This document shows positions 1-64,000 of a stretch of DNA of 64,000 bases, one piece after another. The stretch covers positions 78,292 to 142,291 of the forward strand of contig DATMGL010000008.1 of the NCBI GenBank assembly GCA_035555575.1, given 5' to 3'. Below the pieces are notes generated by a model. It was not told the origin of the DNA and ran no database searches. It saw only the letters and a program-made list of their open reading frames with translations. The stretch comes from Sphingobium sp. GTDB lineage: Bacteria > Pseudomonadota > Alphaproteobacteria > Sphingomonadales > Sphingomonadaceae. The translations under genes were made by a program, and so were the position numbers. How positions within the stretch are numbered: position 1 is the stretch's first letter; the number at the start of each line of letters is the position of its first letter.

Positions 1-161
1 ATCGAGGCAGCCAGAAGGGCTTCTTCCAATTCGCCGCCGGCATCGGGAAAATCAACGCCGAGGATAGCATGGGAGTGGGATAGATAGACCAGATCGAACC
101 CGCGCGCCTTCAGCTTCTCGAACAACCTTTTATCCCCCCGACTCGATGATAAGGGCAACAT
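1..161 (-). CDS. 5' part of a second BglII/BstYI-family restriction endonuclease-like gene (runs off the window edge)
   Basis: Not in the ORF track. The minus-strand frame from ATG 161 (or TTG 125) is open to the window edge: (MLPLSSSRGDKR)LFEKLKARGFDLVYLSHSHAILGVDFPDAGGELEEALLAASI. It resembles, from memory, N-termini of alphaproteobacterial BglII/BstYI-family proteins. Confidence 0.5.
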   Translation of the reverse strand, partial: MLPLSSSRGDKRLFEKLKARGFDLVYLSHSHAILGVDFPDAGGELEEALLAAS

Positions 162-217
162 AGCAGCGCCGCCCATCGACTCCGACAGCTCGACTCGGTT
201 AGGTAGCTGCAACGGGA

Positions 218-847
218 TTGGGGGTCAGTTTGAAAATCGCCGAAATTTATTCGCATCTCAACGGGCAAGAATATCTCGAGGCTCGCAAGCCGCATCTGTG
301 GACTGAGATTCAGACCGTCGTGCAAGGCATCGATGCGTCAAAGTGCTTCACCAAGGTTTCGAAGGAAGCCCGCAAGCAGGGTCAGACGGTTTACTCACCA
401 ACCGATCTCAACAAGGCGTTCGTGCAGGGGTTCAGCGCGTGTTCGCCACCTTGGACGTCGATGGAGGTCTATTATTGGGTCTGTTCGGACGCTGAAGTGA
501 ACCGCAAGATCGCCGAATTGCCCGCAAAGGACCAAAAAAAGGTCATTGAAGAGGCGGGCTTCGTTCCGCGCCGGACCAGCAACCAGGTCGATTTCGTGAA
601 GGATACGGTCGCGGTTGAGGTGCAATTCGGCAAATATTCGTTTGTCGCTCACGATCTGTTCGTGAAGCACATGACATTCTTCTCGTTGGGACGGATAAAG
701 GTCGGCGTCGAGATTTTGCCGGTCAAGGCGCTGAGCGATCAGATGTCGTCAGGCCCGACCTTCTATGAGAAGGACCTCAACAATCTAGTCCGGCAGGGCC
801 GCAGCACCCCGGCGGTGCCGCTGATCCTGATCGGAATCGATGTCTAG
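218..847 (+). CDS. BglII/BstYI-family type II restriction endonuclease
   Basis: NQVDFVKDTVAVEVQFGKYSFVAHDLFVKH matches the BglII-type catalytic D...EVQ motif. The start may be TTG 230. Confidence 0.85.
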   Translation: MGVSLKIAEIYSHLNGQEYLEARKPHLWTEIQTVVQGIDASKCFTKVSKEARKQGQTVYSPTDLNKAFVQGFSACSPPWTSMEVYYWVCSDAEVNRKIAELPAKDQKKVIEEAGFVPRRTSNQVDFVKDTVAVEVQFGKYSFVAHDLFVKHMTFFSLGRIKVGVEILPVKALSDQMSSGPTFYEKDLNNLVRQGRSTPAVPLILIGIDV

Positions 848-2481
848 GCCGCTTTGCGGCAATCGCTATGCCAGGCGAGCGTGTTGAACCATTCTCCTAC
901 GATGATCCCGGCAAGCACTCGGCTTGCGTAGCGACGCAGTTTCGACTCGCTGACCAACCGCCGTTCATCGTCGGCGGAAGCGGCGACCGCGATGATGAAA
1001 GCCTCGAGCGGAGCGCGGTCCTCGGGCTCGATGATTTCCTCGATCGAAGCGTGCACGATATCTGCCAGCATACCGAGCTGATCGGTAACCGCAAACGGAC
1101 CGGTGCCATCTGCCTTGTGCGTCCAAGCGAGCTGCAGGGCGGCCGGCGAAGTTCGCAGTAAGTCCTGCTCCGCACGGCGGAATGCTGCCGCGTTGCGCCG
1201 GATCAGATCACCGAACAGATCGCTTTCACCGAGATAGCCGGTGATGCTGCCATCCAGCTCGAGCTCGCGCACGTCCTTGGACGGTCCGAAGAAGAAGCGC
1301 ACGCGCCATTTGGCGGTGCCGGTGCCAAGATCGTTAGACAGATCGAACCGCATTCCGCTTTTGAACCGCAGGTGAGGCAGCGCGGCGCGGAAACTGCGGC
1401 TCGGCGGATAGGTTCGGCCTTCCTGATCGGGCGGGGTGGGTCTGGGCAAATGCTTTGGCAGTGCCAGTTGCGTCCCGACGGCGGCATAGCCGTCGAAACC
1501 AGATGCCAGCGCGCCCTGCGCAGCCAGCGCGAGCAGATGGGTGAAGGTCGGCGGGATCGCATTACCGACCATCTTCGCCTTTTCGGCGAACGAGCGGGCG
1601 AAGAACTGGTAGGTGATTGGGAATCCCTGCAGTGAAGCACGTTCACGAATGGTGAGGCGCCGATAGCGGCCCGCTATACGCGGATCCTCGATCACAATGC
1701 TTTCGCGTGAAACGCGGGTGCAGGTCGCGGTGACGGTCCGGGCGGGGGTATCGAGCGGGTCAGGAAATGCCATGTTGTTATAGACCGGATGATAGGTCTT
1801 AGCCTCGCGGTTCATCCGTAGTTCTTCGTCGTTGAGGGCTGGTTCGGTTTCCATCTCGGTGAGCTGGTTGGCCGAAAGGCTCGTGCCCCAGATGGGATCG
1901 ACGATCGTCGCACGCTCGGACAGCGCGGTGACGACATCTCCGAGGGTACGCGGTGAGATCGCCTGTTGCAGCTCCTTGATGAGGTGGAGCGGAATATTGG
2001 TCGCGATACACCTGCGGCGGCCCTGCGGCGTACCGAAATTGGAGAAGTCGAATACTTCGACCTGCGCCCCCAGCTTGCGAAAGCGGTAGAGCGGATGCGC
2101 CTTATCGGCGAAGCCTTCCCGCAGCACCTCGGCCACGCGCGGGACGTTCTCCATCGCCCAGAATTGAGGCTTGCAGTGCTCGACCACCTCAAAGAAGCGA
2201 ACGAGGTCCTTCATACCTTCGGCGACATTCCCGCGGCCGCCGCGGTTCGAATAGGAGAATTCGGTACAGGGCGGACTACCGACCACGAGCTGTATGTTTT
2301 CGGGCAGGTCGGCGAGTTCGAGCTGCCGGATATCCACCGGGGTCAGCGTCCCGCCATGATTGCCGTTATGCGTGTCAATTGCGGGCTGCCACCACTCGTA
2401 GGAGGCTACGACTTCGACGCCGGCCAGACGAAAACCAAGGCTCCATCCTCCGATACCGGCGTAAAGATCGATCGCACGCAT
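844..2481 (-). CDS. DNA (cytosine-5) methyltransferase with a ~200 aa C-terminal extension
   Basis: Motifs I DLYAGIGG, IV GSPPC, VI ENV, VIII QGRRR, IX RERASLQGFP and X GNAIPP. Convergent with the REase; the stop codons overlap in CTAG 844-847. Confidence 0.93.
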   Translation of the reverse strand: MRAIDLYAGIGGWSLGFRLAGVEVVASYEWWQPAIDTHNGNHGGTLTPVDIRQLELADLPENIQLVVGSPPCTEFSYSNRGGRGNVAEGMKDLVRFFEVVEHCKPQFWAMENVPRVAEVLREGFADKAHPLYRFRKLGAQVEVFDFSNFGTPQGRRRCIATNIPLHLIKELQQAISPRTLGDVVTALSERATIVDPIWGTSLSANQLTEMETEPALNDEELRMNREAKTYHPVYNNMAFPDPLDTPARTVTATCTRVSRESIVIEDPRIAGRYRRLTIRERASLQGFPITYQFFARSFAEKAKMVGNAIPPTFTHLLALAAQGALASGFDGYAAVGTQLALPKHLPRPTPPDQEGRTYPPSRSFRAALPHLRFKSGMRFDLSNDLGTGTAKWRVRFFFGPSKDVRELELDGSITGYLGESDLFGDLIRRNAAAFRRAEQDLLRTSPAALQLAWTHKADGTGPFAVTDQLGMLADIVHASIEEIIEPEDRAPLEAFIIAVAASADDERRLVSESKLRRYASRVLAGIIVGEWFNTLAWHSDCRKAA

Positions 2482-2693
2482 TCATCACCTCATTCTAGCT
2501 TGCTCAAACCACTACCCCGCTGGCCGGCGTGAGACAAGATCCAAGTTCATCTGTCCGTCACAAACACGAAGGCTCGCCTTCCGGAACGATCGCTATTCCA
2601 TTTGTGTGGCTGTAACCTGTCGTTACGGACAGTGGACAGAACTGCCATCAGGCATTGGGGAATGCAGCACATACATCGTTCGAACGAAGTCGT

Positions 2694-3746
2694 TCATAGC
2701 ACCGCCCCCGTGGCGTTGTCGTTGAACATGTCGCCCTGGCGGACGTAGCGGGCCAACATGGCGTCGCTCTTGTGGCCGGTCTGCTGCCTGATCTTGAACG
2801 TGGATGCCCCGGCCATGGCAGCGCTGGTGGCGAGCCCGGCACGCAGCGAATGACCGGAGAAAATCGTTGGATCGAACCCCGCCGCCGCGGCCCGCTTTTT
2901 GATGATGGTCGCGACCGCCTCCCCGGACAGGCGCTGACCGGCAATGCGTCCATGTCGGTCGATGCTGCGAAAGATCGGTCCATCCTCAATCCCGCCATGG
3001 GCGAACCAGTCGGTCAGATGCTGCACCGGACACCAGCGCGTTCGCCCGTGAGGGATCGCGATCTTGCGGCCCTGCCCTACCTGATCGGTCTTGGAGCGAC
3101 GCAAATGCAGGATCACCCCCTGCCGGACGTGCTCGACATCGGCACAATCCAGCCCGACCAGTTCGGAGCGGCGGAATGCGCCTGCGAAACCGACCAGCAA
3201 CAAGGCTTTATCTCGAATGTCGATCGGACGCTCGCCCATCAGCTTCAGAATGGCAAAGAGATCATCACGTTGCAGAGCTTGCGCTTCGCGTTGCGCTACA
3301 CCCATGGTCCGCCTTATCCCGCGCATGGTCGCGGTCACAATCTCATCCTTGGTCGAGTCATCACATCCCGCCGCCCGATGTGCCTTGGCGATGGCTGCAA
3401 GCCGACGCTGGATCGTCGCCGTGGCATGGGTCTCAGCCAGAGCTGCGAGATATTCCGCAATGCTCGCCGGGGCACAGGGGATGTCCCTGCCGGATGTCCG
3501 AAAATGCGCCAGATCAGCCCTGTAGGCACGTTGACTGCTCTCGGAGAGGGATGAGGATAGGAAACGACGGATCGGCTCTGAGAGAGGCTGAGGACGATCA
3601 TGGATCGCGATGACGTCGCAGTTGAGAGGCGATGTCGATTTGCAATTAATTGCATAACCCGATCCACGATCATTTTCAGCAATTATCGGTTTGCCCATTT
3701 TTAGTTTTCCTAGGATTTTGAACGGATACGCCATTGTCAGCTCCAC
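2694..3746 (-). CDS. Tyrosine recombinase/integrase (Cre-like, with N-terminal core-binding domain)
   Basis: Catalytic residues FRRSEL (R), RSKTDQ (K), GHSLRAG (HxxR), TGHKS (H) and ARYV (Y). The true start is uncertain (ATG 3698 possible). Confidence 0.9.
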   Translation of the reverse strand: MELTMAYPFKILGKLKMGKPIIAENDRGSGYAINCKSTSPLNCDVIAIHDRPQPLSEPIRRFLSSSLSESSQRAYRADLAHFRTSGRDIPCAPASIAEYLAALAETHATATIQRRLAAIAKAHRAAGCDDSTKDEIVTATMRGIRRTMGVAQREAQALQRDDLFAILKLMGERPIDIRDKALLLVGFAGAFRRSELVGLDCADVEHVRQGVILHLRRSKTDQVGQGRKIAIPHGRTRWCPVQHLTDWFAHGGIEDGPIFRSIDRHGRIAGQRLSGEAVATIIKKRAAAAGFDPTIFSGHSLRAGLATSAAMAGASTFKIRQQTGHKSDAMLARYVRQGDMFNDNATGAVL

Positions 3747-3782
3747 AGAAATAAGGGGTACTGATTTGCTCGTTGCAGACCA

Positions 3783-4328
3783 TCAGCCGAGCTTCCTTTC
3801 CTGCCGGGCATAAGCCTCAGCCAGTCGTGCATCGTGATCCGTGAGCAGGTCGGCGGTCAGCTTGTGAAGGGTCAGCAGACGTGCTTCGGCGTCTTCGTGG
3901 CTCTCCAGCGTGCCGTCATGCCGGATGTGCGCGACCCGAACGCCGGACAGGCTGTGCAGGTGACGGGCGATCAGAGTGAAGCGATGGCATTGCAGCACAT
4001 CGCGCTCCGAGCACAACAGAGCGGGTCTGCATCGGGCGGCTATCGCTAGCACGCTGTCGATCGCAGTGGTGAAGGCGGCGGTCCCGCGCCGCGTTGCATA
4101 ATCGGTGGGGCCGCTCACCGGCATTCCGCCCAAGTCATCGCCCAGGTGGACGTAGGAAATGCCCACGCCGTTCAGTCGGACCCGCAGTTGCGGTTTGCAG
4201 AAGTGTTGCCAGCGCGATCGGGGCGATGATCACACATCAACAATACAACCAATACAGAACTGGTCGAGGGCGTAGATGAACTCGTCCCAGCCGACATTTG
4301 AGTGCCCCAAAGTCATTACATCAATCAT
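3783..4328 (-). pseudogene. DUF488-family protein interrupted by an in-frame TGA
   Basis: ATG 4328 gives MIDVMTLGHSNVGWDEFIYALDQFCIGCIVDV*SSPRSRWQHF...YVHLGDDLGG...LLCSERDVLQCHRFTLI. The stop at 4232-4230 replaces the Arg of the conserved VDVR. Confidence 0.8.
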
Positions 4329-4506
4329 CTTGATCCTTTCAGAACTAAGATGATCTTATGATCAAAATCTCAATAAAGACATTGTTTTAAAATACTTAAA
4401 TGCGCAATGACGACCCAGTTGCGCCCAGCACCTTCCTATCCCCGGTGAGCTTCGCTATGACCGGCCTGCTCCCGAGACACGCGGGAGTGGGGCGTGGAAA
4501 CCTCTC

Positions 4507-5244
4507 TTGAGACACCTCGGTCACCGATTTCGGAGGCCGGGTGGCATGCGCGCATGTCCAACCGGCTTTGCCGGTAAAGGCGCATGCGCTCGTTGTCTCA
4601 GCGGGTTTCCAACATCCGGCTTAGGCCGTCGCCCCAAGAAAATACGCGGGCGACGGAGAGGCCAGATCGACAACCCAGCACAGAACTTCGTTCACGCGCC
4701 ATCGCGCTTTAACATCAGCAATGTGATCGCCAAGGTATCGCACGCGGCCTTCGGTAGCCCCCTCGTGACCAACGTGCTGCGCGGGCAAGTCGCCGAAGCG
4801 ATCATCGCGCTTGCCCTGGAACCAGAATGGACCTGGTGCAGTGCCGACTATAGCGGATGGGACTTCGAGCGTGCTGATGGTCTCCGGCTGGAGGTCAAAC
4901 AATCCGCCGCAATGCAGTCGTGGAGCACTGGCAAGCCGAGCAAGGCCATCTTCGATGTCGCGGCGCGCACGGGCCATTGGGAAAGCGGAACGCAGTGGAT
5001 CGCCCAGGTGGGGCGTGCAGCCCATATCTACGTGTTCGCGCATCACGGCATCTATGCAGATCACGCCGACCACCGCGACCCATTGCAGTGGCAGTTCTAT
5101 GTCGTGGCCACCCGCGACCTGCCCGACGTGAAGCAGGCCGCCCTGAGCACGATCAGAACATTAACTTCGCCGGTGCCGATCACGGCTCTGGCAGGCGCGG
5201 TGCGCGTCACCGCATCACAAATAGCAAATGGGAGTGGGACATGA
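4507..5244 (+). CDS. Putative PD-(D/E)XK nuclease-fold protein
   Basis: RGQVAE...GWDFERADGLRLEVKQS has E...D...EVK spacing. The true start is probably near 4690-4725. The stop overlaps the next ATG (ATGA 5241-5244). Confidence 0.6.
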   Translation: MRHLGHRFRRPGGMRACPTGFAGKGACARCLSGFPTSGLGRRPKKIRGRRRGQIDNPAQNFVHAPSRFNISNVIAKVSHAAFGSPLVTNVLRGQVAEAIIALALEPEWTWCSADYSGWDFERADGLRLEVKQSAAMQSWSTGKPSKAIFDVAARTGHWESGTQWIAQVGRAAHIYVFAHHGIYADHADHRDPLQWQFYVVATRDLPDVKQAALSTIRTLTSPVPITALAGAVRVTASQIANGSGT

Positions 5245-6059
5245 AGACCATTCGAGAGGACGTGATCGGCAAAAATACGCTGCGCCTTGTCGATACCGGA
5301 AAAGGATTTGTTGGTCTGGTGAACTCGGGTGGCAAGCAGTTGAGCCGGATCGACGGGGATGACCCCGAGCAGCTCTGGACGGACCTGCGCGCCGCCGCAG
5401 GTCGAGCCAGCGATGCCTATTTTGGCTTCGATGGTGCGCGATCCCGATTTCGGCAGTTCTTCCCTGATGGGTTCCGATCTCCAACATTCAAAGAGGCGGA
5501 GCGCGATTATAAGCTCAAGGCCAAGGCGAAGCTCGACGACGCTGCCCCACTGGAACAGGCACTGACCAGCGGCGGCCTGGGAGAAGCGGTTCTGTCCGCC
5601 TATCGCAGTACAAACCTGTTATCGCCCTTCGAGAAGACCCGGCTGCAACCGCTGCTGCGAGGTGCCGATGCCGATGCGTTCATTCAGGCCGCCGCGCGCT
5701 TCACGATTGGGGAGGTCGAACCAGCGCTCGCGACCATGGATCGGCTGTTGGCCAAACATGACAGCACCAAGTGGACAGTGGTCACGTATCTGCCGTTCCT
5801 CTGGCGACCTGAGGATCATATGTTTCTCAAGCCCATGGTGACGCAGGAGTTCGCGGAGCGGGTCGGTCATCCCTTCGTGTACGATTATAGCCCCGCGCTT
5901 GATCCCGCCGTATATACCAGCCTGTGCGACCTCATGGCACAGACCGAACGCGAGGTGGCCGATCTGGAACCTCGCGATAACATCGACCTGCAAAGCCTCG
6001 TCTGGATCGTCGGTGAATACAAGGAGGACGATCTCCTGATCCCAGCGCAGACAGGATGA
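5241..6059 (+). CDS. Conserved hypothetical protein, possibly a restriction-associated DNA-recognition domain
   Basis: ATG 5241 follows GGAGTGGG and is coupled to the upstream gene. Motifs KWTVVTYLPFLWRPEDHMFLKP and RDNIDLQSLVW. Confidence 0.65.
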   Translation: MKTIREDVIGKNTLRLVDTGKGFVGLVNSGGKQLSRIDGDDPEQLWTDLRAAAGRASDAYFGFDGARSRFRQFFPDGFRSPTFKEAERDYKLKAKAKLDDAAPLEQALTSGGLGEAVLSAYRSTNLLSPFEKTRLQPLLRGADADAFIQAAARFTIGEVEPALATMDRLLAKHDSTKWTVVTYLPFLWRPEDHMFLKPMVTQEFAERVGHPFVYDYSPALDPAVYTSLCDLMAQTEREVADLEPRDNIDLQSLVWIVGEYKEDDLLIPAQTG

Positions 6060-6075
6060 GGCGCCCACTCCACGA

Positions 6076-6615
6076 TCAGCTCGACTTCGATGTATGAGCC
6101 GAGATCGCCAGACTTTCAGCGACAAGCCGCATGAGCGCCGTCTCCTTGCCCAGAAGCCCTCTGGAATGCGGTTCGGCTCCCTTGGCACGTAGAGCCTGAT
6201 CAAGCAGTGCATATTGCTCCTTGTCGAGGTGCAGGACGACCGTGCGACCTTTGGGGGCGGGTTCGCCTTTGTGAATATACAACTTCAGTTCGTGCGCGGT
6301 GCAGCCGTCTGCCACGTCGAGTAGTTCGTCGATCGTTTCGGGTTTGCCATAGGCCGCGAGGAGGGACAACTTGGTCCAGCCCAGACGCTGCATCCGCTCA
6401 GCGGCAATATCCATGTCGCTGAGCACCTCGTCGATCTGGGCCAGATGGTAAGCCTTGCGGATGCCGATCCTCAATTTTGTGGCGACGGCTCTGAACTCGT
6501 CGCGATTTTCCTCCCGGACTTTTCGCAAAAAGCTCGCCACTTCGAGGAGCCGTGACTTGCTGTGGTCGATCAAGTCTTGGGGTATCTCCGCCGCTGTTTT
6601 GTTGATCCCTTCCAT
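6076..6615 (-). CDS. Hypothetical protein, possible HTH DNA-binding protein of mobile-element origin
   Basis: ATG 6615 (MEGINK...). FRAVATKLRIGIRKAYHLAQI is HTH-like; also LGWTKLSLLA. Confidence 0.45.
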   Translation of the reverse strand: MEGINKTAAEIPQDLIDHSKSRLLEVASFLRKVREENRDEFRAVATKLRIGIRKAYHLAQIDEVLSDMDIAAERMQRLGWTKLSLLAAYGKPETIDELLDVADGCTAHELKLYIHKGEPAPKGRTVVLHLDKEQYALLDQALRAKGAEPHSRGLLGKETALMRLVAESLAISAHTSKSS

Positions 6616-6821
6616 CTGTGAAACCTTCGTAATTGTTGGGACCAGATGCCTATGTGAAAGACGCATCCGGGCAAGGGATGATCGGGTCGTGGCAATGCAC
6701 GGATGTCCTCCCTGGGCGTGATCGACCCGACAGCTCCGCGCCCGCTGACGTGACCGAATATGCCACCCCGGCCCTAACGAAATATGTATTGCAATTAATT
6801 GCACGCATAGTGGTGGGGCGA

Positions 6822-7849
6822 TCAGAGCAGCCGCTTTAACTCCTCCCGCTGCGCGATCTTGGTACGCTCACGCTTGACATATTCGGGGTCGATCAACTCG
6901 ATTGCTCGCTGGTGGTAGGGATGGGCACGTTCAAATATGATGTGCGGACGATATTCGGGCCACAGTTTTGCAAAGTGGGTCATCCACTGCTCTTCCGTGA
7001 TATGCTTCGCTATATCGGGCTCGTCTTCGTTGAGATCGTCAAGCGTCGCGAACATTTCCTCAACACCGTAGTGCTCACGATAATAAGCGATCTCCTTGGC
7101 CATGCGCTCGAACTCGATCTCGCGGTCCGACCGCGAACGGAGTGGAGCGACCGTAGTCGGTTTCTTCCTGGGTTCGAGCACGCCGAGCGACGGGACCGGA
7201 GGAAACTGCTTGTCGCTGATCGAGAAAGACGACGAACGAGTGCCTGCAATGATCTGGGCGTCAGACCAGCCCCGTGTCAGCCGGTAGCGGACGGCGGAAG
7301 TGGTTACGCCCTGCAATTTTGCGAGGCGGGAGGCCGTGTAGACTTCGCCGGTCCGCTGATCGTAGATCGTCAGGGTATCGCCCTTGTTGTTGTTCTGCGT
7401 TCGCTTGTCGGCCGGCGCACCTTGCCGGGGGCGTATTCGGGGTCATTGTTGTCGATCCTGTCGAGGGTGGCTCCCGACACTGATATGGGGCCGACGAGCC
7501 GAAGGAAGTGGCGAAATTCATGGAAGTCGGGATGCACGATGTTGCCCCGACGCTTGCTTCGGGTCAGCATGTTCCGGTGCGAGTTGGCTTCCGCCCCATA
7601 TTTCCGTCGAAGCTGCATTTTTGTCAGATGCTGGAGGTCATGCACAAACTCGGCATCCTGCATTTTCTCAAGGGTGTGACAGGTATGATCGGATTTGCTT
7701 ATGAGCGTGACGTCGTATGCCGTGACGCAGGTCAGAACAGGCGCGTTTGCTGGCGCTGTGACGATTTTCTCATCGTTTACCGATGTCGCGTCATGTGAGA
7801 AAATTTCTCCGGCGGCGGACATCATGTGTGCGGCGGTATTCGACTTCAT
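6822..7849 (-). pseudogene. Phage-type HNH endonuclease-like gene with C-terminal HTH, frameshifted at ~7411-7415
   Basis: ATLDRIDNNDPEYAPGKVR continues, after adding one base, as (W)ADKRTQNNNKGDTLTIYDQRTGEVYTASRLAKLQGVTTSAVRYRLTRGWS. This joins track ORFs 7370-7849 and 6822-7316. Confidence 0.7.
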
Positions 7850-7928
7850 AGCGAAGTTCTCCTCTGCTTGCGGTGGAGGAGCGCCGAGTGTAGAGTTTCG
7901 CTAACAACCAGCGTCTCCGGCGCTCCAG

Positions 7929-7959
7929 AAAGCCCTGCCGCGCCAACGGTGGGGCTTTT
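7929..7959. terminator. Putative bidirectional intrinsic terminator
   Basis: AAAGCCCTGCCG-CGCCAA-CGGTGGGGCTTTT is a 12-bp stem (2 G-U) with A and T tracts on either side. Confidence 0.45.
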
Positions 7960-8413
7960 CCGTATCTGCTTGGTAATTTATGATGATGAGCGGGTGAAAA
8001 GGGCGTGGAAGGTGTGCGACGGTCGGTCTAAGGGACTGGAACCGCCGACATGGGGCCGCCAAGGCCGCATCGGTCCTCCGCTACCATCAAACAATTGCCT
8101 GGCGAGACCATCCCAGCAGCGTTTCCACCTCTGCTGTCATTCGGGTCCAGCTCCCGCGACGCCATGATGCGCGCGATCTCCTGATCAGCCCCCTTCTTCG
8201 CCGGCCATATTGCGTCGATCCGGCGAGTGATATCCTGCGCCCTGCCATGGGTATCGACGCGCATGGCTGACCAGTGCAGGCCGGTCGCCGCTCCGGAACC
8301 ATGGTCCCCCGTCCCTCGCTACGATTTCTAGATTGGCGGCAAAGCGAGCCTAGCCGCCATGAGCCGGGTGTCCAATCACGGAGACGACCGCGGAGGCATG
8401 GCCTCCATCGGCC

Positions 8414-8869
8414 TCAGCGTCGGCCAGCGACCTCCGGAGCCGCGCCTCGCTGCCAGATTGGCGCATGAACCTGCACGGGGACCGATACTGTGCCGTCTGT
8501 GCCGGGCGCGGCTGTGTGGAACCCGCGTCGGGCATCAGGTATAGCCATGACATGGTCGATGGCGTCGATATCCCCGATCATGTCGAGCGACGCGCCGTTG
8601 ACGATGACCCGCGCTCGATAATGGCCATGCCCGTCCGGACGCGACATGTCCTCTGGCAACATGGTTGCGGGCGACAGACCGGGGCCGATGTCACCCGCAA
8701 TGGCGGTATCGCAGCGCTGCACGCTGATTATCCCCACCAGCAGGCCAGTCCCCAATATGGTGCCGCAGGCGGCCGCCATGACCAGCATCTCGACCCGCCC
8801 CCAGAAGCGGGCGTTCCGCATGCTCATGCTATGCGCTTCCCGAAATGCCTCGATCGGGCCGGCCGGCAT
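8414..8869 (-). CDS. Degenerate retropepsin-like (TIGR02281-type) aspartic protease-like membrane protein
   Basis: N-terminal TM, then DGHGHYRARVIVNGASLDMIGDIDA; the catalytic DTG/DSG appears as DID. Confidence 0.4.
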   Translation of the reverse strand: MPAGPIEAFREAHSMSMRNARFWGRVEMLVMAAACGTILGTGLLVGIISVQRCDTAIAGDIGPGLSPATMLPEDMSRPDGHGHYRARVIVNGASLDMIGDIDAIDHVMAIPDARRGFHTAAPGTDGTVSVPVQVHAPIWQRGAAPEVAGRR

Positions 8870-8875
8870 GGCGGC

Positions 8876-9514
8876 TCATCCATGATCGAGCAGCCGCAGC
8901 AGATCGGGTAGCCCCTCGGCACGCAACCCGTAGCTGCGCCGGCCGGTCTGGATCAGGTCGAATGGCAGGTTGTGATCGGCGAACCCGTTCCGCAGGCGGC
9001 AGATATAGACTTTGATGACTCGCCGGGAGCCGGATTTGACGCCTGCCGCATGAGCCAGCTCGTCCTGGGACACAAATTCACCGGCGGACATCAACAGCCG
9101 CAGCAAGACACCCGCTCCTACCTGCCCGAGTGACGGGAAGCGCTCGCGGATGCGCAGCCGGACGATTTCATCCCAGATCGGCGGTAGCGCCGCCGCCTTT
9201 CCCGACACCGCCATCTTGCGTTCCAACAAGGCCGAAAGCGCCTTGTCCGTTGGTAACGCAAATGCTTCGTCAAGCACGGATACCGGCTTGCCGTGCGGTT
9301 CTGACAACGGCGTTGGGCGACCATGGTCACCGGCGTCTGCTATGCCGTCGCCAAGCAGCGCCTTGAGCGTCGAGGTCGCCTCCTGGATCAACCCGAGAAG
9401 CTGGTTGACCTCGTCCCATCGGTCGGCGCGCCGGACCAGGCGCGCGGCTGGCGCCAAGACCTCATCCTGCGGAGCGCAGGCCTCGACCGGTCTTGAGGAA
9501 GCCCGGCCGCTCAT
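8876..9514 (-). CDS. OmpR/PhoB-type winged-helix DNA-binding protein without a receiver domain
   Basis: LLRLLMSAGEFVSQDELAHAAG...RRVIKVYICRLRNGF...IQTGRRSYGL is a Trans_reg_C pattern. ATGA overlap with the upstream gene. Confidence 0.7.
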   Translation of the reverse strand: MSGRASSRPVEACAPQDEVLAPAARLVRRADRWDEVNQLLGLIQEATSTLKALLGDGIADAGDHGRPTPLSEPHGKPVSVLDEAFALPTDKALSALLERKMAVSGKAAALPPIWDEIVRLRIRERFPSLGQVGAGVLLRLLMSAGEFVSQDELAHAAGVKSGSRRVIKVYICRLRNGFADHNLPFDLIQTGRRSYGLRAEGLPDLLRLLDHG

Positions 9515-12500
9515 CGGACAGCGCCTGTGTCACCGGCAATGGCGAGGGACGGCAAGCATGGGCGTGACGGCATAGCAGGGGCAGCGGCCGATGCGGCATT
9601 CTCCACCAAGGACGCCAGGCAATCCTTGATCCGCGTCCGCGTTTGCTCGGGCACGTCGTCGAGCGCCAATATGGCGTCGCAATATCGAGCGCATTGGCGA
9701 TACTCGCCGGCGAGCCGGGCATTCAGCGCGGTCTCTTCGAGCAGCCCATAGTGATAGATGCTCGAAAGCAGAAACAGGCCATCACGCTTCTTCCCTGCGA
9801 ACCGAAGGCCTTGCTCGCCCACCGCGAACCCCTCAGCGGGTCGCCCCGTCATTCGCAGCAGCCGGCTCAGACCATGATAAGCCTCCAGGCGATCCGGCGC
9901 GATCTCCATCGCGCGACGGAAGGTGGCCTCCACAACCGCCAGCGGCCAACCGAGCTGCGCTTGCAAATCGGCCGCGCGGTAGGTGGCGATGAACTTTTCC
10001 TCCGGCCAGCCATCCATGGCCGCGCGGCGCAGATAGGCGTCGAGCGCCTTGGTGAACTGACCGCCATCCTGATAGCTCTGCCCCAGATAGAAGAGATAGC
10101 GCGATCGCAGCTTCGGCTCCCGTTCACGGTCGAGCGCTCGCTCGAGCAGAGCCGCATCCTCCTCATATTTCCGGCGGTTGCGACTGCGCGCCCCTCGCGA
10201 ATGGGCCTTTATATAGAGGCCTTTTGCCGCCTGCCTGCCGACGCTATCGGCGGGTGGCTCGATATATTCGTGCACGACACCGCGATAGCGGAACGCCTTC
10301 GCATTGCGCAAAAGCTGAACGCGCGCAAAACGCAGCGCGCCATAATGGATGGTCAGATCGTAACTGTCGGCCACGAGGCCCGCCTTGAATGCCGTCGCGT
10401 CGAAGCCATCCTCCGGGACAAGCAGATCGTCGGCATCGAGCACCAACGCATAATCAATGTCGTGACAGGCCCGCAGATCGGCGAGAGCGCGGGTGCGGTT
10501 CCAGGCGAAATCGCGCCACGGCACCTCCACCACCGTGCCTGCAACCCGGTTTTCTGCCAGCCATTGCCGCACCACCTGCTGCGTGCCATCGGTCGAACCC
10601 GTATCCTGCACGAGCACGAAATCAACGATGCCCCGCACGCTGTCGAGGCTCTCCCGGATGATCGACGCTTCGTTCTTCGCGATCATGCACAGGCCGATGG
10701 ATCCGGGCCGGGGCGGCGCCTTGCGAGCATAGGGGGATGCAGACAGCGCCGCCGATGCCGCACGATCGACGCATAGCGGTCGATCATCATGCCAGGCCGC
10801 GAGTTGCGCCACCTCATCGGCCAGCATCTGCGCACCGGCCATCTCACGCCATGGCTCCACCGCCAATGTCCGCTGCCCAATGGTCTGCAGAGGCGCCAGC
10901 AGGCCCTTCATGCGCCGGCTTGCGCCCTCGGCCACGAAGAGCAGGTCGACCCGATCCAGCGGGGCCCCCGTCCTCAGCCAGCTTTCATCATCGACCAGCG
11001 CCACGATCGCATCGACGCCGGGGTCGACAAGCAACGCCTGCACCGCATCGAACGTCCCGGAACTGGCCAGATCGACAGGGCAACCATCGACGGAACAATG
11101 TGCCGGCAGGACGAGCCCGAGGGTCAGTCCGCGCGCGCGGAATGCCGCCACCATGATCTCCGGCGAGAGCATGTCGACGGGGCCCAGCGCAACCACCACG
11201 GGAATGCGGCCATCGCCCGCGAACAGGTCCGCGACCAGCCGGAACGGCACGTCAGGCGCCTCGATGGAAAATTGTGGCTGGGCGTTCACTTCGCAGATCG
11301 CCCCGCCCACCTCACGCCAGGACCGGCTGACATCCGGAATGATCAGGTCGATGCCGGCAATGTCCAGCCGCATGAGGCGTGCCGCGCGGATGGCCAGCGC
11401 CTGATTATCGGGATGGACCCGTGCGCGGACGTTGACCGGCGTGCCCCCCGACGAAATATTGGCGGCCGAACACAGACGCACGAACTGCCCCTGTGCCGGA
11501 ACATCGGTCAGGTCGAGGCCCTGCGTCGCGAGCAGAGCCTCGGCTTCCGCGTTGACTGAGAGCGGCGACATGAGGGACCAGTTCCGCCGCCCGCGCCGCA
11601 CATCCTGATTGGCAAGGTCGATCAGTTGCTGAACGGATGACGTGCCATCGCCATGCACCCCGGCCGGCTCGCGCATCGTCGCCCAGGCAACCTGCCCATG
11701 AACCACGCCAAGGCGCACATCCTCCCCCGGCACCTGTGTCTCGACCACGATCCGGGCGCTATGGCGGCGGGCCAGATCATAGGCCTGACCGACGGCCGCC
11801 TCATTATCGAGGCCCGCGGTCACGCCAACGCCGCCGTCGAGATCGGCCGGCTTGACCACGACAGGGAACCCCAGCGTCTGTGCGGCGGTTATTGCGGCTT
11901 CCCGCGTCGGCACGTCGACCTGCCGCGGCACCGGCACGCCACGTGCTGCCAGAAAACGGCTGGCGGCCCGTTTGTCCCGCGCGATGCGCGTGGCGATGGC
12001 CGATGTGCGATCGGTCACGCTGCTATCCACCCACCGCGACCGCGAGCCCCAGCCGAACTGGATCGCCCGACCGGAGACGGCGCATGACGGCACGCCCAGC
12101 CGATAGCCGGCATCGATCAGCAACCGCATATTCTGCCCGCCGGGCGCGAATCGGGCCAGCTGCGCAATCACCTGCTCCAGCGCGGCAGGCAGCTGCGCGA
12201 ACGAGCGGCCGGCGAGCCAGACGTTCAGGATGCGCATGACCTCGGGCGCGACGCCCGCCAGCAGCGCCGGATGGGGCGACGGGCAGATCAGCTGCATCGT
12301 CCATAATCCGGGCTTTTTCGAGCCCGCCGGGGACAGGCTCGTCGCCACCGGCCGGGCGAAAAGCGTCAGCCCCGCGCTTTCCTGAACCGAGGCCAGAAGA
12401 TGACCGAGAAGCTCGATGGCATAACGCGCTCGCGCCGGGAACCCGGCCTGCTCGACCGAGCCGGCGAAGGTGACACCCAGCCGATCGGCGGACAGCGGCG

Positions 12501-12837
12501 CCAGTTGCGCACGGATGGCGGGCAAGTCGTGCAAGGCATCCAGGCGCCGGATCTTGTCTTCGTCCACGACCAACTGGATGATCGCCGCCGATTGCGGCAT
12601 CGCCGGCATCACGCCCCGCATGACCTGTATCCGCCCCGGTTGCAACGCCTGCGGATGGCGGCCGCGGCCCTTCACCTCGGGCGGGAGCGCGGGTCTCCTG
12701 TCCGCGGTTCGCCGATGGACATGCGCCCGCTGCGGGACGGCAGGCGGGCGGCACGGTTCAACCATCGCCTCGCCCCCCGGCCCCAGTTTCACCGGACCCC
12801 GCGTCAATTCCTGTTCCGGCTCCTGCCCGATTTGCAC
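9511..12837 (-). CDS. Fusion of a cyanophycin-synthetase-like ATP-grasp ligase, a degenerate Mur-like region, a GT2 glycosyltransferase and TPR-like repeats
   Basis: ATP-grasp: RDKRAASRFL..GVPVP, GFPVVVKPADLDGGVGVT, ANISSGG, AGIDLI, CEVNAQP. GT2: LCMIAKNE, VQDTGSTDGT, LVLDADD, YRGVVHE. TPR-like: RYLFYLGQSY...ALDAY. The start is uncertain. Confidence 0.82.
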   Translation of the reverse strand: MQIGQEPEQELTRGPVKLGPGGEAMVEPCRPPAVPQRAHVHRRTADRRPALPPEVKGRGRHPQALQPGRIQVMRGVMPAMPQSAAIIQLVVDEDKIRRLDALHDLPAIRAQLAPLSADRLGVTFAGSVEQAGFPARARYAIELLGHLLASVQESAGLTLFARPVATSLSPAGSKKPGLWTMQLICPSPHPALLAGVAPEVMRILNVWLAGRSFAQLPAALEQVIAQLARFAPGGQNMRLLIDAGYRLGVPSCAVSGRAIQFGWGSRSRWVDSSVTDRTSAIATRIARDKRAASRFLAARGVPVPRQVDVPTREAAITAAQTLGFPVVVKPADLDGGVGVTAGLDNEAAVGQAYDLARRHSARIVVETQVPGEDVRLGVVHGQVAWATMREPAGVHGDGTSSVQQLIDLANQDVRRGRRNWSLMSPLSVNAEAEALLATQGLDLTDVPAQGQFVRLCSAANISSGGTPVNVRARVHPDNQALAIRAARLMRLDIAGIDLIIPDVSRSWREVGGAICEVNAQPQFSIEAPDVPFRLVADLFAGDGRIPVVVALGPVDMLSPEIMVAAFRARGLTLGLVLPAHCSVDGCPVDLASSGTFDAVQALLVDPGVDAIVALVDDESWLRTGAPLDRVDLLFVAEGASRRMKGLLAPLQTIGQRTLAVEPWREMAGAQMLADEVAQLAAWHDDRPLCVDRAASAALSASPYARKAPPRPGSIGLCMIAKNEASIIRESLDSVRGIVDFVLVQDTGSTDGTQQVVRQWLAENRVAGTVVEVPWRDFAWNRTRALADLRACHDIDYALVLDADDLLVPEDGFDATAFKAGLVADSYDLTIHYGALRFARVQLLRNAKAFRYRGVVHEYIEPPADSVGRQAAKGLYIKAHSRGARSRNRRKYEEDAALLERALDREREPKLRSRYLFYLGQSYQDGGQFTKALDAYLRRAAMDGWPEEKFIATYRAADLQAQLGWPLAVVEATFRRAMEIAPDRLEAYHGLSRLLRMTGRPAEGFAVGEQGLRFAGKKRDGLFLLSSIYHYGLLEETALNARLAGEYRQCARYCDAILALDDVPEQTRTRIKDCLASLVENAASAAAPAMPSRPCLPSLAIAGDTGAVR

Positions 12838-12922
12838 GGCCAGACATGCCGAATTTCGTTATCGTGACGATCATCGCCATCGTCCCCCCCTTTCAACGCC
12901 AGCGTGAAAGCCCGGCGGGCAT

Positions 12923-12960
12923 GGGGATCGCAGGGGTGATCCGCCACCCCTGCGATCCCC
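12923..12960. terminator. Strong hairpin just downstream of the giant gene
   Basis: GGGGATCGCAGGGGTG-ATCCGC-CACCCCTGCGATCCCC is a perfect 16-bp stem. There is no clear U tract, so it may be a stabiliser or attenuator. Confidence 0.55.
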
Positions 12961-12966
12961 CATCAA

Positions 12967-15900
12967 TCAACCGACATCGACAGGATGCATCATCAGCAGA
13001 TTGTCATAGGACGTGCGGCCAAACTCACCGCCCGTGGTGTGGATAATCGCCAGCAATGTCAGTTCATTGGCATCGATCGTGTGGTCGTTATTGCTGGACT
13101 GGGTATGAGCCCAGATCGCCGTGGTTGTCGGATCGTCATGCGCGTTGATCGCGAAGATCGAGCTGTTCTCGACATGATCCTCGCCATGGGCCGTCAGGTA
13201 GAACAGTTCTTCCAGACGTTCCGCCACCGCGTTCGCATTGGACAGCGCGCTCACATCCAGCCCGCTCACGCCACTGCTCACGAACCCGAATTCGTCGGTG
13301 TCGAGATCGAAGTGGGCGCCGGCGGTCGTGCCATGGACGTAATCGATACCGCCCACCACCGTGCTGGCTTCGAGTGCTCCGTCCAGAACGATCACATCGC
13401 GATCCACCTGGAAGTGGTTGATGACGTCCGGCCCCGCATTCGCCTGCGCCACCGTGGACTGGAACACATGATCCCAGGTGAAGGCGGCAAAACCGTCCTG
13501 GATATCGTCATGGTGGAACCCGTCTTCACCGGAATCGCTGTCCGTCGCTTCGCCATGATAGGCCCCGCTCACGGCCGTGTCCGATCCCACGCCCGGATCG
13601 ACGTCGTAATAATCCTCGCCATCCACCGTGCTGTGGCCATCCAGATGGTCCGTGTGGAGGCCATCGGCATCATAATAGCCGCTGGCGCCGCCATAATGAT
13701 CGTCGGAGCCCGTCGAGACATTCGCCTCATTATACGCCGGCGACCCGTCTGCGGCAGTGTAGCTTCCGTCAGGGTTCTGATGCGTCTGCTGGACGCCATG
13801 CTCGCCGCTACCGGCCGCATCGCCATAGAAGCTCGGGTCCGTGCCATCGCTGCCGTCACCGGCATTGACATAGCCCTGATCGATCCAGTCGGGACCGACG
13901 CCCTCCTTCATGTCGTTCCGGATGTCGAGACCGAGATCGGCAAACTCGCCATCGTCGAGCGCAAGCGTCCCGCCGTTGGTGACGTCCGTGAGCAGATAAC
14001 TGCCCGAGCCATCCTCGCCGCCCTGATAATGCAGGATCGCATCGTTGCGACCGGCCTGCCCGCCTGCGCCATCATGGCCATCGGCGATCGACGTCCCCTC
14101 CGCGCTGCCGGTGAAGTTCACGCTGCCGGCATGGATTTGCTCCGCCGTCACCGAGAACTCCAGCGTCGCGCCCTTGTAGATGGCCGCTTCGATCTCCGCC
14201 AGCGGGCCCAGTACCGACTGGCCATAGGCATCCGCCGTCAGCAGCAGGGTCACCGATGTTCCCGATGTGCCCACGGTGAAGATGCCATCGCCATCGCGTG
14301 AGCCCCGCTCGATCACGCCCAGCGCGTCGCCGGGGTGGTCAACGCCCAGTTTCGCGATCAGCGCATCCAGAATCACCGACGATCGTTCGGCCGTCGGGAT
14401 GCCGAAGAGATCCAGATCATGCTCACCCGGCATGCCATTCGTGCTGACGGTGATGCTCGTGGTCACGCCAAGCAGCGTGAGCTTAACCACACTGCCATCG
14501 GCGATATTGTCGAGCTTGGAGTTGTTGAACTCGACGACGATCTGCTGGAATTCGCTGCTCGTCGTGTCGACCCTGTCATAGGAGATGCCGCTGACGTTCA
14601 GCTGGTCCGGGCCGGCATGGGCACCGTGCACCACGATATTCGTGCCGTCGAAATCAACCTGGCCGATCGCCATATTGGCGTCCGTTCCGCCCAGATCGGT
14701 ATCGAGCAGCGTCAATATGGCCTCGCCGCCGGTCAGCGCCGTTCCTTCCAGAATGATCTTGCCGTCAGCGATGCTGGCCGTGACACCGTCGAAACTCTCC
14801 TCAAGCCAGTTCATGAAGTCGCTGACGGACGGCCGCGCGCCGCCCGGCTCCGCGACCAGAGCCGGGGTGAAGACATGAGTCTGCGGCACGTCGTCAATGG
14901 TCAGGGTGACGCTCACCTTGTCCATGGAGATTGCGTCATCCGCCGAGATCGCCCGATCATCGCCCGTCTGGATGACCAGCGCGCCGCTGTCGTCATGGTC
15001 GTCGCGGACGATCGCGGCGGTATGCTCGACAAAGCTGCCGTCGCGCGCCTCGATGATCGCCTGGGCGAGCGCACGGATCGTGTCGCTCTGCGTGCCCTGC
15101 ATGTCGGCGGTGATCGTCTGGCCCGCGACAGTGATGCTGACCTGGCCGCGGTCACCATCCTCATTGACCAGTCCGGTGGCGAAATCGACGTCGTCAAAGT
15201 CGATCGTGGTGATCTGCTCGCGCGCCGCCACGCTCATATGGATATCGGTCACGACGATCTCGCCATAGCCGTCCACCGCATCAGCGGCGGTGAAGTGGAG
15301 GCTGCCATCCTCACCCACCGTCACCGAGGAGAATGCGCCATACAGGCCGGCCTGCGGCTCATGCGCGCCATTCAGCGCGGCATCGAGACCGAGATCGCCA
15401 CTGTTTACACCCGTGATGCTCACGCTGATCGGCCCGAAACCCGGCTGGCTGACGATCACGATGGACGTGCCGTCCAGCCGGGCGCTCGCGACACCGGTCT
15501 GGCTCTCCAGGGCGCTCAGCAGATCGTCCAGCGTGCTCCCGGCCACGATGGCATTCACGCTGCCGCCGTCGCTGCCGGCAAAGTCAAAATCGAGCACCCA
15601 GTTCGCGCCCAGAACGCTGCTTCCATCCAGACTGCCAAAATCGCTCAGATCGATGACCAGTTCCGCATGATTCACCTGCTCCCAGATGGCGTCGCGCAGA
15701 TTCTGCAACGTCGTCTCGGAGTCGCCGTCATGCACGTTCGTCAGCTCGCCCTCGACGATCCCCACGACAGAGCCGCCAACGAGATACCAGCCAGCAAAAC
15801 TGTCGACCACGCCCTGCACATCGGCATCATAGACGATCGTCCAGCCGCCGTCGGCGAACGTCACGCTGTCCACCCCGCTCAGCGTTTCGATCCACTCGGC

Positions 15901-18900
15901 AAGGTCCTGCATGGTAGCCACGTCAGCACCCTGATCGGACAAGAAATCCTCTGACAGATGGAGGTCTTTTTCCGTCAGATAGTGGGTGAACTCCGCTGTC
16001 GTATATGACGTCCCGTCGATCGTGATGGCGAATGCAAAGTCGGCAGACCCGATGAAACTGCCCTCACCGGCGTCACGGCCATCAGGGCCGGTATATGTGG
16101 ACGATGCCGCCTTCATCACCATGTCGGTCTCGACCGTCACGCCATTGACCGTGATGCCGATCTTGCCGCCGTCATAATAATGGTCGGTATTATGGCCAAA
16201 AGCGGCGTCGGCTTCCTGCCGCACCGTCTCGCGGCTCAACACCGCCTCGGAGATGGCGAACTGTTGCTCTACCGCATCGGCCGATACGATCGTGATCGTG
16301 CCATCCGCCCCCAGCACGGCATGATCGATGATACCGTTGAGCGCGCCGTCGGAGCCGGCGACGCCGGACGCGGAGCCCGTATCGCTCGCCCAGCCCTGCC
16401 CCTCATCGCTGACGTCGAATGCGAGGTCATAGGCCACGTCGATGAAGGCGCCGGCGCCCGTGGCGTCGGTCGTGATGACGATATTGCCATCCTCGTCCAG
16501 CGTGGCCGTGCCGACGCCGGGCAGACCGGAAATATAGGCCAGGAAACCACCCAGATCGGTGAATTGGCTCAGGTTTTCCCCGAACGGGTCCCACACGAAC
16601 TGACCGTCCCCTATGTCAACCATGTCGCCGCCACCGGAATAGGTCACCGCGTCCTCGCCCATTCCGACCGTCACCGACCAGGAGGAAACGTAAAGGCCTT
16701 CGTCGAAATCCTCGCCGCCATTGGTGACGCCATCCCAGAGATTCTCGGAACTGGCCAGGACAACTCGTGCTGCCGCGTCGCTCGTCGGCCCGGCCGCAGC
16801 GCTATTAATCGCGTCGACCAGATTTTTCAGGCTCGCCTCGCGGTCGCCCGCGACCATATTGGCCTGGATGTGAACGATGCCACCTTCCTCGCCGGGCGTC
16901 GTGTCGATATCCAGCGAGATGATGCCGCCATCATAGTAATTGCCATCCGCGTCATAGTCCGCGGTCGCGATCTGGTGGACGCCTTCATAATCCATCGTCG
17001 CATCGGACACGGCGAATGTGTCCTTGCCGACCTGCGCCGCCGTGATGGTGATGGAGGTGCCATCGGCCTCGGCATGGCCGATGAAGGACAGCGTTGCAGG
17101 GTCGATCACCGACAGGTTGAAATCGACGCTCAGGACAGCATCGGTCAGGCCGATATCGATCTGTATTCCGCCGGTGATTATCGCATCCTTCGCGACCCTG
17201 ACGTCAAGGCCATCACCCGTCTTGTTCAGCGACCAGACGGCCTCTCCCGCATATTGCTCGTTCACCCAGGCGAGCAACTCGCCGAGCGTGTGAATATCCG
17301 GCAGTTCCTCACCATGATAGTCACCGCTCGGCAGGGAGACGCCGTTCACGGACATGTCGAGGACGATCTTCGAGTGGTCGAAGTCCGTGGTCAGCACAGA
17401 GTCGAGAGTCAGCGCGGCATGACCATCCATGTCGAAGGCATAATGGATGACCTGCCCCGTGGCCGCGTTGATCGCATCGGCCAGCGCCTGCGCGGTCCCC
17501 TCGGGATCGCCGATGGTGACGCCGTTGGCGATGTCGACCCGGCCGCTGCCCTCGTTCAAGATGAGTTGAAGCGCACCGACACCATCGCCAGGCTCATGGG
17601 CATATTCTGCCCCGCCGATCAGATCGATCGAACCGATGCTGCCCGCTTCATAGGTTATCGTGATGCCATCTGGACCCGCAACCGCGCTCGCCACCCCGTC
17701 GAGGCTCGCGATCCAGTCCGCCAGATCGGCAAATGTCGCTTTATCGCTCCCATCGACACCTTCCCCATTCACGAGGGAAAGGGAGGGTGCCAGATAGGTG
17801 ACGAAGTTGCTTGCGGTATATGTCCGGCCATCCACCGTGATCGAGATAGCGAACGGAGCGCTGTCATCATCGCCGATATAGTGATCCGCACTATAGCTAT
17901 CCGTGGCCAGCGTAGAGACCATCCTCGTCACCATGTCGGCCGACACCGTCACCGGCGTTCCGTCGATCAGTCCGCCGTCACCATCGCTGATGCGCGGCAC
18001 GAAGGTGGCGTGGACCTTGCCGCCCTCGAAATAGACGTTGGCGAAGCGGTCGGCCGCATCGGCATGCGCGCCGGCCTGCGCGCTATAGCTGAGCGCATCC
18101 TCCAGCGTGATCGTCGCGGTCTGCTCCTCGCCGCGATAATCCTGCATGACCTTCGTCACATCCAGCGCGTCGGGCGATTCCGCCGAGGCAACCAGGAGGA
18201 CATTCACCGGACCCGGCACGATGCTCGGCAGATATTCCAGCGTTGCGCTCTCGAGCAGCAGGGCGCCGGCGCTGTCTTCAGCGATCGCCGCGTTGATCGC
18301 CGTCACCAGCGCCGCGATCGAGCCATAGGCGCTGCCGGCCACCATGTCCGCATCGATGGTGACGCCGTTGATCGTCACATGCAGCTGCCCGCCCGCATAA
18401 TAATCCGCGTCAACCTCGCTGAAGCTGAGTGTCAGCTCCTGCTGGATGCCGGGCTTGTCGATCTCGCCATTGTCGATGGTGAAGGTCGGTGCATCATCGT
18501 CCGTGTCCGGCACGAAACCGGTGAAGGTGAGCGTGGTGCCGTCGCTCGCCACGGCCTTGATCAGATCGACGAGCGATCCGCCGACGGCCGCCGTGTCGAC
18601 CGCCTCATGCGCCGTGTCGCTGATCGTGATGCCGGTTATCGAGACGCTGTTCTTCTCCGCCTCGGTTCCGCGCACCTCGCCGGTGATGACGAGATCGCCG
18701 TCCTTCAGCGCAACGGACTGCACGCCCCCGACGGCGCGGATCGCGTCCATCATCTCGCCCATGGTCGTGCTGCCCTCATGGGTGAGGGTGACCGCAACGC
18801 CATTGATGGTCAGCGTCAGCGCATAGCCGCCGAGCACGGCCTCCTCGCTGCCCTGACCGTCCAGATCGATCGTCGAATAGGCCGCCGTGATCGCGGTCAT

Positions 18901-21900
18901 CGCATCATCGGCCATTGCCGCCTCAATGGCGGCGCGCAGGGCCTCGACCGACGCCACCGGATCACCCTCGACGATATTGGCCGTGATCGTCCGGCCGCTG
19001 ATCGTCACGCGCAGCTCACGGTCGAATTCCGTGGTGTGGCCATTGTTGGTGGCACCGGGATAATCATCCTCGCCCGCGGCGAAGGTGATCGACGCGATCG
19101 CCCCTTCGCCCGGATTCTCGATGGCGCCCTCATGATGATAGCCACGGCCAGCGCCCGCACCGACATGCGTGTCCTGCGTATAGACGCCACCTGTGAGCGT
19201 CAGCCTGCCCGTATCGCCATCCACCTTGATCTGGGCCGCATCGCGATAGCGAATGGCGTCCTGAACGCGTTCGGCGGCCGGGACGAGCGCGCAAGGGTCC
19301 TCAAGAAACGCCTCATAGGCCGGTGCATAGGCCAGGATGGTCGTCGTGCCGGCAAATGTCAGCGCGCCGTCAATCTGGAGATAATCCTCGCTGGTCAGCC
19401 GGAACGTCTCGCCGCCGCGCAGGCCCGTCGAGCGGACATCGGCCGGCATCACCACATCATTCTCGGCCAGCAGGTAGAGATAATCGGTCGCGGAGAGGAA
19501 ATAATGGCCGGCCTGCACCGTATAGGCGCCATTGACCAGATCATCCTGATACACGAAGCCGTCCAAGCTGCCATCGGCACGATAGCTCAGGCCGATCGCC
19601 ACGCGGGCAGCGTCCACCTGCTTCGCCATCACCGCATCGGCAAGATGCCCAAGCGCCTCTGTGGGCGTCTCCCCGTTATCGCCCGTCGTGTAACTATAGA
19701 CATGGCCGTTCACCGTGATGGTGATCTTGCTGCCTTCGCGATATTTGTCCGCATCCGTGGAGAAATTGAGCGCGACGACGCTCGCCGTCCGCCCGTCATA
19801 GATCGACTCATAGACGATCGCGTCGCGGCTATTGTCATTATAGGTGAGGTTGATCGTATCGGCGCCGCGCCCGCCAACGATGATTTCATCGCCGCGGCCG
19901 GCATTGTAGATATCGTTGCCGTCACCCAGTTCGCTGCGCAGGTTCACCGACAGATTGAACGAGGTCATCGAGATGATGTTGTCCAGCTCGTCGCCGCGCG
20001 CGATCACCTGCCCTGCATTCTGAAGCGCTGCGGCCTGATGCGGGTCCGCCAGCGCCGCCTGCACCGAGGTGTAATAATCGCGGATCGTGTAATCGACATG
20101 GCTGCCCAGCGCGAAGCCGGCTGCGGCCAGCGCCGCGGCCTGCGCCACCGTCAGCGGCGTGGTGATGTCCAGCATCACATCGGCCGGATCATGCCCCTGG
20201 ATGCGCGCCATGAACTCCGGCGAGATCACCGAACCGGTAAAGGCGTTCAGCGCATCCAGCGTCTCGGTATAGCGACTGATGAACTCATCGGCCGTCGCGA
20301 CACCGCTGTCGTTCAGCACATCGGGTCCATGTTCACCGCTCAGTGCGACGCGCAGGGCATTCTCGCTGACCACCAGCGGGACCTGATATTCGAGCACGAC
20401 CTGGTTCGACAGGTTGAAGGACGCCGTCTCGCCGCCGCCAAGCGCATGCGCCATCAGCCAGTCCGGATCGAAACCGGTGGCCTTTCCAAACAGAAGATCG
20501 ATAAAATCGTCCGTCCGGATGAAATATTGGCCGTCCGGAACGACGAAATCACCATTGGCATCGAGATCGTCCAGCGTGATGAAGGACTGAACCTGATCGG
20601 ACAGTTCCCGAAGCATAAGACCAACGACGAGGGGAGCATCGCCTTCACCGAAAATCGACGCCGCGCGCATGGTCAGTTCCAGCGGGGTGTTGTCGATGAT
20701 GAAGCCGGGATTGTCGGCAACGGCCGCAGAATGCCGGTCGAGCGCATTGCCCGCTGCATCGGTGATGCCGGAATCTTCGCCGAGGAACAGCGCATCCTCG
20801 CCAATGCTGATGCCGGTGGCGTCCCGATCCGTACCGTTCACCGTGTAGGAGAAGGTCAGCGTGTCGGTGCCCGCGCCGCCGACCAGCGTGGCCTGGACGA
20901 TGTGCGTATCTTCGCCATCGCCGATCGTGAGGGCGAGCGTGGGGTGACCCGACACGAGCACGACCTCGGAGAATTTGACCATCGCCGTGACCACATCGCC
21001 GGCATTGAGATGGCCATCGGCATCGGCCCCCGTGGCCGACGCCAGATACATCTCGAGAATGGTGGGCGCATCATGGTCGCCCAGTCCTCCGATCGCCTCG
21101 TTGATCGCGTCGATCTGGGACTGGAGATCGGACAGCCCTTCACCGCCGAGTTCCGCCAGCGCCGCGATGGACTCGGTGAGCGTGGCCAGCTGACCCGCAA
21201 GGCCGGCAATATCGTCGATCGCGAGATCGCCGATCTGCGCCTGCACCGCCGCGATCTGCGCGCCGACATAGGAGACGACCGTGTCCGTGATCCCGGCAAG
21301 CTGGCTTTCAAGTGCCGCGACGCGGTCGCCAAGCGCGCCGCTGCTCGCGTCCGTCGCGGACTGCAGTGCCGCAATCGCGCCATTCAAGGCTGTCAACGTG
21401 CTCACGAGATCGCCGACATCGTTGATGCCGAGGCCATCGATCCGGCTTTCCAGTTCGCTCACGCGATCCGCCAGTTCCGGAATGCCCGGATAGGAAATCG
21501 CGGCCAGCCCGGCCGGTATGGCGACGACATGACCATCCGGATCATGGAGCGTCACGGTCGTGCCGATCAGCATCGGCTTGTCCGCCGCGGATGACAGGAA
21601 CGCATCGAGCGCGTGCGACTGGATCTGCCCGGCGGTCAGGTTGATCGTGAGATGACCCATGCCGGTCACGCTGATGACGGACGCCATCGCCTCAAACTGC
21701 GCCAGCGTGAGGATCAGCGTCGAGTTGACGATGAATTCCACGCCTGGCTGCACCGTGACGGCCGTCATGTCGACCCCGCCCCGGCTCACCTCGATGCTGT
21801 CGAAACCGGCCAGGTTGCTCTGCGCTGTCAGCTTGACGACATCATTGGCGTCATCCGGGAAGACGAAGCGGATCGCCCCCACGCCCGTCAGCCCCGACGT

Positions 21901-22761
21901 GTCGAGCGTCAGCAGGCGCGTATCGGCGCCTGGGGTCGCGCTTTCGATGATCAGCGTCAGCGTATCATTGAGACCGCCGCCACCATCGCCGCTGAACACC
22001 ATCTTGGCCGCGTTGGGCGCGTTGAGCGTGAACGTGTCGCTGGTCGCCGCGCCATTGATCGTGATGCGGACCTCGCCACCATCCGGCACATGCAGCACCT
22101 TGGTCGAAATGGCGCCCACCACCGTAGCGGCCGCCTTGCCGTCACGGGAAAAAATCGCCTCGTCGCCGGCATTGAGCGTGATCGAGATCGGCCCGGTCGC
22201 GCTGCCGCCAAAGCTCACAGCGCCGTCCGCGTCGTCCGAAACGGTGAAGGTTGGCTCCGGCGTCTTGCCGCCATCGTCGACGGGCGGGCTCGCATCATCG
22301 CCGCCTCCTCCGCCGGAGACGGCGGCCGCAATGCCGCCGAGCGCCCCAAGACCCAGCAGGCCCAGCAGCATCGGGCTGCCCCCGCCATGCTGCCCACCCT
22401 CATGCCGCTCCGCCTCGCCCGCCGACGCGCCAGCCGATTGCGCATCGCCAGCCTCATCCTGCGCGCCATCGCCGGCCGCCGCGGCGGCGTCGACCGCCTG
22501 CGCACTGACAAGCGCCGCAGCCAGGCCGCCGACCGCACCGGTCAACACCAGCGCGACATCCCCATCGGGCGTGGCGAATTTGAGCAGCAGGCCCTGCCCG
22601 GATTCGTCCGCGGCATGGGCACGCACCGGCGCGCCCGTCTCACTATCGACAATCTCGACCTTGCCTCCCTCGGGCACAGCCAGAGCCGCCACCGCTTTTC
22701 CGAGACGCTTTTCGATGATCCGGCCGCCTTTTGCGGGCACGATGCGAGCGACGAGAGCCAT
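12967..22761 (-). CDS. Giant (~3260 aa) acidic repetitive surface protein/adhesin, putative T1SS substrate (BapA/LapA-like)
   Basis: N-terminal hydrophobic/Gly stretch LLGLLGLGALGGIAAAVSGGGGG, an Ig-like domain, the RTX-like GDGNDIYNAGRGDEIIVGGRGADTI and many internal repeats. Divergent from the T1SS genes. The ORF is open to TTG 22782; ATG 22761 is preferred. Confidence 0.85.
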   Translation of the reverse strand: MALVARIVPAKGGRIIEKRLGKAVAALAVPEGGKVEIVDSETGAPVRAHAADESGQGLLLKFATPDGDVALVLTGAVGGLAAALVSAQAVDAAAAAGDGAQDEAGDAQSAGASAGEAERHEGGQHGGGSPMLLGLLGLGALGGIAAAVSGGGGGDDASPPVDDGGKTPEPTFTVSDDADGAVSFGGSATGPISITLNAGDEAIFSRDGKAAATVVGAISTKVLHVPDGGEVRITINGAATSDTFTLNAPNAAKMVFSGDGGGGLNDTLTLIIESATPGADTRLLTLDTSGLTGVGAIRFVFPDDANDVVKLTAQSNLAGFDSIEVSRGGVDMTAVTVQPGVEFIVNSTLILTLAQFEAMASVISVTGMGHLTINLTAGQIQSHALDAFLSSAADKPMLIGTTVTLHDPDGHVVAIPAGLAAISYPGIPELADRVSELESRIDGLGINDVGDLVSTLTALNGAIAALQSATDASSGALGDRVAALESQLAGITDTVVSYVGAQIAAVQAQIGDLAIDDIAGLAGQLATLTESIAALAELGGEGLSDLQSQIDAINEAIGGLGDHDAPTILEMYLASATGADADGHLNAGDVVTAMVKFSEVVLVSGHPTLALTIGDGEDTHIVQATLVGGAGTDTLTFSYTVNGTDRDATGISIGEDALFLGEDSGITDAAGNALDRHSAAVADNPGFIIDNTPLELTMRAASIFGEGDAPLVVGLMLRELSDQVQSFITLDDLDANGDFVVPDGQYFIRTDDFIDLLFGKATGFDPDWLMAHALGGGETASFNLSNQVVLEYQVPLVVSENALRVALSGEHGPDVLNDSGVATADEFISRYTETLDALNAFTGSVISPEFMARIQGHDPADVMLDITTPLTVAQAAALAAAGFALGSHVDYTIRDYYTSVQAALADPHQAAALQNAGQVIARGDELDNIISMTSFNLSVNLRSELGDGNDIYNAGRGDEIIVGGRGADTINLTYNDNSRDAIVYESIYDGRTASVVALNFSTDADKYREGSKITITVNGHVYSYTTGDNGETPTEALGHLADAVMAKQVDAARVAIGLSYRADGSLDGFVYQDDLVNGAYTVQAGHYFLSATDYLYLLAENDVVMPADVRSTGLRGGETFRLTSEDYLQIDGALTFAGTTTILAYAPAYEAFLEDPCALVPAAERVQDAIRYRDAAQIKVDGDTGRLTLTGGVYTQDTHVGAGAGRGYHHEGAIENPGEGAIASITFAAGEDDYPGATNNGHTTEFDRELRVTISGRTITANIVEGDPVASVEALRAAIEAAMADDAMTAITAAYSTIDLDGQGSEEAVLGGYALTLTINGVAVTLTHEGSTTMGEMMDAIRAVGGVQSVALKDGDLVITGEVRGTEAEKNSVSITGITISDTAHEAVDTAAVGGSLVDLIKAVASDGTTLTFTGFVPDTDDDAPTFTIDNGEIDKPGIQQELTLSFSEVDADYYAGGQLHVTINGVTIDADMVAGSAYGSIAALVTAINAAIAEDSAGALLLESATLEYLPSIVPGPVNVLLVASAESPDALDVTKVMQDYRGEEQTATITLEDALSYSAQAGAHADAADRFANVYFEGGKVHATFVPRISDGDGGLIDGTPVTVSADMVTRMVSTLATDSYSADHYIGDDDSAPFAISITVDGRTYTASNFVTYLAPSLSLVNGEGVDGSDKATFADLADWIASLDGVASAVAGPDGITITYEAGSIGSIDLIGGAEYAHEPGDGVGALQLILNEGSGRVDIANGVTIGDPEGTAQALADAINAATGQVIHYAFDMDGHAALTLDSVLTTDFDHSKIVLDMSVNGVSLPSGDYHGEELPDIHTLGELLAWVNEQYAGEAVWSLNKTGDGLDVRVAKDAIITGGIQIDIGLTDAVLSVDFNLSVIDPATLSFIGHAEADGTSITITAAQVGKDTFAVSDATMDYEGVHQIATADYDADGNYYDGGIISLDIDTTPGEEGGIVHIQANMVAGDREASLKNLVDAINSAAAGPTSDAAARVVLASSENLWDGVTNGGEDFDEGLYVSSWSVTVGMGEDAVTYSGGGDMVDIGDGQFVWDPFGENLSQFTDLGGFLAYISGLPGVGTATLDEDGNIVITTDATGAGAFIDVAYDLAFDVSDEGQGWASDTGSASGVAGSDGALNGIIDHAVLGADGTITIVSADAVEQQFAISEAVLSRETVRQEADAAFGHNTDHYYDGGKIGITVNGVTVETDMVMKAASSTYTGPDGRDAGEGSFIGSADFAFAITIDGTSYTTAEFTHYLTEKDLHLSEDFLSDQGADVATMQDLAEWIETLSGVDSVTFADGGWTIVYDADVQGVVDSFAGWYLVGGSVVGIVEGELTNVHDGDSETTLQNLRDAIWEQVNHAELVIDLSDFGSLDGSSVLGANWVLDFDFAGSDGGSVNAIVAGSTLDDLLSALESQTGVASARLDGTSIVIVSQPGFGPISVSITGVNSGDLGLDAALNGAHEPQAGLYGAFSSVTVGEDGSLHFTAADAVDGYGEIVVTDIHMSVAAREQITTIDFDDVDFATGLVNEDGDRGQVSITVAGQTITADMQGTQSDTIRALAQAIIEARDGSFVEHTAAIVRDDHDDSGALVIQTGDDRAISADDAISMDKVSVTLTIDDVPQTHVFTPALVAEPGGARPSVSDFMNWLEESFDGVTASIADGKIILEGTALTGGEAILTLLDTDLGGTDANMAIGQVDFDGTNIVVHGAHAGPDQLNVSGISYDRVDTTSSEFQQIVVEFNNSKLDNIADGSVVKLTLLGVTTSITVSTNGMPGEHDLDLFGIPTAERSSVILDALIAKLGVDHPGDALGVIERGSRDGDGIFTVGTSGTSVTLLLTADAYGQSVLGPLAEIEAAIYKGATLEFSVTAEQIHAGSVNFTGSAEGTSIADGHDGAGGQAGRNDAILHYQGGEDGSGSYLLTDVTNGGTLALDDGEFADLGLDIRNDMKEGVGPDWIDQGYVNAGDGSDGTDPSFYGDAAGSGEHGVQQTHQNPDGSYTAADGSPAYNEANVSTGSDDHYGGASGYYDADGLHTDHLDGHSTVDGEDYYDVDPGVGSDTAVSGAYHGEATDSDSGEDGFHHDDIQDGFAAFTWDHVFQSTVAQANAGPDVINHFQVDRDVIVLDGALEASTVVGGIDYVHGTTAGAHFDLDTDEFGFVSSGVSGLDVSALSNANAVAERLEELFYLTAHGEDHVENSSIFAINAHDDPTTTAIWAHTQSSNNDHTIDANELTLLAIIHTTGGEFGRTSYDNLLMMHPVDVG

Positions 22762-22839
22762 TTTTAGCAACCACCTTTCCAAACAGGAATCCCCACCGCC
22801 TATTGGGCGGATAGATATGATGGCTGGCTAGCACTGAGA

Positions 22840-23060
22840 TTAAGCAATTTCCGTCTGAACATCATTCCATTTTGAGATTTTATAACTCAAAACACCGTGC
22901 ATTTATTGATACACCTCACATTGTTTTGAAGCATTCATGTAACCATTTTAATTAAACAGGATAATTTTCATATTTTTATCCCAATAATTGGTTAAATTAT
23001 CCATCCAAATTGAACAACACGCCTGTCAATTTGACATCATTTATTTTGTGCGCGCCGAAA
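22840..23060. promoter_or_regulatory. AT-rich divergent promoter region (giant gene / T1SS operon)
   Basis: Visibly AT-rich. Inverted repeats GGATAATTT (22959-22967)/AAATTATCC (22994-23002) and TTTGAG-N9-CTCAAA near 22870-22890. Confidence 0.5.
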
Positions 23061-23115
23061 GTCGTTGGGATAGGGCCAAGGATACTCCCTGACAGACTGA
23101 AGGCGAACCGAGCGC

Positions 23116-24438
23116 GTGGCGATATTCCGTTATATTATTTGCAGGAAATCGCATCTGTGGCCGACTGCCACGCCGCTCGCCGCGCTCCTGCTTGTCGGTG
23201 CGCAGGCGGCGGATGCGGCGCCCGTGATCCAGCCGCCTGCCGCTATCCCGCAGGACGCCCCCGTTAACCCCGCCGATGATCCGTATCTGGACATGCTTTT
23301 GAAGCAGGCCGTGGCATCGCATCCGTCCATCGGCGCGGCGCGTGCAGCCATAAGGGCGGCGGGCGCCGATATCCGCTCCGCGCACTGGCAGGCCTTTCCC
23401 GCCTTCACCGTGCAGGGGCTTTTGCTCAACGACAGCACCAACGGGCGTCAGGCCAGCCTGGTCGTTGACCAGCCGATCTGGACCGGCGGACGGATCTCCA
23501 GTTCGCTCAGGCGCGCGCGCGCGCAGCACCGGGCAGCACTTGCCGGCTATCAGCAGGCCGTGCTCGACATCATGGTCGGCCTGTCCCGGAGCTACCGCGA
23601 CTATCATCGCCTCAACAGCAAGTTCGCCATCCTGCAGGACAGTCTGACCCGCCACCGGGAGCTGGTCGCCACGATGGAGCGGCGGCTCGCGCAGGAGATC
23701 AGCCCGCTGGCCGATCTCGAACTCGCGCGCAGCCGCACCGCCCAGATCGAACAGCAGGTCGCAACCACCGTCGCGCAGCGCCTGACCACACTCCAGAAAC
23801 TGCGTGAACTGGTGGGCGATCCGGATGTTCGCCCGGGACCGCCCCCGGCCGGCGGACCGCTCGAGCCGCTCGACCTGTCGGAGCTGGTCATGCGCACGCT
23901 CGACTTCGACCCCGGCCGCCAGCGCCTGATCGCCGAAGCGGGCGCGGCGCGCGCAGAGGCAGCCGGCGCAAGGGCATCGATCTTTCCGCAGCTGAGCGGC
24001 CAATACTCCTATGACGACGCCTATGGCCATCGCGTCGGCCTGGTGCTCAAGGCGCAATCGGGCGGCGGCTTTTCGAGCTTCTCCAACGCGGCGGCCGCGC
24101 GGGAACGGCAGGATGCAGCGGAGCTGCGCATTTCCGCCACCGAGCGCGATCTGCGCGAACGCACGACCGCCGATCTCGCCGACTATGAGTCAGCCCGCAG
24201 CCGCATTGCCAGCACTCGCATCGCGCGCGACGCCGCCGATAATGTGACGGCCTCCTACATTCGCCAGTTCACCAGCGGCCGGCGCACCTGGCTGGATGTG
24301 ATGAACGCCGTGCGCGAAGCCACCACGGCGCAAAGCGAAGCCATCGACGCCGAGGCCAGCGCGACGGAAGCGCGCGACCGCCTGCTGATGCGCAGCGGCA
24401 GCTGGCCCTTCCCTGCTGACAGCCAGGACACGCCATGA
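23116..24438 (+). CDS. TolC-family outer membrane protein of a type I secretion system
   Basis: Signal-like N-terminus, QPIWTGG, and GRRTWLDVMNAVRE (TolC/LapE pattern). First gene of a three-gene operon. Confidence 0.9.
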   Translation: MAIFRYIICRKSHLWPTATPLAALLLVGAQAADAAPVIQPPAAIPQDAPVNPADDPYLDMLLKQAVASHPSIGAARAAIRAAGADIRSAHWQAFPAFTVQGLLLNDSTNGRQASLVVDQPIWTGGRISSSLRRARAQHRAALAGYQQAVLDIMVGLSRSYRDYHRLNSKFAILQDSLTRHRELVATMERRLAQEISPLADLELARSRTAQIEQQVATTVAQRLTTLQKLRELVGDPDVRPGPPPAGGPLEPLDLSELVMRTLDFDPGRQRLIAEAGAARAEAAGARASIFPQLSGQYSYDDAYGHRVGLVLKAQSGGGFSSFSNAAAARERQDAAELRISATERDLRERTTADLADYESARSRIASTRIARDAADNVTASYIRQFTSGRRTWLDVMNAVREATTAQSEAIDAEASATEARDRLLMRSGSWPFPADSQDTP

Positions 24439-26534
24439 CAACAGCCTTGATCGCCATGATCGCCACCTATGCGCAGCGGGTCGATGCCCGGCTGCAACCC
24501 GACTGGGCTCGCGATGTGCCCCCGGACCTTGCCGCCAGCACGCCGGATGCGATTGCGCAGCTGAGCGATGCGGCGGGCTGGGCAGCGCCGCGCGCTTTTC
24601 GCGGCCGGCCGAAAGCGCAGCATTTCCCGCTGCTAGCCTTTGCGGAAAGCACGGGATGGTGCATCGCGGACCAATGGACCAGCGACCATGATATCCGCCT
24701 GCTGTCCGGCAACGGCGCGATCTCGCTGCCGTTCGATGCGTTGCTCGACCTTCAGCAACCGACCTTCCCCGCCACGGCGAAGCTGAATACGCAACAGAGC
24801 GCCTTGCGCATCTTCGCGCGGGCGCTGCTCTCGCGGCGGCGCCTTCTCGTCGAGGCGACCGTCGCCACGGTGGTCCTCAACATCATCGCGCTGGCCATCT
24901 CCTTCTATGCCATGCAGGTCTATGATCGCGTGCTGCCGCGCGGAGGCTTCGCGACCTTGTGGGTGCTCACCGGGGGCATGTTGATCGCCCTGCTGATCGA
25001 CTTTCTGATCCGCACCGCACGCGCGTTCATCGTCGACCGGGAGGCCGGCGACATCGACACGCAGATGTCCGAATTCTTCTTCGCCCGAATGCAGGCCGTC
25101 CGCCTCGACGCCCGCCCACCCGGCATCGGCACGATGGCCGCGCAATTGCGCGGGCTCGATCAGATCCGCTCGGCGATGACGTCCGCCTCCTTCTTCTGCC
25201 TGGCGGACCTGCCCTTCGCCCTGCTGTTCATCGCCGTGATGATGGCGATCGGCGGCCCGATCGCGCTCGTTCCGCTGGCGGCGTTTCCGCTGGCGCTGGC
25301 GGCCAGCCTCATCTTCGCCCGGCTCATCAAGGCCGCGACCAACAAGGGGCAGATCAGCAGCAATCGCAAGAACGGCATCCTCGTCGAGGCGCTGGACGCC
25401 TCGGAAACGGTCAAGGCCAATCTGGGCGGCTGGCATATGCTGGCCGGCTGGAACCGGCTGGTCGAGGATGTGCACGAGCATGATCTGCATGTGCGCCGCT
25501 GGTCCTCGATCGCCAGCGCGTCCTTCTCGGTGCTTCAGCAAATATCCTATATCGGCATCATTCTGGTCGGCGTGCACCTCGTCAGCGCCGGCGAACTGAC
25601 GCAGGGCAGCCTGATCGCCTGCACGATGATCGGCAGCCGCGTGAACGGGCCGCTCGTCTCGGCGCTGCCCGGCATGATCATCCAGTGGGGCTATGCCCGC
25701 GCCGCGCTGGACGCGCTCGACAAGCTGCTGGCCATGCCGACCGACCACCAGGCCGATACCGTGCCCGTGCGGCTCAAGGTCATGGCGCCGGACCTGCGGC
25801 TCGAGGCTGTGTCCTTCAAGCATCAGGGCGCCCGCGAGGGCCTCACCGTGCCCTCGCTCACCATCGCCAGCGGCGCGCGCATCGGCCTGATCGGCCCGAT
25901 CGGCTCCGGCAAATCCACCCTGCTGCGCCTGCTCGCCGGCCTCTACGCGCCCGAGGGCGGCCATGTGTTGCTCAACGGGGTCGATGTGCGGCAGATTGCG
26001 GAGGAGGACCTGCGCACGCCCTGTGGCTATATCGGGCAGGATTATCGCCTGATCAGCGGCACGCTGCGCGACAATATCGTGCTCGGCCTCCCCGATCCGG
26101 GCGACGAAGCGATCCTCGCCGCCGCTGCACAGACCGGTCTGGCGCCGGTCATTCAGGATCACCCGCTCGGCCTCGCCCTGCCGATCAGCGAAGGCAGCAT
26201 CGGTCTCTCGGGCGGTCAGCGCGCGCTGGTCGGCCTGACGCGCGCGCTGCTGGCGCGGCCCCGGCTGCTGCTGCTCGACGAACCCACCGCCAATCTCGAT
26301 CAGGAGACTGAACGGCGCGTGCTGGCCGCCTTGCAGGATGCGATGCCGCCGGACGGCATCCTCATCCTCGTTACGCACAAACTGCAACTGTTGCCGCTGG
26401 TTCGCGACGTGCTGGTCATGCGCGCCGGGCGCATCGTGCATCAGGGGCCGAGCAGCGACATGCTCGACAAGCTGCGCCCCAGACCCGCCGCCAAAGCCGA
26501 TGCGGCGCGGCCCCCTCTCCACCGGGTATCCTGA
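24435..26534 (+). CDS. T1SS ABC transporter (LapB/LssB-like, degenerate C39-like N-terminus)
   Basis: FYAMQVYDRVLP, Walker A GPIGSGKST, LSGGQ, LLLDEPT, H-loop VTH. Confidence 0.93.
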   Translation: MTTALIAMIATYAQRVDARLQPDWARDVPPDLAASTPDAIAQLSDAAGWAAPRAFRGRPKAQHFPLLAFAESTGWCIADQWTSDHDIRLLSGNGAISLPFDALLDLQQPTFPATAKLNTQQSALRIFARALLSRRRLLVEATVATVVLNIIALAISFYAMQVYDRVLPRGGFATLWVLTGGMLIALLIDFLIRTARAFIVDREAGDIDTQMSEFFFARMQAVRLDARPPGIGTMAAQLRGLDQIRSAMTSASFFCLADLPFALLFIAVMMAIGGPIALVPLAAFPLALAASLIFARLIKAATNKGQISSNRKNGILVEALDASETVKANLGGWHMLAGWNRLVEDVHEHDLHVRRWSSIASASFSVLQQISYIGIILVGVHLVSAGELTQGSLIACTMIGSRVNGPLVSALPGMIIQWGYARAALDALDKLLAMPTDHQADTVPVRLKVMAPDLRLEAVSFKHQGAREGLTVPSLTIASGARIGLIGPIGSGKSTLLRLLAGLYAPEGGHVLLNGVDVRQIAEEDLRTPCGYIGQDYRLISGTLRDNIVLGLPDPGDEAILAAAAQTGLAPVIQDHPLGLALPISEGSIGLSGGQRALVGLTRALLARPRLLLLDEPTANLDQETERRVLAALQDAMPPDGILILVTHKLQLLPLVRDVLVMRAGRIVHQGPSSDMLDKLRPRPAAKADAARPPLHRVS

Positions 26535-26536
26535 TC

Positions 26537-27688
26537 ATGGCCAGCGTTTCACGCAAATCCTCCACCTCCATCATCGCGCTGACCGCACTGGCCGTGGCGA
26601 GCTTTTTCACCTGGGCCGGCTTTGCCGAAATCGATCAGGTGAGCCGCGCGACCGGACAGGTCATTCCCGCCGGGCGCGTGCAATTGCTGCAAAGCAATGA
26701 TGGCGGTGTCATCGGCGCGCTTTTGGTGAAGGAAGGCGACACCGTTCGCAAGGGGCAGACGCTGGTGCTGCTCAACAAGGTGAAGATCGCGGCATCAGTG
26801 CGCGAAAGCAGCGCGAAGGTGGCCGCGCTCAAGGCGTCGCGCGCCCGGATTGAGGCGGAACTGTTCGACCGCCCCTTGAACTTTCCGGGCGATATCGGCG
26901 ATTTTCCGGATTTTATCGAGAACCAGCGCCAGCTCTTCAGCAAACGGCGCGGCGCGCAGCAGCAGGACATCGCCGCGCTGCGCACCATGCTGGACCTCGC
27001 CCGCCAGGAGCTGGACATGAACATGCCGCTGCTCGCGCATGGCGATGTCAGCCGGTCCGAGATCATCCGGCTGCAACGATCGGTCACGGATATTCAGGCG
27101 CAGATCGCCAACAAGCAGAACAAATATCTGCAGGATCTGCAAACCGACTATACCCGCGCCGAGGAGGAATTGGTGACCGCCGTGCAGACGCTCACCCAGC
27201 GCCTCGAATCCCTGAACGACACGGAAATCGCGGCGCCGACCGACGGCATCGTGAAGAATGTGCGCCTCACCACGATTGGTGGCGTGCTGCGGCCCGGCGA
27301 CGAGGTCATGCAGATCGTGCCGACCGGCGAGCAGCTGATCATCGAAGCCAAGGTGTCGCCGGCCGACATCGCCTATGTGCAGGAAGGCCAGACCGCCTCG
27401 GTCAAGTTCGATGCTTATGACCCGTCCATCTTCGGCTCCGCCACCGGCAAGGTGACCTACATCAGCCCGGACACGCTGACCGAGCAGAAGGGCAATGGCG
27501 AACAGGTCTATTACCGGGTTCACATCCTCGCCAACACCGACACCATGCATAAACGGCCGGGCAAGCTGATCGCGATCCAGCCGGGCATGACGGCGACCGC
27601 GGAAATCCTGACCGGCCGGAACACGGTGCTCAAATTCCTCGCCAAGCCCCTCATCAAGACAATCTCGGAGTCCTTCGGCGAACGATAG
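26537..27688 (+). CDS. HlyD-family T1SS periplasmic adaptor
   Basis: GGVIGALLVKEGDTVRKGQ, IAAPTDGIV, IQPGMTATAEILTG. Confidence 0.93.
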   Translation: MASVSRKSSTSIIALTALAVASFFTWAGFAEIDQVSRATGQVIPAGRVQLLQSNDGGVIGALLVKEGDTVRKGQTLVLLNKVKIAASVRESSAKVAALKASRARIEAELFDRPLNFPGDIGDFPDFIENQRQLFSKRRGAQQQDIAALRTMLDLARQELDMNMPLLAHGDVSRSEIIRLQRSVTDIQAQIANKQNKYLQDLQTDYTRAEEELVTAVQTLTQRLESLNDTEIAAPTDGIVKNVRLTTIGGVLRPGDEVMQIVPTGEQLIIEAKVSPADIAYVQEGQTASVKFDAYDPSIFGSATGKVTYISPDTLTEQKGNGEQVYYRVHILANTDTMHKRPGKLIAIQPGMTATAEILTGRNTVLKFLAKPLIKTISESFGER

Positions 27689-27737
27689 GGCCGGATCTCA
27701 ACACGTTGTTTCAATTCAGGACAAGCAGGAAGCCGCG

Positions 27738-28373
27738 ATGGCGACTTATATCTATGAGGCTCGTCGACATGGGAGAATATCCCCCTATCTGATCTCGCTC
27801 TGGAGCGGATATCATGCCGCGGCCCTGACGCTTTCGGCTTTCGTGCTGCTCAATCTCTGGTCGGACAACCCCACCGGCACCTTTGGCGGCCTGATCTTCG
27901 CCTGCATGATCGGCGGCGCGCTCGGCGGCCGCTTCGGCCAGATGCTCGCACGCCGGCCACCCTATATGATGCGCCTCATCCTGCTGCTCATTCTCGCAGC
28001 GATCCTCTCCGGCATCACAGCCATCTATGGCGAGGGTCTCGCAGGCTTCATGCTTCAGGGAGACGAGAGCAGCAGCCTCGCCACCTTGCCCGTCACGGGT
28101 CTGCTGTTCGTGCCGCCACTCCTGTTACTGGCCGCGCTCCCGTCTTATGCAACGGCCGTGCTGCGGCGTCGTCGCGGCAGCGCGGGTTCGGCCAATGGCG
28201 CGATATCGCTGTTCACCTGGACCGGCTATGGGCTCGGGATCATTGTGACAAGCCGCTGCTTCGCCCATGGGCTTGAGCCATGGACCATGTTGAAAAGCCT
28301 GGGCATTATCGCACTGATCCTGGCGCTCGCTGTCCTGCCCAGGCATCTGCCGCGCCGCGCCAGAGGACGCTGA
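27738..28373 (+). CDS. Hypothetical multi-pass membrane protein
   Basis: 211 aa ORF with ~6 hydrophobic segments, preceded by GGAAG. Confidence 0.5.
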   Translation: MATYIYEARRHGRISPYLISLWSGYHAAALTLSAFVLLNLWSDNPTGTFGGLIFACMIGGALGGRFGQMLARRPPYMMRLILLLILAAILSGITAIYGEGLAGFMLQGDESSSLATLPVTGLLFVPPLLLLAALPSYATAVLRRRRGSAGSANGAISLFTWTGYGLGIIVTSRCFAHGLEPWTMLKSLGIIALILALAVLPRHLPRRARGR

Positions 28374-28438
28374 CCGGCGCAGCCGAGCCGGCGGGCGCGG
28401 CCGTCGCATCCGCCACGCTCCATGTCATCGCATCGTCG

Positions 28439-29779
28439 TCAGGCGCTGTTTCCACGCGAGAATTTCGACGCGATATAGGCATTCTCGTTCATCTGGTGCT
28501 CAAGCTGCCCTTCCAGCTCATGGATACGCTGCGTCAGTTGCTCGATCGAAGCGGCGTAACTGACTTCCATATCCTGATTGCGCTGGGTGAGCGTCGACGC
28601 CTCATTCTCCAGCCGCCGGATATCGACTTCGCTGACCCGCAGCGACTGGGAGAGGGCGTCAATCCGGGCGACCATCGCCAGCCGCGCCTGATCGAGCTGC
28701 TTGCGCGCGTTCAGCGCAGCTTCGCCGTCGACCGTGAGCCGGCCTACCTTGGCCTCGTAACGGGACATCTGGACTTCGTTGCGCCGGTTGGCCTCCAGCG
28801 CCTCGCGCAGATCCTTGGCGAATTTCTCATTCTCGCTCTTCAGGTCGGCATTGACCTTCTGAAGCATATGCTCCCGGGCGTGAACGGATTTCAGCTCATT
28901 GTTGAGCACGCCGAGTTGCTCGTCCTTCAGGCGGACGTCTTTCTGATAGCGCTCGAAACTCGCCGTCAACTCTGTCCGGCTATCGCTCACCAACTTGTCG
29001 AGATGGGCTTTCTCTTTCTCCACCTGATGGGTTTCATGGACCAGCCGGGCATTCTCATCCCGGGCGCCGGCAAGCTGCTCGTCCTTCTGCCGTAATTCGC
29101 TGTCCAGCACGTCGCATCGCTCGCCCAGGCTCGTCGCCTTCTCGAAGCTGTCCTGATATTTTCCCGAGAGACTGTCGATCCGCTGCTCGTCATGGGCGAC
29201 GGTGAGTTTGAGCGCCGCACATTCCTGCCGCAGGACGGTTTCCTCATCGGCCGCGGCCGCCAGCGCCGTCTGCGCTTCCTGGAGCTTCTCCTCCAGTTCG
29301 CGTTTCGCCACGCCGAGAAGCTGCACATTCTGCTCATAGGATTCGATGTTGGCGAGCGCCTTCTCCAGCTTCATCTCGCCATCATCATAGCTGGCGCGCA
29401 AGGCTTGATGGTCCTCCTCCACCTGCGAGCAATGCAGCTCCAGCCCCTGAAGCTCCGCTTCAAGACGCTCCTTGTCCCGCCCGAGCGTGACATTGAGCAG
29501 GGCGAGATCATGATATTGCCGCAGGAAATGGTCGAACGTCCGTCGCAGGTCCGTAATGTCGGCCGCCAACGCGTTGACATGCGCCAATCGGCCATCGAGA
29601 TCGCCAAAAATATCCCGGATGTTGCCGGTTCGCTCGCCCAGATCGCCAAACAAGGCCGCATTCAGCCGCCCGTCCTTCTCCACGAAGGACACAACGCTAG
29701 ATACATTGCCTCCGCCTGTATTCAATGCGAGAGCGGCAGATTGATCCTTCCTCGCGAAAATATTGAATAGCCTGGCCAT
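28439..29779 (-). CDS. Crescentin-like long coiled-coil (intermediate-filament-like) protein
   Basis: 446 aa with a short head and a continuous heptad-rich rod. GERTGNIRDIFGDLDGRLAHVNAL and DQARLAMVARIDAL recall Caulobacter CreS segments (from memory). Confidence 0.6.
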   Translation of the reverse strand: MARLFNIFARKDQSAALALNTGGGNVSSVVSFVEKDGRLNAALFGDLGERTGNIRDIFGDLDGRLAHVNALAADITDLRRTFDHFLRQYHDLALLNVTLGRDKERLEAELQGLELHCSQVEEDHQALRASYDDGEMKLEKALANIESYEQNVQLLGVAKRELEEKLQEAQTALAAAADEETVLRQECAALKLTVAHDEQRIDSLSGKYQDSFEKATSLGERCDVLDSELRQKDEQLAGARDENARLVHETHQVEKEKAHLDKLVSDSRTELTASFERYQKDVRLKDEQLGVLNNELKSVHAREHMLQKVNADLKSENEKFAKDLREALEANRRNEVQMSRYEAKVGRLTVDGEAALNARKQLDQARLAMVARIDALSQSLRVSEVDIRRLENEASTLTQRNQDMEVSYAASIEQLTQRIHELEGQLEHQMNENAYIASKFSRGNSA

Positions 29780-29834
29780 ATCTTTCCTATCAGTCAGTTG
29801 ATTTTTTTAGAGCTGCTTCCGTCATTCCGATCGG

Positions 29835-30395
29835 TCACTTGCCGGAAATTGCGTCAAAATATTCCGTCATGCCGTCGAACCCGGTTTTCGTCATTCTTTG
29901 ATATTGGACTCTTCCATCCAGATGGGACGACTTCTTGGTTATCAATCCCACATCCTCCAGATGCTTTATCCACCGGAGCGCCGTGCTGTTAGGAGCAGAG
30001 GATGACAGGACGAGATTGCTCGTCGAAATGTTTTCATCCTTGATCTCGCCGGCATAAAGCTCCAGCAACATGTCCCAGCCAGGTTCACCAAAGATCTTCT
30101 TGTCGAAATAGCGCTCACGCATTCGCCGAGATCGATATTGATGCTTGGCGAAGTCCGCGAAACTGCCTTTCGACCAGATATGATAATCCCCCTTGGAAGG
30201 GAGATCATCGAGCGTCGCGCCGACCATGACCATCGCCTCTGATTCCGCCTCATCCGCCATGGACAGGATATCCCGCGCCATCGAGCGGAATTGCGCGGCC
30301 CGCTCGAACAGTTCCTGCGCGCGGCCCTTATCGTTTTTCGGCTTTTCGAAAGGAGCCAGTCGGCCCAGATATTGGCGAACTATTTGCACCGTCAT
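29835..30395 (-). CDS. MarR-like winged-helix transcriptional regulator
   Basis: FGEPGWDMLLELY...STSNL..SSAPNSTALRWIKHLEDVGLI...DGRV is a typical sphingomonad wHTH family pattern. Confidence 0.8.
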   Translation of the reverse strand: MTVQIVRQYLGRLAPFEKPKNDKGRAQELFERAAQFRSMARDILSMADEAESEAMVMVGATLDDLPSKGDYHIWSKGSFADFAKHQYRSRRMRERYFDKKIFGEPGWDMLLELYAGEIKDENISTSNLVLSSSAPNSTALRWIKHLEDVGLITKKSSHLDGRVQYQRMTKTGFDGMTEYFDAISGK

Positions 30396-30660
30396 GACCT
30401 ATCTTTCATTTCGAGCATCGCTTTGAAAGAACATGCCTTCACTGAAGGTCTCTGCGAGACGCAGCGCCATCCTCCCCCGCTCAGGAAGAAGTCTGTCGCT
30501 GCGCCTCGCCTCCCCGATGCGACCCGAGGGACACCAACCAGACCCACGCACCATGCGGGAATCGTCGGCGGAGATGACCGCAAGACGCGCGGCAAATGTC
30601 GCGCGCCCGGCACCGCAGTGATGTCGCGTCCATGATGACCGGGGGTGTGGCGGCCCTCCA

Positions 30661-30855
30661 TCAGAAACCGCCCCGCGTCAGTGCGATGATCGCCCACCAC
30701 AGCACCACGGAAACAGGCGTTGCGACGGCCATGCCCTTGACGAACATATCGCCGTCATCGGGCCAGGTTTCCGCCCGCCGACAGGCTTGATCATGCTCGC
30801 CCGCCGCCGCTGTCCATATGCGGTCCCGGCTCTCCTGTCGGTCAGCGAGCGACAT
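30661..30855 (-). CDS. Small hypothetical membrane protein
   Basis: 64 aa, starting 40 bp after the TpsA stop behind GGGAG. C-terminal TM MAVATPVSVVLWWAIIAL. Confidence 0.4.
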   Translation of the reverse strand: MSLADRQESRDRIWTAAAGEHDQACRRAETWPDDGDMFVKGMAVATPVSVVLWWAIIALTRGGF

Positions 30856-30895
30856 GCGTCATCATCTCCCCATATGATTCCGGACCGCCCATCCG

Positions 30896-33800
30896 TCAGT
30901 CCAGATCGCTTGCTGTGAGTTCACGCGCCATTTCGAGACCCGGATCATCGAGCTGGATCACAATCGCGGTGTAACCGCGCCGCAGCAGGTCGCCGAGGCC
31001 GCCGACCCCGTTGACGACAACGGGCGGCTGCGCACCGCCTGCGCCCCCGTCCGGTGCGAGCAGAGCGAGGGCCAGGTGCGCAGGAAGGCTGATCTCGCCC
31101 CCGGCGCCGATCGTCCCGCCGGCAGGAAGAACGAACCGGTCGATAATGATCTGGCTGGGGCTGATGTCGCCATTCCCCACCACCGGCTGATCATTGACAA
31201 TGAAGGAACCGCTTTCATTCGTGGTGATCTTGCCGAACGCGCCGGTCACTGTTCCGCCCGGCGCCTTCACCGTTACCGCACCGCCATTCACCTGAACGTC
31301 GAGCGGCGTGTCGGAGGTCAGGGCGACGGCCCCGCCGGCGCTGATCCGCGATGTCACCGCGCCGGGCGCCGCCACGGCGACACCGCCCCCCGCCGTGATC
31401 GAACTCGAGATGCCACCGGCGCCGGCGGTGAGCGAGGCATCGCCCGTCGTGACGACCTGCGAACTGATCGAGCCCAGGTCCGCACGGACATTCACCGGCC
31501 CGCCGGCGTTGATGCTGCCGCTGACGTCGCCACTGGATGCCGTAAGACTGACGCCGCCGCCGGCCGTGACGTTGCTCGATATCCCCGTCTGCGATGCGAT
31601 GGTGGCCGTGCCACCTGCCGCGATGGAGCCGCCGACCGCGCCGCCGGCCGTGACCGTCACGCCGCTTTGCGACGACACATTGCGCGCGACATCGCTCATA
31701 TAGGCGAGCAGGACCGGCCCGCCCGCAATGATTGATCCGGTGCCGGAGTCATTGGCGGTGACCGCAACGGAACCGCCCGCCCGGATCGGCCCGCTCTCGC
31801 TGCCCGCCACCGAGGCGCTGACATTGCCCAGCGTATCCAGCGTGTTCGCGGTGAACCGCTGGTCGCCACTCAGCTGCGACGCGAAATCGCCCGCCAGCTT
31901 CACCGTCGCTGCGGAGAAATCACCGCCGGTGATCGTCAAGCTGCCGAGCCGCAGCGCATCGCTGCCGACATTGCCGAGCAGGATGGCACCTTCACCCGTT
32001 GCGCCCGCGAGGCCGGAACCGGTGACGATCTCGACATTCTGGCCGCCATGGCTGGTCCCGATCAGCTGCGCGCCGATCGTCACCGCGCCACGGGCGGGCC
32101 GCGTGTCGAACTGCGTGACCGATCGGGTCACGCGCACCGTCGCATCGGCAGCGTCACCGGATAAGCGCAGGCTGTTCGCGGCATAGCGCGCGCCGTTGAG
32201 TATCGTCCGGTTCGCTACCATGTTCACCGCGTCGAGCCGGACCCGGCTGCCCAGCGCGCCGAGTTCCGCCGTGCCGGCATGCACGGTAAAGCCCTGCCGC
32301 CCCGCCACGGTTCCATCCACCATGCCGAACCGCGCGGTGCCCGAGGCGACCAGGTTGGTGCTGCCGGTCAGGCTCGTTGCGCCATCGACGGTGAAATCAC
32401 GCGCGTCATAGCTGCCGGAAAGACTTGTCGCGCCGGTGTAGCGCTGGCTCCCGCTCGTGGTGACGTCGGCCGTGACAATCGTCGTGCCGGTCACGCCGAG
32501 CCCGGCAAGCGACGACTGGCCGAGGCTCACCCGCCCGCCGGCCAGTGTGAGCGCCGCGGTGCCGGTCACGCCGGCGATGCTGATATCGCCTGCGAGCGCA
32601 TGGATGCTGGTGTCGCCGTTCAGCAGGAGCCTGTCGGCGGTAAAATCCCCCGTAGCGAGCGTCAACTGGCCGATGAGGCGACTGCCGGCACCGGCCAGCG
32701 TCAGCCCATTAAGGGTCACATCGCCGAAGTTCAGCGTGCGAATGCCGCGAAGCATGGCATTCTCGGCATAGGTGCCGGACGCGACATGGATGGCATCGCC
32801 GTCGGTCGAGGCGGCAAACGCCGTCTGGATCGACAAGGCCGCGCGGCCGCCGCCAGCAAGCGTCCCCCGTCCAACGTGGAAATCCGCACTATTGCCGGTG
32901 CCGCTCCAGCCCTGCACGACGCTCGCGCCCGTGGCGCCAAGGTTTACAGCAAAGTCGAAGGCGTTTTGACGGCTGTTCTGGAAGTAGGTGAACTGCGCCC
33001 CATCAGGCCGATGCGCGTCGTTCCGAACCGTAAAGCCATAGCCCGCAATGGTGAGCAGGCCCGGGTCCAGCAGCGTCGAGGAGTCCTGCAGATAAAGACC
33101 GGCCGCCTCGCCAAACCGGTTGCTCGCCTCGATCACCACGCCGGTCAGTTGCTGATTGCTGCCGCCCCCGGCGACATTATTCGCCTGATAAAGCGCCAGG
33201 CCGCCCCAGGCGTTGCCTGAGGTGTGGCTGTTACGCACCGTCACGTTCGCGCTGTCGGTGATCGCGATCCCGGTGCCGGCCGTCACGCCGGTCACGGTCA
33301 CGCCGTCGATCAGCGCGCCGACCGCCGCATTGAGGTCAAGGCCGGTCTTGCGCGAGCCGTTGATCGTCACATCGGTGATCGAGAAGCCGGTGTTGCGGGC
33401 AAAGGCGTCGCCCACCGCTTCGACCTTGATGCCATAATTGGAATTGCCCAGCGCGGCCGACGAGCCGTTGAGCGTGAAGCCGCTCAGCGTCACCGCGTCA
33501 CCCTTGACGCGGATGCCATAGCTATTGTGGCCGCTGGCATCGAGCAGGGTGACGCCCTGCCCCTGCCCGCTCACGGTCATGCCCTTTTCGAGAAGCAGGG
33601 TGTTGGTGAGCAGATGCGTGCCTGCCGACAGGTTGAGCACATCGCCTGCCGTCGCGAGCGATACCGCCCGCAGCGCACTATCCGGGCCCGAACCGGACGT
33701 CACGAAAAGCTGGCCAGCGACCAGACGGGCAAGGCCGGCGCCAGCCACATCGACACCATGGGTGATCAGGTCTTCGAGCGTGAACAGCTCATCCAGCGCC

Positions 33801-36800
33801 AGATCACCTGCCCGCGTGCCGTTGAACGACACGCCGGTCAGGTCGAGCGAGCTCCCGCTGCGCCACATGATATGCTGGACCGTGTCCGCGCCGGCGACGA
33901 AGTCGTTGATCCCCGCGAAGCTGATCGTGCCCGCACCGGACAGCGTGGTCGGCAGGTAGATCGCATAGCCATTGTTGACGAAGCTGTTGTCGATGAAGCG
34001 GGTCGTGCCCGGCAGCGCATAACCCGGCTCGACCGCGAACACCTGATGATTGTTGGTGAACTGATTGCCGGTGACGTTGAGCGTGCCGACATCCCGCATC
34101 ATCAGCACCGCGCCATAGGTGGCCTCGCCGGCAGGGGTCCAACTGCTCGTGCCGACATTGCTGACGCGGTTGCCGGTAAAATCCACCTGACTGGCGCGGA
34201 AAGCCTTGAAAATCGCGCCGAACGACTGATCCGAAGCGCCGCCATTGCGGACGATATTATCAGCGATGGTGATCGTCGGATAAGCGCCCGCGCCCGCCTG
34301 TTGGCGCAAGGCAATGTGCCCGGCCGTATTATCCAGCAGATTATCCGAGAAGACAGCGCTGCTGATCTGCGTGCCATCCGTCGCGGTGCCCGCGCCGCTG
34401 CGCGTATCGAAGGCCGCCCAGCCGCGAATGTTGAGGAACTGCGAATTGGTGATCGAGATGGCACCACCATATTGGCCGCCCGAGAAGCCGTGGCGCCCGG
34501 CCACGCCCTCTCCATCGATCCGCACGCCGTCCACCGTCAGGTTGGTCACATGCCCGCCGCCGATCACGGACGAGCCCGCCGCGCCGCTGACGGCGAAGTT
34601 GCTGAGCGTCAGGTCGCTGAACGTGCCGGAGAGCTGGATACCGCCGGTGAGCAGGGTCGCGCCCATGCCCGCGCCGTTAAGCGTGAGGCCCTTGTCGATC
34701 GTGACGGTCTCCGCGAAGGTTCCAGCGCCCGCATTGATCGTGCCACCGGCCCGCGCATCGCGTATCGCGGTGTTGATCGAGAGGCCGTCAATCACGGAGA
34801 AGATGTTGGTTCCGAAACCGTCCGCGAACCCCTCGATCGAGCTGGCGCCTGCCGTGCCGATGCCCAGCGCGAAGGCGGCGGCGTCGTCAAAGCTGGTGCG
34901 GTAGAAGGCGAACTGGCTATCGAGGCCGTCGCTACGATGATCGCTGTTGCGCACCACATAGTCGAAGCCCGCCAGATGAAGCGGCCCGAAGCCTTGCGTG
35001 ACCGATTCAAGCTGCGAGTAGAGGCCGATCGCCTCCTCAAACCGGTTGTCGCTGGCGTCAATGGTGATCCCGCCGGTCTGCCCGCTATAGCCGCTCGCCT
35101 TGTTGGCCTGATAGAGCGCGACCCCGCCCCACTCGTTGCCGAGCGTGTGGACGCCGCTCAGCGTCACATTCGCGCTGTCGGTGATCTGGATGCCGGCGCC
35201 GCCGGTCAGCACCGCGGGATCGGCCACGCTGCGACCATCGGCCGTGACATTGGTGATGGTCGCGCCCACCACACCGTTGAGATCCAGCTCGGCGCGGCGT
35301 GACCCGCGGATCGTCACATCGCTGATCGCAAAGTTGGACAGGCGCTGGCTGGAGCCGCCGGGGGTGTTCACATGGCCCGCCGGATCGGGCTGGACCTTGA
35401 TCCCATAGTTGCCGAGCAACTGTTCACTGCCATAAAGGGTGAAGTTGCCGAGCGTCACATTGTCGGCGAAGACCGAGATCGTGCCCAGACCATTCGAGCC
35501 CGGACCGGTGCCGACAGCACGCCCGTCGAGGATCACCCCCGCCTCGGATTGGCCGATCAACGCGATCGACCTGGCGATCACGAGCGGAGACCCGCCCAGA
35601 TCATAGGTGCCGTTCAGCATCCGCACCGTGTCGCCGGCCTGCGCGACGGCCACCGTCTCCGCGATGCCGGTGGTGATCGCGATCGTTTCGTAGCTCTCCG
35701 CCCCGTCAATGACCTCGACACCGCGCGCGCGGCCATCGCTCCTGAAGGCCAGCACGCCGCCATCGCCAAAGATGTTGTCGGTGAAGATGTGGCCCCAGTC
35801 GAGTGCCTCGCTGAGGATACCGACAGACCGCACGGGCACATCGACACCGCTGAAGCTGTTGCCGGTGATCGTGGCGGCCCCGGTCGGGTCCTGCTGCCAG
35901 CCGATAGCCGGAATGCGCCCCTGGAACTGGATGCCGCCCTGTCCGGCAAGATCATTGCCGAAGAACTGGTTGCCCGAGAGGATGCGCTGCGACGCGGCGC
36001 TGTTGAGGCCGACACCGCCGGCGATCTTCACCATGGCGCTGGGGATGCTGCCATGGGTTGCCGCGCTGCCCCCGTAGAAGATGTTGTCCTCGAGCGTGAA
36101 GCGCTCGACAATGTCGCCTTCGCCAAAGCTGCTGATGAAAAAGTTGATCTCGGTCGCGTTGCCGCGATTGTCGATCACCGAATGACGCATGGTGAACGCG
36201 TCGCCGATCACCTCGAACGCCTTGTTGTCGCCATTGGCATAGGGCTTGAAGCCCAGCCCCTCGATCGTCACGCCCGTGCCGGAGACGAAATGCTGCGCGC
36301 CAAAACCGGCCTGATGGGCAGCGGTGACATAAGCGGCGACCGCGTTGGCATCGGTGATCGCGGCCCCTTGCGCATCGACGCCGCGGATCGTGATATGATC
36401 CTTGGTAACATACAGGCCGAACATCTGGCCGCCGGCCCCGCCGAAATAATCGACGCCGGTCACGCCTTCGATATAGTCGCCCGGCCGCACCGTGACCGTG
36501 CCACCGGTGACGACGGCGTCGACGCCGCCCTGCACCGTGTTGATCGGGCTTGGCGCCGCGCCCTGCGCGTTCGTCGTGCCGGCGGGGTCGACAGTCACAT
36601 GCGTGCGGTTCGACGCGGTATAAGCCTGATTATAGACCGAGAGCCCGCCATTGGCCCGGCTCAGCGCCAGCAGCCGTGCCTGTTCATCAAGCGATGGCCC
36701 CGCCCCCAGCAAGCCGTTGCCCGAGGTGGTGGCGCTCCCGTCCCAGATGCCGTTCAGATGGAGGATGACGCCCCATTCATTGCCGAACGGGCCATCCTCG

Positions 36801-38383
36801 TTGCCGCTGATATTGAATCCCGGCGCCGCGGCATCGACATATTGCACGGAGATCGCGCTCTTGGTGTTGTCGATCAGATTGCCGGTGATCGCAAGGCTGG
36901 TGGCGCCGCGCCCGTCGACCAGCAGGCCGTTACGGACGCCGGTGATCACATTATCGGCGATCGTCGCATTGTCCACGCCATTGGCCAGCGCGATGCCCCG
37001 CGTGATCGACCCGTTCCAGTCGACATCCCACGCCGCCTGATCCGCAGGCAGCGTGCCCGCGAATGTCAGGCCCGTGACCCTCGCGCCGTTGCCGCTGACG
37101 TTCAGGCCGTTGATCGGGCCACCGGTCAGCGGCACCCGGATCGTCGCGACGCCGCCGCCGTCGATCGTGACATTGTTCCGGCCGATCGTCGCGCCGGCGG
37201 CATAAATGCCCGCGCCAAGGTCAAGCGTGGTGCCGCCTGCCACCATGCCGATCACGCCCAGCGCATCCGCGATGAAATTGCCGTCACCTGTCGTATCCGC
37301 ACCGTTCACGTCGAGGGCGAGCGAGAGCGCCCCGCCGGTCACGCCGATGCTGCCCGCTCCCAGGATATGCCGGGCACCGAGCGCCAGATGGCCCGTCGCC
37401 GCGACATCGTCCGCAACGTTGATCTCGTTGACAGCCTCGACACGCGCACGGCCGGCCGCACCTGCGTCGATGCCGCCGCCCAGCCGGACATTGCCGGTGC
37501 CAGCCGACAGCAGGATGGTGCCATCCGGGTCCGCGGTTGCGCTCGCCACGGAGATGACACCGGTATTGACCACCTGATCAATCACCGCGCTCACAGCCTT
37601 CGCGGTCATCAGGACATGTCCGCCGCCTGCGTTGATCGTGCCGCTATTCTCTATGAGCGCATTGTCGCTGCCCAGTCCGATCTCAAGAAAGCCGGTGCCG
37701 TCCAGATCGAGCGTGGCGCTGCTGCCAGACGCGAGCATCACATGGCCGAGGCGGGCGTTGATAATGCCCTGATTGCGAACGACCGGCGCGAAGAAGGCGG
37801 CGATCCCCTGATCGGCGATGCTGATGCTTGCGCCAGCTTGGACGATGATTTCGCTGGTCGAAGCGCCGGACGCTGCAAAGGTGATCGGACCGCCGCTCAT
37901 GAAATTCTGATCGACGATAGTCGCAGTGCTGGCGATCAACCCGCCCACATTGACATCCGCCGTGCCGGCAAAAAGAACGCCGTTGCCGTTGATCACCGCA
38001 ACGATCCCGTTGGCGTTGAGCTGGCCGGCGATTTGCGAGGGCGCATCCCCCCCAACGACCCGGTTGAGCGCGACGGAACGGCTGCCGGGCTGGGAAAAGT
38101 TCACCTGCGCCCCAGAGCCGATATCGAAGCTGTCCCAGTTGATGAGCGCCCGGTCACTCGTCTGGGTGATCTGCAACGTGCCGCCGCCCGGCGCGCCGAT
38201 CGTCGCTGTGCCACCGACCACCACACCGCCGGTCGGGAGCGCGCTGGCATCCTGCGCGAACACAGGCCGCGCGGCCACCAGTGCGAGCAGTGCGGCCGAT
38301 GCCATGAGCATGGGCCGCGGCCGCAAGAGCACGCCACGACCAGTCGGATCAGCGACCGCTCCAGCGACGTTATACTTGCTCAT
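30896..38383 (-). CDS. Two-partner secretion exoprotein (TpsA, filamentous haemagglutinin family) with parallel beta-helix modules
   Basis: Signal peptide ending ..VFAQ. TPS domain ALINWDSFDIG...ALNRV...GQLNANG..INGNGVLF. G/T/S/N/V-rich beta-helix repeats. Adjacent to TpsB. Confidence 0.9.
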   Translation of the reverse strand: MSKYNVAGAVADPTGRGVLLRPRPMLMASAALLALVAARPVFAQDASALPTGGVVVGGTATIGAPGGGTLQITQTSDRALINWDSFDIGSGAQVNFSQPGSRSVALNRVVGGDAPSQIAGQLNANGIVAVINGNGVLFAGTADVNVGGLIASTATIVDQNFMSGGPITFAASGASTSEIIVQAGASISIADQGIAAFFAPVVRNQGIINARLGHVMLASGSSATLDLDGTGFLEIGLGSDNALIENSGTINAGGGHVLMTAKAVSAVIDQVVNTGVISVASATADPDGTILLSAGTGNVRLGGGIDAGAAGRARVEAVNEINVADDVAATGHLALGARHILGAGSIGVTGGALSLALDVNGADTTGDGNFIADALGVIGMVAGGTTLDLGAGIYAAGATIGRNNVTIDGGGVATIRVPLTGGPINGLNVSGNGARVTGLTFAGTLPADQAAWDVDWNGSITRGIALANGVDNATIADNVITGVRNGLLVDGRGATSLAITGNLIDNTKSAISVQYVDAAAPGFNISGNEDGPFGNEWGVILHLNGIWDGSATTSGNGLLGAGPSLDEQARLLALSRANGGLSVYNQAYTASNRTHVTVDPAGTTNAQGAAPSPINTVQGGVDAVVTGGTVTVRPGDYIEGVTGVDYFGGAGGQMFGLYVTKDHITIRGVDAQGAAITDANAVAAYVTAAHQAGFGAQHFVSGTGVTIEGLGFKPYANGDNKAFEVIGDAFTMRHSVIDNRGNATEINFFISSFGEGDIVERFTLEDNIFYGGSAATHGSIPSAMVKIAGGVGLNSAASQRILSGNQFFGNDLAGQGGIQFQGRIPAIGWQQDPTGAATITGNSFSGVDVPVRSVGILSEALDWGHIFTDNIFGDGGVLAFRSDGRARGVEVIDGAESYETIAITTGIAETVAVAQAGDTVRMLNGTYDLGGSPLVIARSIALIGQSEAGVILDGRAVGTGPGSNGLGTISVFADNVTLGNFTLYGSEQLLGNYGIKVQPDPAGHVNTPGGSSQRLSNFAISDVTIRGSRRAELDLNGVVGATITNVTADGRSVADPAVLTGGAGIQITDSANVTLSGVHTLGNEWGGVALYQANKASGYSGQTGGITIDASDNRFEEAIGLYSQLESVTQGFGPLHLAGFDYVVRNSDHRSDGLDSQFAFYRTSFDDAAAFALGIGTAGASSIEGFADGFGTNIFSVIDGLSINTAIRDARAGGTINAGAGTFAETVTIDKGLTLNGAGMGATLLTGGIQLSGTFSDLTLSNFAVSGAAGSSVIGGGHVTNLTVDGVRIDGEGVAGRHGFSGGQYGGAISITNSQFLNIRGWAAFDTRSGAGTATDGTQISSAVFSDNLLDNTAGHIALRQQAGAGAYPTITIADNIVRNGGASDQSFGAIFKAFRASQVDFTGNRVSNVGTSSWTPAGEATYGAVLMMRDVGTLNVTGNQFTNNHQVFAVEPGYALPGTTRFIDNSFVNNGYAIYLPTTLSGAGTISFAGINDFVAGADTVQHIMWRSGSSLDLTGVSFNGTRAGDLALDELFTLEDLITHGVDVAGAGLARLVAGQLFVTSGSGPDSALRAVSLATAGDVLNLSAGTHLLTNTLLLEKGMTVSGQGQGVTLLDASGHNSYGIRVKGDAVTLSGFTLNGSSAALGNSNYGIKVEAVGDAFARNTGFSITDVTINGSRKTGLDLNAAVGALIDGVTVTGVTAGTGIAITDSANVTVRNSHTSGNAWGGLALYQANNVAGGGSNQQLTGVVIEASNRFGEAAGLYLQDSSTLLDPGLLTIAGYGFTVRNDAHRPDGAQFTYFQNSRQNAFDFAVNLGATGASVVQGWSGTGNSADFHVGRGTLAGGGRAALSIQTAFAASTDGDAIHVASGTYAENAMLRGIRTLNFGDVTLNGLTLAGAGSRLIGQLTLATGDFTADRLLLNGDTSIHALAGDISIAGVTGTAALTLAGGRVSLGQSSLAGLGVTGTTIVTADVTTSGSQRYTGATSLSGSYDARDFTVDGATSLTGSTNLVASGTARFGMVDGTVAGRQGFTVHAGTAELGALGSRVRLDAVNMVANRTILNGARYAANSLRLSGDAADATVRVTRSVTQFDTRPARGAVTIGAQLIGTSHGGQNVEIVTGSGLAGATGEGAILLGNVGSDALRLGSLTITGGDFSAATVKLAGDFASQLSGDQRFTANTLDTLGNVSASVAGSESGPIRAGGSVAVTANDSGTGSIIAGGPVLLAYMSDVARNVSSQSGVTVTAGGAVGGSIAAGGTATIASQTGISSNVTAGGGVSLTASSGDVSGSINAGGPVNVRADLGSISSQVVTTGDASLTAGAGGISSSITAGGGVAVAAPGAVTSRISAGGAVALTSDTPLDVQVNGGAVTVKAPGGTVTGAFGKITTNESGSFIVNDQPVVGNGDISPSQIIIDRFVLPAGGTIGAGGEISLPAHLALALLAPDGGAGGAQPPVVVNGVGGLGDLLRRGYTAIVIQLDDPGLEMARELTASDLD

Positions 38384-38432
38384 TTATCTCTCCACAAAAA
38401 AATCAGACGTCACGACAGCCACGCTGTCGCGG

Positions 38433-40103
38433 TCAGTAAGCAGCGCTGAATGAAAGGAAGATGCGGCCGTCCCGGTCGCCCAGGGCGCCGACATCGCGGC
38501 CGATCGGCCTGGCATATTCCATCGACAGGCCGAAGCGTCCCGCAATCCCGACCCGCAGGCCCGCGCCGACCGATCGCAGACTGCTGCGCCTTGCCTCACC
38601 CGGCAGCGGACGGTTCTGATAAACCCGGCCACCCTCATAATAGACATAGGGCTCCACCGACCCCATGCCGCGCGCGGGGATGGTGTAGAAAAGCTCCGCC
38701 TTGCCGGCGAAACCCTTGTCGCCCGTTATTTCCGAGGGATCATAGGCGCGGCCATATTCGGTGCTGCCAAGGCCCATCTCCTCTGAAGCGAGCAGGCTGT
38801 TGCGCGTCCATTGCCCGGTCGCGCCGAGCAGGAGGCGCAGGCCGCGATGAATGGGTTGAACCCGCGTGATCTCGCCGTTCACTTTCGTGAAAACGCCCGA
38901 GGCGGTGGCGCGGGATTTGGCCGGGTCGCCCCCTGCCGTCGCACCGAGCAACCCAAGCCCCTGCGTGATGCTGCCCCGCACCGTGACCTGCCCGCCCAGA
39001 CGATCGGCATGATTGACCATGAGTCCCGCGTTCGCCGTGCGGATCTTGTCGTCAAAAACCGGGTCCAGAAGGATATTCCGCGAATTGCTATCCCGTGCCG
39101 TCCACGAAAACTGGCCAAGAATATTGGTCTCCCGGCTGCGCAGGAACGGATATTGCAGCCCGAAACCCCAGGTGAGGCTTTCGCCCTCGAGCGCAAGCAC
39201 GCGCAATTCATCGCCGGGCCGGGTCCGCGCATAGCTGGCGAACACGCTCGCACGCAGGCCGGAGCCGCCAATGGGCTGATCATAGGTTCCGGACACGAAG
39301 CCCAGTTCGCCCCCCTGATCGGGTGCGCCGACACCCGTTATGGCCAGCCGCCCTCCGGCACGGGCCAGATCGTTCAACACGATGCCGGCGTAAAACTGGG
39401 CCGGCCCCAGCCAGCGCGATCCGCGATTGTCGACCGCGACGAACGCTTCGACCGGCTTGCGCGCGACGACCAGGCTGAGGTCCGCCGCCCCCTCGACATC
39501 GGCAGAGGGCGTGAGCACGGCGCGGACGTCCGCCCCCTGAAGATCACGCGCCAGCAACAGCGCGCGCGCCAGATCCTTTCCGGATGTCGGCCGCTCCGCG
39601 CGAACCGGCGCAAGATAGGCTTCCAGATACGGGCGATAACCGCCGGGCTTTCCTTCGATCCGTGTCTGATCGATAAACCCTTCGACGATGTGGACCGTGG
39701 CGACGCCATTCTCGATGCGCTGCGGCGCGATGATCGCCCGCGAAAGCGCATAACCCCGGCGCCGATATTCGGCGGTCACCTGCTCGGCCAGCCGAAACAG
39801 GTCGGAGAGCGGCATGGCGCGGTTCAGATAGGGCCGGGCGAGCGCGTCCAGGGCATCCATCGGCACCACCGTCGCCCCGTCAAACCGCACCGCCGTCAAT
39901 GTGACCGGCAGCGCGCTCGCCGCAACGGCCTCCTGTGTCGGTAAATCCGGCACATCGAGCGGCGAAACGCTCGGCGCATCGGATTGCGCCCGAAAGCGCT
40001 CGTCGATCCGTCCGGGATCAACAGCCTGCTGCGCCTGTGCACCGACGCCCGAAAGCGCCAAAGCTGAAACAACGAAAAACCGCCCCCTGATCTTCATTCC
40101 CAC
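38433..40103 (-). CDS. ShlB/FhaC/HecB-family TpsB transporter
   Basis: Signal peptide, POTRA segment YRRRGYALSRA...IVEG, VDNRGS, loop 6 LGSTEYGRAY, C-terminal FLSFSAAY. Confidence 0.9.
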   Translation of the reverse strand: MGMKIRGRFFVVSALALSGVGAQAQQAVDPGRIDERFRAQSDAPSVSPLDVPDLPTQEAVAASALPVTLTAVRFDGATVVPMDALDALARPYLNRAMPLSDLFRLAEQVTAEYRRRGYALSRAIIAPQRIENGVATVHIVEGFIDQTRIEGKPGGYRPYLEAYLAPVRAERPTSGKDLARALLLARDLQGADVRAVLTPSADVEGAADLSLVVARKPVEAFVAVDNRGSRWLGPAQFYAGIVLNDLARAGGRLAITGVGAPDQGGELGFVSGTYDQPIGGSGLRASVFASYARTRPGDELRVLALEGESLTWGFGLQYPFLRSRETNILGQFSWTARDSNSRNILLDPVFDDKIRTANAGLMVNHADRLGGQVTVRGSITQGLGLLGATAGGDPAKSRATASGVFTKVNGEITRVQPIHRGLRLLLGATGQWTRNSLLASEEMGLGSTEYGRAYDPSEITGDKGFAGKAELFYTIPARGMGSVEPYVYYEGGRVYQNRPLPGEARRSSLRSVGAGLRVGIAGRFGLSMEYARPIGRDVGALGDRDGRIFLSFSAAY

Positions 40104-40172
40104 TCTCTGCTATTTGGTCAATACGCACCCGCGGCGCTCGAAAGCGCGGCGGCCGGCCATGCAATTTCTGTG

Positions 40173-41462
40173 TCAGGCGCGCCCGAGTCCGCCCGGGCCA
40201 TCGCCTGCGCGAAAATCACGCCTGCTCCCCGCCAGATCGCCAAGCGACACGGGCCGCACGTCCCGGTCACCGCCCCGATGATAGCTCCAGCTTCGCCAGG
40301 CGCTGGCCCGTCCAAGATGATATCCCTGCTGCCAGCAGTCGGCCTGAGAGGCCTGACGCGTTTGCAATTCGGCCGCCATCCGGCTTTGCGCTTCCGTCTC
40401 GACGCCCTCGACGATGACGACCGGTGCGATCGCGCCGGCCATGCCGACCAGATATTGCAGAAACTCGAAATTCTTCGGATCGGCAGCGGCGCGCCGCAGG
40501 AAGAAACCATCCAGCTTGATGATGTCGGGACTGATCGCCATGGCCCGGCGCACCGAGGCATGGCCGACGCCAAAATCATCGAGCGCGACACGGCAGCCAA
40601 GCGCGCGCAGTTCCCGCACAAACGCAAAGGCGCCAGCGTCGAGCGCCGCCGATTCCGTGATTTCCACAACGAGACGCTCCGCCATGCCGCGCGAGCGCTT
40701 CAGTCGCGCGAACAGCGAGGCCCACCAGATGTCGCACCGCGCGCTCTGGCCGGAAATATTCACGCCGAGCACCGCCGATGGATGATTTTCGAGTTCATCG
40801 AGCACCGCAGCCATGATCCGGCGGTCAAAAAGACGCATCAAGCCAAGCGCCTCCAGAGCAGGGATGAAGGCGGATGGCGGCACAAACCGGCCGTCCCGGT
40901 CAACCATGCGCGCCAGCGCCTCGCAATAGAGACTCCCCGAGCCCCCGGAGGCCGACCGGACAGGCTGCCAGTACATGTGCACCCGGCCATCGCTCATCGC
41001 CGCAAGCACATCGGCCGCAATGCTCATATTCTGCCGATATTGCCGGGACCACGCCCCCTCGTCACCCGCCGCCACATAAGCCGGCAGAGCCTGCCCCGCC
41101 ACGGCGCAGGACAGGGAAAGATGGAGGTCCACCCCCATCAGCTTCACCGGCTCAAGCGACAGCCGGTCCAGCAGGCTTTCGAGAATATCCTCGACGCCCG
41201 CAGAAGGTCGGTGTTCGAACGAGATCTCGACCAGTCCGGGACGGCGCACCCATGACAGGCACGCGCGCCCCCGCAATCGATCGAGGACCAGATCCAGACT
41301 GGCGATCGCCGCCTCGGCAGCGTCGGCCCCATATGCCGACAATATGTGGGAGATATTGTCTATGCGCAGGAGCGCATGCGCTTCAGCACCCTCGTGGGAG
41401 GAAGGATTTGATGGCGCCGCCCACAGATCTGCGTCGGTCCGTTCAACATCGATTGCGATCAT
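40173..41462 (-). CDS. EAL-domain c-di-GMP phosphodiesterase with degenerate N-terminal domain
   Basis: YWQP, EALAR, VNIS, VEITE, ALDDFGVG, IKLD, EGVET and QGY are all present. RBS GAGGAAG precedes ATG 41462. Confidence 0.88.
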   Translation of the reverse strand: MIAIDVERTDADLWAAPSNPSSHEGAEAHALLRIDNISHILSAYGADAAEAAIASLDLVLDRLRGRACLSWVRRPGLVEISFEHRPSAGVEDILESLLDRLSLEPVKLMGVDLHLSLSCAVAGQALPAYVAAGDEGAWSRQYRQNMSIAADVLAAMSDGRVHMYWQPVRSASGGSGSLYCEALARMVDRDGRFVPPSAFIPALEALGLMRLFDRRIMAAVLDELENHPSAVLGVNISGQSARCDIWWASLFARLKRSRGMAERLVVEITESAALDAGAFAFVRELRALGCRVALDDFGVGHASVRRAMAISPDIIKLDGFFLRRAAADPKNFEFLQYLVGMAGAIAPVVIVEGVETEAQSRMAAELQTRQASQADCWQQGYHLGRASAWRSWSYHRGGDRDVRPVSLGDLAGSRRDFRAGDGPGGLGRA

Positions 41463-41472
41463 CGACTTCCTC

Positions 41473-42438
41473 TCATGTCGGACGAACCACCCGCTCGAAC
41501 TTGAGACAAAATATCCAATTCTGTATCAAAGGGCAATAGCTGTTAATGGCGGTTCGTAAAAACCGTTTAATATCAGTTGGTTGTTGAGCGGCTAGATGAT
41601 CCGGTGCCGCATCGGACGTGGCAGGACTCGCCCCATCCTCACATGAGCTGGCGGCCTGCAGCGCCACAGGCGGCACGGGCCGCCCTGTTGGAAACCAGTC
41701 AGTTTGCTTGCGATGGGAGGATGACCGGCGGCTCTCCTTGCGCGAGCGGCGCCACATGCGCGAGGCGATCTCGCGCTCTTCCGGCCCCATCGCGCTGGTG
41801 TAGATTGCGGTTGTCTTGATATCGGCATGACCGAGCCATTTTTGAACAAGGGTCAGTGGAACATTGGACTGAATGGCTTTGACTCCGAAGCCATGTCGTA
41901 ACCCTTTTGGAGTCGCGTAGCTTCCGGTGATGCCTGCTTCGCCCATGACTTCACATATTCTGCGGTATCCGGTCATCCGTGACCATGGCCAAAGACGACC
42001 TGCATTGAAGTTTTCGGATTTAAACCATTTTTTGAGATAGTTAAGAAGCTGCTTAGGCAATGGGATTGACCTGAACATGGTCTTTCCGCGCTTTTTCAGG
42101 CTTTTAATGACTACATTCTCGGCTTTGAAGTCGATGCTATTCACGGTCATCGATAGAGCTTCAGAAATACGGCATCCGGTCACTGCCATCATCCAGCAAA
42201 AATTCCGGACAGATACTTTGAATTCCTGAGCCGCCGCCAGGAATGATTCCAACTCCGAGGACGTCAAATACTTCCTCTGACCCTCGCGATTATAGATGGT
42301 CCAGGGTGTGTCCGCACGCCTGGCTGCCGTTGCGCTGAGCTGAGACGGGGGGCTGTCTGCGGAGAGGCGCGCTGCCTGCGGCTCGGGCCCTGATACAGAA
42401 TTGGATAAAGTGTCACAGACTTTAAGCTTATTTTTCAT
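41473..42438 (-). CDS. FimB/FimE-like small tyrosine recombinase 1 (body lies inside the invertible segment)
   Basis: RKYLT, TGCRISEAL, LKK, PKGLRH, LGHADIKTTAIY. No core-binding domain. The ORF crosses both inverted repeats. Confidence 0.88.
   Translation of the reverse strand: MKNKLKVCDTLSNSVSGPEPQAARLSADSPPSQLSATAARRADTPWTIYNREGQRKYLTSSELESFLAAAQEFKVSVRNFCWMMAVTGCRISEALSMTVNSIDFKAENVVIKSLKKRGKTMFRSIPLPKQLLNYLKKWFKSENFNAGRLWPWSRMTGYRRICEVMGEAGITGSYATPKGLRHGFGVKAIQSNVPLTLVQKWLGHADIKTTAIYTSAMGPEEREIASRMWRRSRKESRRSSSHRKQTDWFPTGRPVPPVALQAASSCEDGASPATSDAAPDHLAAQQPTDIKRFLRTAINSYCPLIQNWIFCLKFERVVRPT
41501..41529 (+). repeat. Left recombination site (IRL), 11-7-11 core structure
   Basis: TTGAGACAAAA-TATCCAA-TTCTGTATCAA: the arms are 9/11 mutually inverted around a 7-bp asymmetric spacer. 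41512-41528 is the perfect reverse complement of 42391-42407. Confidence 0.85.
41512..42407. mobile_element. Putative invertible DNA segment (phase-variation switch), 896 bp
   Basis: Bounded by perfect 17-bp inverted repeats TATCCAATTCTGTATCA / TGATACAGAATTGGATA. Lies between a recombinase and the EAL-TpsB-TpsA operon. Confidence 0.8.
42390..42418 (-). repeat. Right recombination site (IRR)
   Basis: The minus strand reads CTGTGACACTT-TATCCAA-TTCTGTATCAG. Spacer and inner arm match IRL; the outer arm is diverged. Confidence 0.85.
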
Positions 42439-42893
42439 ACAGATAGCCCTTTAATCTGCGCTACATGGGGATGAACGTCGACTGCGCATTTCCCGATGTT
42501 CATCGGCGAAAGAGAATGCTCGGAACCCGTTATGGTTTCCTCACGACCGCTGGAACAGCTTGCACAAATATCGGAGCATGCTGAGCGGCCCACCGATTGA
42601 TGAACCATGGGGACTGACCGCAAGACGTTGCCGAGTCCCATGTTCATTGCTGCGGGTAGCAAGGGCGGATTGGCCAGGCGTGCTCAACTGTCTTTTGACA
42701 GGTTCACGACCGGGCCGGCGAGCCAGATGCGCGCTGGACCACGCCACATATCACGCAATAGCAGATCATGAACGGCGGCTGGAGCAAAGGCCACTTCCCG
42801 GTGCATGGGAGCACCGGGTGGGCAAGTCGCAAGGCGCACGCCGTCAGGTTTCCGGTGATGCGGAGGGCAGAGCCACCCCGCCGTTCCGCCGGA

Positions 42894-43712
42894 CTAGGCG
42901 ACCAGGCGCCTTGGCTTCAATTCATCTTCTGTGGAGAGTCCCTGTGAGCCACCGACAAAGCGGTCATCGAGCAGGGCGGCCAGCTTGAGCAACATCATGT
43001 CATCATATGCGACCCGATTGCCTTGCCGCTCCTCCAGCGCAAGGGCCGGCGTGTGTCGGATCGCGCCGGACCCGAGCGCCGCATGTTTGGCCCGCGTCGA
43101 TCGTGGGTTACGCGATCGGTTCATGCTGAATTTCCACGTGCGCGAGGCGAACTCCCGCTCTTCCGGGCCCATCGCGCTGGTGTAGATTGCGGTTGTCTTG
43201 ATATCGGCATGCCCCAACCAGCGCTGGATGAGGTTCAGGGGCACATTGGACTGGATCGCACAGACACCGAAGGCATGGCGCAGGCCTTTCGGTGTGGCGT
43301 GCGGACCAACAATCCCTGCACTGACCATCACCTCCCGGACGCGGCGATAGCCGGTCATCCGCGACCATGGCCACAGCCGCTCGCGAGGGAGCACGCCGAC
43401 ACTGAGCAAGGCTCTAAGCAGATTGAGCAATTCCGGTGGCAAGGGAATTGTTCTGAATATCTTCTTCCCGCGCTTCTTCAGACATTCGACAATGACATGC
43501 CCGGACTCAAAATCGATACTCTGCCTCGACAGGGCCAGCGCTTCTGAAATCCTGCACCCGGTTGTTGCCAGCATCCAGCAGAAACTGTGCACGGTTTCAC
43601 CCCGTTGCGCGGCTGCATATAAAAAAGAAACACGCTCTTTCGCAGTCAAATATTTACGCTGTCCCACTCCATCATACACGGACCCAAGCATCAATTCTCC
43701 ACCCCTCGGCAT
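42894..43712 (-). CDS. FimB/FimE-like small tyrosine recombinase 2 (outside the invertible segment)
   Basis: GQRKYLT, TGCRISEAL, LKKRG, PKGLRH, LGHADIKTTAIY. Paralog of recombinase 1. Likely start ATG 43691. Confidence 0.9.
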   Translation of the reverse strand: MPRGGELMLGSVYDGVGQRKYLTAKERVSFLYAAAQRGETVHSFCWMLATTGCRISEALALSRQSIDFESGHVIVECLKKRGKKIFRTIPLPPELLNLLRALLSVGVLPRERLWPWSRMTGYRRVREVMVSAGIVGPHATPKGLRHAFGVCAIQSNVPLNLIQRWLGHADIKTTAIYTSAMGPEEREFASRTWKFSMNRSRNPRSTRAKHAALGSGAIRHTPALALEERQGNRVAYDDMMLLKLAALLDDRFVGGSQGLSTEDELKPRRLVA

Positions 43713-44092
43713 GGTTAGTTCAGGGCTAACTGCGCTTATAAAGTTTACAAAAGTTTACATTATTTTACATTTGGGGTTTCGAAGCGGAGAGGCCGCACGG
43801 CCTTCATGTGCGCCATCGATGAATTGCATCTGATTTTGCTCGACTATCGGCCGGACTGTTCGTGGCCGGGGCGGAAGCCAGGATGGTCCCGGTCGCGTCA
43901 TAACCTTGCGCTGGACGGGGAGCCTCGATGGCTGCTGCTCGCAAAGGGATCGGGCGACCCGGCCGCCAAAGCTGCCGCACCCTGTTCAAACCCCCGATGG
44001 GGATGGCCCGCCGCGTTTCGCCCGGCGTCTCGCCGTGCCGCTCTATGCTGGCCGGCTGCAATGGGCCTTGCCGTTGCTGCGCAGACCTGGCG

Positions 44093-45517
44093 TTAAATCA
44101 CTTTCCCCGGATTGAGGATATTGTTGGGGTCCATCGTCGCCTTGAGCATCCGCATCAGCTTCAATTCCTCCGGCGTGCGCGAAAAGTGCAGAAACTCGCG
44201 CTTGATGCTGCCGATGCCATGCTCGGCGGTGATCGACCCGCCCCATTTGCCGACGGCTTCATAGACCAGTGCTTCCATCTCATGTTCGGGCATCGGATCG
44301 CGCGGCACCCGCGCTGACAGATGCAGGTTCGAATCCGCCAGATGGCCGAAGAACACCGTCACGCAATCCGGCCATTTTTCCAGCAGCAGATCACGCACAT
44401 AAGGAATGAAATCGCCGATCTTGCGTGTCGGCAGGCTCACATCGAAGGCGACTTGCGGCCAGTGCACCTTGTAGAACTCGCCTGGGCAATCACGGACCGC
44501 CCAGATCTCCTGCCGCTGCTTGTCGGACTGGGCGATCACCGCATCCTGCACCAGCCCGGATTCGATCATGCCGCCCAGCACTTCCTCAAAACGCTCCGGG
44601 TCGCGCCCGGGGTCCGTGCCGAGGATCTCGATCAGCGCATAAACGTTATAACCATGCGCCAGCGGCGGCTGACGGCCAAGCGCCGTGGTCCCGATATGGT
44701 AGAAATCCGGCCACATCACCTCAAAGGCCGAGAGCGTGCTGCTGAAGGCGGAATTGCACTGCCTGAGCAATTCGAGCGTCGCGGCATAGTCCTCGATCGC
44801 GACCACCGCCGTGCAGGCGCTCCTTGGCTTGGGGAACAGGCGCAGCACCAGCCGGGTGATGACGCCGAGCGTCCCTTCGCTGCCGATGAAGAGGTGCTTC
44901 AGATCATAGCCGGCATTATTCTTGATCATCACATTGAGCGAACTGATGATGGTGCCATCCGCCAGCACGGCCTCGACGCCCAGAATGAGGTCGCGCATCA
45001 TGCCGTAGCGCAACACCCGGTTCCCGCCGGCATTGGTCGCGGCATTCCCGCCGACCTGCGCGGTGCCGCGGCCGCCAAGATCAAGCGGGAAGAGGAAGCC
45101 CGCATCGTCGGCCGCGACCTGCACCGTCTCCAGCACTGTGCCGGCCAGCACGGTCATCGTGCGCCCGGCTTCATCCAGTTCCTCGATGCCGCGCATCCGC
45201 TCCATGGAGAGCAGCACGCACGGGCGGTCGGCCAGGCCGCCGGCGCACAGGCTGGTGAGGCCGCCCTGCGGCACGACCGGATAACGCGCCTCGTTGCAGA
45301 TCGCCATGATACGCGAGACCTGCGCGGTCGTGCGCGGATAGGCGATACCCGGCAGCGCAATCCCCGCGGGCATGACGTTCGTGAAGTCGGTGCTATGCCG
45401 CGCAAAATCCGCTTCCGAGGCATCCTTGATGATGTCCGGCCCGAGTTCGGCCTTGAGACGGGCGATCACCGCCGCGCCTTTGCCTGCATCCTGCGAGCCC
45501 TCGATAATCGCTGTCAT
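44093..45517 (-). CDS. FAD-binding oxidoreductase (GlcD/D-2-hydroxyacid dehydrogenase family)
   Basis: PQGGLTSL, GGNAATNAGG, GSEGTLG, FGHLADSNLH, TAEHGIG, DPNNILNPGK. Confidence 0.9.
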   Translation of the reverse strand: MTAIIEGSQDAGKGAAVIARLKAELGPDIIKDASEADFARHSTDFTNVMPAGIALPGIAYPRTTAQVSRIMAICNEARYPVVPQGGLTSLCAGGLADRPCVLLSMERMRGIEELDEAGRTMTVLAGTVLETVQVAADDAGFLFPLDLGGRGTAQVGGNAATNAGGNRVLRYGMMRDLILGVEAVLADGTIISSLNVMIKNNAGYDLKHLFIGSEGTLGVITRLVLRLFPKPRSACTAVVAIEDYAATLELLRQCNSAFSSTLSAFEVMWPDFYHIGTTALGRQPPLAHGYNVYALIEILGTDPGRDPERFEEVLGGMIESGLVQDAVIAQSDKQRQEIWAVRDCPGEFYKVHWPQVAFDVSLPTRKIGDFIPYVRDLLLEKWPDCVTVFFGHLADSNLHLSARVPRDPMPEHEMEALVYEAVGKWGGSITAEHGIGSIKREFLHFSRTPEELKLMRMLKATMDPNNILNPGKVI

Positions 45518-45797
45518 AGCCGTCCTATTCCGCCAGAGCCCGTCTGATCTGCCCATCATAGCGGCGGACGAAGAAGCTGCCTACCAGGGCAATTCCAGCG
45601 CAGAAGATCATATAACAGGCCGCGCCGGTCGGCTCCGCCGTCCAGGCGACCAGCGCAGGATCCAGCTCCCTCTCGCCGCTGAAAATCGGCCTCGGCCAAT
45701 GGCGCGGCCCCGCGAGCACGCGTGAAACCCATGGCTTTGCAAGCACGGCGTCTGGTCTATACTGCCCCTGTAACGAAGCCAAATTGGAGAGGCCCTG

Positions 45798-47276
45798 ATG
45801 ACCGCGCTTGACGCCGCCACCCCCCTGCTCTTCCAGACCGCCCGCGCCTTGCGCAACGCGCTTGACCGGCGCGAGATCAGCGCCGTTGAACTTCTCGACG
45901 AGCAACTGGCCCATTATGAGGCGGTCAATCCGGCGATCAACGCCATCGTCGCCACCGATCCGGACGCCGCCCGCGCCGCCGCCCGCGCTGCCGACGCGGC
46001 GATCGCGCGGGGAGACGCCGGCCCGCTCGCCGGCATCCCGATGACGATCAAGGATGTTTTTGAAGTGGTCGGCATGCCCGCCACCTGCGGCTTCACCGAG
46101 CTGGCCGGCCATTATCCGGAGCGCGATGCCGACGCCGTTGCTGCCCTGCGCGCGGCCGGTGCGGTCATCTGGGGAAAGTCCAACGTGCCGACCGGCGCCG
46201 TCGATCACCAGACGGTCAACCCCGTCTATGGACTGACGCGCAATCCATGGAACCACGATCATTCGCCGGGCGGCTCGTCGGGCGGGGCTGCCGCCGCGGT
46301 CGCAGCCGGCATCACCTCGCTGGAGCTGGGCAGCGACATTGGCGGATCGATCCGCGTGCCCAGCCATTTCAGCGGTGTCTACGGTATGAAACCGAGCTTC
46401 GGCGTCGTCTCGGGCCGGGGACATATCCCGCCCATGCCCGGCGCGCGCGGCAAAACGCCGCTCGGTGTCTATGGCCCGATGGCACGCAGCGCCTTCGACC
46501 TCGAATGGATGCTCGACCTGATCGTCGGGCCGGACGATCTGGACCGCAAGGCCTTCTCGATCACGCTCCCCCCTGCGCGGCAGGAGCGGCTCCGCGACTT
46601 CCGTGTCGGCGTGTGGCTGGATGCCTATCCGATCGACGACGGCTATCGCGCCGCGATCGAGACGATGCTCGCCAGCATCGAGCGCGCCGGCGGTCAGGTT
46701 GATCGCAAGGCCCGGCCCGATATCGATCCGGCCAACCAGTATGAAACCTATCTCACCGTGCTGATGGCGCTGGAGGGCGCAGGCGCGACGGACGCGGATT
46801 ACGCGGCGCAACTGGGCGCGGGCCGGGATGCCGAACCCGGCAGCTATGCCGAACGGATCGGCACGCGCATGTCGCAGAATGTCCGCTCGCTGGGCGCCGG
46901 CCACGCCCGGCAGGAAGAACTGATCAATCGCTGGAACGCCTTCTTCCGCGATTACGACCTGCTGATCTGCCCGATCTTCCCGCGCGTCGCCTTCCCGCAC
47001 GCGGCCACAGGTGACGGTCATATGGCGCAATATGACCGCAAGATCATCGTGAACGGCCAGCCCATTCCCTATCTGGACGGGCTGATGTGGCCCGGCATGG
47101 CCACGCTGCCCGGGCTGCCGGCTGCCGCGGTGCCCACAGGCGAACTGGTCGAGGGTCTGCCGACCGCCGTGCAGATCATCGGCCCCAGCCTGGAAGACCG
47201 CACCCCGCTGCGCTTCGCCCAATTGCTGGAGACGGCCATCGGAAGCGGCTACCGCATTCCCCCCGCCTATCGCTGA
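45798..47276 (+). CDS. Amidase signature family enzyme
   Basis: GIPMTIKD (Lys), PGGSSGG and GSDIGGSIRVPS supply the Ser-cisSer-Lys triad. Confidence 0.92.
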   Translation: MTALDAATPLLFQTARALRNALDRREISAVELLDEQLAHYEAVNPAINAIVATDPDAARAAARAADAAIARGDAGPLAGIPMTIKDVFEVVGMPATCGFTELAGHYPERDADAVAALRAAGAVIWGKSNVPTGAVDHQTVNPVYGLTRNPWNHDHSPGGSSGGAAAAVAAGITSLELGSDIGGSIRVPSHFSGVYGMKPSFGVVSGRGHIPPMPGARGKTPLGVYGPMARSAFDLEWMLDLIVGPDDLDRKAFSITLPPARQERLRDFRVGVWLDAYPIDDGYRAAIETMLASIERAGGQVDRKARPDIDPANQYETYLTVLMALEGAGATDADYAAQLGAGRDAEPGSYAERIGTRMSQNVRSLGAGHARQEELINRWNAFFRDYDLLICPIFPRVAFPHAATGDGHMAQYDRKIIVNGQPIPYLDGLMWPGMATLPGLPAAAVPTGELVEGLPTAVQIIGPSLEDRTPLRFAQLLETAIGSGYRIPPAYR

Positions 47277-47287
47277 GGCGCACGATC

Positions 47288-47319
47288 TGGCCGCCATGAG
47301 CCTCTAGCCGTGGCGGCCA
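47288..47319. terminator. Hairpin between the convergent amidase and SDR genes
   Basis: TGGCCGCCATG...CGTGGCGGCCA stem, 10/11 Watson-Crick matches. Confidence 0.45.
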
Positions 47320-47342
47320 AACGACGCACCGCGCGCCGAAGG

Positions 47343-48146
47343 TCACGCCTGCGCCATGCGCTCGGCGACCATCGCGTTAAGATCGTCCGGTATCTCCATA
47401 TAACCGCCGCTCAGGGCATCATAGCGGCCCGAGACAAGATCGAGGCAGCGCTGCGCGCAACGGGCGAGCCCTTCGGCCACGGCCTTGCCGTCCGACGCCT
47501 GCTGGAGCCGATCGACCATAGCGGGCAGCCACTTCTGCGCTTCGGGAGAGGTCATCGTGTCGCGCGCGAGGGCCGTGAAGACAAAGCCGGGGTCGATCGC
47601 AAAAATCTTCACGGCGCTGTCCGCCAGCTCCGCCGCTGCTTGCGCCACAATGCGGTTTTGCGCGATCTTGCCGGTGCAATAGGCGCTCATATGTGGCGCC
47701 ACCTTGCGGCTGGCGATCGCCGAAACGACGACGATCCGGCCCCGGTCCCGCGCCACCATGCCGGGCAGGATGCGGCGCAGAAACAGCATCGGCGCGCGAA
47801 TATGCACCTGTTGCGCGGCCCACCATGCCTCCATGTCCAGCTCGTGGATCGGCCCGAACGGACCGGGAACGCCGGCATTGTTGACGAAGATCGTCAGCGG
47901 ACCGAGCCGGGCTTCTGCTTCCGATACCGCGCGGTCGACATCGGCAGGCCGGGTCACGTCCGCCGCGACCGCAATGGCCCGCCCGCCCCGCGCCTCGATG
48001 GCTTCCACCACCTCGGCCAGCTGCGCGGCATTGCGTGCGACCAGCGCGACGGCCGCGCCTTCACCCGCCAGCCGCTCCGCGATCGCACGGCCAAAACCGC
48101 GCCCAGCGCCCGTCACAAGTGCGATCTCTCCCTGCATGGTCGTCAC
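47343..48146 (-). CDS. Short-chain dehydrogenase/reductase
   Basis: TGAGRGFG, NNAG, catalytic YCTGK (YxxxK). Confidence 0.92.
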   Translation of the reverse strand: MTTMQGEIALVTGAGRGFGRAIAERLAGEGAAVALVARNAAQLAEVVEAIEARGGRAIAVAADVTRPADVDRAVSEAEARLGPLTIFVNNAGVPGPFGPIHELDMEAWWAAQQVHIRAPMLFLRRILPGMVARDRGRIVVVSAIASRKVAPHMSAYCTGKIAQNRIVAQAAAELADSAVKIFAIDPGFVFTALARDTMTSPEAQKWLPAMVDRLQQASDGKAVAEGLARCAQRCLDLVSGRYDALSGGYMEIPDDLNAMVAERMAQA

Positions 48147-48183
48147 GAGGTCTCCTCTCCATCTGGGTCATTGCGTTTGCCGC

Positions 48184-48909
48184 TCAGTCGGTTCGCCGAC
48201 CGTCAGCGCGCCCCGGCTGCCAGGGCTCGCCTGTCACCGGGTGGGAATAATGAAAATCGACAATGGGCGTTTCCGGCCAGAAATTAGGCTCCCGGTCGGT
48301 CAACTCATCCGGCCCGCCCGGATCGTCCGGCCAGACCTTCGCGAAGAAACGGCCTTCATAGGGCTTGCTGTGCGCCCAGCCGGTCTCATAGTCCGCCTGC
48401 CAGAACATGTGATAATCGAGGACGGCAATCTTCCAGATGCCATCTTCCTTCACATAGCTGTTTTCATAGACACCGGCTTCCCACCACTGGCGCGGCAGCC
48501 GGTCGTTGATCCTGGCCTTGGTGTCATGGCTGCCACCTTGCATGAGCGCGCGAAAGCGGCCCTTGGCACTCTGCCGGTCCGGCGCGATGTCGACAATATC
48601 CTGAAGCTGGAGATGCTCGGCGAGCAGGCCGTAGACCGGACCGTTATTGCCATCGGTAAAATTGTTGCGCAGCCGCCCGCAATAGAGGCGCGAGAGGCCC
48701 GCCTTGCCACGGAAAATCCCGCCCATGAAATGGAGCACGCCCTGTTCCGCAAACAGGCCGACGACCTCGTCATACAGCCCCTTGTCCATATAATAGCCAT
48801 ATTTGAACTGAAGCGTGCGGACGGCCTGAATATCTTCCATGACGCCCAGCCGGTGCCGCAGGTCGGCCACCTCGTCCATCAACGTCCGTAGCGCCTGATC
48901 GTCGGACAT
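48184..48909 (-). CDS. NTF2/SnoaL-like lyase (LinA/scytalone-dehydratase fold; LdpA-like size and C-terminal extension)
   Basis: EDIQAVRTLQFKYGYYMD, EHLQLQDIVDI, WWEAGVYENSYVKEDGIWKI, HPVTG. Confidence 0.8.
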   Translation of the reverse strand: MSDDQALRTLMDEVADLRHRLGVMEDIQAVRTLQFKYGYYMDKGLYDEVVGLFAEQGVLHFMGGIFRGKAGLSRLYCGRLRNNFTDGNNGPVYGLLAEHLQLQDIVDIAPDRQSAKGRFRALMQGGSHDTKARINDRLPRQWWEAGVYENSYVKEDGIWKIAVLDYHMFWQADYETGWAHSKPYEGRFFAKVWPDDPGGPDELTDREPNFWPETPIVDFHYSHPVTGEPWQPGRADGRRTD

Positions 48910-48973
48910 CCTCTCACCTCTCATGCTGCCGCCAGCCCCTCCGATGGAAGGTGACGGGTAACCACCGTCGATG

Positions 48974-49003
48974 CAAGAAGGGAGCGCGCGGGGCCGCGCT
49001 CCC
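48974..49003 (-). terminator. Intrinsic terminator downstream of the TonB receptor
   Basis: The minus strand reads GGGAGCGCG-GCCCCG-CGCGCTCCC-TTCTT. Confidence 0.5.
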
Positions 49004-49023
49004 CTCCCCTGCTGCCGCGTCGC

Positions 49024-51354
49024 TCAGAAGCGGCGGCCGACCGTGATCGCCCACTCGCGCGGACGGCTCGGCTGACCGGTGAAGATATAGGTGCCGGACT
49101 GGATGAACTTGTTCACATAGTAGAATTTGTCGAACATGTTCGTCACCGACAGGGCAGCATACCATTCATCGTCTGGCGCGGCATAGGTCAGGCGGCCATT
49201 GGCGATCGCATAACCATCCTGCACCGCGCGGGGGTTGTTGGTCCATTCATTGAAGACCTTGGACTGGTAATAGACATCGACGCGCGGGGTGAGCGTGCCG
49301 CGGTCCCCCATCTCGATCTCATATTGCACGCCGGCATTATATTTCCATTCCGGTGTGCCCGGCGCTTTGCTGGCCAGCGTCGGCCCGCCTGAAACACCGC
49401 TGGCCGCGCCCAGCTCCTTGATCTTGAAGCCGGTATAGCTGGCCGACATATCGATCTGGAAGCCGCGCGCCGGGCGGATCTCCAGCTCGGCCTCGACCCC
49501 GTCGATCGTCGCCCGGCCGGCATTGGCAATGACGATGCTCGGCGCGCCATTATTGTCCAGACCGTTCGCGCTGAGCTGGAGGTTGGAGTAATCGCTGTGA
49601 TAGGCGGCGAGATTGAGGCGCACGAGGCGATCGAACAGGTCGCTCTTGAGGCCGATTTCATAAGCTTGCAACGTTTCCGGGCCAAACGGCACGGCCGCCG
49701 CCGGCGTGAAGGGACGCGGATTGATGCCCCCGCCCTTGAAGCCGGTCGAAAACTGGCCGTAGACCATGACGTTGTCCGTCACCTTGTAATCCGCGCCGAT
49801 CTTGTAATCGAACCGGTCGAACTTCGAGGCTGGCGAGGTGAAGGCGCCACCGGCGAAGAACGGCGTGCCCGCCGGCACATTGACGCGGTCGAACCGGTAG
49901 GTCTTCGATTCCTTCGTGTAGCGCAGGCCCCCCGTCACCGAGAATTTATCCGTCAGGTGGAAGACGCCATGCATGAAGGCGGAACGGTTCGAGGCGTCCG
50001 TGCTGTCATTCTGGTCAAAGGCGATGTTGGAAGCCGCCAGATAGGCGCCGCCGCCCAACGAGCTGTCGCCATCAAAGTAGAAAACGCCGGCGGCCCAGTC
50101 GAGCATCCCGTCAAAGGCCGAGCCTACCAGGCGGAATTCCTGGGTGAATTGCTCGAAACCGGCGACATTGTCGGTCAGCGCGACCGGTAGCGGCGCGTTA
50201 TTGGCATTCTGGGTGAAGCGGCCGTTGAACTTCTGATAGGCGGTGATCGACTTGAACTGGACATTATCCGTGATGTCCCAGCTGAGATCGCCGGAATAGC
50301 TCTCCGAATGCACCGTGTTCACAGGGGGCACCTTGCGCCCGAGAAACGCGCTGTCATAGGTCGCGAAGGTCACATAGGGATCGGTGATGAACCGGTCATC
50401 GAACGGGATGCCATATGTCGGCACCAGCCGGTTGGCATTGTAATTGACGAGAGCGGCCGCGCCCATGTTCAGATAGATGAGCGAGTCCGCCGCCGCTTCC
50501 GAATTGTCCCGAATGACTTCAGCGACGAGATTGACCTCGACATTCGACGCCGGTGTCCAGCGTAGTGCCGCCCGCCCGGCCCGCACGCTTTCACCGCCCA
50601 GCGTGCCGACCTTGCAGCTATTGCCCTGCGTCGAGACGGTCGGCTGCAAATTGCCGGCCAGCGCCGGGTAGGCGCAGGCGAAATCGACCCGATCCACATA
50701 GCCATCGCGCTCCTTGGAGGCGACGGAGAGGCGCAGCGCCAGCTGGTCCGCAATCAGCGGGATGTTCATCATGCCGCGCAGGTCCAGCCGGTTATAGCTA
50801 CCATATGTGCCTTCGACCGAGGCCTCGAAATGATCGGCCGGCTTCTTCGAGATCAGGCGAACCGCGCCGCCAATCGAATTCTTGCCGAACAGCGTGCCCT
50901 GCGGCCCGCGCAATATCTCCACGCGCTCAAGGTCGAGCAGGTCGAACGACGTGCCGAACAGCGAGGCATGATAGACATCGTCGACATAGAAACCGACGGC
51001 CGGTTCAAGCGCGAAGTTGAAATCGCTCTGGCCAATGCCGCGAATATAGGCCTGTGTCGATTTGCCATAGCCCGAGCTGCCGAGCCGCAGCGTGACGCTG
51101 GGCGCCGCCTTGCCGACATCGGTGATATTGCTGAAGCTGCGCTCGGCGAGCTGCGCGCCCGACATGGCAGTGATCGCCAGCGGCGTGTCCTGCAAATTGG
51201 TTGACCGGAACTGGGCCGTGACGACGATATCCTGCACACCATTGGCGTCGCGCGGCGCGTCCTCCTGCGCATGTGCGCCGGTCGCCAGCGCGCCGAGCAC
51301 AAGAAATGACGCACTGCGCAGCGCGCATGCCTTGAGAATATGGTGACAGGCCAT
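49024..51354 (-). CDS. TonB-dependent receptor
   Basis: RBS GGGAGG then ATG 51354, signal peptide, TonB box DIVVTA, plug RVEILRGPQGTLFGKNSIGG, C-terminal ..VGRRF. Confidence 0.95.
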   Translation of the reverse strand: MACHHILKACALRSASFLVLGALATGAHAQEDAPRDANGVQDIVVTAQFRSTNLQDTPLAITAMSGAQLAERSFSNITDVGKAAPSVTLRLGSSGYGKSTQAYIRGIGQSDFNFALEPAVGFYVDDVYHASLFGTSFDLLDLERVEILRGPQGTLFGKNSIGGAVRLISKKPADHFEASVEGTYGSYNRLDLRGMMNIPLIADQLALRLSVASKERDGYVDRVDFACAYPALAGNLQPTVSTQGNSCKVGTLGGESVRAGRAALRWTPASNVEVNLVAEVIRDNSEAAADSLIYLNMGAAALVNYNANRLVPTYGIPFDDRFITDPYVTFATYDSAFLGRKVPPVNTVHSESYSGDLSWDITDNVQFKSITAYQKFNGRFTQNANNAPLPVALTDNVAGFEQFTQEFRLVGSAFDGMLDWAAGVFYFDGDSSLGGGAYLAASNIAFDQNDSTDASNRSAFMHGVFHLTDKFSVTGGLRYTKESKTYRFDRVNVPAGTPFFAGGAFTSPASKFDRFDYKIGADYKVTDNVMVYGQFSTGFKGGGINPRPFTPAAAVPFGPETLQAYEIGLKSDLFDRLVRLNLAAYHSDYSNLQLSANGLDNNGAPSIVIANAGRATIDGVEAELEIRPARGFQIDMSASYTGFKIKELGAASGVSGGPTLASKAPGTPEWKYNAGVQYEIEMGDRGTLTPRVDVYYQSKVFNEWTNNPRAVQDGYAIANGRLTYAAPDDEWYAALSVTNMFDKFYYVNKFIQSGTYIFTGQPSRPREWAITVGRRF

Positions 51355-51624
51355 GTGGAATCCTCCCCTTTTATATTGACGCCCATTTTTAGGCGCCTTG
51401 AGCTCCCTGAGAGCCGCTTCGATGTATGAGATACACACAATGTACGAGCATTGGCAACATATATTGCAAACTTTACATTGGGGCTTTTGTCTGCTTCAAG
51501 CGGTGCTCAAACGGCATTTCCATGAAAAGCCGTGACATAAACAAATGACGGGAGGAGCCAGCGCGATGCAAGACACCATGAAAATCACCATGATGGCGCA
51601 GCCCTGGGCCGGGCAGACCTGCGC

Positions 51625-52137
51625 ATGAGTGGCTCATTTGATGACATTGCGATGCGCGACCGGCTCTGCATCGCTGACCGGATGGCGCGCTATTCCTGGG
51701 CAATCGATTCCGGCGATCTCCCCGCCTATCTCGATTGCTTCACCAGCGACGGCATCCTGCGCCACCCTTTGGCGGATGGCAGCCCCGGGGTTTACCGCGG
51801 ACATACGGGCATTGAAAATTTCATCAGCGGCAGCATCAGCCGGCGCGCCACGCAAACCTATGGCCATCAGCACCAGTTCAACGCCGTCCAGCTGAACCGC
51901 GAAGGCGACGATATCCGCGTCGCTGCCTATTGCATGATCTTCCGCCATGAATTTCACCGACAATATTGGCCGCGCAGCGCGTCCTGGCGGATGGGCACAT
52001 GGCATGCGCTACTCCGCGCCACCGGCAATGATTGGCGGATCGCCGATCTCGACGTGCGCATGTGGACCGACACGGCCCTGGGCGCAGGCATCGCGCTGGT
52101 CGATCGCGGCCCCGGATTGCCCGGCACGCGCGACTGA
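51625..52137 (+). CDS. NTF2/SnoaL-like (LinA/BaiE-type) protein
   Basis: DRMARYSWAIDSGD...CFTSDG, HQHQFN, W.I..L terminal strand. Confidence 0.8.
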   Translation: MSGSFDDIAMRDRLCIADRMARYSWAIDSGDLPAYLDCFTSDGILRHPLADGSPGVYRGHTGIENFISGSISRRATQTYGHQHQFNAVQLNREGDDIRVAAYCMIFRHEFHRQYWPRSASWRMGTWHALLRATGNDWRIADLDVRMWTDTALGAGIALVDRGPGLPGTRD

Positions 52138-52181
52138 CGAACGATCCGTAACAAACAAAACACATAGGCAGGGGGGACACG

Positions 52182-53525
52182 ATGAACGCAGGCAGCACCA
52201 GGGACGGCCGGAGCGAAAAATATCCGACCTGGATGATGGCGATGCTCATCCTCGTCGCTCTATCCAGCTTCATCGACCGGGTGATCGTTGCCACCCTCGG
52301 CCCGGCCATCAAGGCCGATCTGGGGATCAGCGACACCCAGTTCGGCCTCCTGACCGGGCTTGCCTTCGCCCTCCTCTACACCTCGGCCGGCATTCCGGTC
52401 GCGCGTCTGGCGGATCGCTATAACCGGGTCCGGCTGCTGGCGGTGGCGACGACGATCTGGTCGATCATGACCATGCTCAGCGGCGCAGCGGCCAACTTCG
52501 TGCAACTGCTGTTGCTGCGGCTGGGTGTCGGCATCGGCGAATCAGCGGCCAATCCGTGCACCATATCGATGGTGTCGGACCGGTTTCCGCGTCACAAGCG
52601 CGCCTCGGCCCTGGCGGTGGTGGCGCTGGGCGCTTCATTTGGATCGCTGGTTGGCGGCTTTGGCGGTGGCTGGCTGGGCGAGCATGTCGGCTGGCGCGCA
52701 GCCTTCGTCATCGTCGGGGCACCGGGCCTCATTCTGGCGCTGCTCCTGCTCGTCACCCTCAAGGAACAGCCGCGCGGCAGCTTTGATGCCCCGGCAGCGA
52801 CATCTGGCGAAACGCCGAGCTTCAAGGCGATGCTGCGCACGTTGCGCAGCAAGCCGGCCTTTCTCAACATGGCCTTTGCCTGCGGCCTGACGAGCTTCTG
52901 CAACTTCGGCATCCTGCTGTTCCTGCCCATCTATTTCGGCCGCTCCTACGATATGAGCATGACGCAGGCCGGGCTGCTCTTCGGCATCGTCACCAGCGTT
53001 TCCAACGGCGTGGGCACATTGCTGGGCGGCTTCGGCTCGGACTGGGCCGGCAAGCGGGACGACCGCTGGTATGCCTGGCTGCCGGCGATCACCCTCGTCC
53101 TTGCCGCCCCGCTATACATGTTCGGCCTCTCGCTGCCGGACTGGCACATTGCCCTGCCCATCGTCACCATCGCGGCGACGCTGGCTTTCACCTTTTACGC
53201 GCCCACCTTCGGCGCCGTGCAGAATATGGTGGAGCCGCGGATGCGAGCCTCCGCCTCGGCCATCATCATCTTCTTCCAGAATCTCGTCGGCATGGGGCTG
53301 GGCCCGCTGTTCGTCGGCTTCATGAGCGATGCGTTCGCGGATCGCCTATTCGAGGGAGATCATGCCAGCGCCTGTGTCGGCACCGTCGCGCAGACAGTGG
53401 AGGCCTGCGCCACCGCCGGCTCGCTCGGCATCCGCTACGCCATGATGAGTTGCGCGGTCGTCGCCTTCTGGGCGGCATTCCATTATTGGCTCGCCTCGCG
53501 CACCCTGCGCCGCGATATGATCTGA
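52182..53525 (+). CDS. MFS transporter (spinster-like)
   Basis: FIDR, ARLADRYNR motif A, RLGVGIGES, ~12 TM segments. Confidence 0.92.
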   Translation: MNAGSTRDGRSEKYPTWMMAMLILVALSSFIDRVIVATLGPAIKADLGISDTQFGLLTGLAFALLYTSAGIPVARLADRYNRVRLLAVATTIWSIMTMLSGAAANFVQLLLLRLGVGIGESAANPCTISMVSDRFPRHKRASALAVVALGASFGSLVGGFGGGWLGEHVGWRAAFVIVGAPGLILALLLLVTLKEQPRGSFDAPAATSGETPSFKAMLRTLRSKPAFLNMAFACGLTSFCNFGILLFLPIYFGRSYDMSMTQAGLLFGIVTSVSNGVGTLLGGFGSDWAGKRDDRWYAWLPAITLVLAAPLYMFGLSLPDWHIALPIVTIAATLAFTFYAPTFGAVQNMVEPRMRASASAIIIFFQNLVGMGLGPLFVGFMSDAFADRLFEGDHASACVGTVAQTVEACATAGSLGIRYAMMSCAVVAFWAAFHYWLASRTLRRDMI

Positions 53526-53529
53526 CGCC

Positions 53530-55011
53530 TCAGAGGCGGATCGAGATCGACTTCAGTTCCAGATGGGCGAGAATGCCCTCCCGCCCGTTTTCACGCCCCC
53601 AGCCGGATTGCTTGAAGCCGCCAAACGGCAGGGCGTTATCGATCCCTGCGCCATTCACGCGGATCGTGCCGGCGTCGATCAGCCGCGCCAGCTTGTGGGC
53701 GCGAGACAGGTCGCGCGTCCAGATATTGGCGGCCAGGCCATAGCGCGTATCATTGGCCCGCGCGGCCAGCGCGGTGAGGTCGTCCTCGTCAAAGGGCATC
53801 ACCGTCAGCACCGGGCCGAAAATCTCCTCGCGATAAACGCGCATATGGGGCTCGACATCGACCAGCACGGTCGGACGGACGAAATGCCCCGGCCCGGCCA
53901 GAGCGCCGCCATTCGTAACGCGCGTGCATCCGTCTCCGGCGCTCTCGGCCAGAAATGTCTCGACCCGCTGCTTCTGCCCCGCCGATACGAGCGGGCCGAT
54001 CCGGGTCGATGGTGCCGTGCCCGGCCCCAGCGTCAGGGCATCGGCATGACCGGCCACCGCATCGACGATCCGCTCGAAAACCTGCCGATGCGCATAGAGC
54101 CGCGACCCGGCGACACAGACTTGCCCGGAATTGAGAAAGATCCCGTTGGCCGCGCCCGCGGCCGCTGCATCCAGATCGGCATCGGGAAAGATGAACACAG
54201 GCGATTTACCGCCCAACTCCAGCGTCACCCGCTTGAGCGTCGGCAGGGCCGCCGCCGCAATGGCCTGGCCGGTCGCCGTTGACCCGGTGAAACTGATCCT
54301 GGCGATCATCGGGTGAGCCGCCAGCGCCGCGCCGGCTTCCGCCCCAAGACCGGTCACGATGTTCACGACACCGGCCGGAAAGCCTGCCTCGACAATCAGT
54401 TCGCCAAGCCGGATCGCCGTCAGCGAGGTCAGTTCGGCAGGCTTCAGCACAATCGTGCAGCCCGCCGCGATGGCCGGGCCGATCTTGTTGGCCGCCATCG
54501 TCAGCGGCAAATTCCAGGGAATGATCGCACCGACGACGCCGACCGGCTCATAGACGGTATAGGCATGGTGATCCGGCGCGGACAGCGTCGGCGTCTCACC
54601 CGAAACCTTGCCTGCCCATCCGGCATTGTAACGCAGACCGGCGACCGCGCCGGATACGCTGAAACGCGCCAGCGAGAGCGGCATGCCATTATCGAGGCTC
54701 TCCAGAAAAGCCAGCTCGTCACCATGCTGCTCGATCAGGTCCGCCAGATCCCACAGCAGCCGCGTTCGCGCCGGCGGCGGCATGGCGCGCCAGCCCGGCT
54801 CCCGCAGCGCGCGAGCGGCGGCCTGCACCGCCTCGTCCACATCTTCCCGCTGGCCTGCTGCAATATGGCCGATCACCGCCCCGGTGGCGGGGTCTTCGAC
54901 CGGCAGCGTGCCGCCTCGCATCGCCGCGCGCCACGCGCCATCGATGAGCAGGCCGTGCGCCCGCGCGAGGAAGACGCTGACCGCATCCGGCACGGCAAGC
55001 CGCCCGGTCAT
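53530..55011 (-). CDS. NAD-dependent aldehyde dehydrogenase (aromatic/phenylacetaldehyde type)
   Basis: IIPWN, KPAE, FTGST, LELGGKS, GQVCVAG (catalytic Cys), EEIFGP, GGFKQSG. Confidence 0.95.
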   Translation of the reverse strand: MTGRLAVPDAVSVFLARAHGLLIDGAWRAAMRGGTLPVEDPATGAVIGHIAAGQREDVDEAVQAAARALREPGWRAMPPPARTRLLWDLADLIEQHGDELAFLESLDNGMPLSLARFSVSGAVAGLRYNAGWAGKVSGETPTLSAPDHHAYTVYEPVGVVGAIIPWNLPLTMAANKIGPAIAAGCTIVLKPAELTSLTAIRLGELIVEAGFPAGVVNIVTGLGAEAGAALAAHPMIARISFTGSTATGQAIAAAALPTLKRVTLELGGKSPVFIFPDADLDAAAAGAANGIFLNSGQVCVAGSRLYAHRQVFERIVDAVAGHADALTLGPGTAPSTRIGPLVSAGQKQRVETFLAESAGDGCTRVTNGGALAGPGHFVRPTVLVDVEPHMRVYREEIFGPVLTVMPFDEDDLTALAARANDTRYGLAANIWTRDLSRAHKLARLIDAGTIRVNGAGIDNALPFGGFKQSGWGRENGREGILAHLELKSISIRL

Positions 55012-56081
55012 GTGCTGCGCCGCTCGACCAGCGAGAAGCCGATATCCACCCGCGCCGCCTTCTCGCGGTCACGGCGCTCATTCTGCACCGCGTCCAGCAT
55101 GAGCGCGGCCGCCTGCTTGCCGATGGCCGCGCCGTCGATGCGGATGGTGGTCAGCGCCGGTTCCAGCTCCCGTGCAAAGTCGAAATCGCCGAAGCCGATG
55201 ACGGCCAGCTCCTCCGGCACCCGCACGCCGCGCACCGCCGCCTCGATCAGCGCGCCCTGCGCGAGCCAGTCGGATGCGCAGACCAGCACATCGGGCCGCT
55301 CGCCCGCTTCCCACATTTGCGCGAAGGCCCGGCGCCCCTCGCCCACCGTGCCCGGCAGCCCCTGATCGACGCTCCTGGGTTCCGGCAAGCCGGCCTCCAT
55401 CAAAACGCGGGAAATGCCGTAACGGCGGATATGACCCCGACTGCTGTCGGTCGAGAAGATCATCGGCCGGCGATAGCCCTTGCGCAGCAGAAAATTGCCG
55501 ATCGCCACGCCGATATCATGGTGGGAAATGCCCGCGACCATATCGATCGGCGCCAGCGGCATTTCCCATGTCTCGACGATCGGCAGATGGGATTCGACCA
55601 GCAGGTTGCGCACATCGGGCGATACCGGCAGGCCGATCAGGATCAGGCCACCGGGGCGGCGGCTCAATATCTGGGTGACGATCTTGTCGCGCGTGGCATC
55701 CCGGCTGTAGATGCCGAGCAGCGATTGATACCCCCCGTCATCGAGCGCGGCAACGGCTGAACGAACCGTGGTGTCGAACAGTTCGAGCGGCGTGGGCGGC
55801 ACCATGATGGCGATGAGACGGCTGCGATTGGTGATCACCGTGCCAGTGGTCAGCGACGGGATATAGCCGGTCGCCGCGATCGCGGAATGCACGCGGCCAA
55901 GCGTTTCCTTGCTCAGGAGATTGGGCATGTTCAGGGCGCGCGATACAGTCGCTGTCGATACGCCCGCGGCGTCCGCGACATCGGCCAGTGTCGCGCCTGC
56001 CCGACGGCGGGTGCCATCGCCACGCGTCGTCGGTGCTTCCGTCATGGTCTTGCTGCCCCCCTTGGGCCAATCATCATTCAT
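55008..56081 (-). CDS. LacI-family transcriptional regulator
   Basis: TLADVADAAGVSTATVSRAL HTH followed by a periplasmic-binding-protein-like domain (LAVIGFGD, LTTI). Confidence 0.93.
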   Translation of the reverse strand: MNDDWPKGGSKTMTEAPTTRGDGTRRRAGATLADVADAAGVSTATVSRALNMPNLLSKETLGRVHSAIAATGYIPSLTTGTVITNRSRLIAIMVPPTPLELFDTTVRSAVAALDDGGYQSLLGIYSRDATRDKIVTQILSRRPGGLILIGLPVSPDVRNLLVESHLPIVETWEMPLAPIDMVAGISHHDIGVAIGNFLLRKGYRRPMIFSTDSSRGHIRRYGISRVLMEAGLPEPRSVDQGLPGTVGEGRRAFAQMWEAGERPDVLVCASDWLAQGALIEAAVRGVRVPEELAVIGFGDFDFARELEPALTTIRIDGAAIGKQAAALMLDAVQNERRDREKAARVDIGFSLVERRST

Positions 56082-56107
56082 GCATCAGCTTGAGCGATCA
56101 CAGCCGC

Positions 56108-56641
56108 TTAGGCAATGCCCCAGGACCAGAGCGCTCCCCCCTGAGTGAACGGTTTTCGCATGGGCGCCGCTGCCAGGGCTGGCGCCGCCATCGCCCCGGT
56201 CAGGATCGTCCACGCCCCGACCGGCCACTGGTCGGCCGCCGCCGCAAGGACAGGGAGGCAGCCGGATGCCCCGTCCACCACATCATGGGTCACCCTGCCG
56301 GCGTGCCTTTGATGGGCGATCCGTAACGCAAAGGGCCGGCGCGCCTCGGCCGCAAGGCCCGCGATCACGATCATGTCGGCATAGGTCGTCAATCCGGTCA
56401 GCCCGGCGAGTGACGTGCCGCGCAGCGCGCCATGCCAGAGCGAGAGAATATCCTGATCCGTCGCGACGACCCTCGCGCCGCTCGCTCTCGCCGCCGCGCC
56501 GAACGCGCGGGCTTCGGCAAACCGCGCATCGATCAGCGCCAGCCGCCTGTCCTTGCGCAAATCCACCGCAGCAAGTGGTCCGGCAACCAGCAGTCCCGCG
56601 GTAGCCACGCCACCGAATTTCAGCACATCCCGCCGGATCAT
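56108..56641 (-). CDS. Hypothetical protein with a twin-arginine-like signal peptide
   Basis: ATG 56641 overlaps the cytochrome stop (ATGA). MIRRDVLKFGGVATAGLLVAGPLAA resembles the S/T-RR-x-FLK Tat motif. Confidence 0.65.
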   Translation of the reverse strand: MIRRDVLKFGGVATAGLLVAGPLAAVDLRKDRRLALIDARFAEARAFGAAARASGARVVATDQDILSLWHGALRGTSLAGLTGLTTYADMIVIAGLAAEARRPFALRIAHQRHAGRVTHDVVDGASGCLPVLAAAADQWPVGAWTILTGAMAAPALAAAPMRKPFTQGGALWSWGIA

Positions 56642-57012
56642 TTCGAGGCAGCCTTCTTCCTGGAGGCGATGAAGGCCGCAATCTGGTCCATCTCCGCGTC
56701 GGGCACTTCGACCCGTGTGATGGTGGGCATGCTGTTCAGCCCCTGCCGGGCAACTGCCTTCACATAGTCCGCCGGAAGGTCGCTCCGCTCGCCCAGCAGC
56801 GCCTTGTCCTTGCCGAGACGGCGCTCCAGCATCATCGTGCCTGTGCCGCCTTCCAGATGGCAATAGCCGCATTTGGCCATGAAGAGCGCCCGTCCATCGG
56901 TGGCCCCGGATGCGGCGCGCCCGGCCTGCGGCGACGGTTGCGCACTCGCCAGGCCCATGATGCCCATGACAGCCGCCAGCGCAGCTGCGATACCGATACC
57001 CGTCCGTTTCAC
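56638..57012 (-). CDS. Monoheme cytochrome c subunit (PchC/EhyA-like)
   Basis: Sec signal, CGYCH heme motif, distal Met in GLNSMP. GTGA overlap with the flavoprotein gene. Confidence 0.88.
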   Translation of the reverse strand: MKRTGIGIAAALAAVMGIMGLASAQPSPQAGRAASGATDGRALFMAKCGYCHLEGGTGTMMLERRLGKDKALLGERSDLPADYVKAVARQGLNSMPTITRVEVPDAEMDQIAAFIASRKKAASK

Positions 57013-58580
57013 GCGCGCTCTCCCTTGCCAGCGTCCTTATAGGCGCGCGGCCAGATCCCGTTCTTGCCCGGCGCGATCACCCCATTGGGGTCCAGCGCAT
57101 TCTTCACCGTCTCATTGAGCCGGGCGAGCACACCGTCATTGAAATCGAAGCTGCTCGCGACCGGGTCCATGAAATCGAGGTGCGTGCGATACTCGCCATA
57201 GCCGGACGCCTTGGCGTCCGCGATGAGGGTCTTGAAGAGCTTGCGGGCCCGGCCCGTCATGTCCGTGTCGTCCCGATCATAGAGCAGCAGGTTCACATTG
57301 TTGATGTGTCGATGCCCCATGGTGAAGGATGTATAATAATCCAGCCCATGCTCCTCGAAACGTGCTTTCATCGCCCGGAACTGCTTGTGAGCCAGTTGCC
57401 CATCCGGTGGCATGACAGGCGAAAAGCCCATATGGCCGCCGCGGCCGCCGCGCCAGTTGACGATCTGGAGCGCCAGCGCGCTCGGCCGGCCGGCACTCGA
57501 ATTCTCGATGGGGTCGCCCCGCCGCCATTCGACGAACTCGATGGGCATGCCCAGATGCGGCTCCAGCGCGGCGCGGACGATCTTTTCCTTTGCCTTCACC
57601 ATGCCTTCATGGCCGAACAGGCTGAGCGTGAAGCGCCACCAGCCGATCCCGAAATGGTCCATCATCTTCCGGGCCACCTCGTCCGGCAGGGCGCCCTTGC
57701 CATCATACCATTCGCTGCGCTGGGAGACGACGGCGGCATCGTGCATGAAGTTACCGAACACGAAATTATGGTCGACCACATTGTTCAGCCGGAGCTGGTG
57801 CAGTTCATCGATCGCCCAGGCGATATCATCGGCCTCGGGCAGCTCGATCTTGGCACGCATCGTCATTTCCGGCTCGGGCATCAGCCAGAGCCCCATCTTG
57901 GTGACGACGCCGAAGTTCGACTGAACGAGAAACTGGTCCCAGGATGGCCCGAAGCCATGCTGATAGGCCTGCCACGACCGGCTGCCAGCCATCGCGCCCA
58001 TGCCCGTGCGGAACAGCTCACCAGTGGGTGAAACAACCTCCATGCCGCAAATCTTGGAGGCGTGATCGCCATAGGGTGTGTAGCCTAGGCCGCGCTCGAG
58101 CGCATTGCCCATCACACTGCCCCAGGCATTGCCCGGCACAGACATCCACAGTGGAATCTTGTTGTCCTGCAAATAGTTATACAGATCATAGAAGCCCACG
58201 CCGGGCTCAAGCAGGCAGTGGCCAAATTTGGGATCGACATCCAGGATGCGGTTCATGCGGCCCAGATCGAGGACGACCGTGCCCTGCATGGCCGGCGAGG
58301 CCCAGCCATAGCCGAGATTCTTGCCACGCGCGGTCGGCCACAACGGCACCCGATGCTCGTTGGCCAGCCGCACGACCGCCTGCACTTCCTCGACATTCGC
58401 CGGCGCCACGATCGCCGACGGGGCATGGCTTAATCCATCGCCCAGCGCATAAGGGTCAATATAGGTCGCGCGGTCTTCATCCGAAGACATCACCCATTTG
58501 ACGCCGACGACACCACCAAAAGCGCTCAACGCCTTGGAAAAAGCCGATGGCGTGAGATTCGATGGCAGGGGATCAGGCAT
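57009..58580 (-). CDS. VAO/PCMH-family flavoprotein (4-alkylphenol-oxidising)
   Basis: ARGKNLGYG, EPGV, GNALERG, QSNFGVVTK, GGHMGFSPV, YGEYRTH, DPNGVIAPGK. Confidence 0.92.
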   Translation of the reverse strand: MPDPLPSNLTPSAFSKALSAFGGVVGVKWVMSSDEDRATYIDPYALGDGLSHAPSAIVAPANVEEVQAVVRLANEHRVPLWPTARGKNLGYGWASPAMQGTVVLDLGRMNRILDVDPKFGHCLLEPGVGFYDLYNYLQDNKIPLWMSVPGNAWGSVMGNALERGLGYTPYGDHASKICGMEVVSPTGELFRTGMGAMAGSRSWQAYQHGFGPSWDQFLVQSNFGVVTKMGLWLMPEPEMTMRAKIELPEADDIAWAIDELHQLRLNNVVDHNFVFGNFMHDAAVVSQRSEWYDGKGALPDEVARKMMDHFGIGWWRFTLSLFGHEGMVKAKEKIVRAALEPHLGMPIEFVEWRRGDPIENSSAGRPSALALQIVNWRGGRGGHMGFSPVMPPDGQLAHKQFRAMKARFEEHGLDYYTSFTMGHRHINNVNLLLYDRDDTDMTGRARKLFKTLIADAKASGYGEYRTHLDFMDPVASSFDFNDGVLARLNETVKNALDPNGVIAPGKNGIWPRAYKDAGKGERA

Positions 58581-58764
58581 TACACTCTCCGCTTTCTTTC
58601 GACGCCCCTAACCCATCGCACGCCGCAATGCAAGATTTACATTTGAGGAAAATGCCGGAAATCCAAACCATACCACTGTTTAAAATGGGTTTTATTGAAT
58701 ATTCAGCACGGAAAACCACACAGAATAATGAAATATTTACAATATTGCCTTTCTGTCTCGTTCT

Positions 58765-59224
58765 CCCTTTGCCGGGAATGGCCATGGGGTTGGTATCCAG
58801 GCATGGCGTAATATGCCTGCTCGGCTCCGGCTGATGGGACGTTATCTAAGCCGGCGGTTGATAGCCCAACCCACTCATCATCGGACCGATGTTCGGCACT
58901 GATCATCGCTTGAACGGACGGCCAAGCTCCGCCTGGGCAGCATATGCAGACGCTTGACGCAGTTTCCCGTGGGCCGGCGCCACCCACGGTTCTCGTCCAG
59001 CGCCTTGAAATGATCTGGCCGCTCAGTGGCCATGCCCGTGCACTGATGACTGCTCACCTCAGGCTTGTTCACCCTCCAGCAGCCTGTGCACCAACAGTCG
59101 ATCCCCCAGCACCATGCGGACGGTCTGCTCCCATAACTCAGGGGAAAAACCAGTTCGGCGTCTTGTTAAATCGTCGTCCGTTCCGCTCAGTCGCCAGAAC
59201 CTTCGGCAACCCACGGGCGGTTCA
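58765..59224 (-). mobile_element. Internally deleted, degenerate IS3-family insertion sequence relic
   Basis: Left end TGAACCGCCC at 59224. orfA relics FSPELWEQTVRMVL and AQAELGRPFKR* with an ATGA overlap into orfB. orfB C-terminal relic EWV...NVPSAGAEQAYYAM. Partial right end CCCGGCAAAGGG. Confidence 0.7.
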
Positions 59225-62200
59225 CCTTGCCAGAGCCCCGGCGCGCCAGCGCCACCCCAGCAGCAGAAGCACGAACATAAGCGCGGGCCAGAGCGCATCC
59301 ATAAGCGAGAGGGCCGGCCGATCGGGGCGCTCGGGCAGAGCTGCTGTGGGCGAGCGATCCTCTTCGGTCATCACCCGCCCCCTCAGAGCCTCAGGCGCTT
59401 GCGTGGTGCTTTCGCTCGCCTCGCTCTTGGGTGCGGCCCCCGGCAACGCACGTGGAGCCGCCCGGTTGCTGGCCTGTCTCGCTGCAGGACCGCGCGGCGC
59501 GGTGGCTGGAGCCGCCGAGCGGGCGACGGCGCGTCGGGCTTCAGCTTGCTCGGCAATTTCGCGCTGATCATTGCGCCGGGCGAAATTTTCCAGTTCCGTC
59601 ACCGCGTTCTCGATCGTGCGGCCCATCGCCTTTTCGAGAGCGGCGCGAGCCTTGGCGAGCATGGGCGCGGGCACGCCGGATTTGGTCGCCTGCTCCATCA
59701 CATAGCGCAGCAGCCGGCCATTGCCGCACGAGACGTCCGTGCAATTGGCGCCATGCGTCGCGACGCTCTCGATATATTCGCTGACCAGCTTGTCGCGCGT
59801 CGCCTCGTCCGCCTGCCAATAGTCCTTGCGGATCGTCTCGATCATCCGCGCGGTGATGTCCTGATAGGCGAAGGGGGATTTCTCCTCGAAAAACTGCTTC
59901 ATGCCGAGCTTGTTCTTGTCCTCGACATAGGTGGCGAAGGTCTTCTGCCACATCGCGTCATCGACCACCTCCGGCGCGGTGGCGTCCCAGCCCCAGAGAT
60001 ATTCGACGAATTCGCGGATCGCCCCGGCGCCGGCATAGCCTTCCTTCTGCATGCCCTTGATCCAGGTCGGGTTGACGTAGCGCGAGCGGAATTCCCGCCC
60101 GACAAATTTGTCGAGGCTGGTCATGGCCGGCTTGCCGGGGTCGCGGCTGTCGGTGATGAGCAGTTCGGGTGTCTTGCCGTCCAGCCCGCGGATTGCGGCG
60201 GCAAGACCGCCCATATACATGAACATGTCGTCATTATCGAGCGTGCCATAGAGCGCGGTCGAGTTGGAATGGACCACCGTGTCGGTGCCCGAAAGCGCCA
60301 TGGCGAACACGTCCGGCATCGGCTCGCCCCAATAGCCATTGCCGTAGCCATGGCCCATCTTGCGGATATAGTCGTTGGCGAAGCCCGCCTCGTCATCCCA
60401 GGAGCCGCTCTTGGCGACGATGGCCGAGGTGTTGAGATTATAGATGCCCGGCGGCTCGTCGAAAATGCGCACGCCGGCCATCCTGTCGGCATCCTCGGCC
60501 GGCACGCCCTTGGCGATCAGCGCCGCCTTGGTCGCGAGATAATGCTGGCGCACCTGATTATCGGTCTCGTCCAGCGCCTTCACCTTCTGCACGGCGTCAT
60601 CCATCAGCCGCGTCAGATTGGCGAACAGTCCCTCGGCAGCCGAGGCAATGACGATATCGACGCGCGGCCGGCCCAGCTCGGACCGCGGCACGACATCGAC
60701 GCCGACCAGCTTGCCGCGCGCATCCCACACCGGCTTGGTGCCCAGCAGGTAGAAGATCTGCGATTCCAGCACGCCCTCATGGCGCATCGTCTCGTCGCCC
60801 CAGATGACGAATGAGACTTTGGCGGGATAGCGGCCATGTTTGCGCAGATGGTCCTGCAACATCTGCTCGGCCAGCTTCGCGCCCATTTCCCAGGCGGCCG
60901 GCTTGGGGATCTTGTCCGGGTCGAGGCCGTAGAAGTTGCTGCCGGTCGGATAGGCATCGGGATTGCGGATCGGCTCGCCGCCCGTCCCGGCCGGCACGAA
61001 GCGGCCGCCCAGCACCTTCATGAGCCCGTCCAGCTCGCGCGTGCCGCTGGTAGTGATGCGCTGCGTCATCTCGTCGGCCAGCACCACGCGCGCGTCCGGC
61101 AATTGCCCGCGATCGACGCTGACGATCGCTTTCACCGTGCTCGCGATCGCCTCGGGTGCGGGCGTGCGGCCAAAGGCATGCAGGCCATAAGGGATGGTCT
61201 GCTCCTTCAGCTCCAGCAGATAGCCTTCAATCTGGTGCAGTTCCTCATCGCTCCACTCCCGGTCCGGATCGAGGCCGACATCCTTGGCGACGCCCAGCTT
61301 CACCGCCGCATCGCGTGCCTGCGCGGCGTAGATTTTCGCCAGTTCCGGATTCTTGCTCTCATTCTGGATATGGTCGTTGAGCAATTCGCTCAGCTTGGCG
61401 AGGTCTTCGGTCAGCCCGCCCTTCACGAATGGCGGCACCATATGGTCGACCAGCGTCGCCATGCCGCGCCGCCGGGCGACGAGCCCCTCGCCGACCACAT
61501 CGACATTATAGATATAGGCATCCGGCAGGTCGGCGATCAGCGCGTCGGGCGCATCCTCCTCGCCCAGCCCGGCATCGCGCCCGTCCAGCCATTCGAGCGT
61601 GCCATGGGTGCCGATATGCACCACCGCATCGGCCTTGAAGCCATGGCGCAGCCAGGCATAGCCCGCGACATATTGATGGTGCGGCGCCAGATCCTTGGCG
61701 TGGTAGAGCTTCTCCAGATCCTCGCCCCACGCCCGCGCCGGCTGCGGCATAAGCAGGATATTGCCATATTGCACGCCGGGCAGGATCAGGTTGACCGCGC
61801 CATCCTTGCGCTCGGTCATCAACTCGCCATCTTCCGGTGCGCCCCAGTCCTTGAGTATCTTGTCGCGCAGGCTGGGCGCCAGATCATCGAGCCAGCGGCG
61901 ATAATCCGCCACCGGGATGCGGTGTGCGCCACCCTGTGCGATCAGTTCCGCCAGTTCGCCCGGCGCATCGCCGCTCACATTGCGCGCCTTGGTGGTGATG
62001 TCGGCCAGCACCTCGTCCGCGCTCGGTGGCTCGCGGCCGATATCATAGCCCTCTTCCTTCATCCGTTGCAGGATATTGGCGAGCGATTCGGCGACATTGA
62101 GGTAGCTGGCGGCAATGCCGGCCTTGCCGGGCGGATAGTTGTAATAGATCAGCGCGATTTTCTTGTCGGCATTGGCCTTGCGCCCCAGCGCGGCATAGCG

Positions 62201-63328
62201 CAGCGCCCGGCTCACCCCCATGGTGACGCGCGAGGCGATGGGGCTGGTGATAACCGAGGTGAGCCCGGTCGCCGGGTCGCGAATCTTCTCCTTCGTGCCC
62301 ACCACCGTCGGGGCCACGGTGCCGGCCAGCTCCGGCGCGGCGAGGTTGAACGTGCCCTCAAAGGCGGAGAGGCCGCTGGTCGAACTGCGCCACTCCTTCT
62401 CGCTGCGGCCATAAAGGCTGATGAGATTGATGACGGGGATGCCCACGCCCTCAAGGATCTTGGCGGACCCGGTATCGTTGAACTGGAAGAACAGCCCAAG
62501 GCCGGCATCGGCGCGCACTTGCGCGCCCTCGCCCAGCAGGCGCTGGAACGCGACCGCACCGGGATAGCCGAACACGGGCACGGCCTCGCCGCCCTGCCGC
62601 TCAACCTCGGCGATCAGGGCATCGAGCAGCCCGGTATCGCCGGTATAATAGGTCGCCTTGAAGAAGCCGATGGCGATACGCGGCGCACCGGGCCGCAGCT
62701 TGCCATGGGCGACCCGCCACGCCTGAAAGCTCTCCCAGTCGGCAAAAACGCGGCCACCCGCGCCATCGGGATAATAATAGCCATAATCGAGCGACAATTG
62801 CGGCTCGGGCAGATCGAAACCGGCAATGCCCGCGCGGGCGAGCGCCAGTTCCATCAGCGCCAGCTGGTTCTGCGGACCGCTATGCTCCCAATAGGCCCGC
62901 GCCCGCTTGTCCCACGTTACGCCGAGCTTCGTATAGGCCTCCTCGGCCTGCAGCCCCTGCCCGACACCCAGGACCGTGCCGCGCTGCCTGACCTGCCCGA
63001 GAAGATCGACCTTCTTCGCCGCCTCGAACCGGCTCAGCATCTGCTCGTTCATGACGTCGAACACCAGCACGTCGCTGGCCGCCAGCTTGTCGGCCGGCGT
63101 ATCGTCGAAGGTCGATTCCGCGAGCAGCTCCAGCTCCACCTTGCCGCGCAGGTCCGGCCGTTTGGCGAGCAACGCGTTGAATGCCGCCAGCGTGCCGGGG
63201 ATATTGCCGTCCGAAAACACATAGCCCAGCCGCACCGGCTTGTCCGCCGGCGCCTGGGCCCAGGCCGCCGCCGGCAGCAGCAGCGCGATCAGCAGCGCTT
63301 CAAGGAGTCGCAGCAGGCGCATCGTCAT
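59222..63328 (-). CDS. CobN/magnesium-chelatase-family protein with signal peptide and C-terminal membrane anchor (BtuS/HmuS-like)
   Basis: HIGTHGTLEWL, LPTG-like YPTGSNFYG, YVNPTWIKGM, EYLWGWDAT. N-terminal LLIALLLPAAAWA and C-terminal WPALMFVLLLLGWRWR. Confidence 0.9.
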   Translation of the reverse strand: MTMRLLRLLEALLIALLLPAAAWAQAPADKPVRLGYVFSDGNIPGTLAAFNALLAKRPDLRGKVELELLAESTFDDTPADKLAASDVLVFDVMNEQMLSRFEAAKKVDLLGQVRQRGTVLGVGQGLQAEEAYTKLGVTWDKRARAYWEHSGPQNQLALMELALARAGIAGFDLPEPQLSLDYGYYYPDGAGGRVFADWESFQAWRVAHGKLRPGAPRIAIGFFKATYYTGDTGLLDALIAEVERQGGEAVPVFGYPGAVAFQRLLGEGAQVRADAGLGLFFQFNDTGSAKILEGVGIPVINLISLYGRSEKEWRSSTSGLSAFEGTFNLAAPELAGTVAPTVVGTKEKIRDPATGLTSVITSPIASRVTMGVSRALRYAALGRKANADKKIALIYYNYPPGKAGIAASYLNVAESLANILQRMKEEGYDIGREPPSADEVLADITTKARNVSGDAPGELAELIAQGGAHRIPVADYRRWLDDLAPSLRDKILKDWGAPEDGELMTERKDGAVNLILPGVQYGNILLMPQPARAWGEDLEKLYHAKDLAPHHQYVAGYAWLRHGFKADAVVHIGTHGTLEWLDGRDAGLGEEDAPDALIADLPDAYIYNVDVVGEGLVARRRGMATLVDHMVPPFVKGGLTEDLAKLSELLNDHIQNESKNPELAKIYAAQARDAAVKLGVAKDVGLDPDREWSDEELHQIEGYLLELKEQTIPYGLHAFGRTPAPEAIASTVKAIVSVDRGQLPDARVVLADEMTQRITTSGTRELDGLMKVLGGRFVPAGTGGEPIRNPDAYPTGSNFYGLDPDKIPKPAAWEMGAKLAEQMLQDHLRKHGRYPAKVSFVIWGDETMRHEGVLESQIFYLLGTKPVWDARGKLVGVDVVPRSELGRPRVDIVIASAAEGLFANLTRLMDDAVQKVKALDETDNQVRQHYLATKAALIAKGVPAEDADRMAGVRIFDEPPGIYNLNTSAIVAKSGSWDDEAGFANDYIRKMGHGYGNGYWGEPMPDVFAMALSGTDTVVHSNSTALYGTLDNDDMFMYMGGLAAAIRGLDGKTPELLITDSRDPGKPAMTSLDKFVGREFRSRYVNPTWIKGMQKEGYAGAGAIREFVEYLWGWDATAPEVVDDAMWQKTFATYVEDKNKLGMKQFFEEKSPFAYQDITARMIETIRKDYWQADEATRDKLVSEYIESVATHGANCTDVSCGNGRLLRYVMEQATKSGVPAPMLAKARAALEKAMGRTIENAVTELENFARRNDQREIAEQAEARRAVARSAAPATAPRGPAARQASNRAAPRALPGAAPKSEASESTTQAPEALRGRVMTEEDRSPTAALPERPDRPALSLMDALWPALMFVLLLLGWRWRAGALAR

Positions 63329-63689
63329 TCGGCTTGGTCTCGCTGGCGGGTGTTTCGGTATCCGGCACATAGATGATCTGGCCGTTGGCGAGCCGATAGG
63401 CCGCGCCCAGCCGCTCGCCATTGCCCGTTCCGGTCGCGCCGGAGAGCTTGTAGGCCTTGATCGTCTGGCCTTTCTTGACGACGATCTCCTGCTGGCCGGA
63501 CGCATCGGTCTTGACCATCGTGACCTCGCTCTCGCCGCTCATCAGGTCGCCCATATTATAGACCGAGAATAGCGTGATCATCAGCCCGACGATGAAGACG
63601 ATGGAGACGTCGAACAGATTGGCGACGCCCGCCAGCGGGTCCTCCTCGGGCGGTTCCTCCGGTGAGGAGAGCTTGAGGAAACGGCCCAT
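63300..63689 (-). CDS. DUF2149-family membrane protein (HmuV-like)
   Basis: EEDPLAGVANLFDVSIVF, followed later by GERLGAAYRLANGQIIYVP. Confidence 0.85.
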   Translation of the reverse strand: MGRFLKLSSPEEPPEEDPLAGVANLFDVSIVFIVGLMITLFSVYNMGDLMSGESEVTMVKTDASGQQEIVVKKGQTIKAYKLSGATGTGNGERLGAAYRLANGQIIYVPDTETPASETKPNDDAPAATP

Positions 63690-64000
63690 CAGCGCCCCTC
63701 CAGTTCCGCCGCGACGACCTCGGCCAGATAGCGCTGCTCGCGGATCGAGGCGCTGACCCAGCCCTGCCGCAGCGCGACGAGGCCATAAGCCACCGTGCCG
63801 GTCGACAGGCCGATGATCGTGCTGGTGAAGGCCACCACCATCTGCCCGGCCATGGCGTTCAAATTGCCGCTCGCCATCGCGGCCAGCGAACTGCCCATCG
63901 GAATGAGCGTGCCGATCAGGCCGATGCTCGGCGCGATCTTGACCAGCGCGCGCGGGCCATCAAGCCCATGGCGCAGCGCCTCCTCCTGCTCGGCGACGAC
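63689..64000 (-). CDS. 3' part of a MotA/TolQ/ExbB proton-channel family protein (HmuU-like)
   Basis: The frame is open from the window edge: LVKIAPSIGLIGTLIPMG...VVAFTSTIIGL. TGATG overlap with the DUF2149 gene. Confidence 0.8.
   Translation of the reverse strand, partial: VVAEQEEALRHGLDGPRALVKIAPSIGLIGTLIPMGSSLAAMASGNLNAMAGQMVVAFTSTIIGLSTGTVAYGLVALRQGWVSASIREQRYLAEVVAAELEGR

Follow-up and report, generated by a model that had tools for sequence, protein, structure and literature searches.

The window, a 64,000-nt stretch of DNA from Sphingobium sp., a soil sphingomonad, carries a gene for a two-enzyme fusion protein downstream of a gene for a giant acidic protein, which itself adjoins type I secretion genes. 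The relevant features are:

8414..8869, minus strand: 151-aa protein, predicted to have one membrane helix (from sequence)
8876..9514, minus strand: 212-aa protein that ends in an OmpR/PhoB-type winged helix (Trans_reg_C, E 9e-5, below cut-off)
9511..12837, minus strand: fusion ORF (ORF reading, alignment, AlphaFold)
9583..10191, minus strand: TPR-like helical repeat domain of the fusion, residues ~883-1085 (AlphaFold model, Foldseek to ThuS/SunS)
10198..10704, minus strand: GT2 (GT-A) catalytic domain, residues ~712-880, motifs DTGSTDGT, DADD and HE (PF00535, GmaR 22ao)
10723..11217, minus strand: M (Mur-ligase-like) domain, truncated and lacking the P-loop, residues ~541-705, with two linker helices (CphA1 alignment, CphA2 fold match)
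11218..12150, minus strand: ATP-grasp G domain, residues ~230-540, motifs KPADLDGGVGV and EVNAQPQFS (Pfam, NCBIfam, alignment)
12151..12648, minus strand: CphA-type N domain, residues ~64-229 (Foldseek to CphA2 7ta5, also to CphA1 entries)
12923..12960, minus strand: perfect 16-bp hairpin, 7 nt past the stop codon of the giant gene, without a U tract (read directly)
12967..22782, minus strand: 3271-aa giant acidic protein, presumed substrate of type I secretion and presumed target (composition, synteny)
23116..24438, plus strand: TolC-family outer-membrane factor (PF02321, E 2e-38)
24435..26534, plus strand: type I secretion ABC transporter (ABC_membrane and ABC_tran matches)
26537..27688, plus strand: HlyD-family membrane fusion protein (HlyD_3 and HlyD_D23 matches)

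The giant protein contains 15.4% D+E, 3.5% K+R, 15.3% S+T and one Cys, and profile searches matched it to no Pfam or NCBIfam family. It has the traits of a type I substrate, i.e. an acidic, Cys-poor composition, a C-terminal secretion domain and adjoining TolC, ABC and HlyD genes (23116-27688, divergent from the giant gene), and its secretion is predicted. At another locus (L145), ABC and HlyD genes come after a gene whose product is distantly related to the giant's C-terminal domain. The extreme C-terminus is not conserved among orthologs, and therefore recognition of a specific C-terminal residue is not favoured. The hairpin region behind the gene folds at -50 kcal/mol for 86 nt (z -5.1), and the hairpin was not called by the terminator scan. 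Beyond the fusion, the ATG of the winged-helix gene overlaps the fusion's TGA (ATGA), and this gene is kept downstream of the fusion in six other loci (L001, L003, L007, L016, L098 and L141). Homologs of the 151-aa protein, which gave faint retropepsin-like matches, occur in L007, L016, L098 and L141.

The fusion is a single continuous ORF of 1108 aa in its longest reading, counted from the first GTG, and folds confidently in AlphaFold (pLDDT 91, pTM 0.87). Since residues 1-58 are modelled as disordered and the homologs begin later in an alignment of ten full-length fusions, the true start is probably ATG 12765, GTG 12675 or TTG 12645 rather than GTG 12837. Residues ~64-705 have the architecture of cyanophycin synthetase 2 (N, ATP-grasp G and truncated M without P-loop), and residues ~712-1085 are a GT2 and TPR-like protein glycosyltransferase of the GmaR/SunS/ThuS type. 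An earlier note on this DNA had described one ORF holding both enzymes, with an intact ATP-grasp at ~11980-11280, a Mur-ligase-like region lacking the GTNGKTT P-loop, a GT2 with a DxD motif (DADD) and TPR-like helices, directly downstream of a giant type I substrate-like gene; all of this was borne out.

In the ligase half, RimK, Dala_Dala_lig_C and CPSase_L_D2 (Pfam) matched above their cut-offs at residues 286-523 (nt ~11980-11270), and the ATP-grasp superfamily features are present, i.e. the fold and the ATP/Mg-binding Lys, Glu, Asp, Glu and Asn residues. The NCBIfam cyanophycin synthetase family NF010623 matched residues 215-632 (E 2e-90), and CphA1 7lgm matched the G domain by sequence (E 2e-59). 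By structure, Foldseek aligned CphA2 7ta5 over 622 columns (TMt 0.77) and 8fxi with a TMt of 0.69, and matched RimK and LysX/ArgX to this half at E 1e-8 to 1e-10. RimK and LysX/ArgX share the ATP-grasp chemistry, joining a protein carboxylate to an amino-acid amine, but are small, consist of a single domain with no counterpart of the CphA N and M domains, and act on ribosomal protein S6 or the LysW carrier. The M domain, which aligns to the first part of that of CphA1, ends after ~165 residues and reads LGPVDML in place of GTNGKT. The net charge of the N domain is +5.3 in the fusions versus -2.3 in CphA1-like proteins.

The active sites of both enzymes are conserved. Across the ten aligned full-length fusions (49-64% identity to the window protein), K289, K329, E366, R375, R389, N460, D497, E516 and N518 of the ligase are invariant, and the tested ATP/Mg-binding and catalytic residues are also invariant in the unfused ligase clade. 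In TeCphA1, the cyanophycin/Asp site comprises E215, H267, R309, R323, N394, S396 and R458 (PMC9427784). The fusion retains R309, R323, N394 and S396 as R375, R389, N460 and S462, and has changed the other three: the Glu that binds the Arg of cyanophycin is Arg (E215 to R284), the P-loop His is Gly (H267 to G335) and one Asp-binding Arg is Ser or Thr across the fusions (R458 to S524). The acidic D212 of StCphA2, which salt-bridges the Arg of beta-Asp-Arg, has E215 as its CphA1 counterpart, and in the CphA1 alignment E215 maps to R284.

Like CphA2 (7ta5, 8fxh/8fxi), the fusion ligase has N, G and truncated M domains and keeps the ATP/Mg site with the R309, N394 and S396 equivalents. Unlike CphA2, it has the P-loop DLDGGVG instead of the His-containing GHKGIG of GcCphA2 and StCphA2, NAQPQ instead of NAxPG and, as far as the CphA1 alignment indicates, Arg at the acidic Arg-binding position; it is joined to a glycosyltransferase, forms a separate clade, and its host is not a cyanobacterium and lacks cyanophycinase. 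CphA1 entries (7lgm, 7wac, 7lg5) gave the best G-domain sequence matches, and the Asp side-chain-binding R323 and N394 are conserved, but the fusion has no active M domain and scores about a third of the CphA family cut-offs. Membership of CphA1 was rejected on the whole-protein score, the absent GTNGKT and the changed E215, H267 and R458 equivalents; canonical CphA2 was rejected because, despite the N-G-truncated M plan, the P-loop His and a cyanophycinase are lacking. That only the ATP-grasp is active in CphA2, as the earlier note had stated, agrees with published work (bioRxiv 10.1101/2023.04.15.537035), but the fusion's own domain fails the CphA2 substrate-site tests. By its sequence, the ligase half is neither CphA1 nor canonical CphA2 and is a member of an uncharacterised clade with the conserved glycine-rich signature DxDGG(V/I)G.

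In the glycosyltransferase half, PF00535 matched residues 717-809 with 33.2 bits (cut-off 23.3), and D745, D801, D803, D804, H856 and E857, including the DADD motif, are invariant in the ten aligned fusions. GmaR 22ao matched by sequence (E 5e-9; E 6e-8 in a separate search), and ThuS/SunS matched in Foldseek across both the GT2 and helical domains (E 1e-12, TMt 0.54-0.68). The model places nine helices of 12 to 22 residues each at 883-1085 (nt ~10190-9580), and TPR and OGT-TPR sequence matches to this region were weak. GmaR (the Listeria flagellin O-GlcNAc transferase) and SunS/ThuS (glycocin) likewise have an N-terminal GT2 (CMIxKNE...DTGSTD...DxD...HE) followed by a helical TPR-like domain that binds the substrate, and modify cytoplasmic proteins or peptides; for the fusion, a protein acceptor is suggested by the neighbourhood. 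They differ in that SunS/ThuS share 14-17% identity with the fusion's GT half in the Foldseek alignments, and the known targets are flagellin or a bacteriocin precursor, whereas the presumed target here is a giant type I substrate and a ligase is fused on.

The same fusion was found in independent metagenome and genome records, at 50-66% identity, and the catalytic residues of both enzymes are invariant in the ten aligned fusions, which rules out the sequencing artefact that the earlier note had allowed for. It lies directly downstream of giant orthologs, on the same strand, in L001-L006, and a reverse search from the giant's C-terminal domain returned the same order in L138-L141; the linked close-ortholog loci are the window, L001, L002, L003/L138, L004/L005, L006, L139/L140 and L141. 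To the question raised earlier, whether such fusions always adjoin type I substrates, the answer is that every close ortholog found does. A giant ortholog (37-59% identity) stands upstream of every fusion, the order being giant, fusion and then usually the translationally coupled winged-helix gene, and both giant and fusion are absent from forty related genomes. The synteny is strict, and the two genes are present or absent together. As all fusion loci are orthologous blocks, however, this amounts to about one evolutionary observation. The fusions form one clade (support 97/72), separate in a tree that compared CphA1-like and CphA'-like sequences without canonical CphA2, indicating one fusion event.

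Taken separately, relatives of each half also occur near secreted proteins. GT2-TPR relatives adjoin collagen-repeat proteins and type I ABC/HlyD genes in Mesorhizobium and Methylobacterium, with a collagen-like ORF no more than 10 kb away in 47 of the 79 GT2-TPR loci. Unfused DxDGG members recur next to unrelated RTX-type or acidic secreted proteins, type I secretion genes or glycosyltransferases: behind an RTX protein non-homologous to the giant (L097), beside a protein of at least 1997 aa with 21.7% D+E (L096), and beside an EF-hand acidic protein with type I ABC/HlyD genes (L146). For several unfused ligase relatives, no large secreted protein is encoded nearby (the P0027 context and the majority of genus g60 loci).

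We consider the chances about even that the fusion is dedicated to modifying the giant protein in two ways, by glycosylation and by ATP-dependent amino-acid ligation. The cytoplasmic two-enzyme protein would act on the giant acidic protein encoded directly upstream, before export through the neighbouring TolC/ABC/HlyD type I secretion system. The TPR-like domain would hold the unfolded substrate while the GT2, with a nucleotide sugar as donor, glycosylates it, most likely on Ser or Thr. The ATP-grasp half would use ATP to phosphorylate a carboxylate of the macromolecular substrate, as in CphA, RimK and LysX, and then couple a small amino acid to that carboxylate through its amino group. Since the residues by which CphA1 grips the incoming Asp at its side-chain carboxylate are retained, and those recognising the Arg branches of cyanophycin are basic or neutral in the fusion, attachment of a single Asp-like residue, or of a few, to the giant's own carboxylates (acidic side chains or C-terminus) is somewhat favoured over a sugar-acid target. 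We infer the giant protein as substrate, and both chemistries, from these features. The earlier note's proposal, a bifunctional enzyme for the adjacent type I substrate or its glycan, thereby has partial support, from comparative evidence. Against this dual-modifier reading, residue 456 is Cys in the window protein but Arg in nine of ten members of the family, and the equivalent change in CphA2 (R389A) halves activity. To our knowledge, glycosylation is also not well documented for any type I secretion substrate, and the export channel is narrow, which may restrict how bulky a modification can be.

The strongest competitor, though clearly less probable, is that the GT2-TPR half adds an acidic sugar (e.g. 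a uronic acid) to the giant and the ATP-grasp amidates the sugar carboxylate with an amino acid. A fusion of this kind is documented: Cj1438 of Campylobacter jejuni HS:2 holds in one polypeptide a GT2 and an ATP-grasp that amidates a carboxylate of the glycoconjugate on which the GT2 works, namely glucuronate in the capsular polysaccharide (PMC11800379). Its domain order is reversed, however, with a TupA-like ATP-grasp C-terminal to the GT2, and it lacks a TPR domain and any connection with a secreted protein. The ligase here is CphA-type with the polymer-anchoring N domain retained, and has no TupA Pfam match. Unfused ligases do pair with glycosyltransferases in L131 (ATP-grasp then GT2) and L133 (ATP-grasp with GT1), where a phosphodiesterase-family enzyme rather than a secreted protein accompanies them; this context is as compatible with a glycan or small molecule as the target as it is with a protein. 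In addition, the GT2-TPR module is elsewhere fused to glycan-elaborating enzymes (GT25, Anp1-like, GT1, sulfotransferase and cupin), and L002 and L006 hold extra GT4/GT1 (plus sulfotransferase) genes between giant and fusion. In contrast, the ligase relatives in L096 and L146 have no glycosyltransferase in view, and no uronic-acid biosynthesis gene was seen within the cassette.

A little less probable still is a free product, either a small molecule or a glycosylated chain of amino acids (oligomer or polymer), with the fusion an island passenger or its product exported alongside the giant. CphA-family enzymes are polymerases, some unfused relatives adjoin membrane-transporter-like genes, a TonB receptor or housekeeping genes, and hitch-hiking is possible as the fusion loci are all orthologous. 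But the order of giant, fusion and coupled regulator is tight and kept down to 37% (giant) and 49% (fusion) identity, the relatives of known structure that are closest to the GT half (SunS, ThuS and GmaR) act on peptides or proteins, and each half is independently linked to secreted proteins.

That the CphA-like half has no catalytic activity and serves as a scaffold, which oligomerises or docks an active GT2, is improbable. CphA2 does form dimers and hexamers, the M domain is already a relic, C456 departs from the family Arg and the lost P-loop His is the acyl-phosphate stabiliser in CphA1; however, the tested ATP/Mg-binding and catalytic residues are invariant in both aligned fusions and unfused clade, and the DxDGG(V/I)G loop is a conserved signature rather than a sign of decay. 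An ordinary cyanophycin synthetase (CphA1 or CphA2) for nitrogen storage, fused by chance to a glycosyltransferase, is very improbable: its top NCBIfam and PDB sequence matches, and the JGI name of unfused relatives ('cyanophycin synthetase'), are outweighed by scores of 304.2 bits against a cut-off of 877 and 264.3 against 850 (NF010623/TIGR02068; profile positions 126-568 only), a predicted inactive M domain, the Glu-to-Arg change, loss of the P-loop His common to CphA1 and CphA2, the separate clade and the lack of a cyanophycinase (TIGR02069) match in a 99.99%-complete genome.

Dual modification of the giant protein has a conceptual parallel in the HlyC/RtxC acyltransferases of RTX toxins, dedicated cytoplasmic enzymes encoded beside a type I substrate that they modify before export, although their fold and chemistry (acyl-ACP-dependent lysine acylation) are unrelated. 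The earlier statement that no described system has this architecture agrees with our literature searches, although a GT2 and ATP-grasp amidoligase fusion is known for a capsular polysaccharide (Cj1438). Together, these results suggest a two-step decoration of a giant, presumably type I-secreted protein that, if true, would be previously undescribed.

The fusion is encoded by a single open frame running from 12837 to 9511 on the minus strand (1108 codons counted from the first GTG, the reading used for residue numbers here), in which Pfam recognised three regions:

Residues 286-523: ATP-grasp (RimK, Dala_Dala_lig_C and CPSase_L_D2, each above cut-off)
Residues 717-809: Glycos_transf_2
Residues 913-1012: TPR (weak Pfam models)

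The top NCBIfam match was cyanophycin synthetase (NF010623, E 2e-90), which covered profile positions 141-568 only and reached 304 bits, the curated cut-off being 877. These assignments bear out the earlier note, which had correctly placed an ATP-grasp, a Mur-like region lacking its P-loop, a DADD motif and a helical tail. An AlphaFold2 model computed from 65 aligned sequences had a mean pLDDT of 91 and a pTM of 0.87, with disorder confined to residues 1-58 and 1090-1108. The disordered first 58 residues and the homolog alignment indicate that the true start is probably ATG 12765, GTG 12675 or TTG 12645.

Foldseek comparison with the PDB divided the model in two. The first ∼620 ordered residues matched cyanophycin synthetases, with truncated CphA2 giving the best global fit (7ta5, TMt 0.77 over 622 columns; 8fxi, 0.69), and the last ∼390 matched ThuS and SunS, glycocin S-glycosyltransferases (E 1e-12, TMt 0.54-0.68) in which a GT2 domain is followed by a helical TPR-like substrate-binding domain. 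The GT2 core matched the Listeria flagellin O-GlcNAc transferase GmaR in two sequence searches (E 6e-8 and 5e-9). Together, the fold and sequence matches indicate that the protein consists of a CphA2-like part (N domain, ATP-grasp G domain and relic M domain) joined through two linker helices to a protein glycosyltransferase of GT2-TPR type.

A search of 5.8 billion proteins returned nine more full-length proteins with this architecture (50-66% identity) from different samples, and a search started from the giant protein yielded three further fusion records. The only extra fusion from a GTDB scan was in a Sphingomonadales MAG (L016), the other returns being the GT2-TPR half alone, and neither the fusion nor the giant protein was found in any of 40 related genomes of the genus and order. 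A sequencing or assembly artefact is ruled out by the presence of the same fusion in independent assemblies and by the continuous, high-confidence model, confirming the genuine single gene presumed in the earlier note. In a ten-sequence alignment, the ATP-grasp ATP/Mg and catalytic residues (K289, K329, E366, R375, D497, E516 and N518) and the GT2 residues D745 (in DTGSTD), D801-A-D803-D804 and H856-E857 were invariant; both enzymes are under selection. In a maximum-likelihood G-domain tree, all fusions formed one clade (97/72), which points to a single fusion event.

The fusion lies within a cassette of the following genes:

23116-27688: TolC-, ABC- and HlyD-family genes, divergent from the giant gene
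12967-22782, minus strand: giant protein of 3271 aa, directly upstream of the fusion and on the same strand
3′ of the fusion: winged-helix gene, its ATG overlapped by the fusion TGA; 212 aa, OmpR/PhoB-type winged helix at the C-terminus
8414-8869, minus strand: single-helix membrane protein of 151 aa, after the winged-helix gene at the end of the cassette

The giant protein, a presumed type I secretion substrate, contains 15.4% Asp+Glu, 3.5% Lys+Arg and one Cys, and matched no named family in Pfam or NCBIfam. In five homologous loci (L001, L002, L003, L004/L005 and L006), the fusion was directly behind a same-strand giant or contig-truncated gene, and tblastn identified these upstream genes as orthologs of the window giant protein (37-59% identity, the C-terminal 570 residues included). 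In the reverse direction, a metagenome search with an alignment of the giant C-terminal domain found each close ortholog followed by the fusion (L138, which is L003; L139/L140; L141). The adjacency remarked on in the earlier note is thus conserved for the fusion clade. The fusion and the giant protein show strict synteny and co-occurrence, although the loci, being orthologous copies of a single accessory cassette, amount to about one evolutionary observation of the linkage. The winged-helix gene was found again in L001, L003, L007, L016, L098 and L141, with the 4-nt overlap preserved in L003 and L007. More distant relatives of the giant C-terminal domain occurred without the fusion; one of these (L145) was followed by ABC and HlyD genes, supporting a secretion-domain reading of the giant C-terminus.

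Other features of the cassette were noted. The last 570 aa of the giant protein (13000-14685, minus strand) contain Asp/Gly/Tyr-rich blocks that are highly conserved among orthologs (QNPDGSYTA..DGSPA, HYGG.SGYYD.DGLHTDHLDG, GFAAFTWD and DVINNFQVD), and no Pfam or NCBIfam model matched this region. A GC-rich hairpin lies 7 nt past the giant stop codon (12923-12960, minus strand; z -5.1); its 16-bp stem is perfect and it lacks a U tract. It may cut read-through into the fusion as an attenuator or stabilise the upstream mRNA. The 151-aa single-pass protein is kept at the cassette end, and its homologs gave faint matches to retropepsin-like aspartic proteases; no canonical DTG/DSG motif was seen by eye in the window copy.

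To compare the ligase site with those of characterised enzymes, known residues of TeCphA1 (PMC9427784) and StCphA2 (bioRxiv 10.1101/2023.04.15.537035) were transferred by HMMER alignments to PDB chains. The catalytic Arg is kept (TeCphA1 R309, fusion R375), as are the contacts to the β-carboxylate of the incoming Asp (R323 and N394, fusion R389 and N460) and the Ser beside them (S396, fusion S462). The Glu E215, needed for TeCphA1 activity (PMC9427784), has turned into Arg (R284); by analogy with StCphA2 D212, we take E215 to bind the Arg branch of cyanophycin. The Arg-binding segment, used as a short query, gave matches among CphA1 chains only. Gly has taken the place of the P-loop His, which stabilises the acyl-phosphate (DLDGGVG in the fusion, against DGNHGRG in CphA1 and GHKGIG in the two solved CphA2 enzymes), NAAPGFR of CphA1 reads NAQPQFS with loss of the Arg that binds the Asp α-carboxylate (R458 to S524), and LGPVDML occupies the position of the M-domain P-loop GTNGKT. 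The fusion thus combines intact catalytic sites with an altered acceptor site.

The DxDGG and NAQPx signature marks a clade of unfused 610-720-aa proteins (P0019-P0045), and in the G-domain tree the fusions nest within it (95/86), separate from the CphA1 and CphA' types. The N-domain region has a net charge of +5.3 in the fusions versus -2.3 in CphA1-like sequences, a shift that hints at an anionic acceptor rather than an Arg-rich one. Neither a cyanophycinase nor a second CphA-like gene was found in the window's 99.99%-complete genome. True cyanophycin synthesis was rejected on the family scores, the active-site changes, the tree and the lack of a cyanophycinase. Judged by these sequence features, the ligase is neither CphA1 nor CphA2, and the pipeline label 'cyanophycin synthetase' is probably wrong for the DxDGG branch. 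Residue 456 (11470-11472) is Cys in the window copy and Arg in nine of the ten fusion family members. Its StCphA2 equivalent, R389, contributes to substrate binding, and R389A halves CphA2 activity (bioRxiv 10.1101/2023.04.15.537035); by analogy, Cys456 is a caveat on the activity of the window's own copy.

Several unfused ligases also have secreted proteins or T1SS genes as neighbours. The closest unfused relative, P0019, which is sister to the fusion clade, immediately follows an RTX-repeat protein that carries a type I secretion C-terminus and is not homologous to the window giant (L097), and P0037 follows a protein that is at least 1997 aa long and 21.7% Asp+Glu (L096). G608, a genome from the same family as the window, has a methyltransferase-DxDGG ligase pair beside T1SS ABC/HlyD genes and an acidic EF-hand protein (L146, 9012-17740); the pair recurs between a TolC gene and a surface protein (L095, 6859-13059) with repeats that we take to be HAF-like. 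DxDGG ATP-grasp operons with GT2 or GT1 and an enzyme of the type I phosphodiesterase/nucleotide pyrophosphatase family (L131, 8993-15603; L133, 5893-10896) are unfused examples of a ligase-glycosyltransferase partnership; a TonB-dependent receptor follows the L131 operon. P0027 and the ligases at most loci of genus g60 have no large secreted neighbour. Since a survey of 800 Pseudomonadota genomes found few unfused relatives, in mixed contexts, the evidence linking the clade as a whole to secreted proteins is suggestive and not general. In L096 (1-19233), a SapC-family gene and three CphA2-like ATP-grasp paralogs come after the acidic protein. An AMP-binding enzyme, an RTX subtilisin and a P-loop protein resembling, by eye, dethiobiotin synthetase are encoded there too, and the locus may be a multi-ligase modification cluster.

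The GT2-TPR module is common at 40-50% identity (234 loci), occurring in Mesorhizobium, Bradyrhizobium, Methylobacterium, Methylococcaceae and others, and is often joined to other modifying domains (Anp1-like, GT25, GT1, sulfotransferase or cupin). In L031 and L055 it adjoins T1SS ABC/HlyD genes and proteins with collagen repeats (Pfam Collagen, E 3e-144 and 1e-79). A simple (G-X-Y)x8 scan placed a collagen-like ORF within 10 kb of GT2-TPR in 47 of 79 loci (L016-L094), two of which have Pfam confirmation. From these contexts, the module behaves like a protein glycosyltransferase whose substrates are secreted proteins with repeats. Both halves of the fusion thus recurrently accompany secreted proteins or glycosyltransferases. 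In Mesorhizobium, Methylobacterium, Bradyrhizobium and others, the collagen-adjacent form seems to be a glycosylation system devoted to collagen-like proteins that are secreted; literature searches found no description of it. Its neighbourhoods span L031 4086-14956 and L055 4193-12839, one collagen protein carrying DUF4347.

The fusion has no signal peptide or membrane segment, and we therefore infer that it would act in the cytoplasm, on the unfolded giant protein and ahead of type I export. The TPR-like domain would offer Ser/Thr-rich segments to the GT2 domain, while the ATP-grasp half would convert a carboxylate to an acyl-phosphate and then attach an amino acid. In CphA, RimK and LysX, this carboxylate comes from the macromolecule. 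On that basis, and because the Asp contacts are kept and the cyanophycin-Arg contacts are now basic, we favour addition of Asp-like residues to protein carboxylates. The main alternative is that GT2 places an acidic sugar that the ligase amidates, for which the unfused ligase-glycosyltransferase operons (L131, L133) speak and Cj1438 provides a precedent (PMC11800379). Cj1438 is also the nearest architectural precedent, but it differs from the fusion in its capsule target, ATP-grasp subfamily and reversed domain order. Returning to ligation onto protein, we propose with low confidence that the DxDGG branch makes no storage polymer and comprises ATP-grasp ligases that modify acidic type I secretion proteins after translation by attaching amino acids, for instance as short aspartyl branches or tails; fusion to a glycosyltransferase here would give the giant surface protein two decorations before export. 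The dual modifier of the adjacent giant protein suggested in the earlier note survives in that it agrees with every test run, chemistry aside.

Each half of the fusion belongs to a known enzyme kind. Literature searches found no paper on the fusion, the DxDGG clade, or a type I secretion substrate with its own dedicated ATP-grasp or glycosyltransferase, in keeping with the earlier note, which knew of no such architecture; searches on CphA3, the 'cyanophycin synthetase-like' family and ATP-grasp with type I secretion likewise returned nothing relevant (a β-lactamase is also named CphA). Giant adhesins and RTX proteins exported by type I secretion are widespread, and to our knowledge lysine acylation of RTX toxins is the sole well-known dedicated modification of type I secretion substrates. 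The analysis also sets apart a branch of the cyanophycin synthetase family that awaits characterisation. Cyanophycin synthetases are under engineering as polymerases, and a relative whose acceptor site is altered and apparently binds anions could serve as a useful new catalyst. The host is a soil bacterium and not a pathogen, and the system is open to ordinary genetics and mass spectrometry. If the proposal is true, one conserved enzyme that both glycosylates and ligates amino acids would be a new layer in the building of bacterial surface proteins, and would raise the question of how modified chains get through the narrow secretion channel.

Follow-up and report, generated by a model that had tools for sequence, protein, structure and literature searches.

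A crescentin-related coiled-coil protein encoded with a MarR-fold partner in an adhesin island of a sphingomonad

The locus and its two-gene module

The window, a stretch of 64,000 nucleotides from a Sphingobium sp. genome, carries on its reverse strand a gene for a coiled-coil protein of 446 residues, which is preceded by a gene for a MarR-fold protein and faces the operon of a type I secretion system (T1SS). The genes and features concerned, with the evidence in parentheses, are the following.

23116–24438, 24435–26534 and 26537–27688, convergent with the module: OEP, ABC and HlyD genes of the T1SS operon
27738–28373, plus strand: gene for a 211-residue membrane protein, last of the convergent T1SS operon (synteny at loci L011–L016 and L027)
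28439–29779, minus strand: gene for the 446-residue crescentin-related coiled-coil protein (open reading frame, family alignment, hhalign against the CreS family, CreS HMM)
28448–29620, minus strand: coiled-coil rod, residues 54–444 (AlphaFold2 helices 54–261 and 269–444; heptad analysis)
28547–28567, minus strand: C-terminal stutter (+4), residues 405–411 (heptad analysis; core M404, Y408, I412, L415)
28973–28996, minus strand: +4 heptad register shift, residues 262–269 (family profile break 268/269; AlphaFold2 break 262–268)
29621–29779, minus strand: head, residues 1–53 (AlphaFold2 pLDDT below 50 for residues 1–34)
29747–29779, minus strand: basic and hydrophobic N-terminal motif MARLFNIFARK, codons 1–11 (conservation, hydrophobic moment)
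29782–29788, minus strand: Shine–Dalgarno sequence AGGAAAG, 2 nt from the ATG (direct sequence read)
29835–30395, minus strand: gene for the 186-residue MarR-fold winged-helix partner, 55 bp upstream (profile, AlphaFold2, Foldseek)
30661–30855, minus strand: small membrane open reading frame of 64 residues upstream of the module (motif ETWPDDG..FVKG...LWW.IIAL, aligned with open reading frames of 47–62 residues at four other loci)
30896–38383, minus strand: TpsA, on the same strand as the coiled-coil gene, as had been proposed

The open reading frame at 28439–29779 is real: it begins with ATG, and the 446-residue start is backed by homologues of 444–447 residues with the common N-terminus MARLFxIFxRK. 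A shorter product of 417 residues is the call of one public annotation for this gene. The protein (50.3 kDa, pI 5.19) consists of a disordered head of about 53 residues and a rod of about 390, and the head-plus-rod layout given in the preliminary description is reproduced by AlphaFold2 (AF2), which places the two rod helices after a low-confidence head (residues 1–53). The AF2 monomer itself is a fold-back hairpin with a pTM of 0.27, uninformative on the oligomeric state.

The gap to the upstream gene is exactly 55 bp, as had been noted, and the description of its product as a MarR-like regulator holds at the level of the fold. The profile of the partner family retrieved MarR and PefR from the PDB at E 2e-4, the AF2 model is a winged helix-turn-helix with a beta-wing, and Foldseek matched it to MepR and PefR (E 1e-5, probability 1.0); the Pfam MarR model gave 17.8 bits, below its cutoff of 24.6. 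At its N-terminus the partner is extended by about 70 residues, which include a long, nearly invariant helix (residues 22–57). Among its 17 homologues, the longer ones share contigs with homologues of the coiled-coil protein; the pair is strictly co-inherited, with the genes 37–55 bp apart, and constitutes a conserved two-gene module. A conserved hairpin with compensatory changes upstream of the MarR-like gene was considered as a leader RNA or operator and rejected: it has no Rfam match, and its parts recur about nine and more than 30 times genome-wide, so that it is read as a dispersed REP-like repeat and not as a dedicated riboswitch or operator. Upstream of the module, neither iterons nor specific operator repeats turned up.

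Relationship to crescentin

Crescentin is the filament protein responsible for the curved shape of Caulobacter cells. The crescentin references were CreS of Caulobacter vibrioides/crescentus (PDB 8afl and 8afh) and the Pfam models CreS_N (PF25217) and Rod_CreS (PF19220). Taken singly, the protein from the window (hereafter the query) matches them poorly. Rod_CreS gave 14.0 bits (E 0.027) against a cutoff of 100, over residues 102–433 aligned with positions 21–345 of 359, and CreS_N (cutoff 27 bits) gave no match at E ≤ 1; CreS itself reaches 158 bits with CreS_N, and true crescentins, even those 30% identical to CreS, reach 119–218 bits with Rod_CreS. BLASTP of the query against CreS returned E 0.015, and phmmer and hmmsearch against the PDB did not recover crescentin at E values up to 10. 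The NCBIfam model SMC_prok_B gave 44.6 bits (cutoff 567), at arm positions 689–955 only. These single-sequence methods (Pfam, NCBIfam, phmmer, hmmsearch and BLASTP) gave matches that are generic or below threshold, and they decide nothing either way.

A crescentin HMM search, which the preliminary description had proposed as a check, returned the query as the sole significant match among the 4,142 open reading frames in the genome that carries it (E 9e-11, with 0.28 for the runner-up). Against the CreS profile the query scored 39.1 bits, its reversed sequence −1.4, and heptad-preserving shuffles averaged −14 to +5. The genome also has an SMC gene, and the CreS HMM gave no significant match there beyond the query. 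As proof of homology the HMMER bit score was nevertheless dropped, since two sticky coiled coils (P0124 and P0128) reach 29–49 bits on the same HMM; when single sequences were aligned to the CreS profile with hhalign, these two and L002 scored 50–62 and the query 48. Because sticky coiled coils singly equal the query, the argument has to be made from scores at the family level, from collinearity and from the architecture of the register breaks.

At the family level, the alignment of the narrow query subfamily, in which the rod has no indels, matched the CreS family alignment at 97.2% (E 3e-11, score 89; decoys at most 39), and with a looser threshold the aligned region grew to 1–440 against 2–439. 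The enlarged query family alignment matched at 99.1% (E 2e-18, score 145), collinearly over columns 41–448 of both, with decoys of 38–42 when reversed, 35–50 after shuffling in 28-residue blocks and 39–75 in 56-residue blocks. A family of real SMC arms scored at most 55 against the enlarged query family and at most 54 against the CreS family. The first half of the rod is barely above its own reversed decoy (45.6 versus 36.2), and the head with the rod start alone scored 27.9 (57%; decoys at most 19). Two alignments made by eye in the preliminary description, with a CreS sequence that agrees with the 457 residues of PDB 8afl_A, were recovered by hhalign, which pairs GERTGNIRDIFGDLDGRLAHVNAL with CreS GQRYETIHGGLDSIGRVMEHLKAI near the rod start and DQARLAMVARIDAL with CreS DTARATAIERADQL late in the rod.

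The heptad register breaks of the query, +3, +4 and +4 at 64/65, 268/269 and 405/406, parallel those of CreS at 55/56, 265/266 and 402/403 in order and spacing, and the last two are separated by 137 residues in both proteins. The shift equivalent to query residues 262–269 lies at about 253–287 in every subset of the crescentins and of the wider family described below; the whole pattern is found again in each subset of the two families, and generic coiled coils are without it. A stutter in CreS has been published at residues 406–409 (PMC10873595), and the same heptad method applied to CreS recovers it (core V402, H406, I410, L413); in query and CreS alike the stutter lies about 30–40 residues before the rod end. 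The C-terminal alignments obtained by hhalign and by the stutter differ by one heptad. The two proteins are also close in overall design (446 residues, with the mass and pI given above, versus 457 residues, 49.9 kDa and pI 5.23 in CreS), both having a short head, a largely continuous rod of about 365–390 residues and a very short tail, at an identity of about 20–26%.

Similarity extends to the N-terminus, where both start alike (M-A/x-R-L-F/L...R-K). Within MARLFNIFARK, which lines up with the CreS start (MRLLSK..R), M1, A2, L4, I7 and F8 are invariant and R3 and R10 nearly so; the region has a hydrophobic moment of 0.58–0.71 and a net charge of +2 to +3. It also resembles the start of a deep-branching crescentin, P0096, which begins MSKLSDLFGRKG. 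The corresponding N27 region of CreS brings about membrane association (PMC3087291), and MARLFxIFxRK is a candidate membrane-association segment. A second conserved block of the head, FGDLGE+T..I, begins at residues 44–53 and extends to H67 in the rod start; hhalign aligns it with CreS 36–62, inside the N28–79 subdomain that is critical for assembly (PMC3087291).

In a FastTree phylogeny built on a MAFFT alignment, the crescentins form one clade (support 1.0), and the query subfamily, on a long branch, forms a clade of its own (1.0) that groups with the wider family; the phylogeny suggested earlier places the query outside the crescentin clade. By Pfam thresholds and by tree placement the query is not a crescentin. 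The label "crescentin-like" stands against the counter-case of a generic coiled coil, because similarity to crescentin (145 against at most 55 for SMC arms, with common register breaks) far exceeds that to SMC arms and decoys, but it does not extend to membership. Judged from these comparisons, the query is truly related to crescentin, though very distantly, as a remote homologue in a sister group, and its family is undescribed in Pfam, NCBIfam and the literature resources searched.

The eukaryotic intermediate filaments (vimentin, keratins) share with the query the head–rod–tail order, a stutter in the C-terminal portion of the rod, and the strongest conservation at the rod ends; however, its rod is longer (about 390 versus about 310 residues), with no L1 or L12 linkers evident. 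PF00038 (cutoff 40 bits) gave 10.3 bits (E 0.52) on the query, and the best PDB profile matches were marginal ones to fragments of keratin-10 coil 2B and vimentin coil 1B (E 0.004–0.16). Common ancestry with the eukaryotic proteins cannot be claimed. FilP and Scy carry 51-residue repeats, and the architectures of these two and of Ccrp differ from that of the query. Streptomyces FilP/Scy and Helicobacter Ccrp, bacterial filament formers rich in coiled coil, need no nucleotide and have been linked to cell shape or mechanics (PMC2680258, PMC2776988).

Adhesin island and wider family

At all six distinct loci of the query subfamily, switch-controlled EAL or two-partner secretion (TPS) adhesin genes lie upstream of the module, which at five of the six faces a T1SS and a giant adhesin, the 211-residue membrane gene being a constant neighbour. 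Neither the query family nor this membrane gene occurs in 100 other genomes of the genus; at the level of genus, order and class, searches recovered the family from the genome of the window alone, and a profile search of the genome contigs with the subfamily alignment gave no relatives. The assignment to an accessory surface island is borne out by these absences and by the retained synteny of TPS, T1SS and giant adhesin, and the module is a rare accessory trait in the adhesin island of a soil sphingomonad. Lateral mobility, which had also been put forward, is not established, its basis consisting entirely of a patchy distribution and low GC.

Metagenomic proteins of 438–458 residues (P0097–P0116), from loci with 46–60% GC, make up a wider, uncharacterised family. 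They are homologous to the query over the full length, with E values of 1e-66 to 1e-26 for the subfamily profile, and for several of them Rod_CreS is the top Pfam match at near full length. They have an N-terminal motif (MATIFxLFSR) and the break architecture in common with the query, although the identity is only 22–31%. Their genes stand in a cytoskeletal context, with a bactofilin-like gene directly downstream at six distinct loci and MreB (437–443 bits) at four, which hints at a possible three-filament morphogenetic cassette. In contrast to the query gene, they have bactofilin-like and/or MreB genes next downstream and no preceding MarR-fold gene, and lie outside adhesin islands. The crescentins for their part are found among housekeeping genes, whereas the query sits in an accessory island with a dedicated MarR-fold partner.

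Crescentin-like proteins have been described in Hyphomicrobiales, and a distant crescentin homologue restores curvature in a Caulobacter creS deletion, the background in which a Chelatococcus homologue was expressed (PMC12700997). The most recent survey confines crescentin-like proteins to Caulobacteraceae and Hyphomicrobiales and takes PF19220 as the marker of that clade (PMC12700997). The query host, a sphingomonad, lies beyond this range, and the locus reveals a sister family that the marker misses, one that keeps the crescentin rod design (length, register breaks and stutter) in a sphingomonad island and in lower-GC uncultured taxa, and that bears on the origin of crescentin and the spread of bacterial intermediate-filament-like cytoskeletons. 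The combination used here (family profiles, heptad-preserving decoys, an SMC control and break positions) offers a practical way to separate real coiled-coil homology from background.

Proposed role and alternative readings

With moderate confidence, we favour the reading that the query, as a member of a crescentin sister family, forms a CreS-like membrane filament acting as an element of the envelope or of cell shape, encoded in one module with a MarR-fold regulator in the adhesin island. In the predicted mechanism, the protein would form parallel coiled-coil dimers, as CreS does, that assemble without nucleotide into stable filaments, the head block aligned with CreS N28–79 and the rod ends driving assembly, and these filaments would be anchored to the cytoplasmic membrane, on its inner face, via MARLFxIFxRK. 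Within the envelope the filament would have a mechanical or organising function, most probably resulting in cell curvature. The MarR-fold DNA-binding protein encoded by the first gene would most simply regulate transcription of the module, and, since the module follows the phase-variable EAL/TPS operon in the same orientation and converges with the T1SS and giant adhesin, its expression may be linked to the adhesive lifestyle. Along these lines we infer, as the preliminary description did, a putative cell-shape determinant that may be co-regulated with adhesion. Curvature of Caulobacter is thought to help surface colonisation (PMC12700997), so that coupling such a filament to adhesins would be functionally reasonable.

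A more far-reaching version, which we hold only tentatively and regard as rather unlikely, is that crescentin belongs, as a single branch, to a larger and so far unrecognised superfamily whose members have about 450 residues and a stutter-bearing rod. In another branch the crescentin-like, bactofilin and MreB genes would travel together as a cassette, and the sphingomonad branch, along with its dedicated MarR-fold partner, would have been captured by an adhesin island of horizontal origin, where it lies behind an invertible switch for phase variation and genes for c-di-GMP phosphodiesterases. Its curvature- or envelope-shaping filament could then be phase-switched ON and OFF with the adhesins, and cell shape would be a phase-variable accessory trait.

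Unlikely as well, in our estimate, is a role as a scaffold of the adhesin island, which might for example position or tether the T1SS and TPS machines or the giant adhesin and have no part in shape, the likeness to crescentin reflecting shared ancestry or architecture only. The invariant position of the gene downstream of TpsA/EAL and opposite the T1SS and giant adhesin speaks for such a role, as do the joint absence of the family and the 211-residue membrane gene from the same-genus genomes and the lack of a bactofilin or MreB neighbour in the query subfamily. However, all six loci belong to related sphingomonads, and simple inheritance may account for the synteny; members of the wider family have cytoskeletal neighbours and no secretion genes nearby, and the retained stutter and the head block aligned with the CreS assembly subdomain point to assembly of the crescentin type.

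It is improbable that the MarR-fold protein is instead a DNA-binding adaptor docked on the filament through its extra N-terminal helix, the pair tethering or organising DNA by the logic of TubR/TubZ or ParR/ParM with an intermediate-filament-like polymer. The strict co-inheritance at short distance would suit this analogy, and so would the nearly invariant helix 22–57, which is missing from ordinary MarR proteins; but the upstream region offers a dispersed REP-like hairpin in place of iterons or specific operator repeats, static and nucleotide-independent filaments of the crescentin type are ill-suited to segregation, and a MarR-type autoregulator is the simpler reading.

The view that the query is a generic coiled coil of merely SMC- or myosin-like similarity, possibly an antiparallel hairpin, is already disfavoured and very improbable. 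It draws on the SMC_prok_B match to the arm region, on the sticky coiled coils that match the query's single-sequence score on the CreS profile, and on the SMC arm hairpins that head the Foldseek matches of the AF2 monomer; these last are non-significant (E ≥ 0.16), the Foldseek search was set aside as uninformative given the low pTM, and a monomer hairpin is an expected artefact. The family-level excess of crescentin over SMC-arm scores, the absence of any further significant open reading frame (the SMC gene included) with the CreS HMM, the loss of signal in reversed and shuffled decoys and the break positions common with CreS all argue against it; nor does the 446-residue query have globular domains that could be the ATPase heads or hinge of SMC/Rad50.

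Secretion of the query by the adjacent, convergent T1SS, complete with OEP, ABC and HlyD, is highly improbable and was dropped, since no RTX or Big repeats were detected, the invariant coiled-coil C-terminus (ELEGQLEHQ.NENAY) has no typical secretion signal, the giant Big_12/Big_13 protein beside the T1SS is the obvious substrate, and the homology is to a cytoplasmic filament protein.

As to deeper origins, phage tail tape-measure proteins have been proposed as ancestors of crescentin (PMC12700997). Such an origin was rejected for the query, which has no PHROG match at E ≤ 0.01; CreS gives weak matches to tape-measure PHROGs.

Gene model and predicted layout

The coiled-coil gene was found exactly at the coordinates assigned to it in the preliminary description. 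The MarR-like gene (186 aa, hereafter the partner) ends 55 bp before its start; both lie on the same strand as the TPS operon.

Coiled-coil gene and its upstream neighbours
28439-29779, (-): coiled-coil ORF, 446 aa, ATG start
29782-29788, (-): Shine-Dalgarno sequence AGGAAAG of the coiled-coil gene
29835-30395, (-): MarR-fold partner gene
30896-38383, (-): TpsA, co-oriented with the coiled-coil gene

In one public annotation (P0001), the protein starts from an internal GTG and has 417 aa. The Shine-Dalgarno sequence, the N-terminus MARLFxIFxRK common to the homologues and the uniform length of the latter (all 444-447 aa) show that the 446-aa form is correct and that this annotation sets the start 29 codons downstream of the true one. 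The proposed head-plus-rod layout is borne out by an AlphaFold2 model computed with the family alignment, which comprises a low-confidence head (residues 1-53), a helix (54-261), a break (262-268) and a second helix (269-444). The protein (50.3 kDa, pI 5.19) also matches Caulobacter crescentin, CreS (49.9 kDa, pI 5.23), in size and charge.

Remote homology to crescentin and shared rod architecture

Standard searches cannot settle whether the protein is crescentin-like. BLASTP against CreS gave 26% identity at E 0.015; of the Pfam crescentin models, Rod_CreS (PF19220) scored 14 bits where 100 are required, and a dozen families of generic coiled coils scored at a comparable level; CreS_N (PF25217) had no match in the Pfam search, while the NCBIfam SMC model reached 44.6 bits in the arm region only. 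In the PDB, where crescentin is present as 8afl_A (457 aa), it was missed even at a permitted E of 10, both by phmmer with the query and by hmmsearch with the family profile. Given these results, and that true crescentins score 119-218 bits on Rod_CreS even at 30% identity to CreS, the protein is not a crescentin by curated thresholds. What stands of its earlier designation as crescentin-like is remote homology together with a shared rod architecture, but not Pfam-level membership.

The homology emerges from calibrated profile comparisons. When the query subfamily alignment was compared by hhalign with an alignment of 15 diverse crescentins (22-80% identical to the first sequence), the match (97.2%, E 3e-11) scored 89, against at most 39 for reversed or block-shuffled crescentin alignments; with a looser threshold it extended over 1-440 versus 2-439 and reproduced both pairings with CreS that had been made by eye. 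The enlarged query family (22 sequences) raised the score to 145 (99.1%, E 2e-18, columns 41-448 versus 41-448), against 38-42 for reversed decoys, 35-50 for 28-aa block shuffles and 39-75 for 56-aa block shuffles. An HMM of the crescentin alignment, searched against the 4,142 ORFs of at least 200 aa in the protein's own genome, matched the query alone (E 9e-11, 39 bits; next best, E 0.28), the reversed query scoring -1.4 bits and heptad-preserving shuffles averaging -14 to +5.

The alternative named beforehand, that the similarity is no better than that to SMC- or myosin-like coiled coils, is not borne out, since an SMC-arm family (18 sequences, from the same order as the host) scored at most 55 against the enlarged query family and at most 54 against the crescentins, versus 145. 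Single-sequence scores alone are unconvincing, because P0124 and P0128, two sticky coiled coils matching more than 100 Pfam families, reach 29-49 bits on the CreS HMM and 56-62 in profile-versus-single-sequence hhalign, no lower than the 48 of the query. The signal is uneven along the protein, being strong at 269-405 (64.7 versus 14.3 for the reversed decoy) and at the C-terminal end (36.8 versus 13.9), modest at the head/rod junction (27.9 versus at most 19) and weak in the first rod half (45.6 versus 36.2 for the reversed decoy).

Heptad registers derived from family-averaged hydrophobicity break at 64/65 (+3), 268/269 (+4) and 405/406 (+4) in the query family and at 55/56, 265/266 and 402/403 in the crescentins, the last two breaks being 137 aa apart in both. 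Applied to CreS, the method finds the stutter that has been published for residues 406-409 (PMC10873595); around it, the core positions are V402, H406, I410 and L413 in CreS and M404, Y408, I412 and L415 in the query. The two +4 shifts, at ~253-287 and ~400-410, recurred in all independent subsets from either family and were absent from the generic coiled coils examined, P0124 having an unbroken heptad run of 380 aa; the first coincides with the helix break in the AlphaFold2 model of the query. In the crescentins, this shift (CreS ~253-266) lies ~140 residues ahead of the published stutter and is conserved in both Caulobacter-type and distant members; older domain models placed linkers within the rod, whereas the cryo-EM study has a continuous helix at this position.

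Query family, its distant relatives and their neighbours

An indexed search returned only ten clusters, all of ~446 aa and 50-67% identical to the query; their alignment is free of indels throughout the rod, and long stretches are invariant where head and rod meet (FGDLGE+T..I..F.D.D.RL.H) and at the rod end (ELEGQLEHQ.NENAY). When 1.84 billion representatives were searched exhaustively with a profile, ~20 full-length relatives at greater distance came to light (438-458 aa, E 1e-66 to 1e-26), below which ranked unrelated sticky coiled coils. For several of this wider family, Rod_CreS is the best Pfam match, in near full-length alignment but at no more than 35 bits. P0096, which branches deepest among the Pfam-positive crescentins, begins MSKLSDLFGRKG and bridges the crescentin and query N-termini. 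In a MAFFT/FastTree tree, the crescentins form one clade (support 1.0) and the query subfamily a separate long-branch clade (1.0) joined to the wider family at 0.83; from this placement, we assign the query to a sister family of crescentin and not to the crescentins themselves.

The wider-family loci (46-60% GC) have a bactofilin-like ORF (72-97 aa) 10-30 bp after the coiled-coil gene in at least six distinct cases, one above the Pfam threshold (29.7 bits) and the others at 19.6-26.6, and an MreB-family gene (437-443 bits) after it in four; in L031 the order is coiled coil, bactofilin, MreB. No mreCD was found after the MreB gene in L021, L031 and L039.

Loci with a coiled-coil gene (438-461 aa) followed directly by a short bactofilin-like and/or an MreB-family gene
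L021:1706-4138
L023:1999-3603
L025:680-2342
L031:3357-6145
L032:81-1730
L033:1-1668
L034:334-2037
L038:1108-3635
L039:3498-6352

These neighbours are evidence, by guilt-by-association, that the superfamily is cytoskeletal, and the arrangement may represent a cytoskeletal cassette of three filament proteins, so far undescribed, in taxa with 46-60% GC. The query hints at a broader superfamily with links to bactofilin and MreB.

None of 100 other species of the genus, of 200 genomes of the order or of 400 of the class carried the query family, and a profile scan of GTDB species representatives yielded no relatives; the query falls beyond the taxa in which crescentin-like proteins have been reported (PMC12700997). 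A Pfam-positive crescentin of 496 aa, P0085, 50% identical to CreS, carries the NCBI label of a Sphingomonas fennica MAG and, if no binning artefact, places a bona fide crescentin also beyond Caulobacteraceae and Hyphomicrobiales.

Adhesin island, MarR-fold partner and proposed mechanism

The accessory adhesin-island setting suggested earlier is confirmed by the absence of the family from the sampled species of the genus and by one gene order common to six distinct query-subfamily loci. Upstream and co-oriented are EAL and/or TpsB/TpsA genes, in some cases behind a tyrosine recombinase; after them come, as a rule, a small membrane ORF and then the MarR-like gene (~185 aa) and the coiled-coil gene. 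Downstream, in five of the six, a convergent set (212-aa membrane protein, HlyD, ABC, OEP) leads up to a divergent giant Big_12/Big_13 protein, while L026, the sixth locus, ends shortly past the coiled-coil gene. The island's own 211-aa membrane gene was likewise missing from all 100 genomes searched in the genus. GC content is 59.4% in the coiled-coil gene and 53.1% in the partner, against 65.4% in the genome and 62-68% in the neighbours. True crescentin genes are sited among housekeeping genes.

Partner and elements upstream of it
29835-30395, (-), residues 22-57: long, nearly invariant helix LFERAAQFRSMARDI.AMADEAEAEAM within the ~70 extra N-terminal residues of the partner
30445-30540, (-): two-hairpin element
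30661-30855, (-): small membrane ORF, 64 aa, C-terminal TM segment, motif ETWPDDG..FVKG...LWW.IIAL

In four other loci, a conserved counterpart of the 64-aa ORF (47-62 aa) immediately precedes the MarR-like gene. No more than 17 homologues of the partner were found; the longer of these share contigs with coiled-coil homologues, and one is labelled Sphingomonadales. Its MarR-like nature was verified by profile matches to solved MarR and PefR structures, by the MarR-type winged-helix topology of its AlphaFold2 model and by Foldseek hits to MepR and PefR (E 1e-5). The additional N-terminal helix, which ordinary MarR proteins lack, could serve in dimerisation or in docking to the filament. The two-hairpin element is conserved ahead of the MarR-like gene in five loci, shows compensatory base changes between them and has no match in Rfam; elsewhere in the protein's own genome, its stem occurs ~9 times and its first box over 30 times, and by this recurrence a dedicated riboswitch or operator was rejected in favour of a REP-like dispersed repeat.

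By analogy with CreS (PMC10873595, PMC3087291), the protein would dimerise as a parallel coiled coil, and the dimers would build static filaments, attached to the membrane via the basic, amphipathic N-terminus; assembly would be driven by the head block aligned with CreS N28-79 and by the rod ends, and the stutter may tune lateral association. In the simplest reading, the partner would be the regulator of the two-gene module. The upstream genes are all co-oriented with the module in the six loci, leaving possible read-through from the adhesin operon, by which filament and adhesion would rise and fall together. That the protein forms filaments, influences cell shape and is regulated jointly with adhesion is what we infer for this module.

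In L026, which encodes the most divergent subfamily member (P0009), a 186-aa ORF with a weak Trans_reg_C match (L026:10336-10896) follows the coiled-coil gene stop-then-start on the same strand, in place of the convergent T1SS and at the contig end. In one relative (L012/L013:9445-10755), an inserted UDP-glucose/GDP-mannose dehydrogenase gene separates the coiled-coil gene from the convergent gene for the 212-aa membrane protein, marking this junction as a site of gene gain.

Follow-up and report, generated by a model that had tools for sequence, protein, structure and literature searches.

Introduction

Much is known about programmed DNA inversion in gut and pathogenic Gammaproteobacteria, in Bacteroidetes and in Clostridia. 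Among the closest described systems, fimS of Escherichia coli with FimB and FimE, and mrp of Proteus with MrpI, also rely on small single-domain tyrosine recombinases that invert a promoter segment, bounded by short inverted repeats, in front of a surface-adhesin operon; fimS measures 314 bp, contains no gene and has both recombinase genes outside. The Sphingobium locus described here resembles fimS in having two paralogous recombinases, the expression of one of which may depend on orientation, and differs from it in carrying a recombinase gene inside its 896-bp segment, in placing an EAL phosphodiesterase gene first behind the switch and in residing in an alphaproteobacterium (for the specificity of FimE, see the summary in PMC6083910).

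The ipuS element of UPEC, served by IpuA/IpuB and controlling ipuR-upaE, offers further likenesses: it has one repeat inside a recombinase coding sequence, so that inversion alters the C-terminus, its promoter lies within the element, and its target is a secreted type V adhesin; it is 260 bp long, its repeats measure 7 bp, and its overlap with ipuA is limited to the last 11 codons (PMC6083910). In the present locus, by contrast, the segment encloses the whole catalytic domain, and the ORF runs past the sites at both ends. The Salmonella H segment (hin, hixL/hixR, fljBA promoter) is likewise about 1 kb long and combines an invertase gene with an outward promoter for the adjacent operon; Hin, however, is a serine recombinase dependent on Fis and an enhancer, whereas the enzymes considered here are tyrosine recombinases with 11-7-11 sites. 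Recombinase genes within the inverted segment are an occasional design (PMC5903667). With regard to c-di-GMP, PMC9286219 describes pdcB/pdcC of Clostridioides difficile, where a RecV tyrosine-recombinase switch lies directly upstream of a c-di-GMP phosphodiesterase gene and inversion leads to phase-variable c-di-GMP levels and surface phenotypes. That host belongs to the firmicutes, many small switches are served there by a single distant master recombinase, and the element is not known to carry a recombinase inside it or to have an adhesin operon fused behind the phosphodiesterase.

The logic of the switch has precedents in fimS, ipuS, Hin and C. difficile pdcB. The switch family, its taxon and its recombinase-inside design appear undescribed; a full-text literature search combining sphingomonads with invertons or phase variation found nothing, and a read-based survey recorded no inversion in its four alphaproteobacterial samples (PMC5903667). 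We consider it likely, with a probability of roughly 75%, that the element is an active switch, based on site-specific DNA inversion by a tyrosine recombinase and operating with the promoter and the ON/OFF polarity proposed below.

Architecture of the locus

Within the window, that is, the whole stretch of 64,000 nucleotides analysed, a perfect 17-bp core, TATCCAATTCTGTATCA (41512-41528), recurs as its reverse complement at 42391-42407, and a repeat finder extends the pair to inverted arms of 27 nt with 85% complementarity (41502-41528 and 42391-42417). At up to three mismatches the 17-mer occurs twice in the 64 kb, against an expectation of 0.05, and two such matches arose in 0 of 100 shuffles, so that the perfect repeats of the original prediction, and the 896 bp they enclose, are confirmed. 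Each repeat forms part of an 11-7-11 core site, in which inverted arms flank an asymmetric overlap within the 6-8 bp expected of such sites and identical in both partners; the IRL arms match as a dyad at 9 of 11 positions when read from the sequence, as had been claimed, and IRR reads CTGTGACACTT / TATCCAA / TTCTGTATCAG on the other strand. The segment, present as one full copy in the 3.4-Mb genome, has a GC content of 45-57% compared with about 65% in its surroundings, and combines inverted repeats with a nearby recombinase gene, as invertons do. The features are collected in Table 1.

Table 1. Features of the switch locus and its neighbours (window coordinates)
Feature	Coordinates	Strand	Description
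TpsA exoprotein	30896..38383	minus	2495 aa; N-terminal TPS secretion domain and beta-helix
TpsB transporter	38433..40103	minus	POTRA_2 and ShlB
EAL-domain protein	40173..41462	minus	429 aa; first gene behind the switch; Pfam EAL 1.5e-46, 159 bits
Abundant RNA, ~270 nt	41212..41482	minus (inferred from folding)	EAL start and first ~83 codons
Recombinase recA (inner ORF)	41473..42438	minus	Tyrosine recombinase, 321 aa; spans the segment; Pfam Phage_integrase 4.1e-25
Small 5'-UTR hairpin	41483..41497	minus	CGAGC-GGGTG-GTTCG; between outer arm and EAL Shine-Dalgarno
Left core site IRL	41501..41529	.	Outer arm 41501-41511 TTGAGACAAAA, spacer 41512-41518 TATCCAA, inner arm 41519-41529 TTCTGTATCAA
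Candidate -10 hexamer TATTTT	41508..41513	minus	17 nt after the -35 box; read from the sequence
Invertible segment	41512..42407	.	896 bp; defined by contigs in both orientations
Candidate -35 box TTGCCC	41531..41536	minus	Outward promoter at recombinase-distal segment end; family-conserved
Right core site IRR	42390..42418	.	Inverted relative to IRL; inner arm 42390-42400, spacer 42401-42407 (TTGGATA), outer arm 42408-42418
AT-rich non-EAL flank	42419..42450	minus	Conserved ATGAAAAATAA start reading into the switch
Recombinase recB (outer paralogue)	42894..43712	minus	Tyrosine recombinase, 272 aa, own start codon; Pfam 1.3e-22

Inversion in natural populations and in isolates

The 896-bp segment flips in natural soil populations, and the exchange takes place inside the identical 17-bp core. 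Contigs from public soil metagenomes carry the locus at 100% identity in both orientations: those of two runs (X1, X2) are collinear with the window, those of four others (X3, X5, X6, X7) are inverted, with 17 bp shared at the joints and 0 mismatches to the window, and a further run (X4) contains junctions of both kinds. Counted by sample, the window orientation was found in one and the inverted orientation in three, with one run holding both; these data, being assembled contigs rather than raw reads, show the presence of orientations and not their ratios. The crossover joints, 41511/42407 and 41529/42391 on opposite strands, lie inside the 17-bp core, and in four independent runs both reciprocal junctions are present with more than 250 nt on each side. 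Since the 17-bp repeat is shorter than the 31-letter word of the assembler, a contig can cross the repeat only along real reads. Coexisting strains could in principle also account for the two orientations in the metagenomes.

Isolate assemblies show signs of mixed orientation, i.e. of inversion in culture. In Sphingobium faniae an identical 902-bp segment occurs on two contigs that diverge exactly at the proximal core and both stop at the distal core, and in three other isolate assemblies stand-alone contigs of 844, 844 and 932 bp are bounded by the cores. Coexisting orientations within the populations of one strain, as expected of an inverton, are thus seen both in metagenome contigs, including those of run X4, and in an isolate whose segment is joined to both flanks. 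The original prediction of an invertible switch, which was to be judged by mapping sequence data to both orientations and by comparing orientation across related genomes, is borne out as far as the inversion itself is concerned: metagenome contigs carry both orientations with the crossover in the 17-bp core, isolate assemblies break at the repeats, and homologous loci keep the inverted repeats and occur in both orientations.

A family of switches in Sphingomonadales

About 45 related loci in Sphingomonas, Sphingobium, Novosphingobium, Sphingosinicella and other genera share a common design, namely a small tyrosine recombinase gene enclosed by inverted repeats that lie 700-980 bp from each other, with an EAL gene directly adjoining. 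Recombinase-enclosing repeats at this spacing were found in more than 40 loci, the EAL gene adjoins the unit in about 45 and in both relative orientations, and one locus is represented in opposite states (L033 versus L034/L039). The seven spacer positions show 0 mismatches between partner sites in the 22 loci placed in register by alignment, whereas arm positions are mismatched in up to 17 of these 22; spacers being constant between partners and arms not, the family comparison backs the 11-7-11 reading. Thirteen different spacers occur across the family and covary between partner sites, the independent test of this being the 22 aligned loci only, as the distal site was found by its exact spacer in the wider mapping.

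The distribution is patchy (9 of 61 relatives), and Sphingomonas elodea carries one such switch. Culturable carriers include Sphingobium faniae CGMCC 1.7749, Sphingomonas elodea ATCC 31461 and Sphingosinicella microcystinivorans DSM 19791, the last of these likewise with EAL-TpsB. Behind the EAL gene lie variable operons, including two-partner adhesins, CsgG/curli-like genes, SCPU pili and exopolysaccharide priming transferases; the conserved partner across the family is the EAL gene, and the two-partner adhesin is one of several surface-structure operons that follow it. On the non-EAL side gene content is not conserved and mostly convergent, and many related loci have a similar AT-rich flank that opens with an ATG, frequently with a Shine-Dalgarno-like sequence ahead of it.

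Recombinases inside and outside the segment

Both enzymes contain a tyrosine recombinase domain, with PF00589 scores of 89 bits (recA) and 80.9 bits (recB) against a cut-off of 27.1, and both are small proteins comprising the catalytic domain only, without an N-terminal core-binding domain. The columns of the catalytic residues (Arg, Lys, Arg, His and Tyr) do not vary among eight sequences and include R44 (TGCRISEAL), K69/K70, R135-H136 (GLRHGF), H158 and Y167 (LGHADIKTTAIY); the position that we take to be His-II, judged by eye against XerD, reads Lys (PKGLRH), which is a lead. The nearest solved structures are XerC-like, XerD, XerA and XerH. Two adjacent recombinases of FimB/FimE type, one inside and one outside, had been proposed: two paralogous Phage_integrase ORFs of FimB/FimE size and logic do exist in this arrangement, but membership of the FimB/FimE invertase families does not follow, as the NF007370/NF007371 scores (60.7/44.3 bits for recA and 31.4/51.2 for recB) fall far short of the cut-offs, 221 and 222, and XerA and XerD models score higher.

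The catalytic domain of recA (Pfam match at residues 56-215) occupies approximately 41794-42273; the protein carries a 45-aa N-terminal extension, and both ends of its reading frame leave the segment. A codon walk places its sole canonical start, the ATG at 42438-42436, outside IRR; the frame closes beyond IRL, with the stop codon at 41473-41475 and the EAL ATG 11 nt further on. Once the segment is inverted, a TGA interrupts the frame immediately ahead of the core, and neither an ATG nor a GTG precedes the domain; with its only start codon outside the segment, recA should be translatable only in the window orientation, the proposed ON state. Most relatives have a start about 80 nt inside the segment and 3-6 codons before the domain, giving ORFs of about 205-230 aa; the window and locus L022 have theirs outside the segment, and in 18 of 41 loci the recombinase frame extends without a stop into the distal repeat or across it.

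Judged from its sequence, recB (Pfam domain at residues 22-179) is a recent duplicate of the in-switch type, sharing 64% identity with recA over the domain and nesting among the inner recombinases in the tree. Descent of recB from an ancient FimB-like lineage was considered and rejected, since outer recombinases nest in the inner-type clade and arose more than once. A decayed second switch around recB was likewise rejected, core-like sites of at least 14/19 being absent from 42400-44100.

The EAL-TpsB-TpsA operon and an abundant 5' RNA

The EAL protein carries the motifs EAL, EITE, DDFGVG (for DDFG(V)G), EGVE and KLD of an EAL phosphodiesterase, and from these catalytic motifs it is probably an active c-di-GMP phosphodiesterase. 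The domains of TpsA and TpsB are those of a two-partner (type Vb) secretion system. Hairpins of other sequence occur at the place equivalent to that of the 5'-UTR hairpin in related loci (EAL flanks of 29 loci, read by eye and without statistics), and a rule-based scan of 41200-44200 found no terminator-like sites.

Metatranscriptome contigs reach depths of about 1185 and 1204 over 41212-41482, compared with 2-4 over the rest of the EAL gene and 0 over the switch. The corresponding RNA of about 270 nt folds on the minus strand (z = -2.8, against z = -0.3 on the plus strand), and its 5' end at 41482 lies about 18 nt past the predicted transcription start. Rfam searches of 40000-44200 (E <= 1) and, at gathering scores, of the whole window yielded no family, so that the RNA is not a known riboswitch or sRNA. 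EAL codons 1-84 were also considered as a non-coding leader; their GC1>GC2<GC3 pattern identifies the gene as coding from codon 1.

Proposed promoter position and ON/OFF polarity

In all loci listed, the EAL ATG follows about 38-52 nt past the outer arm, a distance so short that the EAL promoter probably overlaps the switch. At the recombinase-distal end (interior …TTGCCCTT-TGATACAG…), the TTG of a TTGC -35-like box stands at a fixed position in 40 of 40 loci, whereas the proximal equivalent has it in 0 of 40; this one-ended conservation predicts that the window orientation is ON. The candidate -10 hexamer is made up of the last two spacer bases and four bases of the EAL-side outer arm and would accordingly be a hybrid element created by the junction, at a spacing from the -35 box that is conserved across loci. 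The conserved TTGC was also examined as a mere Cys codon of the recombinase tail, an explanation that fails because the motif is retained in loci whose ORF ends about 120 nt earlier.

An AT-rich promoter-like stretch just inside IRL, with TTAA-N7-TTAC on the minus strand, had been pointed out as facing the EAL start; an AT-richer stretch is indeed present, but the motif conserved in the family is TTGCCC (41536-41531) rather than TTAA-N7-TTAC. A rule-based scan returned a single minus-strand promoter match, TTAACA-17-CAGAAT at 41546-41518, that is not conserved in relatives. In other loci the candidate -10 element on the EAL side often lacks its final T (TAGACC, TATTCC) and that on the other flank is usually TAnnnT; with the better -10 on the non-EAL flank, transcription directed away from EAL may equal or exceed that towards it. 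Among database genomes with mapped sites, 24 are in the predicted OFF and 6 in the predicted ON state, an excess that fits the proposed polarity and does not prove it.

Taken together, the lack of room for a promoter in the constant flank, the one-ended -35-like box and the RNA starting at the site lead us to infer promoter control of the EAL/TPS operon with the following polarity. RecA, and in this genome probably recB too, would cleave and exchange strands within TATCCAA. The segment would bear an outward promoter at its recombinase-distal end, with the -35 box inside and the -10 element formed at the flank junction. In the window orientation (ON) this promoter would face EAL-TpsB-TpsA across about 40 nt of constant DNA, so that phosphodiesterase and adhesin would be made together; in the inverted orientation (OFF) GC-rich sequence without a -35 box would take its place and the promoter would point into the other flank. 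Translation of recA would be confined to ON, recB would always be expressible, and the predicted outcome is heritable, reversible heterogeneity in c-di-GMP level and surface adhesion.

Alternative explanations

The most substantial alternative, which we nevertheless regard as unlikely, accepts a real switch and assigns EAL control or polarity differently: either a core promoter in constant DNA, with TTGGATA, the reverse complement of the spacer, as -35 and the remainder in the flank, is modulated by variable upstream DNA, recombinase binding or read-through, or the divergent orientation is the ON state. The constant part TTGGATA-N11-GTTCGAGC resembles TTGGTAA-N10-GTTAGAGC upstream of the recombinase gene in six relatives (a pattern search for the recombinase promoter motif TTGNTAA-N10-GYTAGAGC matched only 6 of 40 loci, and the motif is weighted lightly here), the RNA 5' end at 41482 would suit a start a few bases after GTTCGAGC better than the hybrid promoter, and the divergent state is the commonest in genomes, as opposite polarity would have it. 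However, GTTCGAGC is not conserved at the equivalent place in other loci, and a constant-DNA promoter accounts neither for the invariant distal TTG nor for its absence from the proximal end, a strictly conserved one-ended motif being hard to explain were the variable DNA irrelevant.

Less probable still is that inversion mainly serves the recombinase gene, by toggling its translation start and C-terminus, or the other flank, by driving or antisense-silencing something there, with the EAL link being positional only. The start codons outside the segment in the window and L022, the frames open across the distal repeat, the conserved ATG-led flank reading into the switch and the better -10 on the non-EAL flank would suit this reading. 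Against it stand the unconserved, mostly convergent gene content on the non-EAL side, the EAL gene with a leader of 40-50 nt that abuts the site in about 45 loci, and the recombinase start that most relatives have about 80 nt inside the segment.

It is very improbable that the repeats are the terminal inverted repeats of a small recombinase-bearing mobile element and the two orientations independent insertions. A low-GC island, a recombinase between inverted repeats and the patchy distribution of the family are compatible with this proposal; both orientations, however, are seen at one and the same site, between the same flanks and with 0 mismatches, in individual samples as well as in one isolate culture. 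Target duplications were not observed, and the flanks belong to the unit, its outer arms, its EAL leader and its AT-rich ATG flank all being conserved. Assignment to insertion sequences or transposons likewise failed, the segment being one full copy, always next to an EAL gene. That the opposite-strand joints are assembly artefacts at the repeat, conceivable in that contigs were used rather than raw reads, is scarcely credible given a repeat below the assembler word and reciprocal junctions well anchored in four runs.

Implications

The inversion switch is part of a family that would link c-di-GMP turnover to adhesins, pili and exopolysaccharide genes. Sphingomonadales matter in biodegradation, plant association and sphingan gum production, and the family puts on offer a testable, simple explanation for colony and biofilm heterogeneity in sphingomonads. 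It further provides a compact inversion module that consists of a single tyrosine-recombinase gene, has a defined site of 29 bp and comes with 13 natural variants of the spacer, and a case of a recombinase gene whose own start and end cross its recombination sites.

A broader, tentative reading, which we consider possible though rather doubtful, joins these elements into a portable, self-contained phase-variation cassette, with the recombinase inside, a promoter divided by the crossover site and an EAL gene preceded by a short leader with a hairpin, that has been repeatedly recruited in front of different Sphingomonadales surface operons. If this were true, turning a surface structure ON or OFF would in every case entail a change in c-di-GMP, the ON-only translation of the inner enzyme in the two-recombinase variant would constitute a built-in bias back to OFF, and the abundant, structured 270-nt 5' RNA would be a regulatory RNA of the ON state rather than a decay product.

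Inversion of the segment in natural populations

The 896-bp segment is single-copy in its source genome (3.4 Mb in 32 contigs, the window belonging to contig 8), and its locus is present in seven public soil-metagenome DNA runs, whose assembled contigs were compared over 40900-43100. Two runs from one sample (X1, X2; S1) gave long contigs collinear with the window through both repeats. Contigs from X3 (sample S2), X5 and X6 (S3) and X7 (S4) follow the left flank to 41511 and then switch strand, resuming at 42407 and running downward, with reciprocal contigs joining 42391 to 41529; at these inverted junctions 17 letters fit either side, mismatches to the window are zero, and the contigs extend up to 255 nt or more on each side of the joint. 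In X4 (S2), the assembly graph breaks at the repeats and contains both inverted junctions together with the reference junction at the right repeat, the latter as a 43-nt contig (42378-42420). Because the 17-bp repeat is shorter than the 31-letter assembler word, the opposite-strand joints must rest on real reads, and the segment therefore occurs in nature in both orientations at sequence identity, side by side in at least one library. Mapping to both orientations, one of the checks proposed with the original prediction, recovered the reference state, the inverted state and, in X4, both.

Core sites and gene neighbourhood

Across 39000-45000, a repeat finder returned a single outstanding inverted pair (41502-41528 and 42391-42417; 27 nt, 85% complementary), and the predicted perfect 17-bp repeats are present within it as TATCCAATTCTGTATCA at 41512-41528 and its reverse complement at 42391-42407. 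Allowing up to three mismatches, this 17-mer has only two sites in 64 kb, against 0.05 expected by chance, and two matches arose in none of 100 shuffles. The left site reads TTGAGACAAAA / TATCCAA / TTCTGTATCAA with an arm dyad match of 9/11, which agrees with the predicted 11-7-11 arrangement of inverted arms around a 7-bp spacer.

Family comparison supports the same model. When all loci were aligned so as to bring the two sites of each into register, no difference between partners appeared at any of the seven spacer positions in 22 loci, whereas arm positions, those adjoining the spacer included, differ in up to 17 of these. Thirteen spacer forms occur across loci (e.g., TATCCAA, TAGCCAA, TAACCAA, TAACTAG, TGCCTAT), a count for which the recombinase-distal site was found by exact spacer and which is not independent evidence of partner identity. 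The inverted arms are imperfect, with consensus TG(A/T)(G/T)AC. Identity limited to a 7-bp asymmetric overlap between imperfect inverted arms is the signature of a tyrosine-recombinase core site.

All genes near the switch lie on the minus strand, and GC content falls to 45-57% in 41450-43800 from a background of ~65%.

Coordinates of window genes, of operons behind the switch-EAL unit and of inverted repeats near distant homologues
Feature	Locus	Coordinates	Strand	Annotation
TpsA	window	30896-38383	minus	TPS domain; behind EAL
TpsB	window	38433-40103	minus	POTRA_2 + ShlB; behind EAL
EAL protein	window	40173-41462	minus	EAL domain
Inner recombinase	window	41473-42438	minus	Phage_integrase ORF across entire segment
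Outer paralogous recombinase	window	42894-43712	minus	
TpsB/TpsA behind EAL	L021, L044, Sphingosinicella loci			
CsgG-family lipoprotein + Ser/Asn-rich secreted protein behind EAL	L042	47-2092		
As preceding	L033	1127-1657		
SCPU (Csu-type) pilin behind EAL	L063	1950-2498		
Bac_transf exopolysaccharide priming glycosyltransferase behind EAL	L036	391-1818		
As preceding	L070	6699-8123		
Distant-homologue repeats (spans 158-1543 bp)	L026	7472-8062		
As preceding	L027	5079-6080		
As preceding	L029	7341-7498		
As preceding	L030	7264-7421		
As preceding	L031	7349-8891		

Distribution of the switch family

Recombinase homologues were found by protein search in 9 of about 60 related genomes. When the genomes of 185,579 species were scanned with a pattern, 80 loci were retained; most belong to Sphingomonas, Sphingobium, Novosphingobium, Sphingosinicella and Tsuneonella, and outliers fall in other Alphaproteobacteria. 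In more than 40 loci the recombinase gene sits between inverted repeats spaced 700-980 bp apart, and an EAL gene directly adjoins one repeat in ~45. In the 30 loci whose sites could be mapped and which have EAL next to them, recombinase and EAL are co-directional in 6, as in the window, and divergent in 24; locus L033 shares its EAL flank and interior with L034 and L039 in the opposite state. The suggested comparison across relatives accordingly finds the repeats conserved and both orientations represented.

The isolate assembly of Sphingobium faniae CGMCC 1.7749 (L045/L046) carries an identical 902-bp segment on two contigs, which part at the first base of the recombinase-proximal core, one running into the EAL flank and the other into the opposite flank, and which both end at the last base of the distal core. 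Stand-alone core-bounded contigs occur in three more isolate assemblies (844 bp in L058 and L072, 932 bp in L061), the core-breaking drafts being those of Sphingobium ummariense RL-3, Sphingobium sp. C100, Sphingomonas azotifigens NBRC 15497 and S. faniae. Such breaks are what assemblers produce from a mixed-orientation culture. More distant homologues from the same order (40-45% identity) have perfect inverted repeats of 17-19 bp beside the recombinase gene, not around it, and these look like classical promoter-only switches.

From gene neighbourhoods, the EAL gene is the constant partner of the switch across the family, and the surface-related operons behind the unit differ between genomes; L083 probably also encodes a Bac_transf transferase, judging from its resemblance in sequence to L036. 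Catalytic motifs are present in the window's EAL domain, as read from the translation. The N-terminal ~150 residues of the protein had no Pfam match (coordinates given: 40173-41020) and show little conservation across the EAL proteins of the family; the motif LRIDN..I...YG hints, by eye only, at a degenerate GGDEF-like fold.

Recombinases

The two adjacent recombinases had been called FimB/FimE-like. Both are present, carry PF00589 well above threshold and are single-domain proteins, as are FimB and FimE, and an alignment of eight family members shows no variation in the catalytic Arg, Lys, Arg-His, His and Tyr columns. Family membership did not hold: invertase-family profiles score them at 31-61 bits against curated cut-offs of 221-222, and Xer models score higher than FimB/FimE models. 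The enzymes would work like Fim invertases yet fall outside that family.

Most relatives have their recombinase start codon 75-85 nt inward of the proximal repeat. The window has ACA at that position, and the sole in-frame ATG/GTG/TTG before the inner recombinase's domain is the ATG at 42438, outside the right repeat; in the inverted state, TGA precedes the frame, no ATG or GTG start stands before the domain, and the flank ATG opens a 21-codon ORF only. L022 likewise has an external start codon and a second, outer recombinase, and L032 has an outer recombinase and, in alignment to the window's inner enzyme, lacks Met at the usual start. Outer copies nest inside the inner-type clade of the tree, and no core-like sites were found around the window's outer gene. 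We infer that the outer enzyme could act in either state and that the inner one would be made only in the window's orientation.

The non-EAL flank is AT-rich (window 42419-42450; L034, L036, L038, L039, L045, L060, L071), and an ATG in it, often ATGAAAAATAA with a Shine-Dalgarno-like sequence, reads into the switch. In the window, L022, L034 and S. faniae, this ATG shares the recombinase's reading frame when the proximal end adjoins it, which would give an N-terminally extended isoform in one orientation only. At the other end, the recombinase frame stays open for ~100 poorly conserved codons in the window (41473-41770) and in 18 of 41 related loci, reaching or crossing the distal repeat and finishing with a YC(P)LIQ(N/F)W tail encoded by the repeat; open frames of this kind are commoner than chance would allow at this GC content, and the window's stop lies 11 nt before the EAL ATG.

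The two recombinase genes share a 44-nt exact direct repeat (41786-41829 and 43168-43211) in DNA that is otherwise ~69% identical. This repeat splits the assembly graphs of all runs and points to recent gene conversion; once the segment is inverted, its two copies face each other as inverted repeats at a distance of 1.3 kb. Upstream of the outer gene (43738-43775), three close TTTACA repeats in an AT-rich stretch, AAGTTTACAAAAGTTTACATTATTTTACATTT, may be its promoter or operator.

Candidate promoter and transcription of the EAL operon

In every locus examined, only ~38-52 nt separate the outer arm from the EAL start codon, a stretch that includes a small hairpin and a Shine-Dalgarno sequence, and a complete promoter would not fit in so short a constant flank. 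At the recombinase-distal end, all 40 loci compared carry TTG (mostly TTGC) inside the segment, at a fixed place 3-4 nt away from the inner arm, with nothing comparable at the proximal end. A reading as a recombinase codon was rejected, as the motif is kept where the ORF ends ~120 nt earlier; this persistence marks it as a DNA signal. Seventeen bases past the TTG box follows a TAnnnn hexamer, composed of the last two spacer bases and four outer-arm bases and often a better -10 on the non-EAL flank. Facing EAL, the window reads …TTGCCC-N17-TATTTT-GTCTCAA…, and the inverted orientation places …TCGGGC-N17-TATTTT… there. We infer an outward promoter at the distal end, with TTGCCC as -35 and the junction-made TATTTT as -10, which the observed inversion would aim at EAL in the window's orientation (ON) and away from it in the other (OFF).

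Two soil metatranscriptomes contain contigs at 41212-41482 and 41220-41437 with a depth of ~1200, against 2-4 over the remainder of the EAL gene and none over the switch. This RNA of ~270 nt, with 300-fold the coverage of the remaining gene, spans the EAL start codon and the ~83 codons that open the frame and, if sense, starts within ~30 nt of the core site; its contig end is separated by 18 nt from the predicted transcription start, a gap that, like the often better -10 of the non-EAL flank, weakens the proposed promoter and polarity. Read-through from the recombinase gene is ruled out by the zero coverage of the switch, so that transcription enters EAL without it. The stretch is coding by codon-position GC, and its minus strand folds better than shuffles (z = -2.8; plus strand, z = -0.3); folding of 41200-41505 predicts a long-range helix between ~41500-41476 and ~41236-41213 that brackets the RNA and extends slightly past its mapped 5' end. 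No Rfam family matched the RNA, which may represent a stable product of processing, an attenuated leader or an sRNA.

Relation to known switches

Several elements of this design are already known. The fimS switch follows the same logic; in ipuS a repeat likewise lies inside the recombinase coding sequence, inversion there trimming 11 codons of ipuA (PMC6083910); Salmonella hin, a serine recombinase, is encoded with an outward promoter inside its segment, as proposed here (PMC5903667); and inversion switches precede the c-di-GMP phosphodiesterase genes pdcB and pdcC of C. difficile (PMC9286219). An inverton survey found none of four alphaproteobacterial samples positive (PMC5903667), and a literature search on sphingomonads with invertons or phase variation returned no paper. 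The isolates whose assemblies break at the cores offer ready-made cultures for inversion work.

Follow-up and report, generated by a model that had tools for sequence, protein, structure and literature searches.

We propose that a locus in Sphingobium is probably a self-flipping switch, in which a tyrosine recombinase (Rec1) takes its start codon from outside the segment that it inverts, an outward promoter (P_out) turns with that segment, a neighboring EAL gene is probably ON in the assembled orientation, and a second recombinase (Rec2) makes the return flip. Rec1 would be a catalytic-domain-only tyrosine invertase situated inside its own ~900-bp cassette, bounded by 27-bp sites. In the fused state, i.e., the orientation assembled, an SD and ATG outside the cassette would run in frame into the Rec1 body by way of the right-hand site and a leader, and Rec1 would be made; a promoter in the tail of the segment would drive the EAL gene, plus TpsB and TpsA where these are present. 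Inversion would part the Rec1 body from its start, leaving the outside ATG to open a 21-aa peptide and the body to follow an in-frame TGA, and would turn the promoter away from the EAL gene. Since the lineage of this locus has lost an internal back-up start, Rec1 would be produced in the fused state only. The return flip would come from Rec2, which is encoded outside the cassette and would have no other site in the genome.

The window, i.e., the whole stretch of 64,000 nt analyzed, has a G+C of ~65%, with a lower-G+C island at 41.5–43.8 kb. Its source is Sphingobium, and a same-genus relative that recurs below (genome G035) is S. aquiterrae DSM 106441. The genes follow one another on the minus strand in the order rec2, rec1, EAL gene, TpsB and TpsA, with the following features:

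42894–43712, minus strand: rec2, the second tyrosine recombinase, with no flanking IR and with catalytic motifs intact
43691, minus strand: likely start of rec2 at Met8, preceded by a GGAG SD and placed where the family usually has its internal start
42439–42893, minus strand: flank X, the 455-nt spacer from rec2 to the outside start, a candidate promoter region
42436–42451, minus strand: outside SD and rec1 start, with AAGGG at 42447–42451, an 8-nt spacer and ATG at 42436–42438
42391–42417, no strand: IRR, the recombination site of flank X, reading TGTGACA-CTTTATCCAATTC-TGTATCA on the minus strand and translated as CDTLSNSVS
42298–42390, minus strand: rec1 leader, codons 17–47 (31 codons), with no in-frame stop; its length is conserved in the family, its sequence is not
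41749–42297, minus strand: Rec1 catalytic core, residues 48–230, with R90, K115/116, K178, R181, H182, H204 and Y213
41529–41748, minus strand: segment tail, in the rec1 frame, not conserved as protein and with no coding GC3 signal
41502–41528, no strand: IRL, the recombination site of flank Y (EAL side), whose outer half-site TGAGACA yields an in-frame TGA at 41502–41504
40173–41462, minus strand: EAL-domain gene (c-di-GMP phosphodiesterase), its ATG 39 nt from IRL
38433–40103: TpsB, ShlB/FhaC-type, co-oriented with the EAL gene and 3′ of it
30896–38383: TpsA-like protein of 2495 aa, forming a two-partner secretion adhesin pair with TpsB

The 321-aa product of the rec1 ORF (41473–42438, minus strand) has a Phage_integrase domain spanning residues 56–215. 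The ATG of this ORF sits 21 nt beyond the right IR arm. From there to the end of the RKYL motif, one other ATG, GTG or TTG is in frame, namely TTG 42267, which encodes the Leu of RKYL itself; the sole near-cognate codon, ATC 42297, has no SD. At the other end, 10 nt separate the stop codon (41473–41475), which shares bases with the SD TGAGAGGAAG, from the EAL ATG at 41462. G+C by codon position gave no coding signal for either the leader or the tail of rec1. Among related loci, TpsB and TpsA follow the EAL gene in a minority only, so it is the EAL gene that forms the conserved cargo; a conserved second cargo gene was not found on flank X, where the neighbors are heterogeneous and mostly convergent. 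The promoter serving the outside start is presumed to lie in flank X or upstream of rec2, and a generic scan identified none in flank X. A search of 41200–44100 against Rfam matched no family.

The longest inverted repeat in the region measures 27 nt, with arms at 41502–41528 and 42391–42417 that are 85% complementary and that contain a perfect 17-nt core, TATCCAATTCTGTATCA, at 41512–41528 and 42391–42407. At ≤3 mismatches this core forms a single pair in the window, for a chance expectation of 0.05 matches, and the pair is unique in the whole 3.4-Mb genome as well. The locus thus shows the combination by which invertons are recognized, a unique inverted-repeat pair with an adjacent recombinase. 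When 41512–42407 was inverted in silico, ATG 42438 came to encode MKNKLKVCDTLSNSVSKGNSC, a 21-aa peptide ending at a stop codon, and TGA 41502–41504 stood in frame directly before the flipped rec1 body. A TGAGAC-type outer half-site, placing a stop in the outside-ATG frame, recurs on the EAL flank across the family. Each of these four features had been read from the window beforehand, and the original prediction was reproduced on all of them: a start codon of rec1 located outside IRR, with no canonical in-frame start before the RKYL core; a rec1 stop 10 bp before the EAL ATG, at its ribosome-binding site; the peptide quoted for the inverted state; and the in-frame TGA ahead of the flipped body.

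Next, we looked beyond the window. Searches of relatives, one genome per species, and metagenomes gave about 170 loci, and 88 distinct IR-positive loci were analyzed, almost all from Sphingomonadales. These loci share a module whose full form is an outside SD and ATG, kept in about half of them, followed by a cassette (IR, leader, recombinase, tail, IR) and then by the EAL gene. Across the 88 loci, a site of the form TGTnACA-N13-TGTAtCA occurs 95–125 nt 5′ of the invariant GQRKYL motif, and a second site, inverted, ~850–950 nt off, with the recombinase body between the IRs in 88/88. The EAL gene adjoins the cassette in most loci, on the flank without an outside ATG; it is always transcribed away from the cassette and begins within a few tens of nt of the site. 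In the Sphingosinicella group these sites recur with arms that diverge more and that fell below the score threshold used.

The segment inverts in relatives. L027 and L028 represent the same locus: their flanks match in reverse complement, their 932-bp segment matches directly at 100% identity, and the breakpoints fall exactly at the 17-nt cores. For S. faniae CGMCC 1.7749, two contigs carry an identical segment and both end inside the IR, the leader end being joined to the EAL flank (Y) in one and to flank X in the other, with the sole two mismatches between them in the flank-specific outer half-site; this is the pattern expected when both orientations coexist in one culture. Segment-only contigs (844, 844, and 932 bp) that start and end inside the IR occur in S. 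ummariense RL-3, Sphingobium sp. C100 and S. azotifigens NBRC 15497. The recombinase body of S. aquiterrae (G035) is opposite in orientation relative to the EAL gene, and both orientations relative to this gene occur across species. Overall, relatives display both orientations, with breakpoints at the repeats.

These data bear on whether the IR-bounded unit is a switch at all or a small IS-like mobile element with a tyrosine recombinase. The unit has terminal inverted repeats enclosing a recombinase gene, and its G+C is below that of the surroundings, as would suit a mobile element. Yet the unit is present in one copy per site, next to the EAL gene across genera, the same flanks occur with both orientations, and the genome holds no second copy of the IR, all of which makes a mobile element extremely improbable.

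Within the conserved module, the outside ATG is the feature that most directly concerns Rec1. In 49 of the 88 distinct loci (12 fused and 37 unfused), one flank and not the other has an ATG with an SD (e.g., AAGGGG or GGAGG at 5–9 nt). This ATG lies ~25–31 nt beyond the core on the flank opposite the EAL gene, and its frame continues through the site and leader into the recombinase. The frame running through the IR and leader is open in 27/44 distinct leaders, against 6/44 for each of the other two frames. In the unfused state, the outside ATG encodes short unconserved peptides (median 26 aa), so its conservation makes sense only if it starts a long isoform in the fused orientation. Judged by these patterns of conservation, the outside ATG is a real start for the recombinase.

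The unfused state is the commoner one in assemblies. This imbalance is consistent with extra enzyme in the fused state destabilizing it, and selection in culture could account for it equally well.

Both recombinases match PF00589 above the curated cut-off of 27.1 bits, Rec1 with 89 bits and Rec2 with 80.9 bits. When Rec1 is aligned to XerD (1a0p), five of the six catalytic residues R-K-H-R-H/W-Y are present, and the first His is replaced by K178 (in TPKGLRH), a Lys that is invariant throughout the recombinase family. The Rec1 core retains all family-invariant residues. The closest relatives of rec2 are IR-flanked recombinases that belong to other invertons.

Nearly all members of the family possess a usual internal start ~10 codons before GQRKYL, within (M/V)-P-W-(T/S)-x-(Y/F) and often with an SD; counted from G53, members initiated at the internal Met measure ~190–200 aa. 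Many of them have in-frame stops between the IR and this internal start, and the ancestral gene therefore lay wholly inside the cassette. In the window, ACA and ATC occupy the family's internal Met positions, and no SD is present. We compared the occurrence of internal starts between loci with and without a second recombinase, i.e., an IR-less recombinase next to the cassette. An internal ATG, GTG or TTG is absent in 7/12 two-recombinase loci vs 3/76 single-recombinase loci (Fisher's exact p = 1.3e-5). The seven start-less two-recombinase loci (the window, L025, L020, L122, L123, L164, and L154) fall into at least three separate clades, namely the window group, L164/L154, and L020, and the second recombinases are of different origins. 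The remaining 5/12 keep an in-frame internal ATG, in four cases without an SD, so that the association is a tendency and not a rule, and a phylogenetically paired test contained only 2 supported pairs, too few for power. Overall, the association of internal-start loss with a second recombinase appears strong but not proven. Such a pattern would arise if the internal start supplied enzyme in the decapitated state, and if a fixed recombinase, by taking over that state, made this start unnecessary or even detrimental. L164 and L154 had been considered as pseudogenes, which was rejected, since both are intact genes and the single stop counted in each is the natural one.

Alternatively, Rec1 could be a silenced remnant whose real, internal start disappeared once Rec2 had arrived, with Rec2 performing all inversions and the outside in-frame ATG being functionless. 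The family's normal start (MPW...) is indeed internal, with stops between it and the IR in many members, the window has ACA and ATC in place of the ATG of its relatives, and the recombinase of S. indicum BiD32 carries a nonsense codon. Such a remnant is nevertheless hard to reconcile with an intact Rec1 core, and the outside SD and ATG are kept in 49 loci even though the unfused peptides are junk. In addition, 7/7 start-less loci combine intact catalytic motifs with a frame of ~47 codons that is open from an SD-backed outside ATG, which argues against simple decay. We consequently regard a silenced Rec1 as unlikely.

Nor do we expect Rec1 to be made in both orientations from ATC 42297 or TTG 42267 and an internal promoter, in which case orientation would not gate the enzyme. 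ATC is found exactly at the second Met position of relatives but lacks an SD, and TTG 42267 is preceded by GAGGGTCAGAGGAAG but at a spacing of 3 nt or 13 nt; initiation at Leu58 would moreover leave out the invariant residues G53, R55, K56, and Y57. Single-recombinase members must express their enzyme in both states, which lends such starts some plausibility, whereas the selective loss of ATG in two-recombinase loci would be left unexplained. Taken together, an alternative start of this kind seems quite unlikely.

We thus retain the reading in which Rec1 depends on the outside start. That recombinase 1 would be made in one state only, as the original prediction had it, gains support from the inversion seen in relatives, from the outside SD and ATG in 49/88 loci, and from the start loss in 7/12 vs 3/76 loci; its expression part is still a prediction from sequence. 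The pattern fits an arrangement in which Rec1 would be made in one orientation only and Rec2 would be its orientation-independent partner. The genome encodes no family members besides Rec1 and Rec2 and contains a single IR pair, so Rec2 most plausibly acts on the same switch.

Second recombinases occur in two arrangements. They lie in tandem, upstream of the outside ATG, in the window, L118, L122, and L123, and are divergent, reading away from the cassette, in L025, L020, L164, and L154. With a divergent rec2, inversion would point the promoter at that gene and so create a reciprocal toggle. In the tandem type, to which the window belongs, the flipped promoter would be antisense to rec2; this sits awkwardly with a resetting role of Rec2 and is a loose end of the proposed mechanism.

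The orientation of the segment may also determine transcription of the EAL gene, through two features located at the tail end:

41508–41536, minus strand: candidate outward promoter P_out, with a -35 TTGCCC at 41531–41536 in the segment, a 17-nt spacing and a -10 TATTTT at 41508–41513 in IRL
41548–41567, plus strand: weak hairpin GGCGGTT/AACCGTT, z = -1.6 vs shuffles, with no U-tract and not conserved

The P_out candidate is located 45 nt upstream of the EAL ATG. A TTG(C/T) placed 3–4 nt inside the tail-side site is found in 85/88 loci, compared with 10/88 at the mirror position on the leader side, and is the most conserved feature outside the sites. Seventeen nt downstream of it, in the site spacer, comes a hexamer TAnnnn with G(G/C) in front of it. 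The TTGC-N17-TA motif fits the sigma-70 consensus of alphaproteobacteria, reportedly CTTGAC-N17-CTATAT. From these motifs we infer an outward promoter whose -35 lies in the segment and whose -10 lies in the site, facing the EAL gene as assembled. The gap of only 39 nt between IRL and the EAL ATG would leave no room for an independent EAL promoter. A generic promoter/terminator scan did not call the P_out motif, in which 8/12 positions matched; its single promoter hit near the switch, TTAACA-17-CAGAAT, is distinct from the family-conserved motif.

The promoter-like motif that extends across tail and IR is conserved, so the switch probably involves promoter flipping as well. The original prediction had favored gene splitting rather than promoter flipping alone: splitting is upheld, while the contrast with promoter flipping was too strong in view of this motif, and both appear to be present. 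Translational coupling of rec1 to the EAL gene, a further element of that prediction, is not borne out, because recombinase 3′ ends vary across the family: about half of the genes terminate within the segment (40–130 nt inside), and the rest extend across the site by no set length. A rec1 stop near the EAL SD is accordingly not conserved, and with a tail that is itself unconserved, the position of the stop in the window looks incidental. As for the hairpin proposed to terminate incoming transcripts after inversion, it does exist, but its z-score, the missing U-tract, and its lack of conservation speak against a terminator, and the generic scan called no terminator near the switch. Folding of the EAL 5′ UTR was no better than that of shuffled sequence (z = -0.8).

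The EAL-side -10 hexamer is usually TATTCC or TATTCG, i.e., poorer than that of the other flank, which makes the ON assignment uncertain. The outside start could be real while the states are reversed, with the assembled orientation being EAL-OFF or the EAL gene being transcribed by read-through, or the enzymes could be non-directional, with any bias arising from enzyme amount. In most loci, the -10 hexamer of flank X is better than its EAL-side counterpart, which would agree with this, as would the existence of both tandem and divergent rec2 arrangements and the majority of unfused assemblies (37 vs 12). On the other hand, the sole conserved promoter-like motif is found at the tail end, the window has a good -10 (TATTTT) on the EAL side, and 39 nt are too short for another promoter. 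Reversed states or non-directional enzymes therefore strike us as improbable. Returning to a switch that is EAL-ON in the fused state, we infer the promoter activity, the ON state, and the pairing of each enzyme with one direction; in the original prediction, Rec1 would drive ON to OFF and Rec2 would reset the switch.

Extended to the whole family, the observations suggest, tentatively, a conserved "decapitation switch", in which the ribosome-binding site and start codon are kept outside the cassette and each flip would part the invertase from them. Lineages with a second, fixed invertase would have repeatedly dropped the internal start, creating a two-enzyme toggle in which the state decides the enzyme produced, and which sets the expression of a c-di-GMP phosphodiesterase and sometimes of an adhesin across Sphingomonadales. 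We consider this broader generalization plausible, if somewhat doubtful as it stands.

Several known systems resemble parts of this module: in function it would come nearest to fim with its orientational control of FimE, in layout to the Hin cassette, and in output to phase-variable phosphodiesterases of Clostridioides difficile. In Escherichia coli, the invertible element fimS (314 bp, with 9-bp IRs) contains neither fimB nor fimE, and fimE is controlled at the 3′ end of its mRNA via a Rho-dependent terminator inside fimS; fimE is reportedly subject to orientational control. The complete gene of the Salmonella serine invertase Hin, start included, lies within the H-segment (hix sites, fljBA promoter), and this system has a Fis-dependent enhancer. 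The fim system and the module described here have in common short catalytic-domain-only tyrosine invertases and the possibility of two paralogues at one switch. They are also alike in that the output of one recombinase would depend on orientation and bias switching, which for Rec1 is predicted. They differ in that the recombinase here resides inside a ~900-bp cassette, where the site separates the start codon, at the 5′ end of rec1, from the rest of the gene. On orientational control, PMC2845655 lists Chu & Blomfield 2007, and PMC9881135 echoes the idea.

The protein comparison follows the same lines. Like FimB and FimE, Rec1 is a catalytic-domain-only recombinase of ~200 aa that has no N-terminal core-binding domain, and its residues 53–220 cover positions 8–183 of the 200-position NF007370 profile. 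Its scores remain far below the FimB/FimE-type cut-offs, with 60.7 vs 221 bits for NF007370 and 44.3 vs 222 for NF007371, and it is encoded between the IRs and not, as in that type, outside a short promoter-only element. With Hin, the module shares a recombinase inside the segment and a candidate outward promoter at the far end that would switch a neighbor gene. Unlike Hin, Rec1 is a tyrosine recombinase (PF00589) and does not belong to the Hin-type serine recombinases, and the two halves of the candidate promoter fall in different elements, the -35 in the segment and the -10 in the site.

Inversion is also known to control phosphodiesterases of the EAL type and c-di-GMP traits, at the pdcB and pdcC switches of Clostridioides difficile, which involve RecV (PMC9286219). 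Those are small intergenic switches with a distant recombinase and unrelated sequence, and they form no self-contained cassette. Gene-altering "partial intergenic" invertons, with one repeat in coding sequence and the other outside it, have been described as well (Milman et al. 2023 PMC9881135; Chanin et al. PMC10028968), and the cases in these two papers are domain swaps of specificity or surface proteins, or early stops. By its coordinates, the rec1 cassette is a "partial intergenic", gene-altering inverton. In the literature, we found no gene-altering inverton in which the altered gene is an invertase losing its own start codon, and nothing specific on sphingomonad invertons or on this module.

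For inversion switches, directional bias is the central question of design. In the fim system, it stems from a terminator that alters how stable fimE mRNA is. If the proposed mechanism is true, bias would be built into the gene itself, through a recombination site placed between the start codon of the enzyme and its body. The family provides natural controls, i.e., members with or without an outside start, with or without an internal start, and with one or two recombinases, in sphingomonads that are culturable and non-pathogenic. The module would represent a widespread, undescribed phase-variable c-di-GMP phosphodiesterase system in an environmentally important order, and would imply bistable motile/sessile or adhesive states. 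Finally, the segment-only contigs account for recurrent assembly breaks at such loci.

In several genomes there are two or three separate cassettes of the EAL-linked type, that is, invertible recombinase cassettes adjoining a gene for a c-di-GMP phosphodiesterase (EAL gene), and the site spacers differ between the cassettes:

S. aquiterrae: cassette loci L026 and L064
Genome G032: cassette loci L020 and L021
One Sphingomonas MAG: cassette loci L073, L076 and L078

Such differing spacers within one genome suggest that these cassettes are parallel switches, each independently addressed. At L025 (Sphingomonas sp. dw_22; 5573-8905), the EAL gene occupies one flank, and the other holds rec2, the second, fixed tyrosine recombinase gene, together with a TpsB gene; rec2 and TpsB are both directed away from the cassette. 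From this layout, the cassette may toggle between the EAL gene on one side and rec2 with the adhesin genes on the other.

In the window, the stretch directly upstream of rec2 (43744-43771) contains two copies and one partial copy of GTTTACA, arranged as GTTTACA-AAA-GTTTACA-TTATT-TTACA. These repeats are similar to the recombinase half-site TGTTACA, and could represent an autoregulatory binding array. Downstream, the spacer between rec2 and rec1, the cassette-borne recombinase gene, includes a 75-aa ORF with a TTG start (42435-42662, minus strand), the TGA of which overlaps the rec1 ATG as ATGA at 42438-42435. Stop/start overlaps of the ATGA type are a classic coupling arrangement; this ORF may have arisen by chance in GC-rich DNA. 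On the other side of the cassette, the short EAL 5' leader (41463-41501) is conserved at the DNA level across distant loci, namely here and in the EAL-side flanks of L044 and L020, with a conserved element, GTTCGTCCGRC, preceded by CGAAC..GTTCG-type pairing. The predicted fold of this leader in the window was not significant (z = -0.8).

At L030 (Sphingobium indicum BiD32), a TAG at about 4127 falls two codons into the family-invariant GQRKYL motif of the cassette recombinase (GGT TAG AGA); this is probably a dead enzyme, its switch left in the fused orientation, i.e., with the outside ATG joined in frame to the recombinase body. The EAL gene beside the two-recombinase switch of L020 (G032:C1, about 2240200-2241500) is broken across two frames, with its tblastn pieces abutting at 5997/5999; either a frameshift or an error in the sequencing is indicated.

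L027 (Sphingosinicella MAG) and L028 (Novosphingobium MAG) come from MAGs placed in different genera, yet their switch regions are 100% identical, as is a 4-kb flank on one side, and the remaining flank is 92% identical; this points to recent transfer or mis-binning. At L154, flank X (the flank opposite the EAL gene), outside ATG included, lies on both sides of the segment, forming a 99-nt "inverted repeat" where a contig ends (2461-2559 and 3420-3518); the most likely explanation is a chimera of the two orientations made during assembly.
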